A stretch of DNA of 61,464 nucleotides from Candidatus Margulisiibacteriota bacterium (GCA_034723395.1 JAYEOW010000046.1:1-61464); one strand, 5' to 3'. Shown: positions 1 to 61,464, counted from the stretch's first letter. Program-made: numbers and translations. The notes: generated from the sequence alone by a model not told the origin.

Positions 1-123
1 TCTTTTCTTCTCTAACCCTAAGAGATCACGAATCCTAAAAGAGAGCTCCAAATCCTTCATAATTTGGGTTAGATATTATATGATTTAACGTATAGGGCTA
101 TGGTTAGATTTTAGATGATTTAA

Positions 124-222
124 TTCGATGGGTTTATAAATCAAAAGAATTACGATATAATGATATCCCAAGCCGAAAATATTGTAAAACAACTATCCGG
201 TTTGCGAAAATCATTAAATTAG
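124..222 (+). pseudogene. 3' remnant of a four-helix-bundle (23S rRNA IVP/Avd-like) gene
   Basis: After a TAA at 121-123 the frame reads FDGFINQKNYDIMISQAENIVKQLSGLRKSLN*, resembling the last helix of the two intact paralogs (KITQMLNGLIRSAQ, ELSKMISGLINSQK). The 5' part of the gene is absent and AGTTGTT heptamers follow. Confidence 0.55.
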
Positions 223-277
223 TTGTTAGTTGTAGGTCCGATGAAATCGGACCGTGCTGTAAGTTGTTAGTTGATCA

Positions 278-348
278 GGTGGCATGGCCGAGTGGTTAGG
301 CAGTGGTCTGCAAAATCACGTACCCCGGTTCGAATCCGGGTGCCACCT
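278..348 (+). tRNA. tRNA-Cys(GCA)
   Basis: Acceptor stem GGTGGCA/TGCCACC; anticodon arm GTGGT-CT-GCA-AA-ATCAC; T-arm GGTTCGAATCC; CCA not encoded. Confidence 0.96.
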
Positions 349-354
349 TTATAG

Positions 355-485
355 ACAAGATCCAAGAGACAAGATACAATAACCAAATAATAATCAATGA
401 CCAATAATCAATAATCAAACATTATTTTATTTGATTATTGGAATTTGAAATTTATTTGTACCTTGTATCTTGATGATTGGTTATT
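355..485. repeat. Inverted array of degenerate heptamers between two tRNAs
   Basis: ACAAGAT CCAAGAG ACAAGAT ACAATAA...AATCAAT GACCAAT AATCAAT is followed by complementary units ATTGGAA...CTTGTAT CTTGATG ATTGGTT ATTG. Confidence 0.75.
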
Positions 486-499
486 GCCGCGCAGCGGTT

Positions 500-573
500 G
501 GGCGCTTAGCTCAGTTGGTTAGAGCACTTGCTTGACAGGCAAGGGGTCAGAGGTTCGAGCCCTCTAGCGCCCA
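500..573 (+). tRNA. tRNA-Val(GAC)
   Basis: Acceptor stem GGGCGCT/AGCGCCC; D-arm AGCTCAGTTGGTTAGAGC; anticodon arm CTTGC-TT-GAC-AG-GCAAG; T-loop GGTTCGAG. Confidence 0.96.
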
Positions 574-680
574 TTGATGAGTGAACATTATCGGGACTTG
601 ACAGGTGCCTCGACAGGCTCGGCACAGGCAAGGGCTTGTCCCGAGAGAGCGAAGCGAATCGAGGGGCGCGCATTCTTTTT

Positions 681-1271
681 TTATGTAGATGCTTCAGGCC
701 GTAAAGCGGAGCGAAGTTTTTTAGTGGTATCTTTACAAATCCGGCTGACCTGCGATTCGGACAACCCGATCTCTTTTCCGATCTCCTTAAATGTCTTATC
801 CTGCCGGTAATATCCTTCGATAACCGATTTTTCTTTATCTGTAAAATCTTTCATCGCCGAATCAAGATGGAGCATTTGATCGACATCAACATGCGCGATC
901 TGTTTTTTATTAAATGCCATATAGACATTGGCCGCGTTAGCGACATATTCGTAAATACCGGCGACCGGGTCCCCGCCGCGTTTTCTTAGATAATCCTGCA
1001 TCGATCCTTTTAATCTAACCGAAACATATGGCCAAAGCTCGCCTTTTCTCGGATCCCAGGTTTTTAAGCATTCCATAAATGCAATTTTAGCTTCGGATTC
1101 CAAATCGTGCGCTTCAGAGCCAGCGATATGGCGGGGGAGGGACGAGATGTACCAGCGGGCGGTCGATTTTATCTGCGGCAGGTATTTTTCTAAAGTCTCT
1201 TTTGAATGTTTAAGATATTCTTCTCTTAATATTCGAACAATTCTATCCTGAACTTCTTTTTTACTGATCAT
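681..1271 (-). CDS. Compact sigma-70 family factor, FliA/WhiG (sigma28)-like
   Basis: Region 2-like segment DLESEAKIAFMECLKTWDPRKG...YVSVRLKGSMQDYLRK and region 4 HTH YYRQDKTFKEIGKEIGLSESQVSRI; only 196 aa. Confidence 0.8.
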   Translation of the reverse strand: MISKKEVQDRIVRILREEYLKHSKETLEKYLPQIKSTARWYISSLPRHIAGSEAHDLESEAKIAFMECLKTWDPRKGELWPYVSVRLKGSMQDYLRKRGGDPVAGIYEYVANAANVYMAFNKKQIAHVDVDQMLHLDSAMKDFTDKEKSVIEGYYRQDKTFKEIGKEIGLSESQVSRICKDTTKKLRSALRPEAST

Positions 1272-1474
1272 GTGACAAATCTCTTTGATAATTTTCTGAG
1301 GAATTCTTTAACGCGCGGTGTTTTCAATTCCCGGCTAAAGCGTTCAGCAATATCTTCGCTAAATCTCCAGGAGGTCCTAAGGACGGGCGAAATTCCGGGG
1401 GGCGGGGGTGTTTTGGCGGGGCCGCGGAGGGCCGCTCTTTTGGTCTTGCTTTTCGATACTCTTTTGATACTCAT
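1268..1474 (-). CDS. Small basic hypothetical protein (MSIKRVSKS..., 68 aa)
   Basis: Its TGA overlaps the sigma-factor ATG (ATGA coupling); it also overlaps the 3' end of the upstream ORF. Confidence 0.45.
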   Translation of the reverse strand: MSIKRVSKSKTKRAALRGPAKTPPPPGISPVLRTSWRFSEDIAERFSRELKTPRVKEFLRKLSKRFVT

Positions 1475-1712
1475 GTTCTTTTTTGTTGTAACGGCTGGCA
1501 ATCGCCAATGCCTGGCGTCGTAAATCCGGGTTGGTGACAATTGAATCCGCCAGCGTGTTGACCATTTTAGCAAAGCCTTTAGATAATGTAAAGCTCCTGC
1601 CGTATTCGGTCTCCAATACCGCGACGACCATTTTTTCGGCGAGTTCTTTCGCGGTCAAATTGGGCGCGATTATTTTTTCTAGTTTTTCTTCAAAAGAATC
1701 CAGGTTTGGCAT
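1377..1712 (-). CDS. Hypothetical protein
   Basis: 111 aa ORF with natural-looking helical composition, first in the minus-strand unit that ends in the sigma factor. Confidence 0.65.
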   Translation of the reverse strand: MPNLDSFEEKLEKIIAPNLTAKELAEKMVVAVLETEYGRSFTLSKGFAKMVNTLADSIVTNPDLRRQALAIASRYNKKEHEYQKSIEKQDQKSGPPRPRQNTPAPRNFARP

Positions 1713-1794
1713 ATATATTCTTCGATAGTCTAGCTTAGGGATTTCAGGTTGGCAAGCGTAATCTTTAGTGTCGGATTCTAGACGATATTTGAGG

Positions 1795-1884
1795 GTAATC
1801 TGTAATTTGTAACTCGTAATCCGCGGTGGAGCAATATAAATATTCGTATTGCCAATTACGTATTACGGATTACGCATTACGCAT
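1795..1884. repeat. Inverted heptamer arrays upstream of the four-helix-bundle gene
   Basis: GTAATCT GTAATTT GTAACTC GTAATCC, then the complementary ATTACGT ATTACGG ATTACGC ATTACGC. Confidence 0.85.
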
Positions 1885-1905
1885 TCCTCCCAAAGGAGCG
1901 ACAGA

Positions 1906-2277
1906 ATGACAAATAAGATTAGAAACTTTACCGATTTGGAAGTCTGGAAACTTGGTCACGAATTTGTGCTCGATATATATAAAATTATTAAGCAATTCCC
2001 AAAACGCGAAATGTACGGTATTACGAGCCAATTGTGCCGTTCTTCTGTTTCGATAACCTCAAATATTGCGGAAGGATTTAGTCGATATCATTTTAAAGAT
2101 AAAATAAGATTTTATTATAATGCTAGGGGATCGGTCAGCGAAAGCCAGAACCATATTATTATTGCACGGGATGTTGGATATTTAGACGGGGAAATTTCCC
2201 AGAATCTTATATTCAGGATAAATAAAATAACACAAATGTTAAACGGTCTTATTCGTTCTGCACAAAACCAGCTCTAA
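1906..2277 (+). CDS. Four helix bundle protein (23S rRNA IVP/Avd-like family)
   Basis: Motifs FTDLEVWK, FPKREMYGITSQLCRSSVSITSNIAEG and RFYYNARGSVSE; SD AAGGAG precedes the ATG at 1906. Confidence 0.92.
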   Translation: MTNKIRNFTDLEVWKLGHEFVLDIYKIIKQFPKREMYGITSQLCRSSVSITSNIAEGFSRYHFKDKIRFYYNARGSVSESQNHIIIARDVGYLDGEISQNLIFRINKITQMLNGLIRSAQNQL

Positions 2278-2301
2278 ATATTTACCAACTACCTATTTCA
2301 G

Positions 2302-2337
2302 ATTACGAATTGCGCGTTACGAGTTACGTATTACGAA
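2302..2337 (+). repeat. Heptamer array downstream of the four-helix-bundle gene
   Basis: ATTACGA ATTGCGC GTTACGA GTTACGT ATTACGA; same unit as the upstream array. Confidence 0.85.
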
Positions 2338-2352
2338 CGAGCCAAAATATGG

Positions 2353-2382
2353 TTGACAAGTCTAATAACCGTATAATATAAT
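2353..2382 (+). promoter_or_regulatory. Sigma70-type promoter for the surface-protein operon
   Basis: TTGACA-N18-TATAAT. Confidence 0.65.
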
Positions 2383-2443
2383 GTACATGTAATGAAACCT
2401 TTTAAAAAAGGGGGCATAAATAGAGCCAAATAGGTTAATTTAG

Positions 2444-2469
2444 AACCAGCCGGACGGGCTGGTTTTTTT
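2444..2469 (+). terminator. Intrinsic terminator-like hairpin in the leader
   Basis: AACCAGCC-GGACG-GGCTGGTT running into a T tract. Confidence 0.7.
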
Positions 2470-2479
2470 GTTTTAAATT

Positions 2480-2710
2480 ATGATTAAACAAGAAGATAGA
2501 CTGGGTATACTGCTGGAAGAGATGCGCAGTAATTTTAAGCTGGCTTTCGAAAAGATAGATGCTTTGGGCCAAAAGCTTAGTGCTGGCTTAGAAAATGTTC
2601 ATTCTAGCCTGAAACAGGAAATAAGTGTAACAGCAAAGATATTTAGTCATGAAATCAAGGATATTGATAGTAAGTTAGAGAAACACATGCGACAACCAGC
2701 GCATGCCTGA
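2480..2710 (+). CDS. Small coiled-coil protein, paralog 1 (VHxSLKxE family)
   Basis: Motifs LLEEMRS, NVHSSLKQEISVTAK and KLEKH are shared with the ORFs at 5480 and 6201. Confidence 0.7.
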   Translation: MIKQEDRLGILLEEMRSNFKLAFEKIDALGQKLSAGLENVHSSLKQEISVTAKIFSHEIKDIDSKLEKHMRQPAHA

Positions 2711-2737
2711 TTCCGTGTATTAAAAGGAGTACAAAAA

Positions 2738-4447
2738 ATGGTTAAAAAAATATTATTATTCAGTTTCTTGTTTCTTCTGATTTCTGTTTCCGCTTCTTTT
2801 GCCGCAGAGCCTTATGTGATAAGTTTTCAGGGAAAGATCGATCCTATTCCGGCAACACCTTTTGACGTTGACTTTGTATTGTACAAAGATGCGGGGGCTA
2901 CTATTGCAGCGAATTGGCAGGAAACGCATGCTATACAAAGTACAGAGATTGATGCTAATGGCATTATTAATCGATTCCTTGGTAATGATCAGGATCTGGA
3001 ACAGGTAATTTTAGATAACACGGCGGGTCTTTGGTTAAAGATTACAGTTGACGGTACTCCACTTGATCCAGCTCAGGCCTTAACCGCCACCCCTTTTGCT
3101 TTTGTGGCAAAAAGGGTGAAGAATGATGCGTCGGGAGTTATTGTAGATGCTAAAAGCTCGGACGAGATAGCTATTTCCGGAATAACCCAATCAAATGAGT
3201 GGGGTAAGCCTGCGGTGTATGCGGAAGCGGGGGCAGTAGCGATCCAGGCAAAATCGAGCGCATACGGAGTTATGGCGGAGGTTGATGGTGCTGGTGGGAA
3301 TTATAATGCTATACAGGGGACAAATACTGGTGCTGGGAATGGAGTGTACGGGAAATCTTCCGCAACCGGGAAAGCGGGCATTAAGGGGAAAAATCTGATT
3401 GCGGGTGGTTATGGTGTTTATGGTTTATCTGTAAATGGACATGGTGTTTATGGTGAGAGTACGGATGGCTATGGAGTTTATGGTTTATCTGTAAATGGAC
3501 ATGGTGTTTATGGTGAGAGTACGGATGGCTATGGAGTTTATGGTTTATCTGTAAGTGGACATGGTGTTATAGGAAGTTCTGAATCAAGTAACAGATCAGG
3601 GGTTTATGGGACTGGGCTAGGGTGGGGTGTACTCGGAATAAGTACGAACAGTACAGTAACTCTCCCTTGGTTTGGTGTCCCCATTGGCGCGGTTGCCGGA
3701 GCTGGAGACGGACTAGTTGGAATAAGCGGTTTTAGCCAAAAGAATTATGGGGTTTTCGGATTGGCTGATACTAATCCGGGAATATGCGGAAGGGCAAATA
3801 GTTCGGTAGGAGTTGCTGGTGTTGGGGCAGATTTGCCCGAAGGCTGGGATGATGGTGATGTGGCAAATAGTAACGCGGGGGTGCGGGGGCTCAGCAGAAA
3901 TGATCGTGGGGTTGAGGGGATAAGCGACAATGATTATGGGGTTAAAGGCCATAGCAAAAACAATCATGGAGTTGTTGGATCAACCTATGGGACGGATAAA
4001 GCGGGTATTTATGGTTCGGCTGTTAACGGACCCGGGATTTACGGATATTCTAATAAATCGACTACCGCCGGCATTTATGCCCATAATACTAATAATGGTC
4101 CAGCTTTAGAAATCGGGAATGGTAAGATTAAGATGAGTTCAAATTCTCGAACTATTACGACTAATGGGCAAACAGTTAGCATAAATAGGTCTTTAGGTTC
4201 ATTTAGTCTGCAAGACATCTCTGGTGGCGTGCAATACTTTAATGTGAATTATGATAAACTCGACTCATCCTCTAAAATTTTATTAACCCTTGAGAGATTT
4301 GCCGGTTCAGGGTATCCATCCTATGGGTCCAACACCTTTGTTATGGTAGGAAATCGAAACACTAACAATAAAAGTTTTACGATTTATTTTAGTCGGACAA
4401 TCGGGATGGCCGAGGCTTACGCGCTGCATTATTTGATTATAAATTAG
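2738..4447 (+). CDS. Secreted glycine-rich fibre/adhesin-like protein
   Basis: Signal peptide; N-domain ISFQGK...W.ETH...NGI...LG...LWLKITVDG...QALTATPFAF; many G-V-Y-G repeats; SD AAGGAG. Confidence 0.8.
   Translation: MVKKILLFSFLFLLISVSASFAAEPYVISFQGKIDPIPATPFDVDFVLYKDAGATIAANWQETHAIQSTEIDANGIINRFLGNDQDLEQVILDNTAGLWLKITVDGTPLDPAQALTATPFAFVAKRVKNDASGVIVDAKSSDEIAISGITQSNEWGKPAVYAEAGAVAIQAKSSAYGVMAEVDGAGGNYNAIQGTNTGAGNGVYGKSSATGKAGIKGKNLIAGGYGVYGLSVNGHGVYGESTDGYGVYGLSVNGHGVYGESTDGYGVYGLSVSGHGVIGSSESSNRSGVYGTGLGWGVLGISTNSTVTLPWFGVPIGAVAGAGDGLVGISGFSQKNYGVFGLADTNPGICGRANSSVGVAGVGADLPEGWDDGDVANSNAGVRGLSRNDRGVEGISDNDYGVKGHSKNNHGVVGSTYGTDKAGIYGSAVNGPGIYGYSNKSTTAGIYAHNTNNGPALEIGNGKIKMSSNSRTITTNGQTVSINRSLGSFSLQDISGGVQYFNVNYDKLDSSSKILLTLERFAGSGYPSYGSNTFVMVGNRNTNNKSFTIYFSRTIGMAEAYALHYLIIN
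3411..3568 (+). repeat. In-frame 60-bp tandem repeat, about 2.6 near-identical copies
   Basis: Encodes repeated YGVYGLSVNGHGVYGESTDG. Confidence 0.92.
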
Positions 4448-4509
4448 TGCTTGCATAATATGATAGGGTTGATAGAATTAGTTATATTGGATTGATGGGG
4501 GTATAAAAT

Positions 4510-5388
4510 ATGAGAAAGATAATATTCAGTTTCTTGTTCCTTTTGATTTTTGTCGCCGCCTCTTTCGCCGCGCCGGTGAACGGCGAACCTTATCATATCA
4601 GTTTCCAGGGAAAGCTGGAGGGGGTGGCTGACCCGGCAAATGTATCCGTAAAATTTGACTTGTATGATGCTCCGACAGGAGGGGATTCGGTCTGGACAGA
4701 AACGCATAGCGGGCTAACGCTGGATAACGGTATTTTTAACGTGCTGCTTGGTAAAAGCGGGTCGCTTCTCGGTGACCTGGCTGACGCCACGCCGCTCTGG
4801 ATGGAGGTCGTGGTGGATGGCGGGGATCCGCTTATTCCCCGTCAAGCCCTAACTGCCGCTCCTTATTCCTTTTCGGCCAGGAACCTCAGGGGAGGAAATA
4901 TCGTTTTTGAAAATACTGGCGCTTATCCGGATCCCCAACCGGGAATGATGGCCTATAATAGTGATAGAGATAAAGTGGCCGTTTACGATAATACTGGTAG
5001 TAAATGGGTCGAGATCGATCCGGTGTATGTAAATAATCCTATATTATCTTCACCTAGAATAGGGACGAGTGGAATACCCGGTGCGACAAGTCAAACAATA
5101 TCAGTACCTAATATTACTGATGCAAGCGATATTATTTTAACCGGTTTATTTGGTTGGAGTGATTGGGGTTTAAATAGCGGAACTATTAAAATTGAAATTT
5201 TACGTGGAGCTGAGCCGATATTTACATATTATAATGCTTCAGGAGAGAGAGAAGGGCTTTATTTTGCTTTTCCTATACCGATTAGGGTTCCTCAGGGCAC
5301 CTCAGTTTCTGTGAGAGGAACGCATCTTAATAATGGCTATGCAAATTTTGCATATAATTTAAATTATATGCAGTTGCCTTTACAATGA
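4510..5388 (+). CDS. Secreted fibre-like protein sharing the N-domain of 2738
   Basis: Near-identical signal peptide (FSFLFLL...ASFAA); ISFQGK...FDLYDAPTGG..VWTETH...NGIFNVLLG...PRQALTAAPYSF; different C-terminal half. Confidence 0.8.
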   Translation: MRKIIFSFLFLLIFVAASFAAPVNGEPYHISFQGKLEGVADPANVSVKFDLYDAPTGGDSVWTETHSGLTLDNGIFNVLLGKSGSLLGDLADATPLWMEVVVDGGDPLIPRQALTAAPYSFSARNLRGGNIVFENTGAYPDPQPGMMAYNSDRDKVAVYDNTGSKWVEIDPVYVNNPILSSPRIGTSGIPGATSQTISVPNITDASDIILTGLFGWSDWGLNSGTIKIEILRGAEPIFTYYNASGEREGLYFAFPIPIRVPQGTSVSVRGTHLNNGYANFAYNLNYMQLPLQ

Positions 5389-5479
5389 AGTATAAAGGGG
5401 TTAAGGATTGCTTAAAAAAATATTAATGGTTTAGTTTGTTAGATTTTAGATGATTAGACTTTAGGTGGTTAGGAAAAAA

Positions 5480-5858
5480 ATGGCAGAAAAGAAAACAAAA
5501 ACAGGATTAGAAAAGATAGAAAAGCTCATTGTTGACGGGCAGAAAGAGGTAATAGGCCGAATCGATAAACTTGAGGATAGATTTATCGGCCTTGAGGGGA
5601 GAGTTGATAATGTAGAATCCTCCCTGCGGCAGGAGATTGGCAAGGTGCACAGCAGCTTGAAAAATGAGACATCGACCACGGCAAAAATGCTTGATTATGA
5701 TATCAAGGAAGTTGGCCGGCCAGGATAGGATTATCAAGGAACTGGAAGCCGCGCGGGAGGACCGCACTCTGGCATTAGGCAAAGACCGGGGCCAGGACCG
5801 GCGGATTGATAATTTAGAAAAGAGAACGGGCAGGATCGAAGAAAAAGTTGGGGTATAA
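5480..5858 (+). pseudogene. Small coiled-coil paralog 2, split across two frames or fused
   Basis: 5480-5728 carries KVHSSLKNETSTTAK and ends abruptly (EVGRPG*); a second frame continues GQDRIIKELEAAREDR...EEKVGV* to 5858. Confidence 0.5.
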
Positions 5859-5926
5859 AGCTTCGGGGAGCTTCGGAGGGTTTCGGAGGACATACCGGGA
5901 GTTGGAGGTTAAAGGATAGGTAAATT

Positions 5927-6193
5927 ATGGCTGAAAAGAAGATAAAAATGGGATTCAAATACGAGCGCAAAAGGATCAAGAGGGTCGTAAAACTGCCTCC
6001 AGTTTGTTCGGATTACGAGCCGATCAGCTATGGCGGTTGGTGCAAAAAAGCAGATTTATGTAAAAATGCGTCCGGTGCCTGGGATGGAATGGCCGGGGGA
6101 ACGTGCCGCGGAGGAACAGATCCTGAGGAAAGAGAAAAAATGAAAAAACGCAAAAACAGAAGCGCTTATGCGCATAATATAGGATTGAGTTAA
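5927..6193 (+). CDS. Small basic protein with four cysteines
   Basis: 88 aa ORF with a purine-rich SD; Cys spacing C-x11-C-x5-C-x14-C. Confidence 0.55.
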   Translation: MAEKKIKMGFKYERKRIKRVVKLPPVCSDYEPISYGGWCKKADLCKNASGAWDGMAGGTCRGGTDPEEREKMKKRKNRSAYAHNIGLS

Positions 6194-6200
6194 AGAGGAT

Positions 6201-6539
6201 ATGATGGCAAAAGAAAAAGAACGCTTTGAGACATTGCTGGAGGAGATCAGGGCTAAGGTCTCCACTGTGGCCGAAGGGCATGAAATCATAAAGAGAGAAA
6301 TGCGGGAGATGAAGGGCGAGTTAAAATCCGAAATCGGCGGTCTTAAAAGCGCGATAAAATTTGTTTCCACGAAAGTGGATAATGTGCACGATAGCTTGAA
6401 AAAAGAGATCGTATTTACCGCCGAAACAGTAAAGGATGAGCTTAGGGGAGAGATCAGGGATGTAGGCAAAAAACTCGATGAGCATTTAAAGGTGCCGCCT
6501 GCCTGGCCGGCCGGCAGGCAGGCATGCGGTATAAAATGA
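6201..6539 (+). CDS. Small coiled-coil paralog 3, C-terminus altered by a palindrome insertion
   Basis: Motifs LLEEIRA, NVHDSLKKEIVFTAE and KLDEH; the tail PAWPAGRQA is read from the 6498-6522 palindrome. Confidence 0.7.
   Translation: MMAKEKERFETLLEEIRAKVSTVAEGHEIIKREMREMKGELKSEIGGLKSAIKFVSTKVDNVHDSLKKEIVFTAETVKDELRGEIRDVGKKLDEHLKVPPAWPAGRQACGIK
6498..6522. repeat. CCTGCCTG...CAGGCAGG palindromic element
   Basis: Near-perfect 25-nt palindrome; a 20-nt sister copy lies at 19899-19918. Confidence 0.85.
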
Positions 6540-7897
6540 TGAAAAGAATAATAATTATGACTACTGTATCAATTTTTATTTTTTCCCTGTCAGTAGGTGC
6601 TCAAAAGACAACAACAACTACTACCAGGGGAGGTTTAACTACAACATTTGGCCGTGTAACTACTACAACCGCCGGAACAACAACTACAACTGCAGGTCCA
6701 GCCACAACAACAACCACAATCCCGCAACCAGCAGGACCGAGCCAATTTACCCAGCCGTTACCCAACGCGCCGGTTTCGGCCGGTTCAATACTTAATGCCC
6801 ACGGCAGCGATCCGTCTTTAAATGATATAAAAGGCCAGCCGGTAATCGGATTCAGCACCGGCGGTGGGATTACCGGTTATTGGGGAGCCGGGTATCATTT
6901 GTGGGTGGGGGTAGGGCCGGGAGATTATGTGCCGCTGACGATTGAGCGGCAGGGAGATGATATTAAGATTAGCTGGAGTACTGGAACACAGCCGGATATT
7001 TACTGCGCGGTCTATACCGCACCAGCAACCGGGCAATATGTTAATGAAGGTACAGATTGGACCGATATTACTGATGGGTCTATTTCCGACCAGTTTGATC
7101 TATTTAATGTTTCTTCAGGTTATATTCTGCATAATGACCAAGCTAGTGGGAGTTCCGCATCGTACGGCGAAGTTTATTACAAAGCGTTAAAGCCCGGAAC
7201 CGACCCGACGGCGGTGAATCCGGATACGAACCAGACCTATCTGTTCTCGGCTGAGGCAGTTGGGAAAATCGACATATCGGTTGATCCTGGTTATAATCTT
7301 GTCTCAGTTCCTTTTACGTACGAAGGAGTAGCCGGATTATTAAAAAATGTTTTTGGAGACCAGCTACATGCGGGAAATGTTGATACTGCTGATAGGATTT
7401 ATACAAAGGGTGATTCTGGATCATGGGGGATGGATAATGCCTATTTATCCAATGATGGAAAATGGTATTGGTCAAACCAGCCTGCGATTGAGTCAACCAT
7501 ATCCGTTGGTTCAACTAAGGGCTACCTTGTTAGAAATAAGGGATCACAAGTTCTGATTACTGTTGTTGGGGACGTTTCAGGCCCACAAACTATTGACATG
7601 ACACAAGGATTTAATGCTGTAGGAACTGTTCATCCAGTTAATATAGCTTTAAATTCTCTTGGGATATCTGGATTAGCAAATGTTACTGCGGGAGATGTTG
7701 CAACCGCAGATAGACTTTACATTAAAGAGGATGCAGGTTCCTGGGGGATGTCGAATGCATATTTGGCATCAGATGGAAACTGGTACTGGTCAAACCAACC
7801 AAGCGTGTTGGCTGATTTTACCTTTCATGCACCTCTGGGATATTATTATCGGATGCGAGGTTTAGGTAATATTCTCTGGTTAAGGGAGTTACCATAA
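6536..7897 (+). CDS. Secreted surface protein with Thr-rich linker, GQP adaptor-like motif and duplicated C-terminal module
   Basis: Signal peptide; poly-Thr; DIKGQPVIGFS; two repeats AG.V.TADR.Y.K.D.GSWGM.NAYL..DG.WYWSNQP. Confidence 0.75.
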   Translation: MMKRIIIMTTVSIFIFSLSVGAQKTTTTTTRGGLTTTFGRVTTTTAGTTTTTAGPATTTTTIPQPAGPSQFTQPLPNAPVSAGSILNAHGSDPSLNDIKGQPVIGFSTGGGITGYWGAGYHLWVGVGPGDYVPLTIERQGDDIKISWSTGTQPDIYCAVYTAPATGQYVNEGTDWTDITDGSISDQFDLFNVSSGYILHNDQASGSSASYGEVYYKALKPGTDPTAVNPDTNQTYLFSAEAVGKIDISVDPGYNLVSVPFTYEGVAGLLKNVFGDQLHAGNVDTADRIYTKGDSGSWGMDNAYLSNDGKWYWSNQPAIESTISVGSTKGYLVRNKGSQVLITVVGDVSGPQTIDMTQGFNAVGTVHPVNIALNSLGISGLANVTAGDVATADRLYIKEDAGSWGMSNAYLASDGNWYWSNQPSVLADFTFHAPLGYYYRMRGLGNILWLRELP

Positions 7898-7904
7898 GGA
7901 GGAG

Positions 7905-9203
7905 ATGTTAATGAAAATTACAATTCTAGGAAAAAGGATGGTGAAAATAGCTTCAATACTACTGTTATTACAGTTAGTAGCTACAGCTTCTTTTGCTGAT
8001 CTTCAAAATGTGACGATTAAAATTAATGATGGAACTGCAATTGATAATGGTGGATCAGCGATCCCTGATGGCTCAGGTTTTGTTCAAATTATTAAGGGAT
8101 CTCCTGGGAATCCTCCAACTGGAGTGGCGAATGGCGGCAATGGGCAGTTATCCGGCCCTGATGTCTATGCTATTGCTAAACAAGCACCTTATGCCGATGA
8201 AGAAATAAAAAATACAGTTGGTGGCTATCCGGGGACTCCTGCTGATGCCGGAGGATTTTTCCTCGATAACCAGATTGACAATACTATGGGCGCCGCATAT
8301 TATGCTAGATATTGGGATGCAGCAGGGACGTATTATGGAAACTCAACAACAATTACGCCATGGAGTGGTGGTTTACCAGTTCCAGCAGACATCTTTTTTG
8401 GTGGTTTTACCCTTTACAAGGCAGCTGCGCCATACGCGCTAGCTATCTCAACTGTAAACCAAAATGTTACGGTAGCCAAAGAGCTTTATCCTAATGCTGG
8501 GTCGGGAACCGATTCTGCGAATATCACAATTAGTTATTCTGGAGGAACGTCAACTGTAGGAGATAAGGATATTCAGGTAAAGGGAGATGCGACACATAAT
8601 GCTTATGAGGTATATGTTGAAAAGACTATTGCTGGAGGTTTTCCGTCTTGGGTACCGGGACCCGATCTGATCGTAAGGGATACTAATGGAATATCCCTTT
8701 CTTACAATACCAAGACAACTTATTCGGCATTTTTTAGCGATACAAGTATGGATTATCATACCAAAGTTGTGGCCTATAACTACTTTGGACCGACCACAAG
8801 CCTCACCGTGAAATTTAATGTCCTCGATTCACAGGGCGTAGGCGGAGGCGCAATAAATAAGACTTATAATTTTGCTGTTCTAGCACCTTTAGGTGTTAAC
8901 CAGTTTATTGTACCTATGGCTACCAATTTAAAATTTGATCCCTCTGGTGTAAATACCGATATTAATGATGTCGCGGATCTGGTTAATGCGATAAATACCC
9001 AAGCTGGTTCGAATATTTGCCAGACCTTTGGTTGGTGGGATGAAACTAGACAGGAAATGGTTGGTTGGACCGATGTATCCGGTTCCGCAGTTGCACAAAA
9101 CAGCCCGGGCGGGGCGCCGTCGGCAGTTGCGCTGGAATTAGATAAGGCTTACCAGATATCGGTCTCTGCGCCGATCACATTTATAATCCAGGGAGAAAGA
9201 TAA
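7905..9203 (+). CDS. Secreted beta-rich protein (paralog of 10694)
   Basis: Signal peptide; FN3-like end VVAYNYFG; Gly linker; C-domain GVN...INDVADLVNAIN...YQISVS. Confidence 0.75.
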   Translation: MLMKITILGKRMVKIASILLLLQLVATASFADLQNVTIKINDGTAIDNGGSAIPDGSGFVQIIKGSPGNPPTGVANGGNGQLSGPDVYAIAKQAPYADEEIKNTVGGYPGTPADAGGFFLDNQIDNTMGAAYYARYWDAAGTYYGNSTTITPWSGGLPVPADIFFGGFTLYKAAAPYALAISTVNQNVTVAKELYPNAGSGTDSANITISYSGGTSTVGDKDIQVKGDATHNAYEVYVEKTIAGGFPSWVPGPDLIVRDTNGISLSYNTKTTYSAFFSDTSMDYHTKVVAYNYFGPTTSLTVKFNVLDSQGVGGGAINKTYNFAVLAPLGVNQFIVPMATNLKFDPSGVNTDINDVADLVNAINTQAGSNICQTFGWWDETRQEMVGWTDVSGSAVAQNSPGGAPSAVALELDKAYQISVSAPITFIIQGER

Positions 9204-9216
9204 ATAGAATAATTTA

Positions 9217-10665
9217 ATGAGAAAGCTTTTTCTATTAGCTTTAATATTGTGCCTGGTGCTGACATTTGGTGTTTCCAAATGTCTGGCGGAGCCGCATATC
9301 TACGTTGCAAACTGGATGATAGTAGGGACGGTAACCGATGACCCGGTTACCCCATCCGGTAATGTAAATGGACGTAATGTGGTTTTTTATCAAATGTATC
9401 CTGAAACTGTAGGAGCAGCAAGCGGGGCATATGTTCCTGGTAAATACACAGTAAATATATATAACAACGGGAACATCCCGATCGATTCCACCGCGGATTA
9501 CTATATGGCGATCGAAAATGATAATCCTGCAGATCCGGCCAATGGCTACGGGACAGACCCGGTTCTGGTAAATATTAATGATGAGGGATATCTGGTTGTT
9601 GACCTGGAGCTTAAAAAGGGGGCTGGCCCAATTCCGCTTGAAATCGATGAAGGGCCGGTTATGCTTGAACTGGCCCGGGATGGTGACAGCGTAGGAGATG
9701 GATTGACTGCAACCTGGGCGGTTAATCCCGATTATATCCCTCCATTCGGACCCAATAATCCGATCGATGTTTATAAGCTAGAAGGAGATGGTTCTGGCCA
9801 GTTTGACAGTACAACCGGCTGGACCCAAGTTATAAATAATAATTCGCCGACCGATCCGATCGTAACTAATGTTGACGTAGGTAATAAACGATTTCAGATA
9901 TCAAATCAAGTAGGTAACGATCCAAAAGAGATCTACTTCAAAGCCTTAATTGCCGGCACGCCTACTAGCGATCCTAACCATGGCTTAGGAGAAACCGCCG
10001 CTGTTGGAAAGTTTAATGCAGTGGTAGCGAAGCCACCCGCGGGGAAGGATTATGCTTATTCATTTGTTTCGGTTCCTTTCCTGGTATCAAACCCTTCAGC
10101 CCAATCAGTTTTTGGCGATCAGTTATCGTCTGCCGGATCAAAAGCGGAGGCGACCGAGCTTTGGGGTTGGACCGGGACAACGTTTGGAAACCAGATGTAT
10201 CTAAGTGACAGCACGGGGTGGGAAACTGTCCCAGGATTCAGCGCTGTTTCGGCTACACCAGGATTTGGTTTTGTATTTAAAACAAAGTCTGCTTCTGCCC
10301 AAAATGATTCAACATTGTCGATGGTCGGGAAGGTAATAAATGTCGGGTTTGGCCCGATTACCATAGCCAGCAATACATATACATTCCTTGCTAATCCATA
10401 TCCGGCAACCATGGGTCTTAAGGCGGCGGGGCTTTCTGCCGCAGATGGTGTTAAAGCTGGGGCTGGTTCTGGTCTTGCGGACCAGTTTTGGGGTTGGACC
10501 GGGGATACCTTTGGTGAGCAGGCATACTATAATACAACTGCAGACGACTGGCAGGCGATTGCCGGGTTCTCATTAGTTAGTGATTTAGGGCCGGCTAGGA
10601 CTTTTGTTTATAAACGTAATCCTGATGCTCCGGCTGGTGGGTTTAACTGGAGTGTTGGGCCGTAA
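9217..10665 (+). CDS. Secreted protein: N-domain shared with 11837, C-domains shared with 6536
   Basis: GRNVVF...YGTDPV...GAGP; IYFKAL...AAVGK; VSVPF...VFGDQL; duplicated WGWTG.TFG.Q. Confidence 0.75.
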   Translation: MRKLFLLALILCLVLTFGVSKCLAEPHIYVANWMIVGTVTDDPVTPSGNVNGRNVVFYQMYPETVGAASGAYVPGKYTVNIYNNGNIPIDSTADYYMAIENDNPADPANGYGTDPVLVNINDEGYLVVDLELKKGAGPIPLEIDEGPVMLELARDGDSVGDGLTATWAVNPDYIPPFGPNNPIDVYKLEGDGSGQFDSTTGWTQVINNNSPTDPIVTNVDVGNKRFQISNQVGNDPKEIYFKALIAGTPTSDPNHGLGETAAVGKFNAVVAKPPAGKDYAYSFVSVPFLVSNPSAQSVFGDQLSSAGSKAEATELWGWTGTTFGNQMYLSDSTGWETVPGFSAVSATPGFGFVFKTKSASAQNDSTLSMVGKVINVGFGPITIASNTYTFLANPYPATMGLKAAGLSAADGVKAGAGSGLADQFWGWTGDTFGEQAYYNTTADDWQAIAGFSLVSDLGPARTFVYKRNPDAPAGGFNWSVGP

Positions 10666-10693
10666 ATTTTAATTAAGGAGTGGTGAAATTATT

Positions 10694-11818
10694 ATGAGAA
10701 AGTTATTATTTTTATGGTTGGGGGTGGTAGTCTTTGCGACGTCAGCTTTTGCAGCAGGGATTAACGTACACTGTACGGGTACCGCCGGAAGTGGCTATGC
10801 GCAGGATCACAACGGAAGCAATTTAAATATTTCATCAGTAATCCAATGGGTATATGGCAATCCAGGAGCTCCCGATCCAAATGTAACTCGTTATTTGCAT
10901 TCAGGTAATTGGCAAAATGATTATAATATTGGAGCAGGGACTGCCGGCCAGGCTGGGACATTCGATATCAATACTTCTTCAACTTCGACCAGCTTTTTAA
11001 GAATTTGGGAGAATGGAGGGCCAGCACAGGGAAATTATTATAGAACATTAGGAGGTTACCCAGTGGGGGATCCCCTGCCTAATGAAGTGAACATTGGTAC
11101 TTTCCAGACCAATTATCTGGCCGATATCCCGCCTGCACCAACCGTAACCGCGGGAGGCTGGAACCTTACCTGGGATGATACCTTACAGCAGTACTTAGTG
11201 GCGTTTTCCTTAACTGCGCATGCAGGCAGCGGACCTCCAGTCGAAGTAACTGGTTGGGCGATGGAAGTGAGGAAAGAATCAGATAGCTGGGCTCAAGGGA
11301 GAAGCCATCCTGGGGGTTCATGGAGCATAACTGAAGATCCAAACAGCCCGTATTTTATTGCGGGGCAAAATTACGTTGCGCACGCGCGGGCGACAAACTA
11401 TTTTGGGACTAGCGCATGGGGACCTGATTTTAATTTTACAATCCCTACTGGAGGAGGAGGCGGCGGAACAGCAGGCCCGGTTACCTATTTTCTTCGTGCA
11501 GCAGAGGGAAATGCTGTAGGCTTGAATGCGGTATCAGTTGTACATAATGTCCCTTTTAATATTTCCGGAAATTCGATCAACAATGTTGCAGATCTAACCG
11601 TTGCAGTGAACAGTGTTGCCGACGCTGATGTCGTGACCGCAGTTGGGAAAATGGTCGATGGGCAGATGGTTGGAGTCTATGTTACTTATGACAATGACGG
11701 GAACGCAAGCTATACTCCGACTGCCGGATTGGCGGATGCCGAAAATACCACGTTAGTCCGCGGAGAATCGTGGCAGATTTCGGTATCAGGAGACGTTGAC
11801 GTAACATTTACACAGTAA
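10694..11818 (+). CDS. Secreted beta-rich protein (paralog of 7905)
   Basis: Signal peptide; ARATNYFG FN3-like end; poly-Gly; GLN...INNVADLTVAVN...WQISVS. Confidence 0.75.
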   Translation: MRKLLFLWLGVVVFATSAFAAGINVHCTGTAGSGYAQDHNGSNLNISSVIQWVYGNPGAPDPNVTRYLHSGNWQNDYNIGAGTAGQAGTFDINTSSTSTSFLRIWENGGPAQGNYYRTLGGYPVGDPLPNEVNIGTFQTNYLADIPPAPTVTAGGWNLTWDDTLQQYLVAFSLTAHAGSGPPVEVTGWAMEVRKESDSWAQGRSHPGGSWSITEDPNSPYFIAGQNYVAHARATNYFGTSAWGPDFNFTIPTGGGGGGTAGPVTYFLRAAEGNAVGLNAVSVVHNVPFNISGNSINNVADLTVAVNSVADADVVTAVGKMVDGQMVGVYVTYDNDGNASYTPTAGLADAENTTLVRGESWQISVSGDVDVTFTQ

Positions 11819-11836
11819 AAAGTTAAAAGGGTAAGT

Positions 11837-12988
11837 ATGAAAAGATATCTATCTGTATTATTAATAGTTTTATTCCTGATGGCTGGGATCGGGTCATTGA
11901 TGCTGGTCCCGCAGGCGCGGGCACAGCTGGTCTATCTGGGAATGTACTGGATCGCCGGTGAAGTTGAGGATCCAGATGGGGTAGGCACCGACGGCAGGCG
12001 GGTAGTATTTTTTAAAGATCCATTGGTTAGTAATAATATCGAAGGGGGCTACGCGGACGATTATGTCGGCCCCACAGGCCTGGCGGGTGTAGCTGACCGC
12101 TTTGTCCTTAACGCGTTCGAAGATTACCGGATGCCGATCGTCCCGGGCAAATATTTTGCGGCGATCGTTAATAGCGACGTTGATAACTATGGGGCAAATC
12201 CAGTTGAGGTAACGGTTACCGGAAGGGGATTTGATATCGCTCCTAATATGGTTTTGGAGCTTAACGCTGGGCCAAATTCACCTTCGCCGCGCGGCGGTCC
12301 GGAGATCGATAATATCCGCTTCGGCAACCGTAAATACCAGGCGGAACTGGTGGCAAAAGGGCAGGAATTTATCGTCTCTTCACAGCCAAAAATATCGGCA
12401 GACGTCCGCTCTGCCATGGGATTGGATACCAGCAAGATATTTATGGTTGTCAACGAAGGGACCGCGAACGCCAAGACTTACACCATCGCTACAGATGCCA
12501 AGGTTAGTGTAGCCGCGGGAACGAGTACAACCCCGACCGAAATTTCTTTTATAAGGGATTTCTTTAACGAAGGTGACTCGCTGCCGGATGGCGAAACAAC
12601 CATTGCCTTTAAGGCGACCAATATATATGGTTCAACTGTGGTTGATTGTACAGTTACCGTAGTTGGCGGCGAAGCACGCTTGATCGGTGTGCCGCTTACT
12701 TACCCGAGCCCATTGCACCTGATGCAGGCTAACTCGGTTATCTTCCAGTATACGCTCAGTAAAGATACCCCGGTCGATATCTTCCTCTTCGATGTATCAG
12801 GACGTATAGCCAAGAAGATCACTTGTTACGCTCGTGACGAAGGCGGATCTGCCGGCGTGAACAAAGTTACCTGGAACCTGATTACCGATCAAGGGCAGAA
12901 AGTAGCTTCCGGGATCTATGTATTCAGCCTGGTCAACCGAGAGAGCGGCAAGCTCCTGGGTAAAGGTAAATTCACCGCGCTGCCGTAA
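11837..12988 (+). CDS. Secreted protein with C-terminal FlgD-Ig/T9SS type A-like sorting domain
   Basis: YPSP...YTL...VDIFLFDVSGR...GVNKVTWN...GQKVASGIYV...KGKFTALP. Confidence 0.8.
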   Translation: MKRYLSVLLIVLFLMAGIGSLMLVPQARAQLVYLGMYWIAGEVEDPDGVGTDGRRVVFFKDPLVSNNIEGGYADDYVGPTGLAGVADRFVLNAFEDYRMPIVPGKYFAAIVNSDVDNYGANPVEVTVTGRGFDIAPNMVLELNAGPNSPSPRGGPEIDNIRFGNRKYQAELVAKGQEFIVSSQPKISADVRSAMGLDTSKIFMVVNEGTANAKTYTIATDAKVSVAAGTSTTPTEISFIRDFFNEGDSLPDGETTIAFKATNIYGSTVVDCTVTVVGGEARLIGVPLTYPSPLHLMQANSVIFQYTLSKDTPVDIFLFDVSGRIAKKITCYARDEGGSAGVNKVTWNLITDQGQKVASGIYVFSLVNRESGKLLGKGKFTALP

Positions 12989-12999
12989 TATTATTTAAA

Positions 13000-13240
13000 C
13001 CCTCACCCAAGTTATCTCTAGCGTTTGGCTTATCTTGAGCTTCCCTCTCCCAGAGGGAGAGGGAGTAATGGTATAATAGTATTTAAATGAGAGAAGAAGA
13101 AGAAAATATTATAGATGATTCATTTGTCCTTCTCCCACTTGTCCCGAGCGGACTTGTCTCGAGCGGAGTCGAGAGAGTCGAGGGACTGGGAGAAGGTTGT
13201 TAAAGGAAGCCCATCTATAAAGAAACAGTTGGATGAGGGC
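13000..13240. repeat. REP-like GC hairpins (CCCTCTCCC..GGGAGAGGG) with nested 24-nt elements
   Basis: CCCTCACC...CCCTCTCCCAGAGGGAGAGGG at 13000-13063; CCTTCTCCCA[nested elements]TGGGAGAAGG...GGATGAGGG at 13128-13239. Confidence 0.8.
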
Positions 13241-13253
13241 TGCATAAAAGTTT

Positions 13254-13496
13254 ATGAGAGAAAAGAAGAAGATATTTGTAAGGACTTTAAGAAAATATCA
13301 AACTAAAACAGAAGAAATACTCTGGGGACTATTAAGAAATCGGAAGTTTATGGGATTAAAGTTTAGAAGGCAGCACGTTATTGAAGGATTTAAAGAAAAT
13401 AAGAAATTTGTTCTTAAAAAGTTAAGGCAATTTATCGATAAACATATTGTCCCTCTCCCTATGGGAGAGGGTAGATCGCCGGGAGTTAACAATTGA
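13254..13496 (+). pseudogene. Internally deleted DUF559 (Vsr-like endonuclease) gene
   Basis: LRKYQTKTEEILWGLLRNRKFMGLKFRRQHVIEGF jumps straight to the last helix; the DF..IEVDG..H core is missing and the tail PLPMGEG is read from a hairpin at 13451-13471. Confidence 0.8.
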
Positions 13497-15202
13497 CTAA
13501 TACTAGGGTGAGGGCTGATAATCTCGTTGGTCTTCTCCTCTTTCTCGGTACGTTTATCGTCTATATTAAAACATTATGCCCAACCGTGCCTCCGCGCGAC
13601 AGCGCGGAGTTGATTACCGTCGCTTATACCCTGGGAATCGCCCATCCGCCGGGATATCCGTTGTTTACCTTACTGGGAAAGCTGTTTACCTTTATCCCTT
13701 TCGGCTCGATTGCCTGGCGGGTCAATTTGCTGTCCGCCTTTTTTGCTTCGCTGACGGTTTGGCTGACCTATTTGATCTCGCTTAAGCTTACCAGAAATAT
13801 TATAGCCGGCGTGCTGTCGGCGCTGGCGCTTGCTTTCTCGCTTTTTTTCTGGAAACTGGCGGTAGTAGCCGAAGTTTTCCAGTTAAACGCCTTTTTTGCC
13901 GCTCTATTAATATACATTATTATAATATGGGCCGAAAAGCGGGAGATTAGGTTTTTATACCTATTTTCATTCATCTATGGATTAGGATTGACCAATCACC
14001 ATACTTTAATCCTTTTAGCTCCAGGGTTCGCCTATTATGTTTGGGTAAACGACCGTACCGTATTTTTTAAGCTTGGGAATTGGGGGATTATGGCAGGATG
14101 TTTTGCGCTAGGATTACTGCCGTATATATATTTGCCTATCCGATCTTTACAAAATCCATATATCGACTGGGGAAATCCGGAGAACTTGAAGAATTTTATC
14201 AATGTAGTTACCCGTAAACAATACGGGGGGATGCGGCTGGACCCTAATTTTAAGAATATGCCGTTTAGCAATCCGTTTGTCCAGGTAAAAGTATTTGTTT
14301 ATTGGATATATCAAAACTTTACTATATTAGGTCTTGTCGCGGGTATATTAGGGATAATAAAAAATATTAGAAATAATATTAGGGTATTCGGGTTTCTCAT
14401 TAGTGTATTTTTGATGACTGGATTAGCGTTTATGCTATTAGCCAATTACCCATTAGAGAGGGAGCTGTTCTATCCGTATATTACCGCTATCTTGGGGCGT
14501 TTTATGTTGCCGGCATTGCTTATTTTTGCCATTTGGATCGGGATCGGGGTAACCTGCGTATCCAATAAGAAGGCTGCGCTGTTATTTTTGATCATTCCGT
14601 TATTATCGCTTACGCTCCACTACAAAGAGGCCGACCGGAGCAGATACTATTTTGCAGAAGATGTCTTAAATAATATATTTTTATCGATTAAGCCAAATTC
14701 GATCCTCTTTGCCAGCGGCGACACGACCCTGTTTGGCTGCTGGTATATGCAGCAGGTTAGGGGGGTAAGAAAAGATATTAAGGTTATCAGTTCCAAGCAA
14801 TATGATTGGCGGGCGGCCCAGATATTAAAACGCTGGCCAAATTTAACCAAGCGGAAGATCGATTCCTATAAGTCTGAATACGAATTTATCGACGATATAA
14901 TTAAAAATAACTTAAATAAGGCCCGCGTTTATTCGGACCTATATCAACCTTATAAATTTAAGAAATATGGTAAGCACCTTGCTCCAAATGGTCTGATCTT
15001 TGAGTTCATCACTAATCCTTCCAGGCAGGCTAAAAAGAGGCATATGCTAAAGAATAATTATTTGTGGGGCCAATATCGGTTTAAATCCCCGTTATCAACT
15101 GCTAATCCCAACGATTATTTCAGTGTAGAGATTGTCGATTACTACAAGATGGCCAAAATGATTAGTGGGAGGTTAACGACCCCTTCTGTCCCTCGCCCTT
15201 AG
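13493..15202 (+). CDS. DUF2723/TMEM260-like GT-C membrane glycosyltransferase
   Basis: DSAEL...LGIAHPPGYPLF, GLGLTNHH and YLPIRS..NPYIDWGNP; many TM segments; TTG start is uncertain. Confidence 0.88.
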   Translation: MTNTRVRADNLVGLLLFLGTFIVYIKTLCPTVPPRDSAELITVAYTLGIAHPPGYPLFTLLGKLFTFIPFGSIAWRVNLLSAFFASLTVWLTYLISLKLTRNIIAGVLSALALAFSLFFWKLAVVAEVFQLNAFFAALLIYIIIIWAEKREIRFLYLFSFIYGLGLTNHHTLILLAPGFAYYVWVNDRTVFFKLGNWGIMAGCFALGLLPYIYLPIRSLQNPYIDWGNPENLKNFINVVTRKQYGGMRLDPNFKNMPFSNPFVQVKVFVYWIYQNFTILGLVAGILGIIKNIRNNIRVFGFLISVFLMTGLAFMLLANYPLERELFYPYITAILGRFMLPALLIFAIWIGIGVTCVSNKKAALLFLIIPLLSLTLHYKEADRSRYYFAEDVLNNIFLSIKPNSILFASGDTTLFGCWYMQQVRGVRKDIKVISSKQYDWRAAQILKRWPNLTKRKIDSYKSEYEFIDDIIKNNLNKARVYSDLYQPYKFKKYGKHLAPNGLIFEFITNPSRQAKKRHMLKNNYLWGQYRFKSPLSTANPNDYFSVEIVDYYKMAKMISGRLTTPSVPRP

Positions 15203-15393
15203 GCTCGGGACATCTTCCCCTTATCAAGGGGAAGAGAGTGAAGTTATTGATGTCTGTCTCCCCCTTCATAAGGGGGAGATACAGAGGGGGTCGTTAGACT
15301 TGACCCATCCTGCCCTTCATAAGGGGGAGATACAGAGGGGGTCGTTAGACTTGACCCATCCTGCCCTTCATAAGGGGGAGATACAGAGGGGGT
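15179..15393. mobile_element. Gene-less (MITE-like) derivative of the DUF559 hairpin element, with a 51-bp tandem repeat
   Basis: Same left end (ACCCCTTCTGTCCCTCG...CGGGACATC-TTCCCCTTAT.AAGGGGAAGAGAGTGA) and right end (CTCCCCCTTCATAAGGGGGAGATA.AGAGGGGGT) as 19827-20407; 51-bp unit at 15262, 15313 and 15364 (last partial). Confidence 0.75.
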
Positions 15394-15396
15394 GGC

Positions 15397-17307
15397 TTAA
15401 TAGCCTTTATTGAAATCCAGCAGGTTGTTAACCAGCACTCCAACAGGCGCGCTGCGATAAAGCATTTCCACAGCTTCAGCCCTGGTCAACTTTCTGCTTG
15501 GCTCAAACGGTTTACCTTTTAGATAGAGGAGCATCCCGGCTTTCTTGGCGCCGGCAATGATCGGGGCTGCCCAGTGTTTGGCTTTTACATCCGCAAATGC
15601 TTCACTGGTATAAGGGATCTCTTTTACTCCGCCAAAACGGGCGATCATGGTCAACCCTTCCGCCCGGGTAACGTTAGCCGAAGGCTTAAATGTGCCGTCC
15701 GGGTAACCTTTTACGATCTTATTCTTGGCCGCCAGGTTGACATACTTAGCGGCCCAGTGTTTAAGCGGCACATCATTGAAAACCTTTTTCTTAGCTGCTG
15801 GAACATTTTTATCTCCGCTAACTTGTGTCCTGACCAGCAGGGTAGAGAGCTCGGCGCGGGTAATGTTCCCTTCGGGCTTAAAGCTCCCGTCAGGATAACC
15901 TTTGATCAATCCTAAGGTGCCGATATAGCCGACTTGTTGTGACGCCCAATACTTCTTGGCTACGTCTGGATAGGTGATCAAGCGGAGGATCCTTGCTTTA
16001 TCGGTATCAATAAGCTTATTGTTCTTATCAAATCCCGCGACACTGATCCCGTTCTTGCCGACTTTAAGCGATACCTTGGTCTGGAATTCGCCGCGCGGTG
16101 AAAGCCTGACCTTGATCCCGTTAACTTTTACGCTTACGATCGAAGGATCGACCGCGATACCGCTAACGGTTTCTACCAACTTGGTCGTTATTAATTTATC
16201 CGGTTTAACGATCAGTTTGTCCCTGTCGGTTACCGGAGCTATACCATAAGATAATGAAAAGAAGTGGTTATCAACCCCGGGGGCCCCGGCAAACTGGTGG
16301 TAAGCGTAATCAAAGCGAAAATCGCCGTAGTACACGCCGACGCCGCCGGTCATGTTATTCTCGGTCTGGCCGACCCCGACCATCTCCTGGTCGATACCGG
16401 CGCGGATGGCGATCAGGTCGAGCGGCTTCCACTCCAGGCCGATGTGGAATAGGGTCGGGATATTACTGGAACGGCTGACCTCATAATCCATATCGGTCAA
16501 TAATTTTATCCGGTGCGGTCCGATCTTTCTCCATGCCTTCCCGGTTTCAGGGCCAACTAAGTCAAAACCAGCACCCAGCTTTAAAACAGCAGGATATGAT
16601 TCTTCCCATCCAGAATCGTAATGTAATTTACCGCCCATCGCAAAGGGGAGGGCGTTTTGTAAATTAGCGCCTAAAGAAATCCAGGGATGCGGTTTGCCCT
16701 GGATACCAAGATCAACTTCGGTGCCGGCCGCATTCCCTCCGGTAATATGGTCCCCGGTCAGGTTTACGGAATAGAGCTTTAAGTTCGCGCCAAAGTTTGC
16801 TTTTTTAAGGTTTGGAAGGCGGTCGTTAACGAAATTAAAGACTGGATAGTCGAGGATCCTCTTTAATTTATCACCGTAGCTGAGAATCATTAAATTGTTG
16901 TAGTAGCTCATCGCGTCGGTAGTGAGATCAACCGTATAGATCGGATCATCAGGATCGGAACCAGCTTCAATTGTAGTAGGGAGCGCGCCGGTGATCGATG
17001 AGCCGACGTAGGCAAGGCCGACATTCCCGTATTGGGTCGGATATAGTCCCGAAAAGGATAGATAATTGAATTCTTCGAGCAATTTACCGGACATTGATGT
17101 AACCTGCCAGCGGGTCGGGTTTGCCAGGCCGGCAGGATTTAAGAATACAGACCCGACGTCATCTGCCAAACCGACGAATGCTTTACCCATTCCTAATGGG
17201 CGGGCGCCTGTGGAGATGCGGATGGGGTCGGGAGCGGCTTGCGCGAACACCGCGCTAGAACAAAAAACAAATAACGTTATTAATACTAAATATTTTTTTA
17301 ATGCCAT
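15397..17307 (-). CDS. PorV/PorQ-like outer-membrane beta-barrel + Ig-like domain + three SLH domains
   Basis: GARPLGMGKAFVGLADD..SVFLNPAGL; barrel end FDYAY...HFFSLSYG; SLH motifs GYPDGSFKPEGNITRAE, GYPDGTFKPSANVTRAE and FEPSRKLTRAE. Confidence 0.88.
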   Translation of the reverse strand: MALKKYLVLITLFVFCSSAVFAQAAPDPIRISTGARPLGMGKAFVGLADDVGSVFLNPAGLANPTRWQVTSMSGKLLEEFNYLSFSGLYPTQYGNVGLAYVGSSITGALPTTIEAGSDPDDPIYTVDLTTDAMSYYNNLMILSYGDKLKRILDYPVFNFVNDRLPNLKKANFGANLKLYSVNLTGDHITGGNAAGTEVDLGIQGKPHPWISLGANLQNALPFAMGGKLHYDSGWEESYPAVLKLGAGFDLVGPETGKAWRKIGPHRIKLLTDMDYEVSRSSNIPTLFHIGLEWKPLDLIAIRAGIDQEMVGVGQTENNMTGGVGVYYGDFRFDYAYHQFAGAPGVDNHFFSLSYGIAPVTDRDKLIVKPDKLITTKLVETVSGIAVDPSIVSVKVNGIKVRLSPRGEFQTKVSLKVGKNGISVAGFDKNNKLIDTDKARILRLITYPDVAKKYWASQQVGYIGTLGLIKGYPDGSFKPEGNITRAELSTLLVRTQVSGDKNVPAAKKKVFNDVPLKHWAAKYVNLAAKNKIVKGYPDGTFKPSANVTRAEGLTMIARFGGVKEIPYTSEAFADVKAKHWAAPIIAGAKKAGMLLYLKGKPFEPSRKLTRAEAVEMLYRSAPVGVLVNNLLDFNKGY

Positions 17308-19769
17308 GGGACAACCATTATTTTTACTATGCCGATCTTCTTTTTCTCGGTGTTGCTTATTATTGTTCCCAATACCATACCCGCCGGCACTTGATGACCG
17401 GTAAAAGTCCGTCCGTTCCAGGTAAGGGTATTATATCCCGCGTGAACATCAACATTATCGAATTTATGGACCATTCTTCCACCCATCGTTACTATCGGCA
17501 GGTCAATATTATCATCCTTATCGATATTAATTTGGATATTAACCGGTCCTTTATTGGGATTCCAGGGAGCAGGGTAAGCCAGGCCTCTTCCTCCAGAGAT
17601 AGCGGATTTACTTCCCTGTGGATCTATTCTATAAGCCCCGCCTTTAACCACGTAACCACCGGTCAGATTTTCAACCCTGACATCTCTGCTGCCTGTTGCC
17701 GCATTGGAATCGATGTCGATATTGGCGCGTAATTGAGTGGAACTTAAAAATGTTACGCTATTTATGGTTATCCCTGTAGGTGGATAAAAGATAATCGTTG
17801 CCCCATCCTCAAAGTTACTCCCATAGACAATTACATTTTTATCTTGATTCCCCTGGAATCCGACAGCATCCCTTAATGCTGTTATGGTCGGTGTTGCCGC
17901 TCCGGCTTCCATAACATTCAGGTAAAGGTTGTTCTCGGCTGATGTCGCCGCTCCGCCATCGGTATTCCTGATGATGATTGCCCGCGGGCCGGTGTGCGCG
18001 TTGGCTCCTACGTCAATATTTATAGTTAGGCTTGTGGAACTATTTAGGGTGACCGAATTAATCGTGATCCCGTCGGTTTCAAAAGTTGCGGTGATCCCGG
18101 TATGAAATTCTGTCCCGGTAACATCCACATCTACGCTCGTGGCGCCGATAGTAACATCGGTAGGGGCGATCAGGGTAATTGTTGGATTGGGTACGGTAAC
18201 AGACAGCACCGTAAAGGTATTTGGGGCGCTGGCTCCGCCATCAGGATTGGTAACGGTTATTTCGTGCTTGCCTGTGGCAGCACTAGTTGCTACAACGATG
18301 TCGCAAGTTATTTCCAAAGCACTGTTCCAGGAGACATTATCAACCGTGATCCCGGAATCAAATGATACCGCGCTATTTGTTATCCCGTTTTGGAAATTTG
18401 TTCCGCCTATTATTAGACCACTGATCGTAGCTCCCTGAACCCCACTGGGAGGAGTCAAGGTATTGATAGTTGGTTTTTCGGTAATTGTGAAACTACTGTA
18501 GTTATAAATTGTTCCATCCGTGTTGGCAACATCTACATCCTCATCCCCAAGCTGGGCGGTATCGGAGACGGTTATATTTACGGTAAGTTGCGTTGAGCTG
18601 TTGCGTGTAACAGAATTTACTGTAACTCCAGTAGCTAAGAAGTCAACATTACTTGGCCCCCAAGAACCGATCTGGAAATTTGTCCCGGTTATAGTCACAT
18701 CCCCGGTAAATCCGCGAGGTGCTTGCGACTGGGTAGGTCGGGCAGTTTGTACTACCGAAGTGACGGTCATCGGAGCGATATTCCCCAAAATAATCCCGGA
18801 GCCGCCTTTACCGACCGCAAAGCGATTGTCTTCATCAAGAAAATAAAGGTCATTTACTTTAGTGGAGGAAGCTTCAATGGTGTATGTATATGTAAAGCTT
18901 GATCCGCCATCACTGGTTCCGATGATCTTTCCCTTGCCGGAAGAATCTTCCTGCCCGCCGATTTCACCTACGCTCGCCGAAGCAAAGTGAACGCCGTAAT
19001 AATCTCCGGTTACTGCTCCGGAGAAGGTTTGTGCTTCCCAGGATGAACCGCTATCAGTAGTTTTGAGACAGGTATAAGCAGCGCCAACTGCGTAACCCGT
19101 GCTTGAAGTAGGGAAATTGACTCCGCGTAAATCATAGGGTGTAACACCAATACCTTGTCGAGTCCAGTTATCGCCGCCGTCCGTTGACTTATAAATCATT
19201 CCGGATGCGCCGACAATGTAGAAAGTGTTGGCGTCTACAGAATCTAAGCCATTTATGCTGGAAGTGCCTGGCTCTTTTGAAGGTGGATTCCATGCCCCTC
19301 CCGCGTTTGAGGTGTAACGAGTCCCGTAAGTGGCGGGGACGGTATTTAATGTTCCTGTAATCACGCCGTTGTTCGCGCTGCCAAATTTAATCGCGTGGAT
19401 ATTACTGAAACCGGCAGGCGTTTTGTCGGTCCACGTACTTCCCCAATCGGCAGAAACGAATATCTCTCCAGCGGAAGTGCCTATCCAGATATTGCTTCCA
19501 AATATGGAAACAGTATCAGCGCCATCCGTGGCCGCCATTCCAGCAGGAGTACTTGTTTGGGTCCAGTTTGCCCCATAATCATTGGAGATCAGTATAGTAC
19601 AGTCGTCTCCAACCGCACAAAGCGTTGTCATGCCGGTTGTAGAAATACCATCAATAGCGTTCAAGTCGTATGTGGTGCTTTCCTGAGAAGTCCACGCCCC
19701 AAAGGCTGAGGCGGTGAGGGTAACTATGAAGATGAGCGTTAATATATATTTCGTCGCTCTCATTATCAT
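17298..19769 (-). CDS. Secreted YCF48/BNR beta-propeller + four IPT/TIG-like repeats + FlgD-Ig/T9SS-like CTD
   Basis: Asp-box repeats (S.DYGANW, STDGGDNW, TTDSGSSW); repeats TGTNFQ...GITVNSVT..SST.L; C-terminal YPAPWNP...GYNTLTWNG...KIMVV. Confidence 0.85.
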   Translation of the reverse strand: MIMRATKYILTLIFIVTLTASAFGAWTSQESTTYDLNAIDGISTTGMTTLCAVGDDCTILISNDYGANWTQTSTPAGMAATDGADTVSIFGSNIWIGTSAGEIFVSADWGSTWTDKTPAGFSNIHAIKFGSANNGVITGTLNTVPATYGTRYTSNAGGAWNPPSKEPGTSSINGLDSVDANTFYIVGASGMIYKSTDGGDNWTRQGIGVTPYDLRGVNFPTSSTGYAVGAAYTCLKTTDSGSSWEAQTFSGAVTGDYYGVHFASASVGEIGGQEDSSGKGKIIGTSDGGSSFTYTYTIEASSTKVNDLYFLDEDNRFAVGKGGSGIILGNIAPMTVTSVVQTARPTQSQAPRGFTGDVTITGTNFQIGSWGPSNVDFLATGVTVNSVTRNSSTQLTVNITVSDTAQLGDEDVDVANTDGTIYNYSSFTITEKPTINTLTPPSGVQGATISGLIIGGTNFQNGITNSAVSFDSGITVDNVSWNSALEITCDIVVATSAATGKHEITVTNPDGGASAPNTFTVLSVTVPNPTITLIAPTDVTIGATSVDVDVTGTEFHTGITATFETDGITINSVTLNSSTSLTINIDVGANAHTGPRAIIIRNTDGGAATSAENNLYLNVMEAGAATPTITALRDAVGFQGNQDKNVIVYGSNFEDGATIIFYPPTGITINSVTFLSSTQLRANIDIDSNAATGSRDVRVENLTGGYVVKGGAYRIDPQGSKSAISGGRGLAYPAPWNPNKGPVNIQINIDKDDNIDLPIVTMGGRMVHKFDNVDVHAGYNTLTWNGRTFTGHQVPAGMVLGTIISNTEKKKIGIVKIMVVPWH

Positions 19770-19826
19770 GTTAATGATACCATACGTGGAAGGAACCTGT
19801 CAATCGGAATTTTTTCATTATTGGCA

Positions 19827-20407
19827 ACCCCTTCTGTCCCTCGACTCTGGTTCGACTCGGGAACTTCGTTCCCTCGCTCACCATTCGCTCGGGACATCCC
19901 TGCCTGCCGGCAGGCAGGTTCCCCTTATTAAGGGGAAGAGAGTGAGGTAATTGATGTTTCTTTGTTAATTTTTTCTACAACTTGGTTAATGTCCGAAAAT
20001 ATTTCATTGTTTGTAAATCTTAAAACCTTGATTCCTATACTTTCAAATATATACTGACGTTCTTTGTCATATATTTTTTGATCTTCTTCTAAGTGATATC
20101 CACCATCAACCTCTATCGCTGTTTTCAAATCAGGAGAATAAAAATCTATTATAAATCCTCCTATGCTGTATTGCCTGCGGAATTTGTATCCGTTGATTTT
20201 ACGTTTTCTAATTCTATCCCAAAGTAATTTTTCTGCTTCAGTCATGCTATGCCGCAAGCGCCTTCTTTTTCCTAAATCACATTTTCGATTATATAACCTT
20301 GTCATATTATTATACTATCTCCCCCTTCATAAGGGGGAGATAAAGAGGGGGTTGTTATACTCAAAACCTTCCTTTCCTTCATAAGGGGGAGATAAAGAGG
20401 GGGTTGT
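19827..20407 (-). mobile_element. Hairpin-bounded DUF559 element
   Basis: A DUF559 gene between GC-rich REP-like hairpins; the right end is duplicated with a 52-bp period (20324, 20376); a homologous empty copy lies at 15179-15393. Mobility is inferred. Confidence 0.6.
19928..20305 (-). CDS. DUF559 endonuclease-domain protein (Vsr-like)
   Basis: RRLRHSMTEAEKLLW...KFRRQYSIGGFIIDFY...IEVDGGYH...YDKER...GIKVLRFTNNE. Confidence 0.93.
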   Translation of the reverse strand: MTRLYNRKCDLGKRRRLRHSMTEAEKLLWDRIRKRKINGYKFRRQYSIGGFIIDFYSPDLKTAIEVDGGYHLEEDQKIYDKERQYIFESIGIKVLRFTNNEIFSDINQVVEKINKETSITSLSSP

Positions 20408-20421
20408 CAGGATTAACCGCA

Positions 20422-22506
20422 TTATTCACTTGAAATCATCCCAATGCTCTGTACCTTAACCTGTGGGACTACTTCGTTGTACGAAAGGACCGCGATGTCG
20501 GGATAGCTTCTTTCAATAAAACGCTTAAAGTGGGGCCGCAGCCTGGGCGAACAGAGGATCACCGGATTAAGTTTCATCTTCTTGAAATTCCGCATATGCC
20601 CAGAAATTTGAACAAGAATTTTTTCTCCAACATTCGGATCGACCGCCAAGAACGATCCGTATTCCGACTGGTGGATCGCCCCGGTTAATGTTTCTTCTAG
20701 CGCCGGATCGATGGTAACGACAGTTATCACGCCCTCTTTGTCGGTATAATTTTCACAGATCTGGCGGGCGAGGGATTGTCTTACATATTCGGCCAGGATA
20801 TTAATATCGCGCGAAAGGTGGGCGTAATCGGCTAACCTTTCCAGGATCGTCGAAAGGTCGCGGATAGAAACCCTTTCCCGCACCATTAATTGAAGGACTT
20901 TATGGACCTGTCCCAAAGATAAGAGGTCGGGGATAAGCTCGCGGACAATCGCGGCGTTTGTGTTTTTTACCAGCTCGATAAGCGACTGCACGTTCTGCCG
21001 GGTCATGATCTCGTCCGCGTACCGTTTGATCACGTCCGAAAAATGCTGCGCGATAACTTCGACCGGAGGTTTGGCGGCGATCCCCAGTTTTTGGAGGGTA
21101 GGGAGCGATTCGTCCGGCACCCAGGTTGCAGGGTCGCCCGACGACGGATCTTTGGATTCGATCCCATTCATCTTTTTGGCTTTTACCTGCGCGAGCGGCA
21201 GATCGACCAGGTGATGTCCCATCCTTATCTCTCCGGCGGCGACCTTGGTCCCCCTTATTTCGATAATGTACTGGTCGGGGAGGAGACTAAGGTCGTCCAT
21301 TACCCTGACCCCGGGGATAACAAAACCGAGCTCCTGCCCAATGTTGTAACGGATAAGCGTTATCCGTTCGAGCAGCGCTCCCTTTTGCGACGGATCGATC
21401 ATCGGGATCAAATTCCTTCCCGCTTTGAGCGATAAAGGGTCAAGCCCCAGGGTCCCGAGAATACTTTCTGGTTTCTTTAAGACATCTTTGGCCGAAACTT
21501 CTTCGGTAACCGCGCCTGCCTCTTCCTTGGCAGTCTGCGCGCGCATTAAGACCAGCGCTAGCACTCCCGACATGGACGCTAGGGATAGAAAAGGGACGGT
21601 TGGGATCCCGGGGATCAGCGCGAAAACGCCGAGAATAAGGCAGACAAATGCGAATGCCCGGGGTTGGGCAAAGACCTGGCTGGCTACGTCAGTGCCTAAG
21701 CTCATCTCTGAAGCGGATTTTGTGATTACCAAACCGGTCCCGATCGAGATCAAAAGGGCGGTTACCTGGGCGATCAAGCCGGCGCCGATCGTTAACAGCG
21801 CGTAAGTTGAAAGGGCTTCCATGATCCCCATTCCACCTTGAAGCCAGCCGACTAAGATTCCGCCAATAATATTTACTAATACGATAATGATACCGGCGAT
21901 CGAATCTCCGCGGACAAACTTATTAGAACCGTCCATCGATCCGAAAAATGTCGCTTCGCGTTCGATCTTCCGGCGCCGGCCGCGCGCTTCGGTGGCGTCA
22001 ATTAATCCGGCATTCAGGTCGGCATCGATCGACATCTGTTTTCCAGGCATGGCGTCTAATGTAAAGCGGGCCGCGACTTCGGCGACCCTTTCCGAACCTT
22101 TGGTGATAACGACAAAGTTGACGATCGTGATGATTATAAAAATAATTGCTCCGACAACATAATTACCGCCAACCACAAAGGTACCGAATGCGTTTACTAC
22201 ATCTCCGGCGTCGGCCTGCGTTAAGATCAACCGGGAGGCGGCGATGTTAATTGATAGCCGGAAGACGGTGATGATCAATAAGACCGACGGGAAAGAGGCA
22301 AACTCAAGCGGTTCCTTTAAATACATCGCGACTAAAAGGATCACTAAAGAAAAAGCGAGGCTTAAAGTGATCAGCATGTCCAGCATGAAGGTGGGGAGGG
22401 GGACGAGCATCAAGGCGATGATTGCAATCAGAAATGTGCCGACTGCGAAGTCGCTCACCGAGAACAGGTTTTTCAGGTTTTTTAGATCAAAAATCGGCGC
22501 CGCCAT
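20422..22506 (-). CDS. flhA: Flagellar/type III export gate protein FlhA
   Basis: FHIPEP signature RVAEVAARFTLDAMPGKQMSIDADL; FFGSMDGSNKFVRGD; 694 aa. Confidence 0.96.
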   Translation of the reverse strand: MAAPIFDLKNLKNLFSVSDFAVGTFLIAIIALMLVPLPTFMLDMLITLSLAFSLVILLVAMYLKEPLEFASFPSVLLIITVFRLSINIAASRLILTQADAGDVVNAFGTFVVGGNYVVGAIIFIIITIVNFVVITKGSERVAEVAARFTLDAMPGKQMSIDADLNAGLIDATEARGRRRKIEREATFFGSMDGSNKFVRGDSIAGIIIVLVNIIGGILVGWLQGGMGIMEALSTYALLTIGAGLIAQVTALLISIGTGLVITKSASEMSLGTDVASQVFAQPRAFAFVCLILGVFALIPGIPTVPFLSLASMSGVLALVLMRAQTAKEEAGAVTEEVSAKDVLKKPESILGTLGLDPLSLKAGRNLIPMIDPSQKGALLERITLIRYNIGQELGFVIPGVRVMDDLSLLPDQYIIEIRGTKVAAGEIRMGHHLVDLPLAQVKAKKMNGIESKDPSSGDPATWVPDESLPTLQKLGIAAKPPVEVIAQHFSDVIKRYADEIMTRQNVQSLIELVKNTNAAIVRELIPDLLSLGQVHKVLQLMVRERVSIRDLSTILERLADYAHLSRDINILAEYVRQSLARQICENYTDKEGVITVVTIDPALEETLTGAIHQSEYGSFLAVDPNVGEKILVQISGHMRNFKKMKLNPVILCSPRLRPHFKRFIERSYPDIAVLSYNEVVPQVKVQSIGMISSE

Positions 22507-22523
22507 TACTTTGGATTATACCT

Positions 22524-23627
22524 CTACCTTGGTTTAAGGGCAATAGAAGCTTTTTTGCGCGCTTCACGATCGCGTTTGATCTTATATATGTAAGCCAAAA
22601 CCTCAGCAACCGCCTGATAAAGATCGCGCGGCACTTCGCGGTTGACCCGGGTGGTCCGATAGATCGAACGGGCGAGCGGTTCGTTTTCGACAATACTAAT
22701 TTCATGCTCTTCGGCGATCCGCCGGATCTGCTCGGCGATCTTCCGTTCGCCTTTGGCGAGCAGGAGCGGAGCTTTCATTGTCTTGGTATTGTATTTTAGT
22801 GCTACCGCGATATGGGTTGGGTTGGTAACGACGACGTCTGCCTGAGGGACCGCCGACATCATCCGCTGCTGGGCGACCTGCCGCTGGAGATCGCGCATCC
22901 TCTGTTTTACCATCGGATCTCCCTCCAGCCGTTTATATTCCTCTTTTACCTCTTGCTTGGTCATTTTTAAATTCTTCATATATTCCCAGCGGCGGTACAT
23001 ATAATCCAGGATCGCTACCGCAATATAAAACATGCCGACCCGGATGGCGATCTTATAGGCTATCGAACCGCCGAGGACGATCGCGTCCCAGGGCTGCGCC
23101 TCGATCAGGACGATGATGAAAGGAAGTTCATCTTTTCCCACTGTCCAGGAGATATAAAAAACTACTCCGATCTTTATCAATGATTTTAACAGTTCGACAA
23201 AGCCTTGAAGCCCGAACATTTTTTTGAATCCCTGCAAAGGATTTAATTTATCGATTTTTGGAGAAAGGGGATCGGCCGAAAAGACAAAACCGGTCTGGAA
23301 CGCCTCGGCGATAAGGGTTGAGATAAAGGCGATCCCAAAGATGGGGAGCACGGTTAAGGCGATTGCCCGCAAAGCGATCAGCAGGATGTAGCCGGCAAAG
23401 GCAACATTAAAGTTCCTTGCTTCAGGAATATAGTTTAATATAACCCGCGCCGCCTCGGTCAGGTTCCCCCACATGAATTCCCCAAGATATTTAAAGAGGA
23501 AATAGGAGAGGAGCAAAACAAAGGCCACCGTGATCTCACGGCTCTTTGCGATCTGCCCTTTTTCGCGCGCCTCTCTTAATCGATGCGGCGTCGGATCTTC
23601 GGTCTTATCTCCACCCTGTTCGCCCAT
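22524..23627 (-). CDS. flhB: Export switch protein FlhB
   Basis: KTEDPTPHRLREAREKGQ; MTKQEVKEEYK..EGDP; NPTH autocleavage motif. Confidence 0.96.
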   Translation of the reverse strand: MGEQGGDKTEDPTPHRLREAREKGQIAKSREITVAFVLLLSYFLFKYLGEFMWGNLTEAARVILNYIPEARNFNVAFAGYILLIALRAIALTVLPIFGIAFISTLIAEAFQTGFVFSADPLSPKIDKLNPLQGFKKMFGLQGFVELLKSLIKIGVVFYISWTVGKDELPFIIVLIEAQPWDAIVLGGSIAYKIAIRVGMFYIAVAILDYMYRRWEYMKNLKMTKQEVKEEYKRLEGDPMVKQRMRDLQRQVAQQRMMSAVPQADVVVTNPTHIAVALKYNTKTMKAPLLLAKGERKIAEQIRRIAEEHEISIVENEPLARSIYRTTRVNREVPRDLYQAVAEVLAYIYKIKRDREARKKASIALKPR

Positions 23628-23661
23628 TTAACGCTCCTTGTCTCGAGCTCTGTCGAGAGAC

Positions 23662-24435
23662 TTACTTTATGGCTGCTGCCATCAGCGCCAGCTGTTCGGT
23701 CATATATTCTAACAGCCTGTTAATGTATTTTATAATAAAAGGGAGACACATCAAAAATCCTACGATACCGAGAGAAGGTTTGACCTGGAAACCGAGCATA
23801 AAGACGTTTACCTGCGGGGCGACCCGGGAGACGATCCCGAAGGTGAAGTCAGAAATAAAGATCAAAAGGACCACCGGGATAGCCAGTTTAATGGCAGTTA
23901 CCCAGAGGGCCGATCCGAGCCCGATCATCTGCATTGCCAGATTAGGAGAGGCAAGGTTGGCAAATTTACCCACGGGCAGGGAGGTAAAGCTCTGGTGCAA
24001 TGCCGAAAGGACCAGGTGGTGGCCGTTGGCGGTAATAAAAACAATGATCGCGGTAAAAAACGCGAGCCTTCCGATTACCGAGATGACCGCCCCGAAAACC
24101 GGGTCGAGCGCGGTCGCGACCGATAGCCCCATCTGCATGTCCATGATCTCTCCAGCCGACTGGACCGCGATAAAAATTACGTTGCAGATAAACCCGATAA
24201 CAAAACCGATTGCCACTTCGAACACCAGCGCGAGGATAAAGAAGGTCATTGTATCCGGCAAGGTTTTATTGATCGGGGTAACAAACCATAGGACGAGCGA
24301 AAACCAGACTGCAAAGGCGGTTTTGGCATAAAAGGGGACACTGCGCGAGTTAAAGATCGGGGCTTGCAAGAAAACTCCCGCGATCCGTCCGATGATCAGA
24401 AGGAAGACAATTAGTTGTTCAAGAGAGATGATCAT
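23662..24435 (-). CDS. fliR: Export apparatus protein FliR
   Basis: AGEIMDMQMGL..A...DP; SRVAPQVNVF; the ATG at 24435 overlaps the fliQ TGA. Confidence 0.94.
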   Translation of the reverse strand: MIISLEQLIVFLLIIGRIAGVFLQAPIFNSRSVPFYAKTAFAVWFSLVLWFVTPINKTLPDTMTFFILALVFEVAIGFVIGFICNVIFIAVQSAGEIMDMQMGLSVATALDPVFGAVISVIGRLAFFTAIIVFITANGHHLVLSALHQSFTSLPVGKFANLASPNLAMQMIGLGSALWVTAIKLAIPVVLLIFISDFTFGIVSRVAPQVNVFMLGFQVKPSLGIVGFLMCLPFIIKYINRLLEYMTEQLALMAAAIK

Positions 24436-24701
24436 CTCGCCATCGTCGGGATGGTGCTCCACAGCGTGGTTGTGAAGTCAACCATCATGGAGATGATCCA
24501 GGGGGAAGTGAAGGCGACCATTAAGAGGACGGCAATAACTTTGGGGACAAAGGTCAAGGTTTGTTCCTGGATTTGCGTGACCGCCTGGAATAAGGAGATC
24601 ATAAAACCGACCAGCAGTCCCACGCCCACGACTGGCAGCGAGACCATTAATAGGGTGGTAATTCCCTGGTACATTACTTGTACGGCAAAATCTTGGCTCA
24701 T
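24432..24701 (-). CDS. fliQ: Export apparatus protein FliQ
   Basis: SLFQAVTQIQEQTLTFVPK. Confidence 0.96.
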   Translation of the reverse strand: MSQDFAVQVMYQGITTLLMVSLPVVGVGLLVGFMISLFQAVTQIQEQTLTFVPKVIAVLLMVAFTSPWIISMMVDFTTTLWSTIPTMAR

Positions 24702-24705
24702 TTCC

Positions 24706-25449
24706 TCACCTAAAGCTCATTAGGAGCCCTCGTGATATAAGGTTCCATCCATCGACCAGGACGAATAATAGTACTTTAAACGGGAGAGAGACCATGACCG
24801 GTGATAACATGAACATGCCGAGCGATAACAGGATATTGGCGACGGTCAGGTCGATCATAATAAACGGGATAAAGAGGAGAAACCCGATCTGGAAAGCGGT
24901 TTTAAGCTCAGAGATCATAAACGACGGGATCAAAACATAGATCGGGATATCTTCTGCTTTCTTGGGCGCTTCGATCCGCGAAAACTGGATAAAAAGGGCG
25001 AGATCTTTTTCGCGGGTCTGCTTGATCATAAATTTAGAGATCGGTTTTAATCCGCGCTCAAAAGCTTTTTCCTGGGAAATTTTCCCCTTGTTATAAGGGA
25101 CCACCGCTTTTTCGTTAACCTCTTTCCAGACCGGGGTCATAATAAAGACGGTCATAAAAAGGGCCAATCCGACCACGACCATATTTGGCGGGACCTGCTG
25201 GGTGCCGATTGCCGTCCGGGCAAGGGCAAACACAATAATGATCCTTAAAAATGAGGTGACCGATATCAGGAAAAATGGGACCAGCGAGATAACCGCCATC
25301 GAAAGCACTAATTGGATACTGTTGCTGAATTGTGGAGAGGCCATTATATCCCGCATATTGATCGTTGCCGTGAGGGGGCGAGCCTGTGCAAAAACGGCGG
25401 ACTGGACCAACAGAAAAGCCATCCAGGAAAAAAGATTTCGCTTATTCAT
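24706..25449 (-). CDS. fliP: Export apparatus protein FliP
   Basis: TSFLRIIIV...QQVPPN; SELKTAFQIGF; SLPFKVLLFVLVDGW. Confidence 0.96.
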   Translation of the reverse strand: MNKRNLFSWMAFLLVQSAVFAQARPLTATINMRDIMASPQFSNSIQLVLSMAVISLVPFFLISVTSFLRIIIVFALARTAIGTQQVPPNMVVVGLALFMTVFIMTPVWKEVNEKAVVPYNKGKISQEKAFERGLKPISKFMIKQTREKDLALFIQFSRIEAPKKAEDIPIYVLIPSFMISELKTAFQIGFLLFIPFIMIDLTVANILLSLGMFMLSPVMVSLPFKVLLFVLVDGWNLISRGLLMSFR

Positions 25450-25771
25450 TGATGGTTAAGCTTTCTTCTTCGATCTTATCTATCTTAACAATGCTCTGTT
25501 TGCCAACCGCGACCAGCCAGGCGGATTTACCGACTTTTAATATGTACGCGCCGACTTGCGGTTCGAGATAGACCCGGTCGATGACTTTTATATATCTGCC
25601 GAAAGCGTTGGTCTTTAACCTGGGGAGAAGATACTTGCCAATCAAATAGATAAAAGCCAGGACGATAAGCAGGGAGAAAAATACCTGCATAATATATCCG
25701 AAGGTGATTACCGGTGTAGACTCAAAGACCAAGGCCTCCTGGCTTGCCCCGAGCGGAGTCGAGGGGGTCAT
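25442..25771 (-). CDS. fliO: FliO/FliZ-like protein
   Basis: One TM helix followed by IKVIDRVYL...ILKVG...LVAVG; located between fliN and fliP. Confidence 0.8.
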   Translation of the reverse strand: MTPSTPLGASQEALVFESTPVITFGYIMQVFFSLLIVLAFIYLIGKYLLPRLKTNAFGRYIKVIDRVYLEPQVGAYILKVGKSAWLVAVGKQSIVKIDKIEEESLTINE

Positions 25772-26058
25772 CTCATCACCACGTTAGTAATGCGCAGACC
25801 GTAAGAGTCGTCGATGGCGACGACCTCGCCCTGAGCTACTAATTGCCCTCCAACTTTAAGATCGAGCGGTTCGCCAGCGAGGCGGTCGAGCTCAACGATC
25901 GAACCTTCCGAAAGATCGAGGATCTCTTTTAATGTTAATTCGGTCTGGCCGAGCTCTACCGTTGCCTTGACCGGAATATTACCTAAAGTCCTTTGTTCGA
26001 TCTTTTCACCTTTTTCTCCTTCACTAAACTCGGGAAATTTGACATTTCTTACTTCCAT
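25768..26058 (-). CDS. fliN: C-ring protein FliN
   Basis: IPVKATVELG...ILDL.EGSIVELDRLAGEPLD...GEVVAID..YGLRI. Confidence 0.95.
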   Translation of the reverse strand: MEVRNVKFPEFSEGEKGEKIEQRTLGNIPVKATVELGQTELTLKEILDLSEGSIVELDRLAGEPLDLKVGGQLVAQGEVVAIDDSYGLRITNVVMR

Positions 26059-26061
26059 TTA

Positions 26062-27384
26062 TTATTCCTCCTTTTCTTCATCCTCCGCGCTTTGCGCTTC
26101 GGAGGATAAATCTTCTTCTGGAAACTCTTCGTCAGGGAAATCTTCTTCCGAGAAGTCTTCCTCTTCCTCGGGTAATTCTTCGCTTTCCTCTTCTTCCGTT
26201 GCCTCTTCTTCCGGGAACTCTTCCTCCTCCGCCTCTTGGGCTTCGGAGGACATGTCCTCAGGGAAGCTCTCTTCTTCGGTAAATTCTTCCTCCTCCGCGC
26301 CTTGCGCGGCGGACAAGTCCTCTGCTGTTTCTTCCTCTTCCACCTCTTCCTCAACTGTTGGAGAGAGCTCTTCAGTTTCTTCTTCTTCAAGCTCCGGTTT
26401 GGGGATCGATATCTCCGGCCGCTCTTCAAAGCCGACAATGCGAGCGGCATATTTTTTATTCTTTGTCCCAGGCTGGGCAAAACTTTTTAAGTTTTCTCCA
26501 ACTGTAAATGAAATCGGAGATTCGATACTCGTCTCTAAAGAGACTACGTCGCCGATCTCGAGCTGATCGATATCATTGGTTGTAAGCGATGTTTCCCCCA
26601 AAGCGATCGAGGCGCCGGCCATGATTTTCGAAAGGAGCGAGCCGGGGAGGCGGGCGAAGTTAAGCGGCTTTGCGTAAACTATTTCTTTGTACTGCGCAAT
26701 CAGTTTTTTCAGCATTCCTCCCGGATAGGCAAAAGTGATTTTTCCAACCGGATTATCAGCTAAGGCGATCTCCGCGTTAAAACTGGCTATGGTGAGGTTT
26801 GGATTGATGCTTGAATCGAGCATAATATCAGGGGAGCTGGTGATATTAAAAACCGGATTTTTTATTACGTTCTCGTACGCGGAGGAAAATTTTGGTAAAT
26901 ACTCAGTCATAGTTGTCGTAAATACCCTGTTTTCCGAATCGGTTAACCCCCGATTAAGTGGTTCCAGGTCCCGGTTGCCCAACGCGTAATTGATAATCGA
27001 ATTGGCCTGGGCGAGATCGAAGAAGATGTGTACCGGGTCGTGTTCGTTTTTAACTTTGATCTTTCCCTGGACTACCGCGCTGGTCATTGTTCTCAGGAAA
27101 TTCAGGTAGGTTGTCTGTTCGACTGAAACGGTAAAAAGTTCAACCGATAAGCCGAGATCGATTTTTAGCCTTTTTAAAAACTCCTTTGTAAAATTGTAGT
27201 GGATAAAAAGGAATAGATTGAGTTCTTCTTTGGAAAGGCGGTCAAACCCGTAAAGGCCGGTCTTTACCTTCTTAACCAGGACCCTCGGCGGTTTGTAAAC
27301 CGTCCAGTCCCCGATCGCCGGCGCGAATTTAAGCGTCCGCTTTTGTGGAGCAATCTCAGGTTTGCTTGCCTGTTTTTCCACCAT
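26062..27384 (-). CDS. fliM: Divergent FliM with a long acidic C-terminal tail
   Basis: DRLSKEEL, SVEQTTY..F, R.LTDSE middle domain and SpoA domain (LEIGDVV.L); about 110 aa Glu-rich tail; upstream of fliN. Confidence 0.8.
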   Translation of the reverse strand: MVEKQASKPEIAPQKRTLKFAPAIGDWTVYKPPRVLVKKVKTGLYGFDRLSKEELNLFLFIHYNFTKEFLKRLKIDLGLSVELFTVSVEQTTYLNFLRTMTSAVVQGKIKVKNEHDPVHIFFDLAQANSIINYALGNRDLEPLNRGLTDSENRVFTTTMTEYLPKFSSAYENVIKNPVFNITSSPDIMLDSSINPNLTIASFNAEIALADNPVGKITFAYPGGMLKKLIAQYKEIVYAKPLNFARLPGSLLSKIMAGASIALGETSLTTNDIDQLEIGDVVSLETSIESPISFTVGENLKSFAQPGTKNKKYAARIVGFEERPEISIPKPELEEEETEELSPTVEEEVEEEETAEDLSAAQGAEEEEFTEEESFPEDMSSEAQEAEEEEFPEEEATEEEESEELPEEEEDFSEEDFPDEEFPEEDLSSEAQSAEDEEKEE

Positions 27385-27420
27385 TACCTCAATCCATCTA
27401 TTTTATTAGAATAGATTTCT

Positions 27421-28236
27421 TTAGCTTATTTTATTGATGAACGTTGAGATCATGTCGGATGCTAATCGAACCATGGTCAGGTTCCCTTCCATCGCTCTTT
27501 GCAGCTCGAGGGCATCCAGCGATTCACCTAGATAGAATACGTTAGATTGCTCGAGTTGTCCAGCGCGAACTGATCCCACCGCGCCGCCGGGGGCTTGGGC
27601 GGTGGCTGGAGAACCCGAGGCCGGGGTTTCGGCAAAACTGGTCCCTTGCGCCTGGGCTAATCCGTTCGGATTTTCAAAATAGGTTAGCGCGATCTGGTAT
27701 CCGGTAGAAGTATAAGTTGTTCCGCCGTCCGAAGAGTATTCAAGGGTGCCATCCGCCGTCCACTGATAATCGGATTTATTTCCGGAAGGAAGGTTTTGGA
27801 TTGGAACTAAACTTCCGGAGCTGTTCAGTCCGTAAACTTGCATGTTGTTCGAAAGCAGACTGCCGTTTAGGTCGATCTCAAAGTTTCCAGCGCGACCGTA
27901 TAGATAACTGTCGCCGCCATCCGGGGAGAAGATAAAAAGACCCCGGCCGGAAATTGCCAGGTCGGCGCTGGTTCCCGAGGTGTATTCACCCGAAGAGAAA
28001 TCGAGCGAGACATTTGATAATGCCATTCCCTGTCCGAACTGTTTCGGGTTCGTTCCACCGCTCGTATTGGTGGCGGCGGTCCCCTGGTTTAAGATCCTTT
28101 CAAATATAGTCTGGAAAGAGACATCGATCCTTTTATAACCGGTGACATTCATCCCGGCGATGTTTGCTGAAGTAGCCTGCAGTGCGGTATTGTAAGCAGA
28201 AATCGCGTTTTTTGCCTGGCTCATAATGTTAAGCAT
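27421..28236 (-). CDS. Short flagellar hook/basal-body protein (FlgE/FlgG family)
   Basis: NIAGMNVTGYK; GGTNPKQFGQG; DLAISGRGLF; YGRAGNF; F.NP.GL; GQLEQSNV; 271 aa. Confidence 0.88.
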   Translation of the reverse strand: MLNIMSQAKNAISAYNTALQATSANIAGMNVTGYKRIDVSFQTIFERILNQGTAATNTSGGTNPKQFGQGMALSNVSLDFSSGEYTSGTSADLAISGRGLFIFSPDGGDSYLYGRAGNFEIDLNGSLLSNNMQVYGLNSSGSLVPIQNLPSGNKSDYQWTADGTLEYSSDGGTTYTSTGYQIALTYFENPNGLAQAQGTSFAETPASGSPATAQAPGGAVGSVRAGQLEQSNVFYLGESLDALELQRAMEGNLTMVRLASDMISTFINKIS

Positions 28237-28960
28237 GGTGTTCCTCCTTTATTCTCTCGATCTTTATCTCGGAAAGATTGACGTTGGACCTTTTTAAGGC
28301 GATTTCGAGCTCCTTGCGCAGAGCCTCGAGTTGTTTTCTGATCTCTTCGGGAGCCTGGATCTGGATCGATACCATTCCGGATTTGGCAATTAAAGTTAGG
28401 ATAATTTCTCCAAGGTCGTCTGGTTTAAGCCCGACCGTCAGTTCAGTTTTACCTTTTCCCTTGACCAATCTTACTTGGGCCAGAATTTGATCGACTAAAT
28501 ACTGGAGATCAAGTTTGCTGAGCAATTTACCTTCCATCTGCGCTTGAAAGAAGAGGGGGCTTGCTTCAAGGTTCGGAGCCAGCCATCCGGTTTTTGCTAA
28601 AATTTCCTGAAGCATCATTTCCGGAGGCTTGGGGACAAAATTATCGGATAACCTGAATCCACCAGATCGCGCCAAGTGATTTTCTCTTTGATAGTTCTCA
28701 GAATAATTCTGTTCGGCCGGGGAGATTTCTACTTCATAGAGAAAATCACTTCTTCCATAGCTCTCGGTCTCCGGGGTGAAGGCGGGATAAGAAAAAAGCG
28801 AACTGAATTCGAATTGGGCCCAGGGAGAAAACATGAGGGCGATCCTTTTTTGCTCTTCATCGAGATAATTTTGGAAGGATTGGTCGGGCGGGTTTTGGGC
28901 AGAGGAATCCTGCAACAGGCCGGCGTCAGGGGCATGAATTTGAGAAAGTTGGATCTCCAC
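28229..28960 (-). CDS. fliK: Hook-length control protein FliK-like
   Basis: C-terminal Flg_hook domain LKPDDLGEIILTL...LEALRKELEIAL; GTG start with SD AAGGAGG. Confidence 0.82.
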   Translation of the reverse strand: MEIQLSQIHAPDAGLLQDSSAQNPPDQSFQNYLDEEQKRIALMFSPWAQFEFSSLFSYPAFTPETESYGRSDFLYEVEISPAEQNYSENYQRENHLARSGGFRLSDNFVPKPPEMMLQEILAKTGWLAPNLEASPLFFQAQMEGKLLSKLDLQYLVDQILAQVRLVKGKGKTELTVGLKPDDLGEIILTLIAKSGMVSIQIQAPEEIRKQLEALRKELEIALKRSNVNLSEIKIERIKEEHHA

Positions 28961-29075
28961 ACTGCCTCCTTTAATTTAATCGAAAGTGTAGCAAAGAAAC
29001 TTGCATGGTTCAATAGGAAACAATGCCTCTCGACCCATTCCTTTTCAAACCATTCCGTTCCGGGCCGTCTCCCTG

Positions 29076-29104
29076 ATTATACCCAACACTATTCGTGGGT
29101 GCAA
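29076..29104 (-). promoter_or_regulatory. Sigma70-type promoter upstream of fliK
   Basis: Minus strand TTGCAC-N17-TATAAT. Confidence 0.55.
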
Positions 29105-29271
29105 GAAGAAGGACTTATAATGTAGAAACTATGATATCTCTGACTAATCTCTTAATATCTAATACAGTTCTTGCCCCTAATTCGGAGCTATATGTTTGTA
29201 TCGTGAGATGATGTTTGGGATGTCTATGCGTATAATAAAATTTACCCTAATTTTTTATATTCTCCGACTAC

Positions 29272-29652
29272 TTAATGCCTAAGGAAAAGTTTCTTGGCAA
29301 GAATATAACCTATCGAAATAGTAAAAACTGGAATTATCAGATATCTTAAGCCAATTTCCATAAAATAGCGACCATAAGACATTTGCGAAAAAGGAATTAA
29401 AAAAGCAAAGTCAAGAAGCCAGTTGACCAGGGGCCATATCAAACCTAAATCAAGACCTTCTTTAAAATATTCTTTATCAACTTTGTTGAAATATAGGACA
29501 GTACAAATTGCACCTACGATTGCGCTTTCGACAAGCATAATCGTCTTAAAGAAAACAAGGTCGTTGTTCATCAGGCCCATCAATGGGATGGCTGTAACAT
29601 ATGGGATTATCCAGATAATGATAGCGTAACCGATTATTTTTGGCAGTCTCAT
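29272..29652 (-). CDS. Small four-TM membrane protein
   Basis: Four hydrophobic helices; SD AAGGAGG before the ATG at 29652 (MRLPK). Confidence 0.75.
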   Translation of the reverse strand: MRLPKIIGYAIIIWIIPYVTAIPLMGLMNNDLVFFKTIMLVESAIVGAICTVLYFNKVDKEYFKEGLDLGLIWPLVNWLLDFAFLIPFSQMSYGRYFMEIGLRYLIIPVFTISIGYILAKKLFLRH

Positions 29653-29786
29653 GTGAATTTCCTCCTTTTGATTGCATTCTCCCACCACCCACTTCCTCTG
29701 TCAATGGTGAGAAAAACGTGTTTTCCAGTGGGTGCGTATTTATTAGAATGGGGTTGGGGAAAGGAGGAGGGATTATTCTATCAAGG

Positions 29787-30134
29787 TCATTTTTGGGAAT
29801 TTATAAGACCGGAGATCATTTTTGATAACTCTTCAAGCCGTTCGTAATATGCGGCTTTTTGTTTTTTGCGGATCAGATCCATATCCAGTAAAACGTCTAA
29901 TATCGCAACACATTCGAAAACCGATCCCCTGGCTATGATATAGAAATGGCGCTTGTCTGCCTTTGAATATCGGCCGGCCCCTTCGGCAATATTTAGCGGG
30001 ATTGATAGCGTGGCCCTTTGTAGTTGGTCAATGAGTCGAGGATGGGCATACTTTAAGCTGGAAATCAACTCCGAAAGCTCTTTTGTGAGTTGCTTGGCTT
30101 TTTTATAAACATCAAACTTTTCAAAATCAAACAT
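29787..30134 (-). CDS. Four helix bundle protein
   Basis: FEKFDVYKKA...DQLQRATLSIPLNIAEG.G...HFYIIARGSVFEC. Confidence 0.93.
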   Translation of the reverse strand: MFDFEKFDVYKKAKQLTKELSELISSLKYAHPRLIDQLQRATLSIPLNIAEGAGRYSKADKRHFYIIARGSVFECVAILDVLLDMDLIRKKQKAAYYERLEELSKMISGLINSQK

Positions 30135-30269
30135 ATATAATAATTATACCATGCCCTCATTCTTCTTCCTCATTCTTATCCCTAATAATTTGCGGAGCCT
30201 ACCAAAGAAAGTTTGAAGGGATAGGGAGAGGGTGAGGAATTAGGGAATAATTTGCTTCGCAAATTATTA

Positions 30270-30353
30270 TGCCTGGGAGGAGATTCGAACTCCTATGCTT
30301 TTGACGGCGCCAGCCCCTCAAGCTGGTGTGTCTGCCAATTCCACCACCCAGGC
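30270..30353 (-). tRNA. tRNA-Leu(GAG)
   Basis: Reverse complement GCCTGGGTGGTGGAATTGGCAGACACACCAGC-TT-GAG-GG-GCTGG, long variable arm, GTTCGAATC...CCCAGGCA. Confidence 0.95.
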
Positions 30354-30378
30354 ATCTCGACTTCGCTCGATGAGGATT

Positions 30379-31599
30379 CTAACAATTATCGAAGGATTCT
30401 TCAACAATAATACTTTCGACCGGTTCGCGGGAGAGGGCGTATGATATCTCTTCCATCTTCATTCCCCGGGAACCTTTGACCAGGATGCGGTCGCCGCGGC
30501 GGACCATTTTTTTTAGTTTTTTAACCGTAAGCCTATTATTTGTAAGGTGGAAGTTGGCTTTCATTTCTCTGGACAGTTTTCCGACAGAAACCAGGATGTC
30601 GATCCCTAATTCTCTGGAGAGTTTGCCGATCCTTTTATGGGCCGGTTTTGCCCTTTTGCCCAGCTCGAACATGTCGCCGAGCACCGCGATCTTTCTCCCT
30701 TTAAGACAGGCCAGAACTTTTAACGCCGCAGCCATTGACTGGGGATTGGCATTGTAAGTGTCATTTATGATCTTAACTCCATCTTCGCGATTGATGATTT
30801 CCATTCGCTTGCTGGAGAGCACTACGTTTTCCAATCCTTTTTTGATCGAAGATCGCTTAAGTCTCATGATCTTAGCTACGGCGATCGCGGCCAACGCGTT
30901 ATAAATAATGTGTTCACCGGGGAGCGGTAATTTAATCCCTTTTAGATCTTTTGGAGTTACGCTGGCTTTTTCGGTGATCCCAAAAGTGATAATGTTTGAT
31001 TTTTTGCATTTAATATTCTTAGCTAAGTGCTCAAAATATTCATCGTCTGCGTTGATCACGGCGAAATCATTTTTAGCCTGATATTTAAAGATCTCCGCCT
31101 TGGCTCGGGCGACATTTTTTTTGCTCTTTAAGAATTCAAGGTGGGCCTCGCCGATGTTTGTAACGACTGCGATCCTGGGGCGGACGATCCTGGCCAGCTG
31201 TTCGATCTCGCCCAAACCCCGCATGGCCATTTCGATCACCGCCGCTTTATGCTTTTTGGTAATTTTTAAAAGGGTGAGGGGGACCCCGATCTCATTATTA
31301 AAATTCTCTTCGTTCTTTAAGACCTTTTTCTCCTGGGAGATGATCGAGGCGATCATATCTTTGGTGGTGGTTTTGCCAACACTGCCGGTGACGCCAACGA
31401 TCGGGATATTGAATTTGTTTCGATGTTCGATCGCCATTGCTTGAAGGGATTTCAATCCATCTTTTACGTCTAAAACAGAGCCCCCCTTTTTAATCGCTTC
31501 GGGGATAAAATTGCGGCCGTCAAAGTTCGGTCCTTTTATGGGGATAAAGAGATCTCCTTTACAAATGGTGCGGGCATCGATCGAGATCCGTTTGGTCAT
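30379..31599 (-). CDS. murF: UDP-MurNAc-tripeptide:D-Ala-D-Ala ligase
   Basis: GVTGSVGKTTTK; NFNNEIGVP; INDTYNANP.SM; VLGDMFELG; LVKGSRGMKME. Confidence 0.95.
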   Translation of the reverse strand: MTKRISIDARTICKGDLFIPIKGPNFDGRNFIPEAIKKGGSVLDVKDGLKSLQAMAIEHRNKFNIPIVGVTGSVGKTTTKDMIASIISQEKKVLKNEENFNNEIGVPLTLLKITKKHKAAVIEMAMRGLGEIEQLARIVRPRIAVVTNIGEAHLEFLKSKKNVARAKAEIFKYQAKNDFAVINADDEYFEHLAKNIKCKKSNIITFGITEKASVTPKDLKGIKLPLPGEHIIYNALAAIAVAKIMRLKRSSIKKGLENVVLSSKRMEIINREDGVKIINDTYNANPQSMAAALKVLACLKGRKIAVLGDMFELGKRAKPAHKRIGKLSRELGIDILVSVGKLSREMKANFHLTNNRLTVKKLKKMVRRGDRILVKGSRGMKMEEISYALSREPVESIIVEESFDNC

Positions 31600-32843
31600 T
31601 ATTTTACGTCAGCGGATTCCATGAACGCTTTGTTGGTCTTGAATTCTTTGAGGCGCTCGATCAGCTGTTCGGTGGCTTCGGCAGGATCATAATTGTCCAT
31701 TACTTTCCGGAGCAGCCACATTTTTCTGAGCTCTTTTTCGCCCATCAGGAGCTCTTCTCGGCGGGTACTCGACATTTTTACATCGAGCGCCGGGAAGATC
31801 CTGCGATTTGCAAGTTTACGGTCGAGATGGAGCTCCATATTCCCGGTCCCTTTGAATTCCTCATAGATAATATCGTCCATCCGCGATCCGGTATCAACCA
31901 GTGCGGTGGCGATAATGGTCAAGCTTGCTCCGCCTTCGAGATTCCTGGCTGCTCCGAAAAATCTTTTCGGGCGGTGGAGTGAAGTCGGGTCGAGGCCGCC
32001 GGACAATGTTCTTCCTGAGGGCGGGGTAACCAGGTTGTAAGCGCGGGCGAGGCGGGTGATCGAATCCATCAGGATAATTACATCCTTGCCTCCCTCAACT
32101 AATCTTTTACAAGATTCGAGCATTAATTCTGAGATCCGGATATGATTTTCCGGCGGCTCGTCAAAAGTAGAAGCGACCACTTCACCTTTTACCGAGCGGG
32201 CCATATCGGTGACCTCTTCGGGCCGTTCATCAACTAATAGGACTTTGATCAATGTTTCCGGGGAATTTTCGGTAATGCTGTTAGCGATATTTTTTAAGAT
32301 GGTGGTCTTTCCCGCCTTTGGGGGAGAGACGATCATTCCGCGCTGTCCCATCCCGATCGGGGCGAAGAGGTCCATCAATCTGCATACGATCGGGCATTTT
32401 GTATATTCTAAATTAAAGCGCTGGTCAGGGAAGATCGGAGTGAGATTTTCAAACGGGATCCGCTCTCTCAATAGTTCGGGGTTGGTCCCGTTGACCGCTT
32501 CGATCTTTAGCAGGCTGTAATATTTTTCTCCCTCTTTTGGCGGGCGGATCTGGCCGGAAACCAGGTCGCCGATCTGCATATCAAATCTTCTGATCTGGGT
32601 TTGCGAAACGTAGATATCGTCCCGGCTGGGGAGATATCCTCCGGTGCGCAAGAATCCATAACCTTCCGGCAGAATTTCCAGCACCCCTTTAGCAAACATG
32701 TTGCCGTTCTGTTGGGTTTTGGCTTCGAGGATCCTAAAGATCAGGTCGTGTTTTTTTAACGACCTGGTGTTTTGTATATCCATGGTCTTTGCGATCTGGT
32801 ACAGTTCCTGCAGATTTTTACCTTCTAATTCTACTATGTCCAT
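31599..32843 (-). CDS. rho: Transcription termination factor Rho
   Basis: GYGFLR...[30 protein letters not shown]. Confidence 0.98.
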
Positions 32844-32922
32844 TATTTTCCTCCTATTTGAAATAACATGTTGAAATATAGATTAAAAAATTTGTGAGGC
32901 CTTTGCGCTTCGTCCGTTAACC

Positions 32923-32973
32923 ATAATAGAATGAATATTAATAATTGTCAAGGTTATTTTTGTTTGTTATACT
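32923..32973. promoter_or_regulatory. Divergent promoters with overlapping -35 boxes (rho on -, tRNA-Leu pair on +)
   Basis: Plus strand TTGTCA-N17-TATACT (32945-32973); minus strand TTGACA-N17-TATTAT (32951-32923). Confidence 0.7.
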
Positions 32974-33007
32974 TTAACTTCTTGCTTGCATCGAGCAATG
33001 TCGAGAT

Positions 33008-33092
33008 GCCGCTGTGGTGGAATTGGCAGACGCGCTAGACTCAAAATCTGGTGAGGTTTATCCTCGTGTCGGTTCGACTCCGACCAGCGGCA
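33008..33092 (+). tRNA. tRNA-Leu(CAA)
   Basis: Acceptor stem GCCGCTG/CAGCGGC; CTAGA-CT-CAA-AA-TCTGG; long variable arm; GGTTCGACTCC. Confidence 0.96.
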
Positions 33093-33105
33093 TATTAAAA
33101 AACTT

Positions 33106-33189
33106 GCCCAGGTGGCGGAATTGGCAGACGCGCATGATTCAGGTTCATGTGGGGTCAAACCCTTGGAGGTTCAAGTCCTCTCCTGGGCA
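33106..33189 (+). tRNA. tRNA-Leu(CAG)
   Basis: Acceptor stem GCCCAGG/CCTGGGC; CATGA-TT-CAG-GT-TCATG; GGTTCAAGTCC. Confidence 0.96.
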
Positions 33190-33192
33190 TTT

Positions 33193-34158
33193 TTATTTTT
33201 CTTCGGTAAATATCCCCATCTTCCTGAACTTATTATAACGATCGGCAATAAGTTCGCGATGGGAGAGCGATAATAAAGGTTCCAGATTTTTTATTATGGC
33301 AGATTTCATGTAAGCGGCGGCTTGTTTTGGGTTGTTATGCGCGCCGCCGACCGGCTCTTTGATGATCTCATCGATAACTCCGAGCTTTAAAAGGTCCTTT
33401 GCGGTAATCTTCATTGCCACCGCCGCTTCATTAGCCCGGGTCGCATCCCTAAAAAGGATCGATGCGCATCCTTCGGGAGAAATAACTGAGTAGATCGAGA
33501 ATTCAAGCATCATTACCCGGTTGCCCATTCCAATTCCGAGCGCTCCACCGGAACCGCCTTCGCCTGTTACGATCGCGATGAAGGGTACGGTGAGCTCCGC
33601 CATCTCTCTTAGATTCTTGGCGATTGCTTCGGCCTGCCCGCGCTCTTCGGCGCCGATGCCGGGATAGGCTCCAGGGGTGTCGATGAATGCGATGATCGGT
33701 TTTTCATAACGCTCGGCGATCCGCATTACCCGCAATGCTTTTCGGTAACCCTCCGGATTTGCCATTCCAAAATTGCGGGCAATATTTTCTTTGGTAGACT
33801 TTCCTTTTTGCTGACCGAGCACAACTACTGAGCGGCCGTCTAACTTGGCGATCCCGGTGATCATTGCCGCGTCGTCAGAAAAATTACGATCACCGTGAAG
33901 TTCAATGAAATCAGAAAAAATATTATCGATATAATCGAGGGTCGTAGGCCGGTTGATGTGCCGCGCGACCCGAACGGTCTGGATAGGAGAGAGCTTGGAA
34001 AAGATATCCTGACGCATGGTTTCGATCCTTTTTTCCATCATCCGGATCTCTTCGTCCATATCCATCTTACCTTTTTCGGATACCTTCCTGATCTCATCTA
34101 ACTTCTCGTAGAGTTCGAGCAGCGGTTTTTCGAATGGGAATAAATTCTTATGTTTCAT
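33193..34158 (-). CDS. accA: Acetyl-CoA carboxylase carboxyltransferase alpha subunit
   Basis: ELHGDR; PEGYRKALR; DTPGAYPGIGAEERGQ; GEGGSGGA. Confidence 0.98.
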   Translation of the reverse strand: MKHKNLFPFEKPLLELYEKLDEIRKVSEKGKMDMDEEIRMMEKRIETMRQDIFSKLSPIQTVRVARHINRPTTLDYIDNIFSDFIELHGDRNFSDDAAMITGIAKLDGRSVVVLGQQKGKSTKENIARNFGMANPEGYRKALRVMRIAERYEKPIIAFIDTPGAYPGIGAEERGQAEAIAKNLREMAELTVPFIAIVTGEGGSGGALGIGMGNRVMMLEFSIYSVISPEGCASILFRDATRANEAAVAMKITAKDLLKLGVIDEIIKEPVGGAHNNPKQAAAYMKSAIIKNLEPLLSLSHRELIADRYNKFRKMGIFTEEK

Positions 34159-35008
34159 GGAACCACTTAACGATCTTGTTTAATGTTGACCTAAGATCTT
34201 TCCTTTCGCTTACGATATCGATCATCCCGTGCTCCAGCAGGTATTCCGACCGCTGGAATCCGGGCGGTAATTTTTGGCGGATCGTCTGCTCAATAACCCG
34301 GGGACCGGCAAAACAGATCAGCGCCCCCGGCTCGGCGATATTAATATCTCCCAGCATCGCGTAGCTGGCGGAGGTCCCTCCGGTGGTTGGATCCGTTAGT
34401 ACCGAAATATAGGGGAGGCGGTTCTCACGAAGCCTTCCCAGCGCGGCGGAGGTCTTTGCCATCTGCATAAGGCTCATGATCCCCTCCTGCATACGGGCGC
34501 CGCCTGAGGAAGAAAAGATTATAACCGGGGCTTTTTTTTCGATCCCCAGCTCTATTAGGCGGGAGACTTTTTCGCCGACTACCGATCCCATGCTCCCTCC
34601 CATGAAAGAAAAGTCCATAATTCCGATCGCGACAGGAGTACTATCGATCTTTCCCATGCCGGTAACGATCGCATTTTTCAGGGACGACTTTGCGACCGCC
34701 CCTTTAATCCGGTCGGTATACGATTTGGAATCTTTAAAGTTCAGGAAGTTTTTGGATTTTATGTTGGGATTGATCTCTTTGAAACTTTTTTCATCAAGCA
34801 GCTGTTTTAGGCGTTCTTCTGCGGTAAGCTTAAAATGATAGTTGCACTTTGGGCATACCTTTAGGTCCGCTTCCAGATCTTTGGTAAATATCGCCTGGCT
34901 GCATTTGTAGCATTTAACCCACAAGTTGCCGGGGATATCGAGCCTTTCGCTGACAAAGGCCGGCTCTTTTTCTTGTTTTTTGCGTTTAAACCAATCGTGA
35001 ATACCCAA
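34148..35008 (-). CDS. accD: Acetyl-CoA carboxylase carboxyltransferase beta subunit
   Basis: Zn ribbon CYKC...CPKC; FMGGSMGSVVGEK; GGARMQEG. Confidence 0.98.
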   Translation of the reverse strand: MGIHDWFKRKKQEKEPAFVSERLDIPGNLWVKCYKCSQAIFTKDLEADLKVCPKCNYHFKLTAEERLKQLLDEKSFKEINPNIKSKNFLNFKDSKSYTDRIKGAVAKSSLKNAIVTGMGKIDSTPVAIGIMDFSFMGGSMGSVVGEKVSRLIELGIEKKAPVIIFSSSGGARMQEGIMSLMQMAKTSAALGRLRENRLPYISVLTDPTTGGTSASYAMLGDINIAEPGALICFAGPRVIEQTIRQKLPPGFQRSEYLLEHGMIDIVSERKDLRSTLNKIVKWFHET

Positions 35009-35077
35009 AGTGCTTGCTATGATAGTTTAGATTGTGATAGTATGTCAAGTCCGCACCGTGATCGAAGGAGGAAGAAT

Positions 35078-35332
35078 ATGGCGCAAAGACTAAAATCAGG
35101 GAAGAAGAGGGTTCGTAGTTCAGAGAAGAGAAGGGTAAGAAATTTAAAGACTAAAAATGCGATCAAAAAAGCCTTAAAAGCTGCCCAAAAATCGATTAAA
35201 GCTAAAGCGCTTGAAGCAAAAGAGCTTGTGAAAAAAGCGGTATCTGTTCTAGACAGAGCGGTAGAACGCGGGATTATTCACAAGAATAAAGCAGCCCGAA
35301 AGAAATCACGTTTGCAGAAAAAGCGCAAATAG
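35078..35332 (+). CDS. rpsT: 30S ribosomal protein S20
   Basis: KSGKKRVR..EKRRVRN...GIIHKNKAARKKSRL; SD AAGGAGG. Confidence 0.96.
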   Translation: MAQRLKSGKKRVRSSEKRRVRNLKTKNAIKKALKAAQKSIKAKALEAKELVKKAVSVLDRAVERGIIHKNKAARKKSRLQKKRK

Positions 35333-36156
35333 TGAAGCTTCGGGCCTACGCAAAACTTAATCTCTCCCTGCGCATATTCGAAAAGCGCCCCGACGGGTTT
35401 CACGACCTGGAATCGATTATGCAGTCCATATCACTTTATGACTCTATCACCTTATCACCTCTTTCATCCGGTATCGAAGTGATCTGTAGTGATCCTGCGG
35501 TGCCCAAAGGGCAGGATAATATTGCTTGTAAGGCGGCGGAACTATTTTTTAGACAGAAGACCAAAGACCAAAGACAACAGACCGGGATTAAGATTCATAT
35601 TGAGAAGAGGATACCGATGGCGGCGGGATTGGCGGGAGGATCGGCGGATGCGGCGGCAGTATTGTATGGGTTGAATCAGATGGAAAATGCCGAATTCCGA
35701 ATGCCGAATGACGAATTAATGAAAATTGGATCCGAAATTGGATCGGATGTGCCGTTTTGTTTGGTCGGTGGGACCTGTTTGGTAAAAGGCCGGGGGGAGA
35801 TCGTGGAGAAGCAGGAGCCGTGGCCAAAAACGTATTTTGTCCTGGTTACGCCTAACATTCATGTTTCTACAAAGTGGGCTTATGAAGAAATTGATCGTTT
35901 GCATCTGAATCTTCCTGAAGATATCAAGAACGATCTGGAGCCGGTAGTAGTTTCAAAACATGATGTGATAACCGAGATCAAAGAGAAACTGGTTAAACTC
36001 GGCTGCAATGAAGCCCAAATGTCCGGTTCCGGCCCTTCGGTATTTGGGATTGTTAGAGATAAAGCAAGGGGAGAAAAAATTCTAAGCGCGATGAAAGAAG
36101 ATCACTCCAGAGCGTATCTTGTCGAGACGATTGACAAAGGAGTTGAGCATTGCTAA
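35332..36156 (+). CDS. ispE: 4-diphosphocytidyl-2-C-methyl-D-erythritol kinase
   Basis: AKLNLSL; KRIPMAAGLAGGSADAAA; GSDVPF; MSGSGPSVF. Confidence 0.96.
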   Translation: MKLRAYAKLNLSLRIFEKRPDGFHDLESIMQSISLYDSITLSPLSSGIEVICSDPAVPKGQDNIACKAAELFFRQKTKDQRQQTGIKIHIEKRIPMAAGLAGGSADAAAVLYGLNQMENAEFRMPNDELMKIGSEIGSDVPFCLVGGTCLVKGRGEIVEKQEPWPKTYFVLVTPNIHVSTKWAYEEIDRLHLNLPEDIKNDLEPVVVSKHDVITEIKEKLVKLGCNEAQMSGSGPSVFGIVRDKARGEKILSAMKEDHSRAYLVETIDKGVEHC

Positions 36157-36959
36157 ATTTTGTTTTTACGATCGACGGCGACTGGGGAGAATATTTCTGC
36201 CCTAATCTTTCTGAAGAGCAGAGAAAACCAAAAAAAGATGTGGTCCTTGACCTGGTAAAGAGAGAAATAGCGTTGGCGAAAACAATTGACAATAAATTTC
36301 TTCACTTTGTTCATTCCTCCGATCGCGCCCGCGATTTTTTCCTTGAGCCGGAATTTATTTCGATCTGGAAGGATGTTGAGAAAAACGGCGGCAGTATCGG
36401 GGTCCATTGCCACGAGGACGATCCGGAGAAAGCCTCGTTTACCGAAGATGAAGCGCGGATGAAGAGAGAGATCGGAGCTTTAACCGGTAAATTAAGAAAA
36501 AGCGGATTGCATCCGATCGCTTATCGCGGCGGGTATCTGGCTTTTAACGCTAAGCTCATCCCTATTTTAGAGAATAATAATCTTTATTTGGATTTTTCCT
36601 GCGAACCGGACAGGTATATTAGCGGAGCAGCCGATTGGAGGGATTCGCCTGATAATGTTTATCGGATGGGTTGGGATGACCACCGGAGGGTGGGTGAGAG
36701 TAAGGTTTATGAAGTTCCTTTGGGATGGGGGATGTACCTCGAATTAACCTCGCTCTGGCATACATTTCAATCGGCGAGGCGGTGGAGAGCAAGAGCGGAA
36801 AACGAGGAGGTCATTGTTTCGGTTTTGGCCCACACCTATGATTTTAGTTCATGGTGGATGAGGATCAAACTAAGATTGGCCCTTACAATCCTTAAAAGAT
36901 ATGGTACATTTATCAATGCGGACGAAGTTTATGCTTTGGTGACTGGCGCCTCAGAATAA
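36150..36959 (+). CDS. Polysaccharide deacetylase-like (CE4 fold) protein
   Basis: FTIDGD, IGVHCH, YRGG, DFS and EVP motifs. Confidence 0.65.
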   Translation: MLNFVFTIDGDWGEYFCPNLSEEQRKPKKDVVLDLVKREIALAKTIDNKFLHFVHSSDRARDFFLEPEFISIWKDVEKNGGSIGVHCHEDDPEKASFTEDEARMKREIGALTGKLRKSGLHPIAYRGGYLAFNAKLIPILENNNLYLDFSCEPDRYISGAADWRDSPDNVYRMGWDDHRRVGESKVYEVPLGWGMYLELTSLWHTFQSARRWRARAENEEVIVSVLAHTYDFSSWWMRIKLRLALTILKRYGTFINADEVYALVTGASE

Positions 36960-36986
36960 ATTCTGGGGATAATTATAGGATATTTC

Positions 36987-37928
36987 ATGAAAATTGGCAT
37001 TGCAAAAGAGAATAGGCCGTTAGAAAAGAGGGTGATCATTTCTCCCCCGGAACTGGCGAAGATCGCGGCCAGGAACGAAGTAATTGTTGAAAAAGGTGCA
37101 GGAGTAGGCATAGGGATCATAGATTCTGACTATGAGAAGATCGGGGCCAAGATTGGAACACCGGAGGAAGTTTATGCTTGTGATCTGGTAGTGCGGATCA
37201 AAGAGCCGAATGAAAAAGAGGTAGGCATGATGAAGCAGGGAGGGGTTCTCCTTTCCATGATGCATATTCGCTGTAATATTGAACTCGAAAATAACCTTAA
37301 AAAGAAAAAGGCGATCGCGGTCCCTATTGAAAATATTAAAAATCCATTTGGAAAAAGAATGGTTGAAGCGGTAGAAGAATCGGGCAGGATCGGGATGGAG
37401 TACAGTTTTAAACTTTGGGGGAAAGATCCCGAATTTGCGAACGTTAAGATCATGGGGTACGGGAACATTTCGGTCGGAGCAATTCGCTGTGCTTCGCGTA
37501 AAAGAGCGAATGTGACGATCTTGAACCGAAAACATTATCCGGAAATGGAAAAATATCTTCCGGGGACAGACATTCTGGTGGATGCGGTCAATCGTCCCTT
37601 CCGTAGAGAAGTAAAAAAAGAACCTCCCTTTGTAACCAAAGCAATGCTAAAGTTATTTAAAAAGGGATCGGTACTGGTCGATCTGGTCTCAAATCCGGTC
37701 GGGCATGCTCCGATCGAGACGATGAAGCCCACCTATATGGATAAGCCCTTTTTTACAGTCGATGGGATCTACCATACTTCACTTTGGGGCTGGCCGGCGA
37801 TGGAGCCGGAGACGATTGCTAAGCGTTACAGCATCCAGATTGCCCCTTTTATTCTGGATATCGCGGATAACGGGATTGACGGGGTTTCGAACCCGGTAAA
37901 AAATGCTATAATCAGATTTGATGGCTAA
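36987..37928 (+). CDS. Alanine dehydrogenase/PNT-family oxidoreductase (short)
   Basis: MKIGIAKE...EKRV...VEKGAG.G...D.DY..IGA; RIKEP; Rossmann motif IMGYGN; GSVLVDL. Confidence 0.75.
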   Translation: MKIGIAKENRPLEKRVIISPPELAKIAARNEVIVEKGAGVGIGIIDSDYEKIGAKIGTPEEVYACDLVVRIKEPNEKEVGMMKQGGVLLSMMHIRCNIELENNLKKKKAIAVPIENIKNPFGKRMVEAVEESGRIGMEYSFKLWGKDPEFANVKIMGYGNISVGAIRCASRKRANVTILNRKHYPEMEKYLPGTDILVDAVNRPFRREVKKEPPFVTKAMLKLFKKGSVLVDLVSNPVGHAPIETMKPTYMDKPFFTVDGIYHTSLWGWPAMEPETIAKRYSIQIAPFILDIADNGIDGVSNPVKNAIIRFDG

Positions 37929-38943
37929 AAGAGGTTATGTGACAGGGAACCCAGAAATCGACTCCGAGATTGATCGGTTGGCCAAGAAATACAGCACTCC
38001 GCGCACCCGCGAATATATTCAACAGCTTTTCATGACCGTGGTAAAACTTCACCTCGATAAAGCTGACGAGCGGGACCTTTATTTGGTAAATGTTACCTTA
38101 AAAGAACTCCGCCACATTTTTCGGACCTTTAATAAATACCGCGATGTTAGAAAAGTGGTTATTTTTGGCTCCCATCGCAGCCTGCCAAAAAGTAAAGAGT
38201 ATAAGATAACCGAAAATTTTGCCAGAAAAATTGTTGAGCGGGATTGGATGGTAATTACCGGCGGGGGCGGGGGAGTAATGGAGGCGGGGAACCTCGGTGC
38301 CGGGAAGAAAGGTTTCGCGGTAAAGATCAAGCTCCCACAGGAATTTAAACCGAACCCTTATGTTTCGCGCGGCGAAAAACTAATTAACGTAAAGTATTTC
38401 TTTACCAGGAAATTGGCGTTCCTGAAAGAGTCGGACGCCACGGTCCTTTTTCCGGGCGGTTTTGGGACCCACGACGAAGGCTTCGAGGTTTTAACTTTGC
38501 TTCAGACCGGAAAAGCAACCCCGCGGCCGATCGTTTTTGTCGAGTCGCCAGGGAAGACTTACTGGAAAACCTGGTTCCGTTTCCTGAAAAAGGAATTGTT
38601 GCGGGGTAAGTATCTAATCGGTCCCGATTTCAAGCTTTTTAGCGTTGTTAATTCTGCGGAAGCGGCGGTAAAGGAGGTTACGGATTTTTATCGCGTCTAT
38701 CATTCGATCAGGTACGGGAAAGAGATCACGATCGTCCGCTTAAACGAGAAGGTTTCTGATAGGAAGCTGGAAAGGTTGAGCGGTAAATACCAGGATATGA
38801 TCGATGGCGGGATAAGGCCGAGCGGTCCGCTCCCTTCGGAAGTCAGGGGTAAAGAGCTGCTGGATAAACCGCGTATTTGTATGAAGTTCGACCGGAAGAG
38901 TTTTGGCAGGCTGATGGAGTTTATCCGCGATTTAAACGGTTAA
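37921..38943 (+). CDS. LOG family (lysine decarboxylase-like) nucleotide-binding protein
   Basis: ITGGGGGVMEAGN.GA; YFFTRK..F; FPGGFGTHDE. Confidence 0.9.
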   Translation: MAKRGYVTGNPEIDSEIDRLAKKYSTPRTREYIQQLFMTVVKLHLDKADERDLYLVNVTLKELRHIFRTFNKYRDVRKVVIFGSHRSLPKSKEYKITENFARKIVERDWMVITGGGGGVMEAGNLGAGKKGFAVKIKLPQEFKPNPYVSRGEKLINVKYFFTRKLAFLKESDATVLFPGGFGTHDEGFEVLTLLQTGKATPRPIVFVESPGKTYWKTWFRFLKKELLRGKYLIGPDFKLFSVVNSAEAAVKEVTDFYRVYHSIRYGKEITIVRLNEKVSDRKLERLSGKYQDMIDGGIRPSGPLPSEVRGKELLDKPRICMKFDRKSFGRLMEFIRDLNG

Positions 38944-40159
38944 ACCTCGAGAGGAAGCGGTCGAAAACCCCGACACTTAAAATGGTGATCCCCAGGCAGA
39001 TTATTATGATGCGGAGCCCGATCCGGTCAGCCATCTCTCCCAGTATGACGACCGGAAAAGTAAAAGCTGAGTTGATCAGCATGTTTTGCATCCCAAAAAC
39101 CCGTCCCCGGATGATCCGCGGCACCCTTTCGTGCAGGATGGTCTGGAGCGGGGTGATAATAAACGCATTCCCCAGTCCTAGAAGGAACACAAGCGTAAAG
39201 ACTATCCAGACGGTCGTCAACTTGCTCAGTAGAAGCAGGGAAAAACCTGCCAACAGGAAACCCGTGAAAACCAGGTTCCTTTTTTTAAAGCGGTGGCTGA
39301 ATTTTCCCAGGAGCAGGCCGCCGAACGCCATGCCGGATCCCGCTGCAAAGATCAGATAGCCGAAGTTTGCCGCTCCAATCCTTAATATTTTCTCGGAAAA
39401 ATTTACCGCCAGCAAACAGACTACGGCCAGGACAGATGTGGCAAGGAACATCTTTAATAGTGAATAGCGGATCAGCGGTTTTCTCCGGATAAACTCCAGT
39501 CCCATCAGCAACTCTTTAAAGAGATGGATAATCCCGTCCTTGGTCACTTTTTTCCTGTGGTTAAGCGAGATCATAAATGTTGCCAAAGTTGAGGCAAGGT
39601 GGAGTGCCGCCGAAATTATCAGGACGATCCTGATGCCAAAATAATTGGTTAGCGGAGCGGCCATCCCGATCCCGATGATCGAAGCGACCATTAACGTGAT
39701 CATAAAGAGCGAATTGGCCGCTATCAAGTCGCGCTTTTCCACCAGCAGGGGGATGCTTGATATCTCGGCCGGCGAGAAGAACTGGGAAACAGAAAAGATT
39801 ATAAAGCTGATCAGAAAAAGAATGCCGATCGGTTCATTGATCAGCGGGATGACCAGCAGGATCAATAGTCCGCGTAGAATATTGGAAACGATCATGACCC
39901 GCTTTTTGTTCCAGCGGTCGACAAAAACCCCGGCCGTCGGCCCAAAGACCACCGCAGAGGCGCCGAAAGCGAGCATCGGCACGCTGACCCCCAGGTTGCT
40001 CTTGGTCAGCTGGTAGGCCAGGATGAGCAGGACATAAAGCAGAAACCGGTCGGCTAGTTGGGACATAAGCTGGTCGAGCCAGAGAAATAAGAAGTTCTTG
40101 TTCCTAAGCACATGGGAGAACCTGGCCCGCTTCGGGAGTTTTAGCAGATCTTCTGTCAT
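38921..40159 (-). CDS. MFS transporter
   Basis: About 12 TM segments; GVFVDRWNKKRVM motif A; RGRVFG. Confidence 0.92.
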   Translation of the reverse strand: MTEDLLKLPKRARFSHVLRNKNFLFLWLDQLMSQLADRFLLYVLLILAYQLTKSNLGVSVPMLAFGASAVVFGPTAGVFVDRWNKKRVMIVSNILRGLLILLVIPLINEPIGILFLISFIIFSVSQFFSPAEISSIPLLVEKRDLIAANSLFMITLMVASIIGIGMAAPLTNYFGIRIVLIISAALHLASTLATFMISLNHRKKVTKDGIIHLFKELLMGLEFIRRKPLIRYSLLKMFLATSVLAVVCLLAVNFSEKILRIGAANFGYLIFAAGSGMAFGGLLLGKFSHRFKKRNLVFTGFLLAGFSLLLLSKLTTVWIVFTLVFLLGLGNAFIITPLQTILHERVPRIIRGRVFGMQNMLINSAFTFPVVILGEMADRIGLRIIIICLGITILSVGVFDRFLSRFNRLNRG

Positions 40160-40222
40160 ATAAAGCGAAAGTATATCATTACTAGGTCAAATAAGGCAAA
40201 TTGTGATATACTTTTGCGATAA

Positions 40223-40735
40223 ATGAGAATTGAAGAACTCCGGACGATCAATAAAATACTAATCACTTTTTTCTTCCTCTTTGTGCTTTGGCTCCTTTTT
40301 ACCTTTAGCTTCGATCCTTTTTCTCTGCTGCTCGGAGGAATATTCTCCCTGATAATTTCGATGGCTACTTACGATCTTTTTATCGAAAAGGGAGAGGAGA
40401 TCCAAAAAGGGATCCTTCCCCGGTTCGAGTATTTCCTGATCTATTTTTTTGTAGTGCTCTGGGAGATATATCTGGGGAGTTTTAATGTGGTTTACCGGGT
40501 GTTAACGAGGAAGATAAATCCCGGAGTAGTAAAGATCAGGACCCGCTTAAAATCAAAGTTTGCCCGGGTGCTACTGGCCAACTCTATTACTTTAACTCCC
40601 GGAACGGTTACCATAGATCTGCAGGAAGATTGTTTATATGTCCATTGGCTGGCGGTTAAGACCGATAACGCCCATCAAGCAGCGCGTGTGATAAAAGGGA
40701 ATTACGAAGCGCAGCTTAAGAGGATATTCTATTGA
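40223..40735 (+). CDS. mnhE: Mrp/Mnh antiporter subunit E (MbhA-like)
   Basis: INPGVV...LANSITLTPGT...LYVHW. Confidence 0.92.
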   Translation: MRIEELRTINKILITFFFLFVLWLLFTFSFDPFSLLLGGIFSLIISMATYDLFIEKGEEIQKGILPRFEYFLIYFFVVLWEIYLGSFNVVYRVLTRKINPGVVKIRTRLKSKFARVLLANSITLTPGTVTIDLQEDCLYVHWLAVKTDNAHQAARVIKGNYEAQLKRIFY

Positions 40736-40995
40736 ATCCATTTTTGGTCATAACCTATATTTTATCGGTCACCTCTTTTTTGTGTTTGATCCGCATTGTC
40801 AGGGGACCGACCCATTTTGACCGGCTGATCGGGCTTAATCTGATGGTTTTAAATATTACGGTCATTATTGCTGCCCAAGCGGTCTATTATCAGCGCTACG
40901 TTTATTTTGACGTTGCCCTGGTCTATGCGATTTTGGGCTATATTTCGGTGATCGCTATTTCAAAATATTTAACGGGAAGGGAACTTCACAAGTGA
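40732..40995 (+). CDS. mnhF: Mrp/Mnh subunit F (MbhB-like)
   Basis: RIVRGPT..DR; DVALVYA. Confidence 0.9.
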   Translation: MNPFLVITYILSVTSFLCLIRIVRGPTHFDRLIGLNLMVLNITVIIAAQAVYYQRYVYFDVALVYAILGYISVIAISKYLTGRELHK

Positions 40996-41291
40996 TCATC
41001 ATCGCCAATCTATTTATCGGCTCGGGGCTCTTTTTTATGGTCTTTGGGGTATTGGGGCTGCTGATCTTTCCCGATCTCTACACCCGGCTTCATCCCGCCG
41101 GTAAAGCGGGGACAGCGGGGGTGCTTTCTATCTTTGTCGGGCTGATAATTTATTCCGGCTTTACTCCTCTTTCGCTGCGGATTATCCTGATCGCGCTTTT
41201 TATTGTAATTACCAGTCCGGTCGCTTCCCATGCGATAGCCCGCGGGGCGATCGAATCGGGAATCAAGCCGTGGGAGGCAAATAAGAAATGA
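40992..41291 (+). CDS. mnhG: Mrp/Mnh subunit G (MbhC-like)
   Basis: FPDLYTRLH; TSPVASHAIAR. Confidence 0.92.
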   Translation: MIIIANLFIGSGLFFMVFGVLGLLIFPDLYTRLHPAGKAGTAGVLSIFVGLIIYSGFTPLSLRIILIALFIVITSPVASHAIARGAIESGIKPWEANKK

Positions 41292-41518
41292 TCGAGCTTT
41301 TTCTTATTTTTTTAGTTGTTACCGCCCTGATCGCGATCGAGATGAAAGATCTTCTAAATTCGGCTATAGTTTTGGCCGCTTTCAGCCTGGTGCTTACTTT
41401 TCTTTTCTTTAGCCTGCACGCTCTGGATATTGCTATTGCTGAAGCGGCGGTGGGAGCCGGGGTTTCCACGGTCCTTTTTGTTGTAGCCATTAGTAAAACC
41501 AGGAGGCATGAAGAATGA
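41288..41518 (+). CDS. DUF4040/MbhD-like subunit
   Basis: ALDIAIAEAAVGAG. Confidence 0.88.
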   Translation: MIELFLIFLVVTALIAIEMKDLLNSAIVLAAFSLVLTFLFFSLHALDIAIAEAAVGAGVSTVLFVVAISKTRRHEE

Positions 41519-41778
41519 ACCGGATAGTTGCGGTGATCGTACTGCTGATATTAGCGTTCTTTCTTTTCAGCGCGGTCAGGCTGGATTACGGCCATCCGCG
41601 GCAGGGATTATCCGAATACTTTATTGCCTACGGGGTGGCGCAAACCGGGGCTTTGAACACGGTAACTTCCATATATCTTAACTACAGGGTGTACGATACC
41701 CTTGGTGAAGCGACCGTGTTTTTTGCGGCGGCTTTGGGGGTTTTTATGCTGTTGCGAAAGGAGGGGGAAGAGAAATAG
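41515..41778 (+). CDS. MbhE-like subunit
   Basis: NTVTSIYLNYRVYDTLGE. Confidence 0.88.
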   Translation: MNRIVAVIVLLILAFFLFSAVRLDYGHPRQGLSEYFIAYGVAQTGALNTVTSIYLNYRVYDTLGEATVFFAAALGVFMLLRKEGEEK

Positions 41779-41779
41779 A

Positions 41780-42202
41780 ATGAACAGAAAATCGGCGATA
41801 GTAAAAGTATTTACCCGTAAGCTATTCCCCTTTATTTTGCTTTACGGGTGCTACTTGATATCCCATGGCCATCTTTCTCCGGGGGGTGGTTTCCAGGGCG
41901 GGGTGATCTTTGGCTCGGCTTTGATCCTGCTGGGACTGGTTGAAGGGGTGGCGTTGGCGGAAAAGAGGTTTAAAGAGGATTTCTTGTCCTTAGCAAAAAA
42001 CATCGGGATGCTGATCTTTATTCTGGTCGGATTTACCGGAATGATCTTGGGCTATTCTTTTCTTTCTGATTTCCTGCCCCAGGGTGAGGTGGGGACCGTT
42101 CCCGGCGCCGGGCTTATTCTTTTCCTCAACCTGACAATCGGTTTTATGGTCGGGACCGGTATCGCGGTAATATTTTACAGGATGGTGAGGCACGGGTCAT
42201 GA
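41780..42202 (+). CDS. mnhB: MnhB/MbhF-like subunit
   Basis: HGHLSPGGGFQGG; start at ATG 41780. Confidence 0.9.
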   Translation: MNRKSAIVKVFTRKLFPFILLYGCYLISHGHLSPGGGFQGGVIFGSALILLGLVEGVALAEKRFKEDFLSLAKNIGMLIFILVGFTGMILGYSFLSDFLPQGEVGTVPGAGLILFLNLTIGFMVGTGIAVIFYRMVRHGS

Positions 42203-42528
42203 TCAATGGGATTAATATAGGGATAGTGGTTGTTTTGGTCGGGATCTATGGACTGCTGACCAAGAGAAATATCATTAAAATGATCATGTCGCTCTGTATC
42301 ATGAATTCGGGCGTGATCTTATTCTTTATAAGTATCGGGTATGTCTTTGGCGGCCAGGCGGCTATTTTTGAGGATTCAAGCAGTTTGATGGTCGATCCTT
42401 TGCCGCAGGCGGTAATGCTGACTGCGATTGTGATCGGCTTGGGGGTTACCGCGCTGGCGCTGGCGCTGGCGATCAAGATCTATGATGAATATAAAACACT
42501 GGATACAAATAAGTTGTTAGAAAAATAG
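42199..42528 (+). CDS. mnhC: MnhC/MbhG-like subunit
   Basis: VDPLPQAVMLTAIVI. Confidence 0.93.
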   Translation: MINGINIGIVVVLVGIYGLLTKRNIIKMIMSLCIMNSGVILFFISIGYVFGGQAAIFEDSSSLMVDPLPQAVMLTAIVIGLGVTALALALAIKIYDEYKTLDTNKLLEK

Positions 42529-42529
42529 T

Positions 42530-43993
42530 ATGGGACATGCGCCAATATTAATTGTTGTTATCCCTTTGCTGGCCGCTTTCCTGACCCACTTGACAAAATA
42601 TGTTAAGTTGAAAAGGGGAGCGGAGATAGTAGCGGCTATCGGGATGGTTGTTCCGCTGGCCCTGCTCCTCTCTTTGGGGAGAGGGGTGATTGCGGGAGGT
42701 TCGGTCCAATACAATTTGGGCGGATGGCCGCCGCCGGTTGGGATAAGCCTGACCATAGATGGGTTAAGTTTCTTTTTTGCTTTAATGGTCCTGGGGATAG
42801 GCCTCTTGATCGTTTTATATTCCCTCGGTATTTACATCTTTGCCAGAAGGTATTATTCGCTGCTGCTGATCGCCCTTTCCGGGATATTGGGATTGGTCCT
42901 GACCCGGGATATATTTAACATGTATGTCTTTTTTGAGGTCCTGGCGGTGGCTTCTTATGTTCTGGTTGCTTACAAGCATAAGCCGCGGGCGGTAAAAGCG
43001 AGTTTTAAATATCTGATAATGACCGAAGCGGCCTGGGTTTTATTCCTTCTGGCGATCGCGATTTTGTATGGATTGACCGGATCGTTGAACATGGATAGCA
43101 TTGCCCTTCAAATTGACAAGATCTATCAGGCCAATCCTCAGGTTATCTATCTGGTATTTTCCCTGATGATGGTTTCCTTCGGGATCAAATGCGGGATGTT
43201 TCCCTTGCACACATGGATCCCTGAGGTCCACTCTCAGGCTCCCACGCCGGTAAGCAGCCTTCTTTCGGGATTAATCCTAAAGGTCGGCTTATATGCCATG
43301 CTGCGTATCTTTTTTCTTTTCTTTGGGACGACGCTCCTTTTGCAAAGCGCCGGCCAATTGGTCCTTTACTTGGGAGTGATTACACTTGTCTTAGGCGCTT
43401 GTTTGGCTCTGGTCCAAGACGAGCTTAAGAAACTGCTAGCTTATTCAAGTATCAGCCAGATCGGATTTGTCCTGGTGGGGATAGGGCTAGGGACAGAATT
43501 AGGCTTGAAGGGTGGATTGTTTCACATTTTTAATCACGCTTTGATAAAAGCGGCGCTCTTCTTTTGCGCGGGGATCATCATATCCCAGATCGGATTCTGG
43601 AGAATTTCCCGGATGAAGGGGATCTGGAGGCAGATGCCGGGGGTCACATTTTCATTTTGTATCTTGTCGCTGGCGATAATCGGGGTTCCTCCCTTTAATG
43701 GTTTTGTCAGCAAGTTGTTTATTCTTCAGGCTACGCTGGCGCAAAAAAATTATCTGGTGATAGTTTTTCTGTTCATGGGGATCCTCCTGACTGCGGCTTA
43801 TTATTTCCGGGTTATTCAAACCTTTTTTTCTCCGGAAGAATTTCAGCATAAACCTGATTTTGTGCCGCAACCAGTGGGGCCTTTTGAGCATCTTTCAACC
43901 TACGTGGTTGCTGTTCTCTGTCTTTTAGTGGGGCTTTTTCCGGATGTGGTTATAAAATTCATCCAACCGGCAATTAAGGTGCTGCTGCCATGA
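42530..43993 (+). CDS. mnhD: MnhD/MbhH-like proton-conducting subunit
   Basis: GGWPPPVGI; DIFNMYVFFE; FPLHTWIPE.H..AP; LAYSSISQ.G. Confidence 0.92.
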   Translation: MGHAPILIVVIPLLAAFLTHLTKYVKLKRGAEIVAAIGMVVPLALLLSLGRGVIAGGSVQYNLGGWPPPVGISLTIDGLSFFFALMVLGIGLLIVLYSLGIYIFARRYYSLLLIALSGILGLVLTRDIFNMYVFFEVLAVASYVLVAYKHKPRAVKASFKYLIMTEAAWVLFLLAIAILYGLTGSLNMDSIALQIDKIYQANPQVIYLVFSLMMVSFGIKCGMFPLHTWIPEVHSQAPTPVSSLLSGLILKVGLYAMLRIFFLFFGTTLLLQSAGQLVLYLGVITLVLGACLALVQDELKKLLAYSSISQIGFVLVGIGLGTELGLKGGLFHIFNHALIKAALFFCAGIIISQIGFWRISRMKGIWRQMPGVTFSFCILSLAIIGVPPFNGFVSKLFILQATLAQKNYLVIVFLFMGILLTAAYYFRVIQTFFSPEEFQHKPDFVPQPVGPFEHLSTYVVAVLCLLVGLFPDVVIKFIQPAIKVLLP

Positions 43994-45513
43994 TATTTCA
44001 AACTTCATTCCTGCCCATTGATAATTTAAGCCGCTTTATGCTGTTTTTGATCGCTTTTTTGTTCCCTTTGATCTTTATATATTCCTTATCTTATGTAAAG
44101 CGTAATCTATTCCGCTATTATTTTGTCCTTTTTATTGCTTTTGGAGGAATGGTCGGGACGGTTTTGGCCCGGGACTTATTAAGCTTTTATATTTTTCTTG
44201 AGATAATGACCGTGGGCATTTACTTTTTAATTATCGATAATGCCAAAAAGGAGTCATTCCCTGCCGGATTTAAATATATCCTGATGATGTTTGGTGGGGG
44301 GATCCTGATCCTTTTATCTTTCCTGCTGCTTTATAATCTGACCGGGACTTTTGAGATCGCTGAAATAGCCAGGGTTGCGGGTACGCTTAACAAATCGGCC
44401 CTTGCGCCCATTTTTACCTTATTTGCCATTGGCTGCCTGTTCGAGATCGGGGCGGTCCCGTTCCATATCTGGCTGCCGGATGCCCACCCGGTCGCCCCTT
44501 CGCCAGTTTCGGCGCTTCTTTCGGGGGTCGCGATTAAAATTGGCGCTTACGGGATCATCAGGATGATTTTTACTTTGGGTGTTTTAAGCCCGGTATTAAT
44601 ATTCATCGGAGCGGTCTCTATGGTATTCGGAGTAGTCCTGGCTTTGAAGCAGACCAATGTTAAAAGACTGCTGGCCTACCACAGTATCAGCCAGATGGGG
44701 TATGTACTATTAGGCATAGGCGTAGGCACAGGCTTGGGCATAGGGGGAGGATTATTTCATATCCTAAACCATGCGGTATTCAAGGCGCTCCTTTTCCTCT
44801 GTATGGGGGCGGTTATCTACGCTACAGGAGAAAGAGAGCTTAATAAATTAGGGGGCTTGGGAAAGCGCATGCCGGTCACTTTGGTAACTTTTGGCATCGC
44901 AGCCTTAGCTATATCCGGTATCCCGCCCCTTAACGGATTTGCCAGCAAGGCGATGATCGCACAGAGCGTATCCGGCAATGTTTTTCTAAAACTGGCTATT
45001 ATTATTACCGCATCGGGAACGGTCGCTTCATTTGTGAAGTTATTTAGATTTACCTTTCTGGGAAAGCTGCCGGATAAACTTAAAAATAGCAAGGATGTCC
45101 CGGTCCTTATGCTGTTTCCCCTGCTGTTTTTGGCCGGCATCTGCCTGGTAGCCGGGATTTTTCCGGATAAGGTGCTTGGTAATTTGATCTCGCCGGCGGT
45201 AGGTTCTGTCCTTGCGTTTAATTTTATAAATGTAAAAATTTTAATTGATACAGTTGTGATCATAATATTTGGGGCCGTGGTCTATATGCTTGGATTAAAG
45301 ACGGGCTATATGAAGATAGAAAAGGGAAAGTCCGCTTCCTCATTGCCTGGTCGCTTAAGCCTGGACTTGATATTTTGCGGGGCGGCGGATATGTTTACGC
45401 GCGGATGTGTCGAATTAAGGAAATTGCATGCCAGAAACCTCAATGTTAACCTGATCTGGATTTTTGCCGCGCTGGTCATTGTGTTGCTTATAATGTATAA
45501 TCCAATAAAATAA
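43990..45513 (+). CDS. Second MrpA/MrpD-type proton-conducting subunit
   Basis: PFHIWLPDAHPVAPSP; KRLLAYHSISQMGY; NHAVFKALLF; GIPPLNGFASK. Confidence 0.9.
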   Translation: MIFQTSFLPIDNLSRFMLFLIAFLFPLIFIYSLSYVKRNLFRYYFVLFIAFGGMVGTVLARDLLSFYIFLEIMTVGIYFLIIDNAKKESFPAGFKYILMMFGGGILILLSFLLLYNLTGTFEIAEIARVAGTLNKSALAPIFTLFAIGCLFEIGAVPFHIWLPDAHPVAPSPVSALLSGVAIKIGAYGIIRMIFTLGVLSPVLIFIGAVSMVFGVVLALKQTNVKRLLAYHSISQMGYVLLGIGVGTGLGIGGGLFHILNHAVFKALLFLCMGAVIYATGERELNKLGGLGKRMPVTLVTFGIAALAISGIPPLNGFASKAMIAQSVSGNVFLKLAIIITASGTVASFVKLFRFTFLGKLPDKLKNSKDVPVLMLFPLLFLAGICLVAGIFPDKVLGNLISPAVGSVLAFNFINVKILIDTVVIIIFGAVVYMLGLKTGYMKIEKGKSASSLPGRLSLDLIFCGAADMFTRGCVELRKLHARNLNVNLIWIFAALVIVLLIMYNPIK

Positions 45514-45527
45514 TCGGGAGGATTTTT

Positions 45528-48290
45528 ATGAAAAGATTTCCATGGGTATTCACGTTGGTATTATTTTTTATCGCCTGGAGCCTGGTCCAGTTTTTGATCT
45601 CGCTCTATCCGAATTTTCTCTGGTTCGATAATCTCGGTTTTGCTTCGGTATTTTGGACCAATATCAAAGCAATGGTATTGACCGGGATCGGTTTTGGCCT
45701 GCTCTTTTTTATTATTGCCTCGGCCAACATTTTTATCGCGCGCCATTTTACCAGTGATAAGCGGGTGGAAAGAAAAGAGCCGCAGATAAATGTTCAGAAG
45801 ATGATCCGCCAGCTTTTTGGAGAGGATGGGGGAGATGCAGAGGATGGCGGGGGTTATATTAATGTGACGCCTGATCCGAACGCGCGGAAAAATATGAATA
45901 TGTTGTGGCTGCTTGGGATCCTGGTGGTTTCGGTCTTTATGGGATTCTCCGCGGTCACCCAGTGGCAGGTTGTGCTTAAAGCATTAAACGCGTTCTCTTT
46001 TAACATTAGTGATCCGGTATTTGCAAAGGATGTCGGCTTTTACGTTTTTAATCTTCCGCTGCAGCTCTTTGCCCAGGGATTTATCTTTTCGGCATTGATC
46101 ATCTCCCTGATCGCGGCCGGCTGGATATATTTTTTGGGAGGGTCGGTAACTTTTAGCAATCTGAAGCTCTCATTTTCCAAGGGGGTAAAAGCGCATTTAG
46201 CAATATTGCTTGCCCTAATTACTTTAGCCCTTGCCTGGGGCCTATGGCTTGCTGAGTTAGAAATTCTTTATTCCGCCCGCGGAGTAATTTTTGGCGCCGG
46301 CTACGCGGATGTCAAAGCGCAGCTTCTCGGCTATAACATGCAGATCTTTGTCTTAGTGGTTTTGGCCGCTTTATTTATATTCTATATCTTTAGAAGTGAT
46401 TATCGCATCCTGGCAGCTGGAGTAGGGACCTACTTTATAATTGCCCTGGTTATGGGCGGGATCTATCCGGCGATCGTCCAAAATCTTCAAGTTAAACCGA
46501 GTGAGATATCGTTAGAGGCTCCTTACATAGAACATGGGATCAAGTTTACCCGATTAGGATATGGGTTAGATAATGTGGAAGAGAAAGAGTTTAAGGCTGA
46601 AGAGGGCTTGAGCCTGCGCGACATTAGGCGGAATGTCCAAACCGTCAGTAATATTCGCCTCTGGGACAACCGTCCGTTGATCAAAACTTATCGCCAACTG
46701 CAAGGGATCCGGCTGTATTATGATTTTTCCGACGTTGATGTCGATCGCTATCAGATAAACGGGAAATATCAGCAAGTTATGCTCTCTGCCAGAGAATTGA
46801 AGGTTGAAAAGATCCCGGCAAAGGCGCAGACCTGGGTGAACCAGCGGCTGAAATATACGCACGGGTTTGGTTTGTGCCTTTCTCCGGTCAATGAACAAAC
46901 GTCGGAAGGGCTGCCCGATCTGATCGTTAAAGATATTCCGCCAGAAACAAAAACAAATCTCAAGATCGATCGTCCAGAGATCTACTATGGTGAAGAAACG
47001 GATGAGTATGTGATCGTAAATACTACCGAAAAAGAATTCGATTATCCAAAGGGGGATAAGAATGTCTATGTGAGATACAAGGGGAAGGGGGGAGTCCAGA
47101 TAAGTTCGTTGTTGCGGCGGCTTGCATTTACGATAACTTTCGGTGACCTTAAAATTCTATTAACCGATTATATTACAAAAGATAGCCGGCTTATGTTTGA
47201 CCGTAATATTGCCCGCCGGGTAAGAAAGGTTGCTCCTTTCTTAAAATACGATCGCGACCCTTATATGGTCATCTCAAAAGGAAAACTCTTCTGGATCCAG
47301 GATGCTTATACAACCTCTGACCGCTTCCCGTATTCCGATCCTTACGGTTCGGGATACAACCAATTCAACTATATTCGCAATTCGGTCAAGGTTGTGATTG
47401 ACGCTTATAACGGTAACATGGACTTTTTTGTTGTCGATAAAAAGGACCCGATCATTAAGGCCTATCAGAAGATCTATCCGAAATTGTTCAAGCCGTTAGC
47501 AAAGATGCCCAAAGGGCTAAAGAAACACATCCGCTATCCTTATGATCTTTTTATGGTCCAGGTAAATAAATATGCCAACTTCCATATGAAAGATCCGCAG
47601 GTCTTCTATAATCAGGAAGATCTCTGGAATATTCCCAAAGAAGTCGTCTCCAGCGGGGAGCAGCTGATGGACGGTTATTACGTGATCATGAAGCTGCCGG
47701 AAGAGAGGAAGGAAGAATTCCTGCTCATGCTCCCTTATACGCCGAATAACAAAGCCAATATGATCGCCTGGTTCGCGGCAAGGTCGGACGGGGAGAATTA
47801 CGGGAAGCTTATCCTTTACCGGTTCCCGAAAGATAAACTGGTCTACGGCCCGATGCAGATTGAGGCGCGGATCGACCAGCAGACCGAAATTTCGCAGCAG
47901 TTTACGCTATGGGGGCAGGTTGGATCGAGAGTAATCCGCGGAGATCTTTTAGCGATCCCGATCGACCAGTCGATCCTCTATGTCGAGCCGATCTATCTTG
48001 AGGCATCGACCGGAGAGATCCCGGAAATAAAACGGGTAATTGTCTCTTACGGAAAGAATATTGTGATGGCCGAGACTTTGGACAAAGCGCTTTCCGAGCT
48101 TTTTTCAGGGCGGATAAGTTCGCGAAGGACCCGGAGGGTGGAAACCAGAGGGCAATCTCCTAAAGAGTTAGCTGCGAAGGCTTTGGAATATTATAACAAA
48201 GCGCAATCCAGCTTAAGACAAGGTAATCTTGGCGCGTTTGGCGACCGGCTTCGCGAGCTAAAGAAGGTACTTCAGGAATTGGCGAAATAA
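45528..48290 (+). CDS. UPF0182 family membrane protein
   Basis: NIRLWD; DVDVDRY; YTHGFG; NYIRNSVK; FYNQEDLW. Confidence 0.95.
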   Translation: MKRFPWVFTLVLFFIAWSLVQFLISLYPNFLWFDNLGFASVFWTNIKAMVLTGIGFGLLFFIIASANIFIARHFTSDKRVERKEPQINVQKMIRQLFGEDGGDAEDGGGYINVTPDPNARKNMNMLWLLGILVVSVFMGFSAVTQWQVVLKALNAFSFNISDPVFAKDVGFYVFNLPLQLFAQGFIFSALIISLIAAGWIYFLGGSVTFSNLKLSFSKGVKAHLAILLALITLALAWGLWLAELEILYSARGVIFGAGYADVKAQLLGYNMQIFVLVVLAALFIFYIFRSDYRILAAGVGTYFIIALVMGGIYPAIVQNLQVKPSEISLEAPYIEHGIKFTRLGYGLDNVEEKEFKAEEGLSLRDIRRNVQTVSNIRLWDNRPLIKTYRQLQGIRLYYDFSDVDVDRYQINGKYQQVMLSARELKVEKIPAKAQTWVNQRLKYTHGFGLCLSPVNEQTSEGLPDLIVKDIPPETKTNLKIDRPEIYYGEETDEYVIVNTTEKEFDYPKGDKNVYVRYKGKGGVQISSLLRRLAFTITFGDLKILLTDYITKDSRLMFDRNIARRVRKVAPFLKYDRDPYMVISKGKLFWIQDAYTTSDRFPYSDPYGSGYNQFNYIRNSVKVVIDAYNGNMDFFVVDKKDPIIKAYQKIYPKLFKPLAKMPKGLKKHIRYPYDLFMVQVNKYANFHMKDPQVFYNQEDLWNIPKEVVSSGEQLMDGYYVIMKLPEERKEEFLLMLPYTPNNKANMIAWFAARSDGENYGKLILYRFPKDKLVYGPMQIEARIDQQTEISQQFTLWGQVGSRVIRGDLLAIPIDQSILYVEPIYLEASTGEIPEIKRVIVSYGKNIVMAETLDKALSELFSGRISSRRTRRVETRGQSPKELAAKALEYYNKAQSSLRQGNLGAFGDRLRELKKVLQELAK

Positions 48291-48296
48291 CCTAGC

Positions 48297-48325
48297 TTGA
48301 CGATTCCTTGACAATACTCTATAAT
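48297..48325 (+). promoter_or_regulatory. Sigma70 promoter, probably giving a leaderless ANTAR mRNA
   Basis: TTGACG-N17-TATAAT with the ATG 6 nt downstream. Confidence 0.7.
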
Positions 48326-48331
48326 GGTGGT

Positions 48332-48754
48332 ATGTTAAATTCCCGCCAGGAAGAAATTCTGCGTTTGCTGGAAAATAATTCCTCACTCAAAGTAAGTGAT
48401 TTTCAGAAGGATTTGAAGCTTACGCGCGCGCGCATTAATCAATTGATCGTTCCGCTTATTAAAAAAGGTTTAATCAAAAGAGAAGGGTATGCCCGTGCAA
48501 CTATTTATAGGCTCACGGATAAACGAAGCAATGACCAGGTCCGACGAGAAAACTGGGAATTAAAAAAGAAAGTCGGCCGCTTAGAAAAGGCATTGGATGA
48601 TCGAAAAATTATAGAAAGAGCCAAAGAAATATTAATCGCGCAGTTTGATATTTTGCCCACCGAAGCTTATCGTAAACTCCAAGAACAGAGTATGGATTCG
48701 GGAAAATCGATGCAGGAAATTGCGCATTCTATTTTATTTGCCTATGAGCTCTAA
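48332..48754 (+). CDS. Winged-HTH + ANTAR domain protein
   Basis: N-terminal LNSRQEEIL..L...LTRARINQLI..LIKKGLIKREG..RATIY; C-terminal LDDRKIIERAKEILI...EAYRKLQEQSMDSGKSMQEIA. Confidence 0.88.
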   Translation: MLNSRQEEILRLLENNSSLKVSDFQKDLKLTRARINQLIVPLIKKGLIKREGYARATIYRLTDKRSNDQVRRENWELKKKVGRLEKALDDRKIIERAKEILIAQFDILPTEAYRKLQEQSMDSGKSMQEIAHSILFAYEL

Positions 48755-48755
48755 C

Positions 48756-48784
48756 TTGAAAATGAGCTGATTTTTTGGTATAAT
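48756..48784 (+). promoter_or_regulatory. Sigma70 promoter of carAB
   Basis: TTGAAA-N17-TATAAT. Confidence 0.75.
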
Positions 48785-48797
48785 ACAATATGTGATC

Positions 48798-48828
48798 GGC
48801 AAGGACGCCCCTCGGGCGTCTTTTTTTT
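48798..48828 (+). terminator. Leader terminator overlapped by an ANTAR-type hairpin
   Basis: Terminator GACGCCC-CTC-GGGCGTC-T8; hairpin GGC-AAGGAC-GCC overlaps its 5' arm. Confidence 0.8.
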
Positions 48829-48850
48829 ATGCAAAAAAGGGGGATGGCAA

Positions 48851-49861
48851 ATGGCAAAGGCAATTTTGCTTTTAGAAGATGGAAAGGTTTTTAAAGGGAC
48901 GGCGTATGGTGCGGAGGGTGAAGCGGTGGGTGATGTGATCTTTAATACCCAGGTGGTCGGTTTTCAGGAGGTCCTGACCGATCCGGCGTATAAAAATCAG
49001 ATCGTTGCTTTCGGTTACCCGCATATCGGGAATGCCGGGATCAATGACAAGAGCAATGAGTCGGACAGCACTCACGTCTCGGCCTTTGTAGTGAAAGAAT
49101 TCAGCAAGATCTACAGCAACTGGCAGGGTAAAGAGTCTTTTGAAAATTTTATGCAGCGGAACAAGGTTATCGGAATGGAGGGGGTAGATACCCGGGCATT
49201 AACATTATATATAAGAGATAACGGCGAAATGAAAGGGATTATCTCCACCCAGGATTTCAGCGAGAAGAGCCTGCTCGAAAAGATAAAGAGCCATTCTGCG
49301 CCAAACCTAACTTCGTTAGTGCAGAGAAAAGGGACGGATAAGAAACTAGCCAAAGAGGTCTTGATCGATCTCGGAGTGAACAATAGTTTATTGAAAAAGT
49401 TTCCAAAGGCAGAAGTGGCTTCCTATAAGGCGACCGCAGAAGAGATCCTGGGAAAAAGCCCTGAGCAGGTAATTATCTCCAGCGGTCCGGGAGACCCGAC
49501 TAAGTTAACGAACTTGGTTAAGGAAGTGGAAAAATTAATTGGACATGTTCAGCTTTACGGCATTCAGAACGGGGCCATTGTTTTAGCCATGGCTTTGGGT
49601 TGTTCTGTCAGCCGGATGACGGTTGGCCACCACGGGGTAAACCATCCGGTAGTCGATCCGAAATCGGGGAGAGGCGAGATCTCGGCCCAAAACCATAGCT
49701 ACGGGATCGATAAGGTTCCCAATAGCGTAAAGATAGTGCATGTTAATTTAAATGATAAAACGATCGAGAAGTTCCAGACCAAAGACGGAAAATGCGTCGG
49801 AACATTGTACTTCCCGATCGATGAGCGCGGAAAGTTACAAAAAGGAGGGAAAAATGCCTAA
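48851..49861 (+). CDS. carA: Carbamoyl-phosphate synthase small subunit, glutaminase triad degenerate
   Basis: LLLEDG; FQEVLTDPAY; YPHIGNAG; GVDTRAL; SSGPGDP; GHHGVNHPV; QNHSY; GIQNG where GICLG is expected. Confidence 0.92.
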   Translation: MAKAILLLEDGKVFKGTAYGAEGEAVGDVIFNTQVVGFQEVLTDPAYKNQIVAFGYPHIGNAGINDKSNESDSTHVSAFVVKEFSKIYSNWQGKESFENFMQRNKVIGMEGVDTRALTLYIRDNGEMKGIISTQDFSEKSLLEKIKSHSAPNLTSLVQRKGTDKKLAKEVLIDLGVNNSLLKKFPKAEVASYKATAEEILGKSPEQVIISSGPGDPTKLTNLVKEVEKLIGHVQLYGIQNGAIVLAMALGCSVSRMTVGHHGVNHPVVDPKSGRGEISAQNHSYGIDKVPNSVKIVHVNLNDKTIEKFQTKDGKCVGTLYFPIDERGKLQKGGKNA

Positions 49862-52800
49862 ACGAACTGATCTTAAAAAAATCCTGATCATCAGCTCGGG
49901 TCCCATCGTGATCGGATCTGCCTGCGAGTTCGATTACTCCGGATCCCAGGCGTGTAAAGCGCTGCGGGAGGAAGGGTATAAGACCGTTCTGGTCAATTCC
50001 AATCCGGCAACGATCATGACCGATCCCGGAATGGCCGACCGGACATATATCGAACCGTTGGACGCGGAGTTTATCGAAAAAATCATCGCCAAAGAGAAGC
50101 CGGACGCGCTGTTGCCGACCCTGGGAGGGCAGACCGGACTTAATATGGGATTTTTCCTCTCACGCGCGGGGATCTTGAAGAAATACGGCGTAGAGGTTAT
50201 CGGAGCTACCGCTGAATCGATTGAGCGGGCGGAAGACCGGGAGAAATTTAAAGAGACGATGGCGAGTATTGGAATGGCTGTCCCTGAATCGGGGATCGCG
50301 ACTTCGGTTGAAGAGGGTATAGCGTTGGGCGAAAAGATCGGTTTCCCGATCATCCTTCGTCCCGCTTTTACCATGGGCGGCGCCGGCGGCTCCTGTGCTT
50401 ACAATATTGATGAACTTAAAGCTGGATTAGAACTTGCCCTGGATGTCTCTCCTCTAAAACAAGTTTTAGTTGAGCAATCGGTCTTGGGCTGGAAAGAGGT
50501 TGAGTTTGAGGTCATTCGTGACTGCAAAGATAATGTAATTATCGTTACCTCGATGGAAAATATCGATCCGATGGGAGTGCATACCGGGGATTCGATCGTG
50601 GTCGCTCCGGCGCAGACCCTGGCCACGGATGAATTTGTCGACCTTGAAAACTGGTGTAAAAAGATCATCCGCGCGGTCGGCATTGACGGCGGCGGGACCA
50701 ATATCCAGTTTGCGGTCAACCCGGCTAACGGGAAGATCGTTATTATCGAGATCAATCCGCGCGTTTCCCGTTCCTCCGCGCTCGCCTCAAAAGCGACCGG
50801 CTTCCCGATTGCCCGCGTCGCCGCAAAGCTGGCGGTCGGCTTAAGCTTAGATGAGATCGTAAACGACGTTACCGGAAAAACTTATACATTCTTTGAACCG
50901 ACGGTTGATTACTGCGTCTTTAAAGTCTGCCGCTTTACCTTTGAGAAATTCCCGGAGGCGAACCCGATCCTTTCGACCTCGATGAAGGCGGTAGGAGAGG
51001 CGATGTCGATCGGCCGGAATTATAAGGAATCGCTCCAGAAGGGGATCCGCTCGCTCGAATACCGCCGTTTTGGCCTGGGAGCTGACGGGCGGGATGTTCC
51101 GCCGGAGATTTCGAATGATCCTGAATTGGTTAAACAAAAATTAGTCTATCCGAATGCCGACCGGATCTTTTGGCTCCGCTACGCGCTCAAGAACGGGATG
51201 ACCGATCAGGCAATCTTTGACCTTTGTAAGATCGACCCCTGGTTTACTAACCAGATGCGGGAAATTGTGGGGATGGAAGACAAGCTTGTAAAACATAAAC
51301 TTTCGGATATTCCTGATAACCTTCTGCGCGATGCGAAAAAGATCGGCTTTTCCGATATCCAGATCGCTCATTTGGCCAAATCAGATGAAGTCGCGGTCTA
51401 TAAACATCGTCATGAAAGGAGGATCGTTCCCGTATACAAATTAGTTGATACCTGTGGAGGTGAATTTGATCCGATGAAACCGTATTTTTACTCAACTTAC
51501 GATAACGATCAGGATGAATGCCGGGCGACGGATAAGAAAAAGATCATGGTCCTGGGCGGCGGGCCCAACCGGATCGGGCAGGGGATTGAATTCGATTACT
51601 GCTGCTGCCATGCTTCTTTTTCGATTAAGGAAGAAGGGTACGAAGCAATCATGGTTAACTCCAATCCGGAGACAGTCTCTACCGACTTTGATACCTCTGA
51701 CCGCCTCTATTTTGATCCGCTCACCCGTGAAGATGTCCTTCACATTGTTGAAAAAGAGAAACCGGAAGGGGTTATTGTCCAGTTCGGAGGCCAGACTCCT
51801 TTGAATCTTGCCCATCAGTTGGAGGATGCGGGGGTTCCGATCCTCGGGACCTCGGTCGATTCAATCGACCGCGCCGAAGACCGGAAACGATTTAAGGCGC
51901 TTCTAAAAAAATTAAAGCTGACCCAGCCGGCGAACGGGACAGCGACCTCTTTTGCCGAAGCTAAAAATATCGCCAAGAAGATTGGTTACCCTGCCGTTGT
52001 CCGGCCTTCTTACGTTTTGGGCGGACGCGCGATGAAGATCGTTTATGACGAGGGCGACCTGGAAGAGTATATGCAGAAAGCGGTGATCGCTTCGCCCGAA
52101 AAACCGATTTTAGTCGACAAATTCCTGGAGGATGCGGTTGAGGTCGATGTCGACTGTGTATCGGATGGGGAACAGACGGTTATCTGCGGGATCATGGAGC
52201 ACATTGAGGAGGCGGGGATCCACTCCGGAGACTCGGCCTGTGTCCTTCCGACTTTTTCCCTGAGTAAAACGATGCTGGAGAAGATCCGTAAGGCAACTTA
52301 CGGCCTGGCAAAAGATCTGAAGGTAAAAGGATTGATGAATATTCAATACGCGGTTAAGGGTAGTACTCTCTATGTGCTTGAGGTGAATCCGCGCGCTTCG
52401 CGAACAGTTCCTTTCGTGAGTAAAGCGACCGGAGTCCCCTGGGCAAAGATCGCTACCCGGGCGATGATGGGGATATCGTTGAAGAAGCAGGGACTCGAAA
52501 CCGAAGTAGTTCCTGAACATTTTTCGGTTAAAGAGGCGGTCTTTCCGTTCAACCGTTTTCCAGGAGTAGATCCGGTCCTTGGCCCGGAGATGAAGTCGAC
52601 CGGAGAGGTAATGGGGGCCGATCCCGATCTTGGGGTCGCTTACATGAAGGCGCAGATCGCGGCCGGCCAGAAGATTCCGCTCGAAGGGAAGATCTTTGTT
52701 TCGGTGAATGATAATGATAAACGCAAGATCGTCGGGATTGTTAAACGGCTGGCTTCGCTTGGCTATGAAATTGTCTCTACTTCGGGGACCGCCGAAGTCT

Positions 52801-53078
52801 TGCGGAAAAATGGCCTTGAAGTAGGCGACGTTGCAAAACTAGGTGAAGGCCGTCCGGATGTCCTCGATCTGATCAAGAATGGCGAGGTTAAATTTCTTAT
52901 TAACACGCCGGGTGATAAGCGGACCAAGGTGGACGAGACCAAGATCCGCTCCGGGGCGATTATGCATACGATTCCGATCGTAACCACCCTTTCGGGAGCG
53001 CGGGCTACGGTCAATGGTTTGGAAGCTGTTAAAAAGAAGGGCTTCAAGGTTAAGGCGCTGCAAGATTACCATAAGTAG
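49854..53078 (+). CDS. carB: Carbamoyl-phosphate synthase large subunit
   Basis: MPKRTD...EFDYSG; NSNPATIMTD; GGGPNRIGQGIEFDY; C-terminal MGS domain; ATG at 49854 with SD. Confidence 0.98.
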   Translation: MPKRTDLKKILIISSGPIVIGSACEFDYSGSQACKALREEGYKTVLVNSNPATIMTDPGMADRTYIEPLDAEFIEKIIAKEKPDALLPTLGGQTGLNMGFFLSRAGILKKYGVEVIGATAESIERAEDREKFKETMASIGMAVPESGIATSVEEGIALGEKIGFPIILRPAFTMGGAGGSCAYNIDELKAGLELALDVSPLKQVLVEQSVLGWKEVEFEVIRDCKDNVIIVTSMENIDPMGVHTGDSIVVAPAQTLATDEFVDLENWCKKIIRAVGIDGGGTNIQFAVNPANGKIVIIEINPRVSRSSALASKATGFPIARVAAKLAVGLSLDEIVNDVTGKTYTFFEPTVDYCVFKVCRFTFEKFPEANPILSTSMKAVGEAMSIGRNYKESLQKGIRSLEYRRFGLGADGRDVPPEISNDPELVKQKLVYPNADRIFWLRYALKNGMTDQAIFDLCKIDPWFTNQMREIVGMEDKLVKHKLSDIPDNLLRDAKKIGFSDIQIAHLAKSDEVAVYKHRHERRIVPVYKLVDTCGGEFDPMKPYFYSTYDNDQDECRATDKKKIMVLGGGPNRIGQGIEFDYCCCHASFSIKEEGYEAIMVNSNPETVSTDFDTSDRLYFDPLTREDVLHIVEKEKPEGVIVQFGGQTPLNLAHQLEDAGVPILGTSVDSIDRAEDRKRFKALLKKLKLTQPANGTATSFAEAKNIAKKIGYPAVVRPSYVLGGRAMKIVYDEGDLEEYMQKAVIASPEKPILVDKFLEDAVEVDVDCVSDGEQTVICGIMEHIEEAGIHSGDSACVLPTFSLSKTMLEKIRKATYGLAKDLKVKGLMNIQYAVKGSTLYVLEVNPRASRTVPFVSKATGVPWAKIATRAMMGISLKKQGLETEVVPEHFSVKEAVFPFNRFPGVDPVLGPEMKSTGEVMGADPDLGVAYMKAQIAAGQKIPLEGKIFVSVNDNDKRKIVGIVKRLASLGYEIVSTSGTAEVLRKNGLEVGDVAKLGEGRPDVLDLIKNGEVKFLINTPGDKRTKVDETKIRSGAIMHTIPIVTTLSGARATVNGLEAVKKKGFKVKALQDYHK

Positions 53079-53150
53079 CTTTTACAAATAAGCTTTATAT
53101 ACTATAATACCGATAGATAATAATTTTCTGGAAAGATGGAGGGTGAAGTT

Positions 53151-55751
53151 ATGAAAAAATATGTATTGGTATTGCTTATGCTTCTTGTTTCAATTCCCGC
53201 GCTTTCTGTCCCCCAACAGATCTATTTTCAGGGGATATTATTAGATTCGAACGGTGATGCGATAACCGGCGCCCGGGATATGACCTTTAAGTTATATTCT
53301 GCAGCAACCGGAGGGACTGCGCTGGATACAGATGCCCATACCGGGGTTTCGGTAAGTAGCGGTTTATATACGGTAAAACTTAGCATAGATTCCTCACATT
53401 TTAACGGGAATGATCGTTATATTGGAATTACCGTAGGGACCGATTCGGAGATGACTCCTCGCGTTCAGGTTTTGACCGTCCCTTATGTTTATAACGCTGC
53501 TAATGCCGATTCGGCGATAAATTCGGATACGGTTGATAATTTTCATGCCAGTTCAACTCCTACTGCCGGTTATCTATTACCTTTAAATGCTACGGGAACC
53601 TTCCCCGTATCTGCAATACCGCAGGGCCCCGGGAGTACCCTGAATGCTGATCTTTTAGATGGATATCATGCGAGTGATTTTTCCCCGGCTAGCGGGAATT
53701 ACGTTTTATTAGGGCCGCCTTCGATCCAATCGACTACAACCGCGAATGCTGTTTGGGTGAGCTCAAGTGCGGACGCCGGTGTCGGAATTTACGGTGAAGC
53801 GACAGATACGGACGGCCGTAATGCAGACTATGGGATAAAGGGGAGGGCGAATTCCACAGGCAGCTATGGGGTTTATGGAGATGGGTATGATGATGGCGGC
53901 GGCTACCGCAGGTGGGGTTATGTGGGAGGGGGGGGCGATGGGGCTCATGGGCGGTATACCGATGGTAATTTTGGATCTTTAGGCGGAAAGTCCGGAGCTT
54001 TTGTTTATGGAGTGAGAGGTTATTCGGATTCCAATTATGGAGGGTGGTTTACCAATACCAGTCTGGAAGGTACCGGTGTATATATTAACGTTACCCGGAA
54101 TACAGGGATCGGAATGCTGGTTACAAACGAGGGGAGCTTAAAATCGGCAATCTTGGCCGGTCAAACCCACGCCGGCCATTTCCGCGGTGATGTGACGGTT
54201 GAGGGTGACGTTTACGCGGATAATTTTTACGGCGACGGGTCGAATTTGACCGGGATCTCCGGATCAGGGTATGTTTTACTCAGCCCCGCTACCGCTCAAA
54301 GCACGGCTGCGGCAACGGCGGCGATTTGGGTAAGAAATGCAAACGCAAGCGGAATAGGTATTTCGGCGGAAGCTACAGGTTTTGATGGAATTGCGATATA
54401 CGGATATAGCGGTGACGATTCCTTTGACAATGGCTATGCCGGATATTTTCAAAACGACAGTAATAATAACAATTACGCCCTGTATGCGCTTTCTGCTTCA
54501 ACCGATTCAGGAGCAGCCGGATATTTTGTAAATAATCAGGGGGGGGAGAGATCTGCAAAGTTTGCGACTGGATCGGCTGCGGGTGATTTTACCGGTCAGG
54601 TATGGATTAGTGGTACCTTACAGGCAAATGGGAATGCCGATTTAGGAAATGAAACGACCGATACATTAACGATCACCGCCAGTATCGATTCGGATGTAAT
54701 TCCAGACATTGATATAAATCGCGACCTCGGTTCAAGCGGAAACCGCTGGAGATACGTTCATGCGGCGACCTTTGAGGGGGATGGATCGAATTTGACGGGG
54801 ATCGATACCAGCTTTTCCGGCGGAACGATCACGGGAGAAACGACTTTTGAGGCGGACGCTTCGTTTGAAGCGGACGTCTTTATCGGCGGCAAATTAACCG
54901 TTGTGGGTACGATCGATCCAGTTGCAATTATTCTTGAGCCGGATGCGGGGAGTACAAAAGCGATACAGGTTATAAATACCGGAGGCAGCGCGGATATTTT
55001 ATATTTCAGCCAGGATGACGGGATGCTGATAACCGAAGAGTCGGGCGGCAACTATATTCAAATTGGTAATGCAGGCGATGATAAGGCTGTATATGCCCTT
55101 GCTAAAAGTACAAGTGGAATCGGGGTTTACGGATTAGCGAGTTCAAATTCGGGCACTAATTACGGCGGATATTTTAGAACTCAAAGCGAAGATGGTTATG
55201 GCTTATTAGCTACAAATGAGGCTTCTGGAGGAAAATCTGCTTTTCTTGCAGGGCAAGGGAAAAATGCTGCTGGGGGAGACCAGCATTATGCGGGCTATTT
55301 TTATGGCGATGTAAGAATTTTAGGGAATCTCTCAAAAAGTTCAGGAACTTTTGTGATCGACCATCCTGTTGATCCGTCCAGTAAAGTCCTGCGCCACAGC
55401 TTTGTGGAAAGCCCGGACATGAAAAACGTTTACGACGGGGTTATCGCCCTGGACGAAAAGGGAGAGGCGGTCGTAACCATGCCGGATTATTTTGAGGCGC
55501 TGAACGTTAATTTTAGGTACCAGCTGACCACGATCGGAGATTACGCGCCGGTTTATATCAAAGAAAAGATCAGCGATAACACCTTCAAGATCGCGGGCGG
55601 AAAACCGGGAATGGAAGTAAGCTGGATGGTCACCGGATCGCGCCAAGATGTTTACGCGTTGGAGAATCCGATCATCGTGGAAGAGGAGAAAGAGACCAAG
55701 GGGGTATTCCTTTACCCGGAAGGATTTAACAAAGAGCATGCGAACAATTAA
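53151..55751 (+). CDS. Large secreted fibre/adhesin-like protein
   Basis: Signal peptide; IYFQG...FKLYSAATGG...PRVQVLTVPY N-domain; NADLLDG and GDGSNLTGI fibre repeats; G-V-Y-G repeats; C-domain FVIDHP.DP..K.LRHSFVESP. Confidence 0.82.
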   Translation: MKKYVLVLLMLLVSIPALSVPQQIYFQGILLDSNGDAITGARDMTFKLYSAATGGTALDTDAHTGVSVSSGLYTVKLSIDSSHFNGNDRYIGITVGTDSEMTPRVQVLTVPYVYNAANADSAINSDTVDNFHASSTPTAGYLLPLNATGTFPVSAIPQGPGSTLNADLLDGYHASDFSPASGNYVLLGPPSIQSTTTANAVWVSSSADAGVGIYGEATDTDGRNADYGIKGRANSTGSYGVYGDGYDDGGGYRRWGYVGGGGDGAHGRYTDGNFGSLGGKSGAFVYGVRGYSDSNYGGWFTNTSLEGTGVYINVTRNTGIGMLVTNEGSLKSAILAGQTHAGHFRGDVTVEGDVYADNFYGDGSNLTGISGSGYVLLSPATAQSTAAATAAIWVRNANASGIGISAEATGFDGIAIYGYSGDDSFDNGYAGYFQNDSNNNNYALYALSASTDSGAAGYFVNNQGGERSAKFATGSAAGDFTGQVWISGTLQANGNADLGNETTDTLTITASIDSDVIPDIDINRDLGSSGNRWRYVHAATFEGDGSNLTGIDTSFSGGTITGETTFEADASFEADVFIGGKLTVVGTIDPVAIILEPDAGSTKAIQVINTGGSADILYFSQDDGMLITEESGGNYIQIGNAGDDKAVYALAKSTSGIGVYGLASSNSGTNYGGYFRTQSEDGYGLLATNEASGGKSAFLAGQGKNAAGGDQHYAGYFYGDVRILGNLSKSSGTFVIDHPVDPSSKVLRHSFVESPDMKNVYDGVIALDEKGEAVVTMPDYFEALNVNFRYQLTTIGDYAPVYIKEKISDNTFKIAGGKPGMEVSWMVTGSRQDVYALENPIIVEEEKETKGVFLYPEGFNKEHANN

Positions 55752-56616
55752 ATATATATTAATAATTTGCCTGCTGTCGGTTTCAGCTTCCTTTGCTGCC
55801 GATACATCCACCTGGCATTCTTTATCCGCGGGAGCGGGAACGGGTGAATCGGAGAATTATAGCGTGATAACCGATCTTATCGGGAGTGGCGTGGTTGTGG
55901 GCGGATCCGCCCAGAGCGATGATACCAGGATCGGGTTCCTGGCCGGTTTGATCGACTTTGGCGGCGGGGATGTAACCGATCCGGTTATCGCCGATTTTAA
56001 GATCAACAATCGTGAAGTCTTAACAAAAGTAAAAGATGGGGATTATATAGACGCGGACTCGACTATTACTGCTACGGTCACCGATGATGCCGGTATCAAC
56101 CAGTCGGACAGCGAGGTCGGCGCGGATAGCGACACGGTGGCATTTAATTCGGGTGCGGGAATTTACGACGCAAACAGCGGAGCGCTGAATTATAGTTTTT
56201 CCGGCAGCCCCCTTGCCGACGGCGACCATACTATAAAGATCACCGCTGTCGACACTACCGGCAATTCCACATCTTCGGCGGTTACGCTTAAAGTATCAAG
56301 TGTGCTTGAGGCTAAGGATGCTCTGAGTTATCCAAATCCGTGGAATCCGACCCAAGGGAACCTGCAGGTTGGTTACACCTTAACAAAATCTACCGATCAA
56401 CCGGTTACGATTATAATAGTTAACGCATACAAGCAATTAGTTTATAAACGAGTGATCCCGGTTGGGCAGGAGGGGACCTTGGCCGGATACAATATAATTA
56501 CCTGGAATGGGATGAATGTTTTTGGCGAGAGGGTTTCCCCCCAAATCTTGTTCTTAAAGGCTATCTCGGGGAATGATCAATTAATAAAAAGGATAAAAAT
56601 AGCGGTATTAATATAA
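55738..56616 (+). CDS. Secreted adaptor-like protein: Gly-rich N-motif + Ig domain + FlgD-Ig/T9SS-like CTD
   Basis: WHSLSAGAG...NYSV...IG; LADGDHTIKITAVDTTGN; YPNPWNP...GYNIITWNG...KIAVL; ATG at 55738. Confidence 0.8.
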   Translation: MRTIKYILIICLLSVSASFAADTSTWHSLSAGAGTGESENYSVITDLIGSGVVVGGSAQSDDTRIGFLAGLIDFGGGDVTDPVIADFKINNREVLTKVKDGDYIDADSTITATVTDDAGINQSDSEVGADSDTVAFNSGAGIYDANSGALNYSFSGSPLADGDHTIKITAVDTTGNSTSSAVTLKVSSVLEAKDALSYPNPWNPTQGNLQVGYTLTKSTDQPVTIIIVNAYKQLVYKRVIPVGQEGTLAGYNIITWNGMNVFGERVSPQILFLKAISGNDQLIKRIKIAVLI

Positions 56617-56617
56617 C

Positions 56618-58183
56618 TTGAGTAAAAAAATATTATCATTCATATTATTTTCCGTTTTCCTGGTTTCTGCCTCCTTTGCCATTGTTGATGCTTCCAAGCT
56701 TGGCCTGGGAGCAAGAAGTGTCGCCCTTGGCAGATGTTCGGTAGCATTATTTGATGATATAAATTCAATGTTTGTTAACCCCGCTTTAGCTACCAATCTT
56801 AAAACCTATAACCTTTCAAGTATGTATGTAAACCTGAGCGAAGATATTTCTTTTACCGAATTGGGAGGCGCGTGGCCGACGGATAGAGGAGCTTTTGGCG
56901 CTTCTCTCCTTGGCTCTTTCTCCGGGGGATTGATTGAGACCTCCCTTGAAGCGGGGAGGATCATCCCCAGCGGAGCGACCTTTGACTATTCGGACGCGGT
57001 TTATACTTTGGTTTATGGCAATAAATACCGAGAAGATATTGCCTATGGGATCGGATTAAAATTTTATAGCCAGGATTTTGACCGATACGGGAGAGGAAAT
57101 GGTTTTGACCTCGACCTTGCAATGCTCTGGGAGCCGAATGATCGGTTAAAGCTTGGGGTGGTCCAGCAAAATACCCTTCCTTATTCAATGGGGGGGAAGA
57201 TCGAGTGGTCTACCGGTTATTCCGAAGGGATCCCTTTTAGCACAAGGGCCGGTTTATCATATGAACTGAGGGATAATTTGTTGTGGTTGACCGACATTGA
57301 CTACGCGAGGAACCGGCCGCTTTTAGTCCACGCCGGGACCGAATGGTCGCTAACCAAAATATTTGCCCTGCGCGCGGGGATCGACCAGTACGCCGAAAAC
57401 AGAACTACCGCCATTACCAATTACACCTTGGGAGTTGGCCTAAAGATCGGTAACTTTAATTTTGATTATGCTTACTATATGGATACGCTGTTGGCAGATA
57501 GCAGCGCCAGCTTCTTCTCGATCAGGGTAGTGCCGGAAGTTAAGAGGCCGGCTCCGCCGCCGCCCAAAAAACCAATTCTCTGGTTAAAGACCTTTAAAGA
57601 TGTTACTTATCCTGATTTTGGCAGGAGGGAGATCGAGCATTTAGCTACATTAAATGTAATAACCGGTTATCCGGATGGGGAGTTTAAGCCGAAAAGGGCG
57701 CTAAGCCGAGCGGAGATCGTAACCTTATTAACCAAAGCGACCGCTACGCCCGAAGCTTATGAGAATCTGAATTACGGGTTTTTTACCGATGTTTCAAGTC
57801 GGCACTGGGCGAGGAAGTTTATTGAATACGGGGTTATTAAACGTTGGGTACAGGGATTTCCAAACGGGACTTTTAAGCCGAATGATAAGTTGACCAGAGC
57901 CCAGGCAGTTTCGGTTTTTTCGCGGTTTAACCAGTTAACGTCAAATGGGCCGATAACGGAAGAATCCTATGCCGATGTTCCGCTGAAACATTGGGCGTAT
58001 AAGGATGTAATGTTGGCAAAAAATGCCGGCTGGTTAGACTATATCAAAGGGGATAGGTTTGGGCCAAATAAACCGTGTTCACGCGCCGAAGCTGCTTATA
58101 TACTTTTTAAAACCTCTTTTGCCCGTAAGAAGGTAGAAGAGATGTATGAAAAGTTCGATGTAAGAAGGCCGGATGTCCCCTAA
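56618..58183 (+). CDS. PorV/PorQ-like beta-barrel + three SLH domains (paralog of 15397)
   Basis: GARSVALG...DDINSMFVNPA; LRAGIDQ; FDYAY; SLH motifs GYPDGEFKP...SRAE and GFPNGTFKP...TRAQ. Confidence 0.88.
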   Translation: MSKKILSFILFSVFLVSASFAIVDASKLGLGARSVALGRCSVALFDDINSMFVNPALATNLKTYNLSSMYVNLSEDISFTELGGAWPTDRGAFGASLLGSFSGGLIETSLEAGRIIPSGATFDYSDAVYTLVYGNKYREDIAYGIGLKFYSQDFDRYGRGNGFDLDLAMLWEPNDRLKLGVVQQNTLPYSMGGKIEWSTGYSEGIPFSTRAGLSYELRDNLLWLTDIDYARNRPLLVHAGTEWSLTKIFALRAGIDQYAENRTTAITNYTLGVGLKIGNFNFDYAYYMDTLLADSSASFFSIRVVPEVKRPAPPPPKKPILWLKTFKDVTYPDFGRREIEHLATLNVITGYPDGEFKPKRALSRAEIVTLLTKATATPEAYENLNYGFFTDVSSRHWARKFIEYGVIKRWVQGFPNGTFKPNDKLTRAQAVSVFSRFNQLTSNGPITEESYADVPLKHWAYKDVMLAKNAGWLDYIKGDRFGPNKPCSRAEAAYILFKTSFARKKVEEMYEKFDVRRPDVP

Positions 58184-58874
58184 AAAGATTCGACTGCAAA
58201 AATATTGCTCTGAAAAAGGGCTCGCATCGCGCCGTAAATCCGAAGAGTATATTAAAAAAGGTTGGATAACGGTTAACGGTGAAGTTGTAAAAGAGCTTGG
58301 AGTTAAGGTTGATCCTCAAAAAGATAAGGTCGAGTTGGTCCCAGAAGCAAAAGATGAAAAGAAAAAATTCATCTATATCCTCCTAAATAAACCGGCAGGC
58401 CACGTGACTAATCTTCCTAAGAAAGGGGAGCGAGAGGCAAAGGAGCTTCTTCCGGTCGAGGTTCGAGGCCTTGTCCACGCTGTCGGCCGCCTGGATAAGG
58501 ATTCCGAAGGCCTACTTCTCTTCACCAATGATGGGGTGGCAGCCCACCGTTTAACCTCTCCTGAATTTGACCATGAGAAGGAGTATGAGGTAACGGCTGA
58601 TAAAAAGATCGCGGAAAGGGTAGTGGCAAAATACCGGAGAGGATTAGTTATCCTTGGTGAAAAGACTAAACCAGTTGGAGTTCGCCGGATAGGCGGGAAC
58701 GTTTATCGCTTTATCCTTCGTGAGGGGAAAAATCGCCAGATCAGGCGGATGCTTAATAATTTGGGATATAAGGTCTTAAAATTGAAAAGGATCAGGATCG
58801 CTAATTTAAATATAGGAGACCTAAAACCCGGGCATTTTCGATCTCTGACCGGGAGCCCTCTGTCTGTCTGCTAA
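58173..58874 (+). CDS. rRNA pseudouridine synthase (RsuA/RluB family)
   Basis: S4 domain RLQKY..GLASRRKSE; VGRLDKDSEGLL; EGKNRQIRRM. Confidence 0.95.
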   Translation: MSPKKIRLQKYCSEKGLASRRKSEEYIKKGWITVNGEVVKELGVKVDPQKDKVELVPEAKDEKKKFIYILLNKPAGHVTNLPKKGEREAKELLPVEVRGLVHAVGRLDKDSEGLLLFTNDGVAAHRLTSPEFDHEKEYEVTADKKIAERVVAKYRRGLVILGEKTKPVGVRRIGGNVYRFILREGKNRQIRRMLNNLGYKVLKLKRIRIANLNIGDLKPGHFRSLTGSPLSVC

Positions 58875-59551
58875 AGCTTTAGCGGCTGTGAAAGGCTGAT
58901 ATAAATTCCACTGTCAGAGAGATTGCTTCCTACGTTATAGGAAGCGTATCCTATGTTGATCCCTGCCCGTTCTTCAAGGCCAAGATTGGTTAGAATCCCT
59001 ACATAAAATTGACCGCCTAAACCGCCGCTTTGCTGGCCTGTTCCGTAAAGGTTATAGCTCAGACCGGTGCCGATATAACCATCGGTGCCAAATAGTGATC
59101 CTTCTTTAAGATAGACGACCGCATCCGCGTATAAGGGAATCGTCTTAAGCTTGTCGGAGATAGAAAAGCCGGACCCAACACGGTACTCAACCGCATCTTC
59201 GGCAAGACCTATCTTTTCACCGATCATTAACGGGTCGGAGAATACGATATCTCCCCTGATACCGGCGAGAATACTCCCATAAAGGAGTTTTCCTGAAACG
59301 TTAGAATTAATTCCCCAGCCAAAGAGCCCTTTATCTTCTTCTAAGGTTTGGACTTCATAAGTCGGCGGAGGAGGGGGAGGAGGAACTTCTGGCACAACTT
59401 CGGGGGTAACTTCGGTTTTAGGAGGCTGTACCGGGCTGATTTGTGGGGTAATTACCTTTTTTACCGTCTTTTTGATCACTTTTTGGGCAGCCGCACTGCC
59501 GGCTAAAGCGATAACTAAAATTAAAATCAGAGCTAAGTTCTTATATCTCAT
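58871..59551 (-). CDS. Secreted protein with a Pro-rich linker and probable small OM beta-barrel
   Basis: Signal peptide from ATG 59551; poly-Pro; alternating beta strands (IPLYAD...YIGTGLSY). Confidence 0.65.
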   Translation of the reverse strand: MRYKNLALILILVIALAGSAAAQKVIKKTVKKVITPQISPVQPPKTEVTPEVVPEVPPPPPPPTYEVQTLEEDKGLFGWGINSNVSGKLLYGSILAGIRGDIVFSDPLMIGEKIGLAEDAVEYRVGSGFSISDKLKTIPLYADAVVYLKEGSLFGTDGYIGTGLSYNLYGTGQQSGGLGGQFYVGILTNLGLEERAGINIGYASYNVGSNLSDSGIYISLSQPLKL

Positions 59552-59598
59552 AATCGTCACCTCGGGAAGAGTATAACATATGGTAAAATATAAATACA

Positions 59599-61464
59599 AT
59601 GCGAAAAATGTTCCTCGGATTACTATGTATCGTTCTATTCTCTTCGATCGGAACTGCTGAGCAAAACTATGAAAGTATTAGGCTGATTAATTCGACCGAC
59701 TGGGTAAAATATTTTGACGAAGCGCTCGGATACTGTTATGACAGCCACGGGTGCCTCCACTTTACCCCTTCGGATATCTATCTTTTATATAAAACTATTC
59801 CGGCAGGCATTCCGCTAACGGTTAAAAAATATAAATTAAAGAAGAACGAACCGCCTTTCCCGGTTGATAAAATTCCTTTCCTGCGCGATAAGATAGATTC
59901 TATACAAGATGTCAAGAAACATGCCTTAATGTTTAAGAATTATAAGAGTAAGATTGTAATTTATCCTTCGCTTAACCTGCTTTTTATCTTTGTAAACGAT
60001 TATCCATATGCAAAGGTAAAAGCATTAGCCGGGCTCCCGTATAATTTCCTGATGGCTTACGATGTGCAAAAAGGCAGGCCGGTCGGCTGGGATTTTATGC
60101 TTTCAACCCCGACCGATCCGGGGGAATACAAAGTTCTCCGAGTAACCGACCATTATCTAAGCAGTGCTTATTATAAGAATACGATCGTTCCCTTCGGTGC
60201 CTGGATAAAAAAGGTCAGGGGAGCATGGTCTTACCAGAAAAATGGAAAATGGTATAAATTGCCCGATAATGTGGTGGCCGATCTAGCTCGAAAAGATGAG
60301 GATCGATTTTATAATTACTATGATCTGCATGTCGATCAGAAAGGGAGGATTACTGCGGCCCGTTATGCCGGCCACGATTTTGGTAAATATGTATTGCTCT
60401 GGACTAAAGACGGTAATACCCACTATCCCGAGATGGGTTATGCTGCCGGAGAACTGCTTTATGAACAGATCGTCTTGATCAAAGATATGGTCCATCTTTT
60501 AACCGTTCCTTCAAGCGATGACCTTGATTCGGTAATCTCCCAAAATGTGAACCTTAAATATTATAAAGAGCTGGCCGATCCGAAAAAGAAAAAGGAGTCG
60601 CTGGATAAGATTCTTTCCGATCTCCGGATAGCTAAGGCGGTAAAAGAGTATAAAGAGAATCGTCTGCCGCGTGATAAGCGAGCGAGATGGGAAGCCCTGG
60701 GCCTGTACAATTATTATCGGGCAAATAGTTTAATTATCGATAAACAAGCAGGTTGGTATGAAAAGGTTAAGCAAGACTGGGATCTGTTCAAAAAACTGCG
60801 AATTAAACTGCGGGGCGATTTTGACCAGATGGGGGTTTTATCGGTCGAAAACCGCCAGAATATTCTCGAGGGATGGTTGAATGACCGCTTGGAATTCAAA
60901 CAAGTTGGGCCTCCTAAACAGGCAAAATACCTAACCGACCTTTCGTTTTCTAATTTCTTTAAGCCTGATGATGAGACCACTCTATTTAGCGCTCGTGAAC
61001 GGGCAATTATGGTAGAACGGATCCGCAAAGCGGTCAAGGGGGAAGCAAAAGGATTAAACTTAAATATTGTCGATGCTTTGAATAAATATAATTTCGGGGT
61101 GCTTCTAAACGAGATCTTAGGGGACCTCTACAAGAGCCACGGATGTATGCATCTCTCTCCGCGCAATGCGGGCTTTCTTTATGACCTGCTGCCGGTAGGG
61201 GCGCAGATGAAGGTATATAAATATTCAAGGCGGGTAAGCGAGGAAGCGATCAGTCGCGTCCCATTCCTGGCCGATATGGTCAACTTTAAAGAAGATATAG
61301 ATAAGCTAAAACAAAAATTCGCAGTTACTTCCGAAGTAAAAGTTGCGGTCTATCCATTTTCGGGTGACTGGTTGATATATATTAAGGATAAGCCATTCAC
61401 TCGATTGAGGATCCGCGGAGGTCCGCAAAGTAAATTCTATCTGCTTCAGGGGAGGACAAAGGAC
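59599..61464 (+). CDS. Partial (runs off the window) secreted protein with two L,D-transpeptidase-like SHGC repeats
   Basis: Frame read by hand from ATG 59599 (MRKMFLGLLCIVLFSSIGTAE) to the window end; SHGCLH at 59743 and SHGCMH at 61135; absent from the ORF track, probably because no stop codon is in the window. Confidence 0.85.
   Translation, partial: MRKMFLGLLCIVLFSSIGTAEQNYESIRLINSTDWVKYFDEALGYCYDSHGCLHFTPSDIYLLYKTIPAGIPLTVKKYKLKKNEPPFPVDKIPFLRDKIDSIQDVKKHALMFKNYKSKIVIYPSLNLLFIFVNDYPYAKVKALAGLPYNFLMAYDVQKGRPVGWDFMLSTPTDPGEYKVLRVTDHYLSSAYYKNTIVPFGAWIKKVRGAWSYQKNGKWYKLPDNVVADLARKDEDRFYNYYDLHVDQKGRITAARYAGHDFGKYVLLWTKDGNTHYPEMGYAAGELLYEQIVLIKDMVHLLTVPSSDDLDSVISQNVNLKYYKELADPKKKKESLDKILSDLRIAKAVKEYKENRLPRDKRARWEALGLYNYYRANSLIIDKQAGWYEKVKQDWDLFKKLRIKLRGDFDQMGVLSVENRQNILEGWLNDRLEFKQVGPPKQAKYLTDLSFSNFFKPDDETTLFSARERAIMVERIRKAVKGEAKGLNLNIVDALNKYNFGVLLNEILGDLYKSHGCMHLSPRNAGFLYDLLPVGAQMKVYKYSRRVSEEAISRVPFLADMVNFKEDIDKLKQKFAVTSEVKVAVYPFSGDWLIYIKDKPFTRLRIRGGPQSKFYLLQGRTKD

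Follow-up and report, generated by a model that had tools for sequence, protein, structure and literature searches.

Reduced flagellar export systems are already known from the endosymbiont Buchnera and the non-flagellated genus Lysobacter. Buchnera aphidicola is reported to form basal bodies without a filament and to keep its export and basal-body genes, for which a transport role has been proposed (PMC8109811), and Lysobacter enzymogenes OH11, a non-flagellated, free-living soil bacterium, keeps flagellar export and hook-basal-body genes (PMC7688988). OH11 is chiefly missing a functional fliC and still has flgD and most of its flagellar genes; its authors propose that the FT3SS-like system is used to export other proteins (PMC7688988). 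The closest systems in layout are the fla/che operons of Bacillota type, represented here by Paenibacillus (L011), Clostridia (L015) and Atribacterota (L017), which carry the order fliK-flgE-fliM-fliN/Y-fliO-fliP-fliQ-fliR-flhB-flhA. Injectisomes have a homologous export gate and were represented by 14 SctV-type loci (L008, L014, L016, L018, L024, L027, L028, L032, L038, L039, L043, L044, L064, and L078).

The stretch of DNA analysed here, 61 kb in length and hereafter called the window, shares the Bacillota-type order: ten genes on the minus strand (28960-20422) form an export operon of flagellar type, with the following features:

28229..28960, minus strand: FliK-like hook-length control/substrate-switch protein, short at 243 aa; Pfam Flg_hook 36.2 bits (cut-off 29.8) over residues 165-235
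27421..28236, minus strand: FlgE/FlgG-family axial protein, 271 aa; NCBIfam TIGR03506 (FlgEFG_subfam) 120.8 bits, above the cut-off of 70.25
26062..27384, minus strand: divergent FliM, 440 aa; Pfam FliM 29.2 bits, FliMN_C 47.8 bits
25768..26058, minus strand: FliN, 96 aa; Pfam FliMN_C 87.6 bits, NCBIfam fliN 94.5 bits (cut-off 84.05)
25442..25771, minus strand: FliO, 109 aa; Pfam FliO 31 bits (cut-off 22)
24706..25449, minus strand: FliP export-gate subunit; Pfam 264.9 bits, NCBIfam fliP 258.2 (flagellar cut-off 217.45)
24432..24701, minus strand: FliQ export-gate subunit; Pfam 93.9 bits, NCBIfam fliQ 100.9 (cut-off 88.9)
23662..24462, minus strand: FliR export-gate subunit; Pfam 199.5 bits, NCBIfam fliR 174.4 (cut-off 168.6)
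22524..23627, minus strand: FlhB switch protein with NPTH autocleavage motif; Pfam 422.5 bits, NCBIfam flhB 409.7 (cut-off 349.25)
20422..22506, minus strand: FlhA, 694 aa; Pfam FHIPEP 817.1 bits, NCBIfam FlhA 770.8 (cut-off 772.1)

All ten reading frames are intact and tightly coupled, with inter-gene spacings of -31 to +36 bases calculated from the coordinates. The compact flagellar cluster outlined in a preliminary description of this DNA was thus recovered, with 10 of 10 genes present. That description also listed two intact export motifs: NPTH can indeed be read in FlhB, whereas FHIPEP is an acronym naming a family rather than a sequence motif, and the family match spans the whole of FlhA. 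The fliK-like gene has a GTG start preceded by an AAGGAGG ribosome-binding site and a 311-base AT-rich upstream spacer; its product matched the hook-length control protein in PDB entry 2rrl weakly (E 0.15). A candidate promoter, TTGCAC-17-TATAAT, was read by eye 5' of fliK, and a promoter/terminator scan returned nothing decisive. A 138-aa membrane ORF at 29272-29688 had no family match.

Judging by the source names of the closest homologs, the host lineage is the uncultured Candidatus Saganbacteria/WOR-1, which is reported from groundwater and sediment (PMC6349859). The best 120 FlhA homologs are 77-100% identical to the window FlhA, and all named rows among them are Saganbacteria, WOR-1 or Margulisbacteria, two rows being labelled only '[bacterium]'. 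These values bear out the earlier view that the export gate has been kept. Orthologs of the axial protein (120 listed) are 60-92% identical and those of FliM 34-65%, and the identities for FlhA (here 77-97%), the axial protein, and FliM span more than 100 clusters at 90% identity. The gene order is the same in two named genomes (tags A3H38_06760, 06765, 06800; COT42_05515, 05520). From these comparisons, the cluster is evidently conserved across Saganbacteria and under selection, and we read the operon as the vertically inherited core of a flagellar-type type III export apparatus. A decaying, functionless relic of a lost flagellum could explain why FliM is so divergent, with PDB matches only at E about 0.006; it is hard to reconcile with ten intact, tightly coupled frames, conservation of three proteins across that many clusters, and a strongly conserved FliM N-terminus, and we consider it very improbable.

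The export system is, by its scores and residues, of flagellar and not injectisome type. FliP, FliQ, FliR, and FlhB score above the flagellar equivalog thresholds, and FlhA lies 1.3 bits under its own. On the injectisome models all five gate proteins fall below the cut-offs (SctR 198.9 against 208.6; SctS 69 against 76.5; SctT 121.4 against 163.05; SctU 335 against 358; SctV 661 against 692.25), and all five score higher on the flagellar models. The window FlhA shares 2 of 20 SctV-specific positions. Also unlike injectisomes, the operon encodes FliO, an axial protein of the FlgE family, and FliM and FliN as separate proteins, and no secretin, needle or SctD/J/K homolog was found among the scanned window ORFs.

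Three observations would nevertheless fit an injectisome, or a system directly intermediate between flagellum and injectisome: some source names assign the orthologs to the EscV/YscV/HrcV family, the accessory genes missing here are also missing from the 14 SctV loci, and two quick trees placed Saganbacteria FlhA basally on the flagellar side, adjoining the SctV branch. In these analyses SctV formed one clade (100*), with the window FlhA outside it. When Saganbacteria were constrained to group with the flagellar FlhAs of Bacillota, Chloroflexota, and Actinomycetota, the log-likelihood exceeded that of the free quick tree by 14.4 (p-AU 0.763; the mixture-model FlhA tree comprised 42 rows). Because the constrained tree was better, and the basal position is gone in it, we rejected the apparent 'intermediate' placement as probable long-branch attraction; the Saganbacteria FlhA stem is long, at 0.56-0.66 changes per column. 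The best tree found places Saganbacteria with terrabacterial flagella, including the Bacillota-type lineages, which argues for ordinary flagellar descent of FlhA and against its standing apart from ordinary flagella. Together with the scores and gene content, this leaves the injectisome reading with almost no credence.

The long FlhA stem also bears on whether the operon might be a second, specialised system, i.e., a paralogous export apparatus beside a canonical flagellar set in the same genome. FlhA identity among representatives falls sharply, from 65% to 46% or less, which together with the stem fits a diverged paralog. No second Saganbacteria-named FlhA type appeared among the best 120 matches; these are all orthologs, so that a paralog could not show among them. 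We regard this explanation as improbable.

The Bacillota-type loci differ from the window in what surrounds the shared genes. In them, flgE is preceded by FlgD and a 'Flagellar_put' gene, and fliM by FlbD, FliL, and in some cases MotA/MotB; they also carry a CheC-domain FliY, CheY, and, after flhA, FlhF/FlhG. The window has none of these. We scanned all stop-to-stop ORFs of at least 30 aa in the window with our own HMMs, built from Pfam-verified proteins, and found no FlgD, FlbD, MotA, MotB, FliL, CheY, FlhF or FlhG anywhere in its 61 kb (best E-values 0.41 to 1.9). The same HMMs were applied to reference loci of flagellar and SctV type among the matches listed (599 pattern matches), all of them distant, with whole-length identities no higher than 49%. 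In the 66 flagellar-type loci they recovered FlhF in 50, FlhG in 39, FliL in 32, FlgD in 27, MotA and MotB in 25 each, and FlbD in 14; the same seven families were found in 0 of the 14 SctV-type loci. None of the 42 flagellar loci with full 10-kb flanks lacked all seven. The absence of flgD, fliL, motAB, and flhF/flhG first reported for this locus therefore holds within the window, as a pattern seen in 0 of 42 comparable loci.

Such a pattern could still arise if the flagellum is motile and of the ordinary kind but has its genes dispersed over several loci, with FlgD, the stators, FliL, FlhF/G, flagellin, chaperones, and possibly che genes elsewhere, and with the FliM and FlhA peculiarities described below reflecting lineage drift with co-evolved partners. 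FliF, FliG, FliH/I/J, FliE, and FlgB/C were not found in the window, nor were junction/cap proteins or flagellin; since the first of these groups lies outside, the operon cannot function by itself and at least one further flagellar locus is needed, in which the accessory genes absent here could also sit. A dispersed flagellum is further consistent with FlhF not being nearby in 16 of the 66 flagellar loci, with the placement of FlhA among terrabacterial flagella, with the flagellar equivalog scores of FliP, FliQ, FliR, and FlhB, and with the retention and conservation of FliK, the NPTH-bearing FlhB, and an intact axial protein. Against it, such dispersal requires three distinct segments to have left a tightly packed operon, and no flagellar locus with full flanks lacks all seven accessory families. 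We treat it as a serious possibility, somewhat more readily doubted than accepted.

The retained axial protein is, from its family matches, a member of the FlgE/FlgF/FlgG family and probably a hook or distal rod protein. It scores about 124 bits on both the FlgG and FlgE NCBIfam equivalogs, under both cut-offs; it has D0 and D1 regions, no D2 domain, and is colinear with a solved 260-aa FlgG (E 9e-16). It also aligns with the 272-aa protein at the flgE position of Paenibacillus L011, likewise a short hook protein without D2, with the N-terminal columns and the 'SNV' C-terminal columns conserved, and the nearest Atlas clusters are Bacillota and Actinomycetota proteins of 253-276 aa. The hook protein is thus short, as was first remarked; because the flgE-position protein of L011 is of similar length, we rejected this as an anomaly, the length being normal in Bacillota-type flagella. 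A long Dc segment of FlgG type was considered as a sign of a rigid rod and likewise rejected, as true terrabacterial hooks (L015, L017) share it.

FliM departs further from its references. On the Pfam FliM model it falls far short of the 203-242 bits reached by five references. After a lineage-specific N-terminus come the FliM middle domain and a FliN-like domain, and the protein ends in an acidic stretch of about 120 aa; Asp and Glu make up 0.20-0.64 of the last 80 residues in full-length orthologs and 0.06-0.15 in four truncated rows. The N-terminal peptide of FliM that binds CheY-P is of the type LSQxEIDxLL. All five aligned reference FliMs have such a motif, as do 31 of the 33 taken from the loci (the exceptions being L021 and L071); the window FliM does not, and shares a different N-terminal peptide with five further Saganbacteria orthologs. 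In 99 full-length orthologs, conservation is highest over residues 1-47 (mean 0.79). Throughout the lineage the CheY-binding N-terminus has thus been replaced by a strongly conserved, different peptide, in agreement with the earlier remark that FliM lacks its chemotaxis input; the two exceptional references show the motif absent from flagellar-type loci as well, as a dispersed flagellum would allow. In the GGXG motif the window has G-N in place of the G-G of the references, to which we attach little weight because G-S occurs in 2 of 34 references (L005, L074) and G-G in one Saganbacteria ortholog. FliN consists of a SpoA domain only, without the CheC-like phosphatase domain of the FliY proteins that L011, L017, and L015 carry in its place, and no cheY follows the window fliN.

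The second departure lies in FlhA. In Salmonella, a hydrophobic dimple of the FlhA C-domain (D456, F459, T490) docks FlgN, FliS, and FliT with filament-type substrates (PMC8166844). With E. coli K-12 FlhA used to map the residues, all 66 flagellar references carry F or Y at the Phe-459 position and T at the Thr-490 position; of the best 120 Saganbacteria FlhAs, 0 have the aromatic residue and 7 the threonine. The window FlhA has S and Q there. The tyrosine of GYXLI is replaced by R in 120 of 120. In contrast to the Bacillota-type references, which keep the dimple, the window FlhA thus resembles injectisome SctV in having non-flagellar residues at these positions. The ion-channel and engine residues (R147, R154, D158, K203, D208, R391) are kept, as are 96 of 100 universal FlhA positions, while 11-13 of 27 flagellum-specific positions are kept in Saganbacteria against a minimum of 16 and a median of 25 in the references. 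The residues docking filament-type chaperone-substrate complexes have thus been lost lineage-wide. The loss is not unique to Saganbacteria, since 16 of the 148 nearest 50%-cluster representatives (FlhA-type proteins) also lack both residues. An invariant dimple in all 66 references weighs against an ordinary, merely dispersed flagellum.

Published records of flagellin point both ways for such a flagellum. The parts consulted of a survey of 113,285 flagellins place Margulisbacteria among the rare phyla and do not list WOR-1 or Saganbacteria, and the accessible 31,709 rows, about 28% of its table, hold no WOR-1/Saganbacteria flagellin; they do contain one from the sister group, in Margulisbacteria GWE2_39_32 (PMC7018530). 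In the literature searched, we found nothing on flagella or motility in Saganbacteria, WOR-1, Margulisbacteria, Margulisiibacteriota or Termititenax, and the supplements covered (11 of 29 files) gave 0 matches. The strings flagell, motil, secretion, chemotaxis, and pili do not occur in the description paper PMC6349859, nor were there Margulis, Saganbacteria or WOR-1 rows in the PMC11607428 supplements.

Our preferred reading, to which we give slightly less than an even chance, is a pared-down, rewired flagellar exporter or surface appendage and no chemotactically steered swimming flagellum. The operon supplies the gate (FliP, FliQ, FliR, FlhB, and FlhA) together with its assembly factor FliO, FliM and FliN as the lower C-ring, an axial protein that polymerises and is of the kind found in the short hooks of Bacillota, and a short FliK as ruler and switch; the MS-ring, FliG, ATPase, and proximal rod would come from elsewhere in the genome. 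A basal body bearing a short tube of controlled length may then be built, and FliK with FlhB may switch export to substrates other than chaperoned filament proteins. The new FliM peptide occupies the site where CheY-P normally binds, and the FlhA pocket docking FliS, FlgN, and FliT together with flagellin and the junction and cap proteins is lost. The exaptation first suggested for this locus draws support from the stripped locus, the FliM motif loss, the FlhA dimple loss, and the kept gate, and none from the short hook or the FlhA tree; FliK, NPTH, and a hook-type protein, kept as in a real flagellum, also count against an exporter. Of the two reduced systems, OH11 is a gammaproteobacterium with a recent loss within its genus and a proposed export role, whereas the Saganbacteria reduction is conserved at class level and comes with FlhA and FliM changes; Buchnera lives as an obligate endosymbiont and has a genome of 600 kb, unlike the groundwater and sediment Saganbacteria.

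Extended to the lineage, the proposal is that all Saganbacteria keep a hook-basal-body machine without filament export, stators or CheY control, as an exporter or short surface tube, which we put forward as a conjecture more doubtful than probable. If true, a deep free-living lineage, class-level sister of Cyanobacteria, would have flagellar reduction fixed, with a new FliM regulatory input peptide and a redesigned FlhA docking site for late substrates. The changes at these two control points, in the input peptide of FliM and in the chaperone dimple of FlhA, are testable. Should the missing genes instead lie elsewhere, Saganbacteria would be flagellated, unreported in the literature searched, and their FliM and FlhA would break residue rules held to be near-universal. 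A fixed reduction would offer a natural experiment on which flagellum parts are required for export alone, and a living analogue of the early steps from flagellum to secretion system. It would also be an ancient case, independent of the step behind injectisomes and parallel to it, in a machine that still looks flagellar.

The ten genes of the export operon, from fliK to flhA, are all intact and tightly packed on the minus strand (window 28960-20422), with intergenic distances of -31 to +36 bases, and the gene list and tight coupling of the preliminary description stand.

Genes of the operon and the models that identify them
FliK-like, 243 aa, minus strand: Pfam Flg_hook, 36.2 bits
FlgE/F/G-family axial protein, 271 aa, minus strand: TIGR03506, 120.8 bits (cut-off 70.25)
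FliM, 440 aa, minus strand: Pfam/NCBIfam
FliN, 96 aa, minus strand: Pfam/NCBIfam
FliO, FliP, FliQ and FliR, minus strand: Pfam/NCBIfam
FlhB, minus strand, NPTH present: Pfam/NCBIfam
FlhA, minus strand: FHIPEP, 817 bits

An AT-rich spacer of 311 bases, carrying a strong ribosome-binding site, separates fliK from the next ORF upstream, a 138-aa membrane protein with no family assignment; further upstream are a 23S-rRNA-IVP gene, tRNA-Leu, a Mur ligase and rho. On the downstream side the operon is followed by a DUF559 gene, a BNR-repeat protein and an SLH protein. No further flagellar, stator or chemotaxis families were found among the window ORFs scanned.

Other features of the window
681-1271, minus strand: 196-aa small sigma factor, best matches FliA/WhiG and ECF, sub-threshold
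2738-12988, plus strand: nine consecutive genes for signal-peptide proteins of 88-569 aa with almost no family matches, one of them with glycine-rich repeats of GVYG type, the final one with a FlgD_ig / T9SS-like C-terminal domain; with the neighbouring sigma factor, these may form a surface-protein cluster with its own regulator of that type
1849-2277, plus strand, and 29787-30134, minus strand: 23S rRNA intervening-sequence protein family (four-helix-bundle), the second just upstream of the operon
19928-20305, minus strand: complete DUF559 endonuclease-like gene, directly after flhA
13254-13496, plus strand: truncated second DUF559, 6.5 kb away, matching residues 5-46; the two copies may be what is left of a family of mobile or repair nucleases
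15397-17307, minus strand, 17298-19769, minus strand, and 56618-58183, plus strand: SLH-domain proteins; the one downstream of the operon shares a 10-base overlap with the BNR-repeat protein, another matches porins weakly at its N-terminus, and they fit the tethering of the outer membrane by OmpM-type proteins that 10.1101/2021.05.31.446380 reports for Saganbacteria
25967-26566, plus strand: 199-aa serine-rich ORF antisense to the fliM acidic tail, most likely not a gene but an artefact of the low-complexity, GAA-rich coding sequence opposite
40223-45513, plus strand: complete Mrp-type multisubunit cation/proton antiporter operon (MnhE, F, G, MbhD/E-like, MnhB, C, two D-type), then a 920-aa UPF0182 membrane protein

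Six reference loci were scanned with Pfam, and our own HMMs, built from verified examples, were then run on 80 loci. The 66 flagellar-type loci were typed by NCBIfam (55) or by tree position (11, six of which also have flagellar neighbours). In the six scanned loci, FlgD and a 'Flagellar_put' gene precede flgE; FlbD and FliL, joined in some by MotA/MotB, precede fliM; FliY with a CheC domain and CheY occur; and FlhF and FlhG follow flhA in five. The HMMs detected FlhF in 50, FlhG in 39, FliL in 32, FlgD in 27, MotA in 25, MotB in 25 and FlbD in 14 of the 66 flagellar-type loci, and none of the seven families in the 14 SctV-type (injectisome) loci. When every stop-to-stop ORF of at least 30 aa in the window was scanned, no score was better than E = 0.41. 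The absence of accessory genes noticed from the sequence is real for this locus. Among flagellar loci, 42 have complete 10-kb flanks, and none of these lacks all seven families; the three loci that do are short contigs. Since FliF, FliG and proximal rod genes are indispensable for the operon to work, another flagellar locus must exist elsewhere in the genome, and arguments from absence at this locus are therefore weakened. An ordinary flagellum with its remaining genes elsewhere in the genome has appreciable standing, somewhat short of an even chance.

The 271-aa axial protein is colinear with a solved 260-aa FlgG (E 9e-16) and with a 272-aa Paenibacillus protein in the flgE position; it retains the conserved terminal segments for polymerisation and lacks the D2 domain. 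The hook protein of Bacillus subtilis is of the same short type. The protein had earlier been described as a short hook protein; it is indeed short, and its length is no anomaly, since the Paenibacillus counterpart is 272 aa. By sequence it could be hook or rod, with neither favoured. Hook length scales with FliK length in Salmonella, and if the same holds here, the short FliK (243 aa) would give a short tube.

FliM is strongly divergent, scoring 29 bits against the Pfam model (reference FliMs, 203-242) and matching solved FliM structures at E about 0.006 only. An N-terminal peptide of LSQxEIDxLL type, which we take to be the CheY-P binding site, is found in 31 of 33 FliMs from the loci; the window FliM and its orthologs carry a different peptide in its place, in keeping with the lack of chemotaxis input noted in the preliminary description. 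Two loci that are otherwise flagellar, L021 (Dactylosporangium) and L071 (Chthoniobacter), also have FliMs without the motif. The best conserved part of FliM in the 99 orthologs of full length is residues 1-47 (mean consensus frequency 0.79 vs 0.58-0.67 in the folded domains); the N-terminus has been re-purposed rather than abandoned. All orthologs have a low-complexity acidic tail: over the final 80 residues, the fraction of Asp plus Glu is 0.20-0.64 in full-length orthologs and 0.06-0.15 in four truncated rows. An argument from the GGXG motif proved weak: the window has G-N, but G-S occurs in 2 of 34 references and G-G in one Saganbacteria ortholog.

The operon is conserved within its lineage. 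The best 120 FlhA homologs in a set of 5.8 billion proteins (77-100% identity) are, wherever a source gives a name, Candidatus Saganbacteria, candidate division WOR-1 or Candidatus Margulisbacteria/Margulisiibacteriota, apart from two '[bacterium]' rows. Orthologs of the axial protein number at least 120 (60-92%), and the 107 FliM matches (24-100%) bear the same names where they are named at all, except one '[bacterium]' row and one partial match named Candidatus Sulfotelmatobacter. Locus tags show gene order to be kept in two named genomes (A3H38_06760, axial, A3H38_06765, FliM, and A3H38_06800, FlhA; COT42_05515 and COT42_05520). Contigs as long as 1.35-1.67 Mb carry orthologs of FlhA, FliM and the axial protein. 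When 1.84 billion representatives clustered at 50% identity are searched, FlhA has its top match at 65%; a 412-aa fragment at 78% comes next, and all later full-length matches are at most 46%; Saganbacteria FlhA is an isolated, long branch.

FliP, FliQ, FliR and FlhB score above the NCBIfam flagellar equivalog cut-offs, and FlhA falls 1.3 bits short. Its FlhA-model score is 770.8 bits, compared with 796-950 for flagellar and 548-691 for SctV proteins across 69 loci. For all five gate proteins, Sct-model scores are lower than flagellar scores and under the Sct cut-offs. An injectisome-like system, a paralogous second system and a relic jointly take the small remainder of the probability. Two trees were built, one of 87 rows under LG+G4 and one of 42 rows under LG+C20. 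In both, SctV forms a single clade (100*) and the Saganbacteria FlhA clade falls on the flagellar side, near the base (stem 0.56-0.66). This basal placement is not robust: constraining Saganbacteria to group with the FlhAs of Bacillota, Chloroflexota and Actinomycetota gives a tree whose log-likelihood is 14.4 above that of the free quick tree (p-AU 0.763). That FlhA groups with terrabacterial flagella in the better-scoring tree goes against the earlier suggestion of a non-motile system. The sister cluster representative, P0232, is similar to Bacillota FlhA clusters. On these grounds, the system is a descendant of ordinary terrabacterial flagella.

The FlhA dimple binds FlgN, FliS and FliT carrying filament-type substrates, as described in PMC8166844. 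Positions were mapped via E. coli K-12 FlhA (692 aa), and Saganbacteria residues were counted in the best 120 homologs.

FlhA dimple residues (Salmonella numbering) and the GYXLI tyrosine in references (n = 66) and Saganbacteria (n = 120)
Phe-459: references F 58, Y 8; Saganbacteria T 53, S 50, N 12, G 4, A 1
Thr-490: references T 66; Saganbacteria E 62, D 29, N 11, T 7, Q 6, L 2, S 1
GYXLI tyrosine: references Y or F in 60/66; Saganbacteria R 120/120

Despite this loss, FlhA is otherwise well kept: R147, R154, D158, K203, D208 and R391 are retained, as are 96 of 100 universally conserved positions. Saganbacteria keep 11-13 of 27 flagellum-specific positions (references, minimum 16, median 25; SctV, 0-8) and have 2 of 20 SctV-specific residues. 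Both dimple residues are retained in 100 of the 148 nearest representatives; the other 48 comprise 18 SctV-type and 30 FlhA-type proteins. Both are absent in 16 of these 30 (P0234, P0273, P0298, P0322, P0323, P0335-P0337, P0340, P0341, P0351, P0353, P0354, P0361, P0375 and P0377), 14 of which are under the FlhA cut-off.

In the library searched, we found no paper linking Saganbacteria or WOR-1 to type III secretion, motility or flagella. A flagellin survey (PMC7018530) has no row for either name among the 31,709 of its 113,285 rows that were covered. For the general idea there are precedents in Lysobacter enzymogenes OH11 (PMC7688988) and Buchnera (PMC8109811). Taken together, the uniquely stripped locus, the re-purposed FliM peptide and the lineage-wide loss of the dimple lower the usual odds that this is a plain swimming flagellum under chemotactic control. 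That the operon serves a reduced, flagellum-derived export or appendage machine comes close to an even chance, and the 16 dimple-less FlhA-type representatives may point to further lineages whose flagellar export systems have been remodelled.
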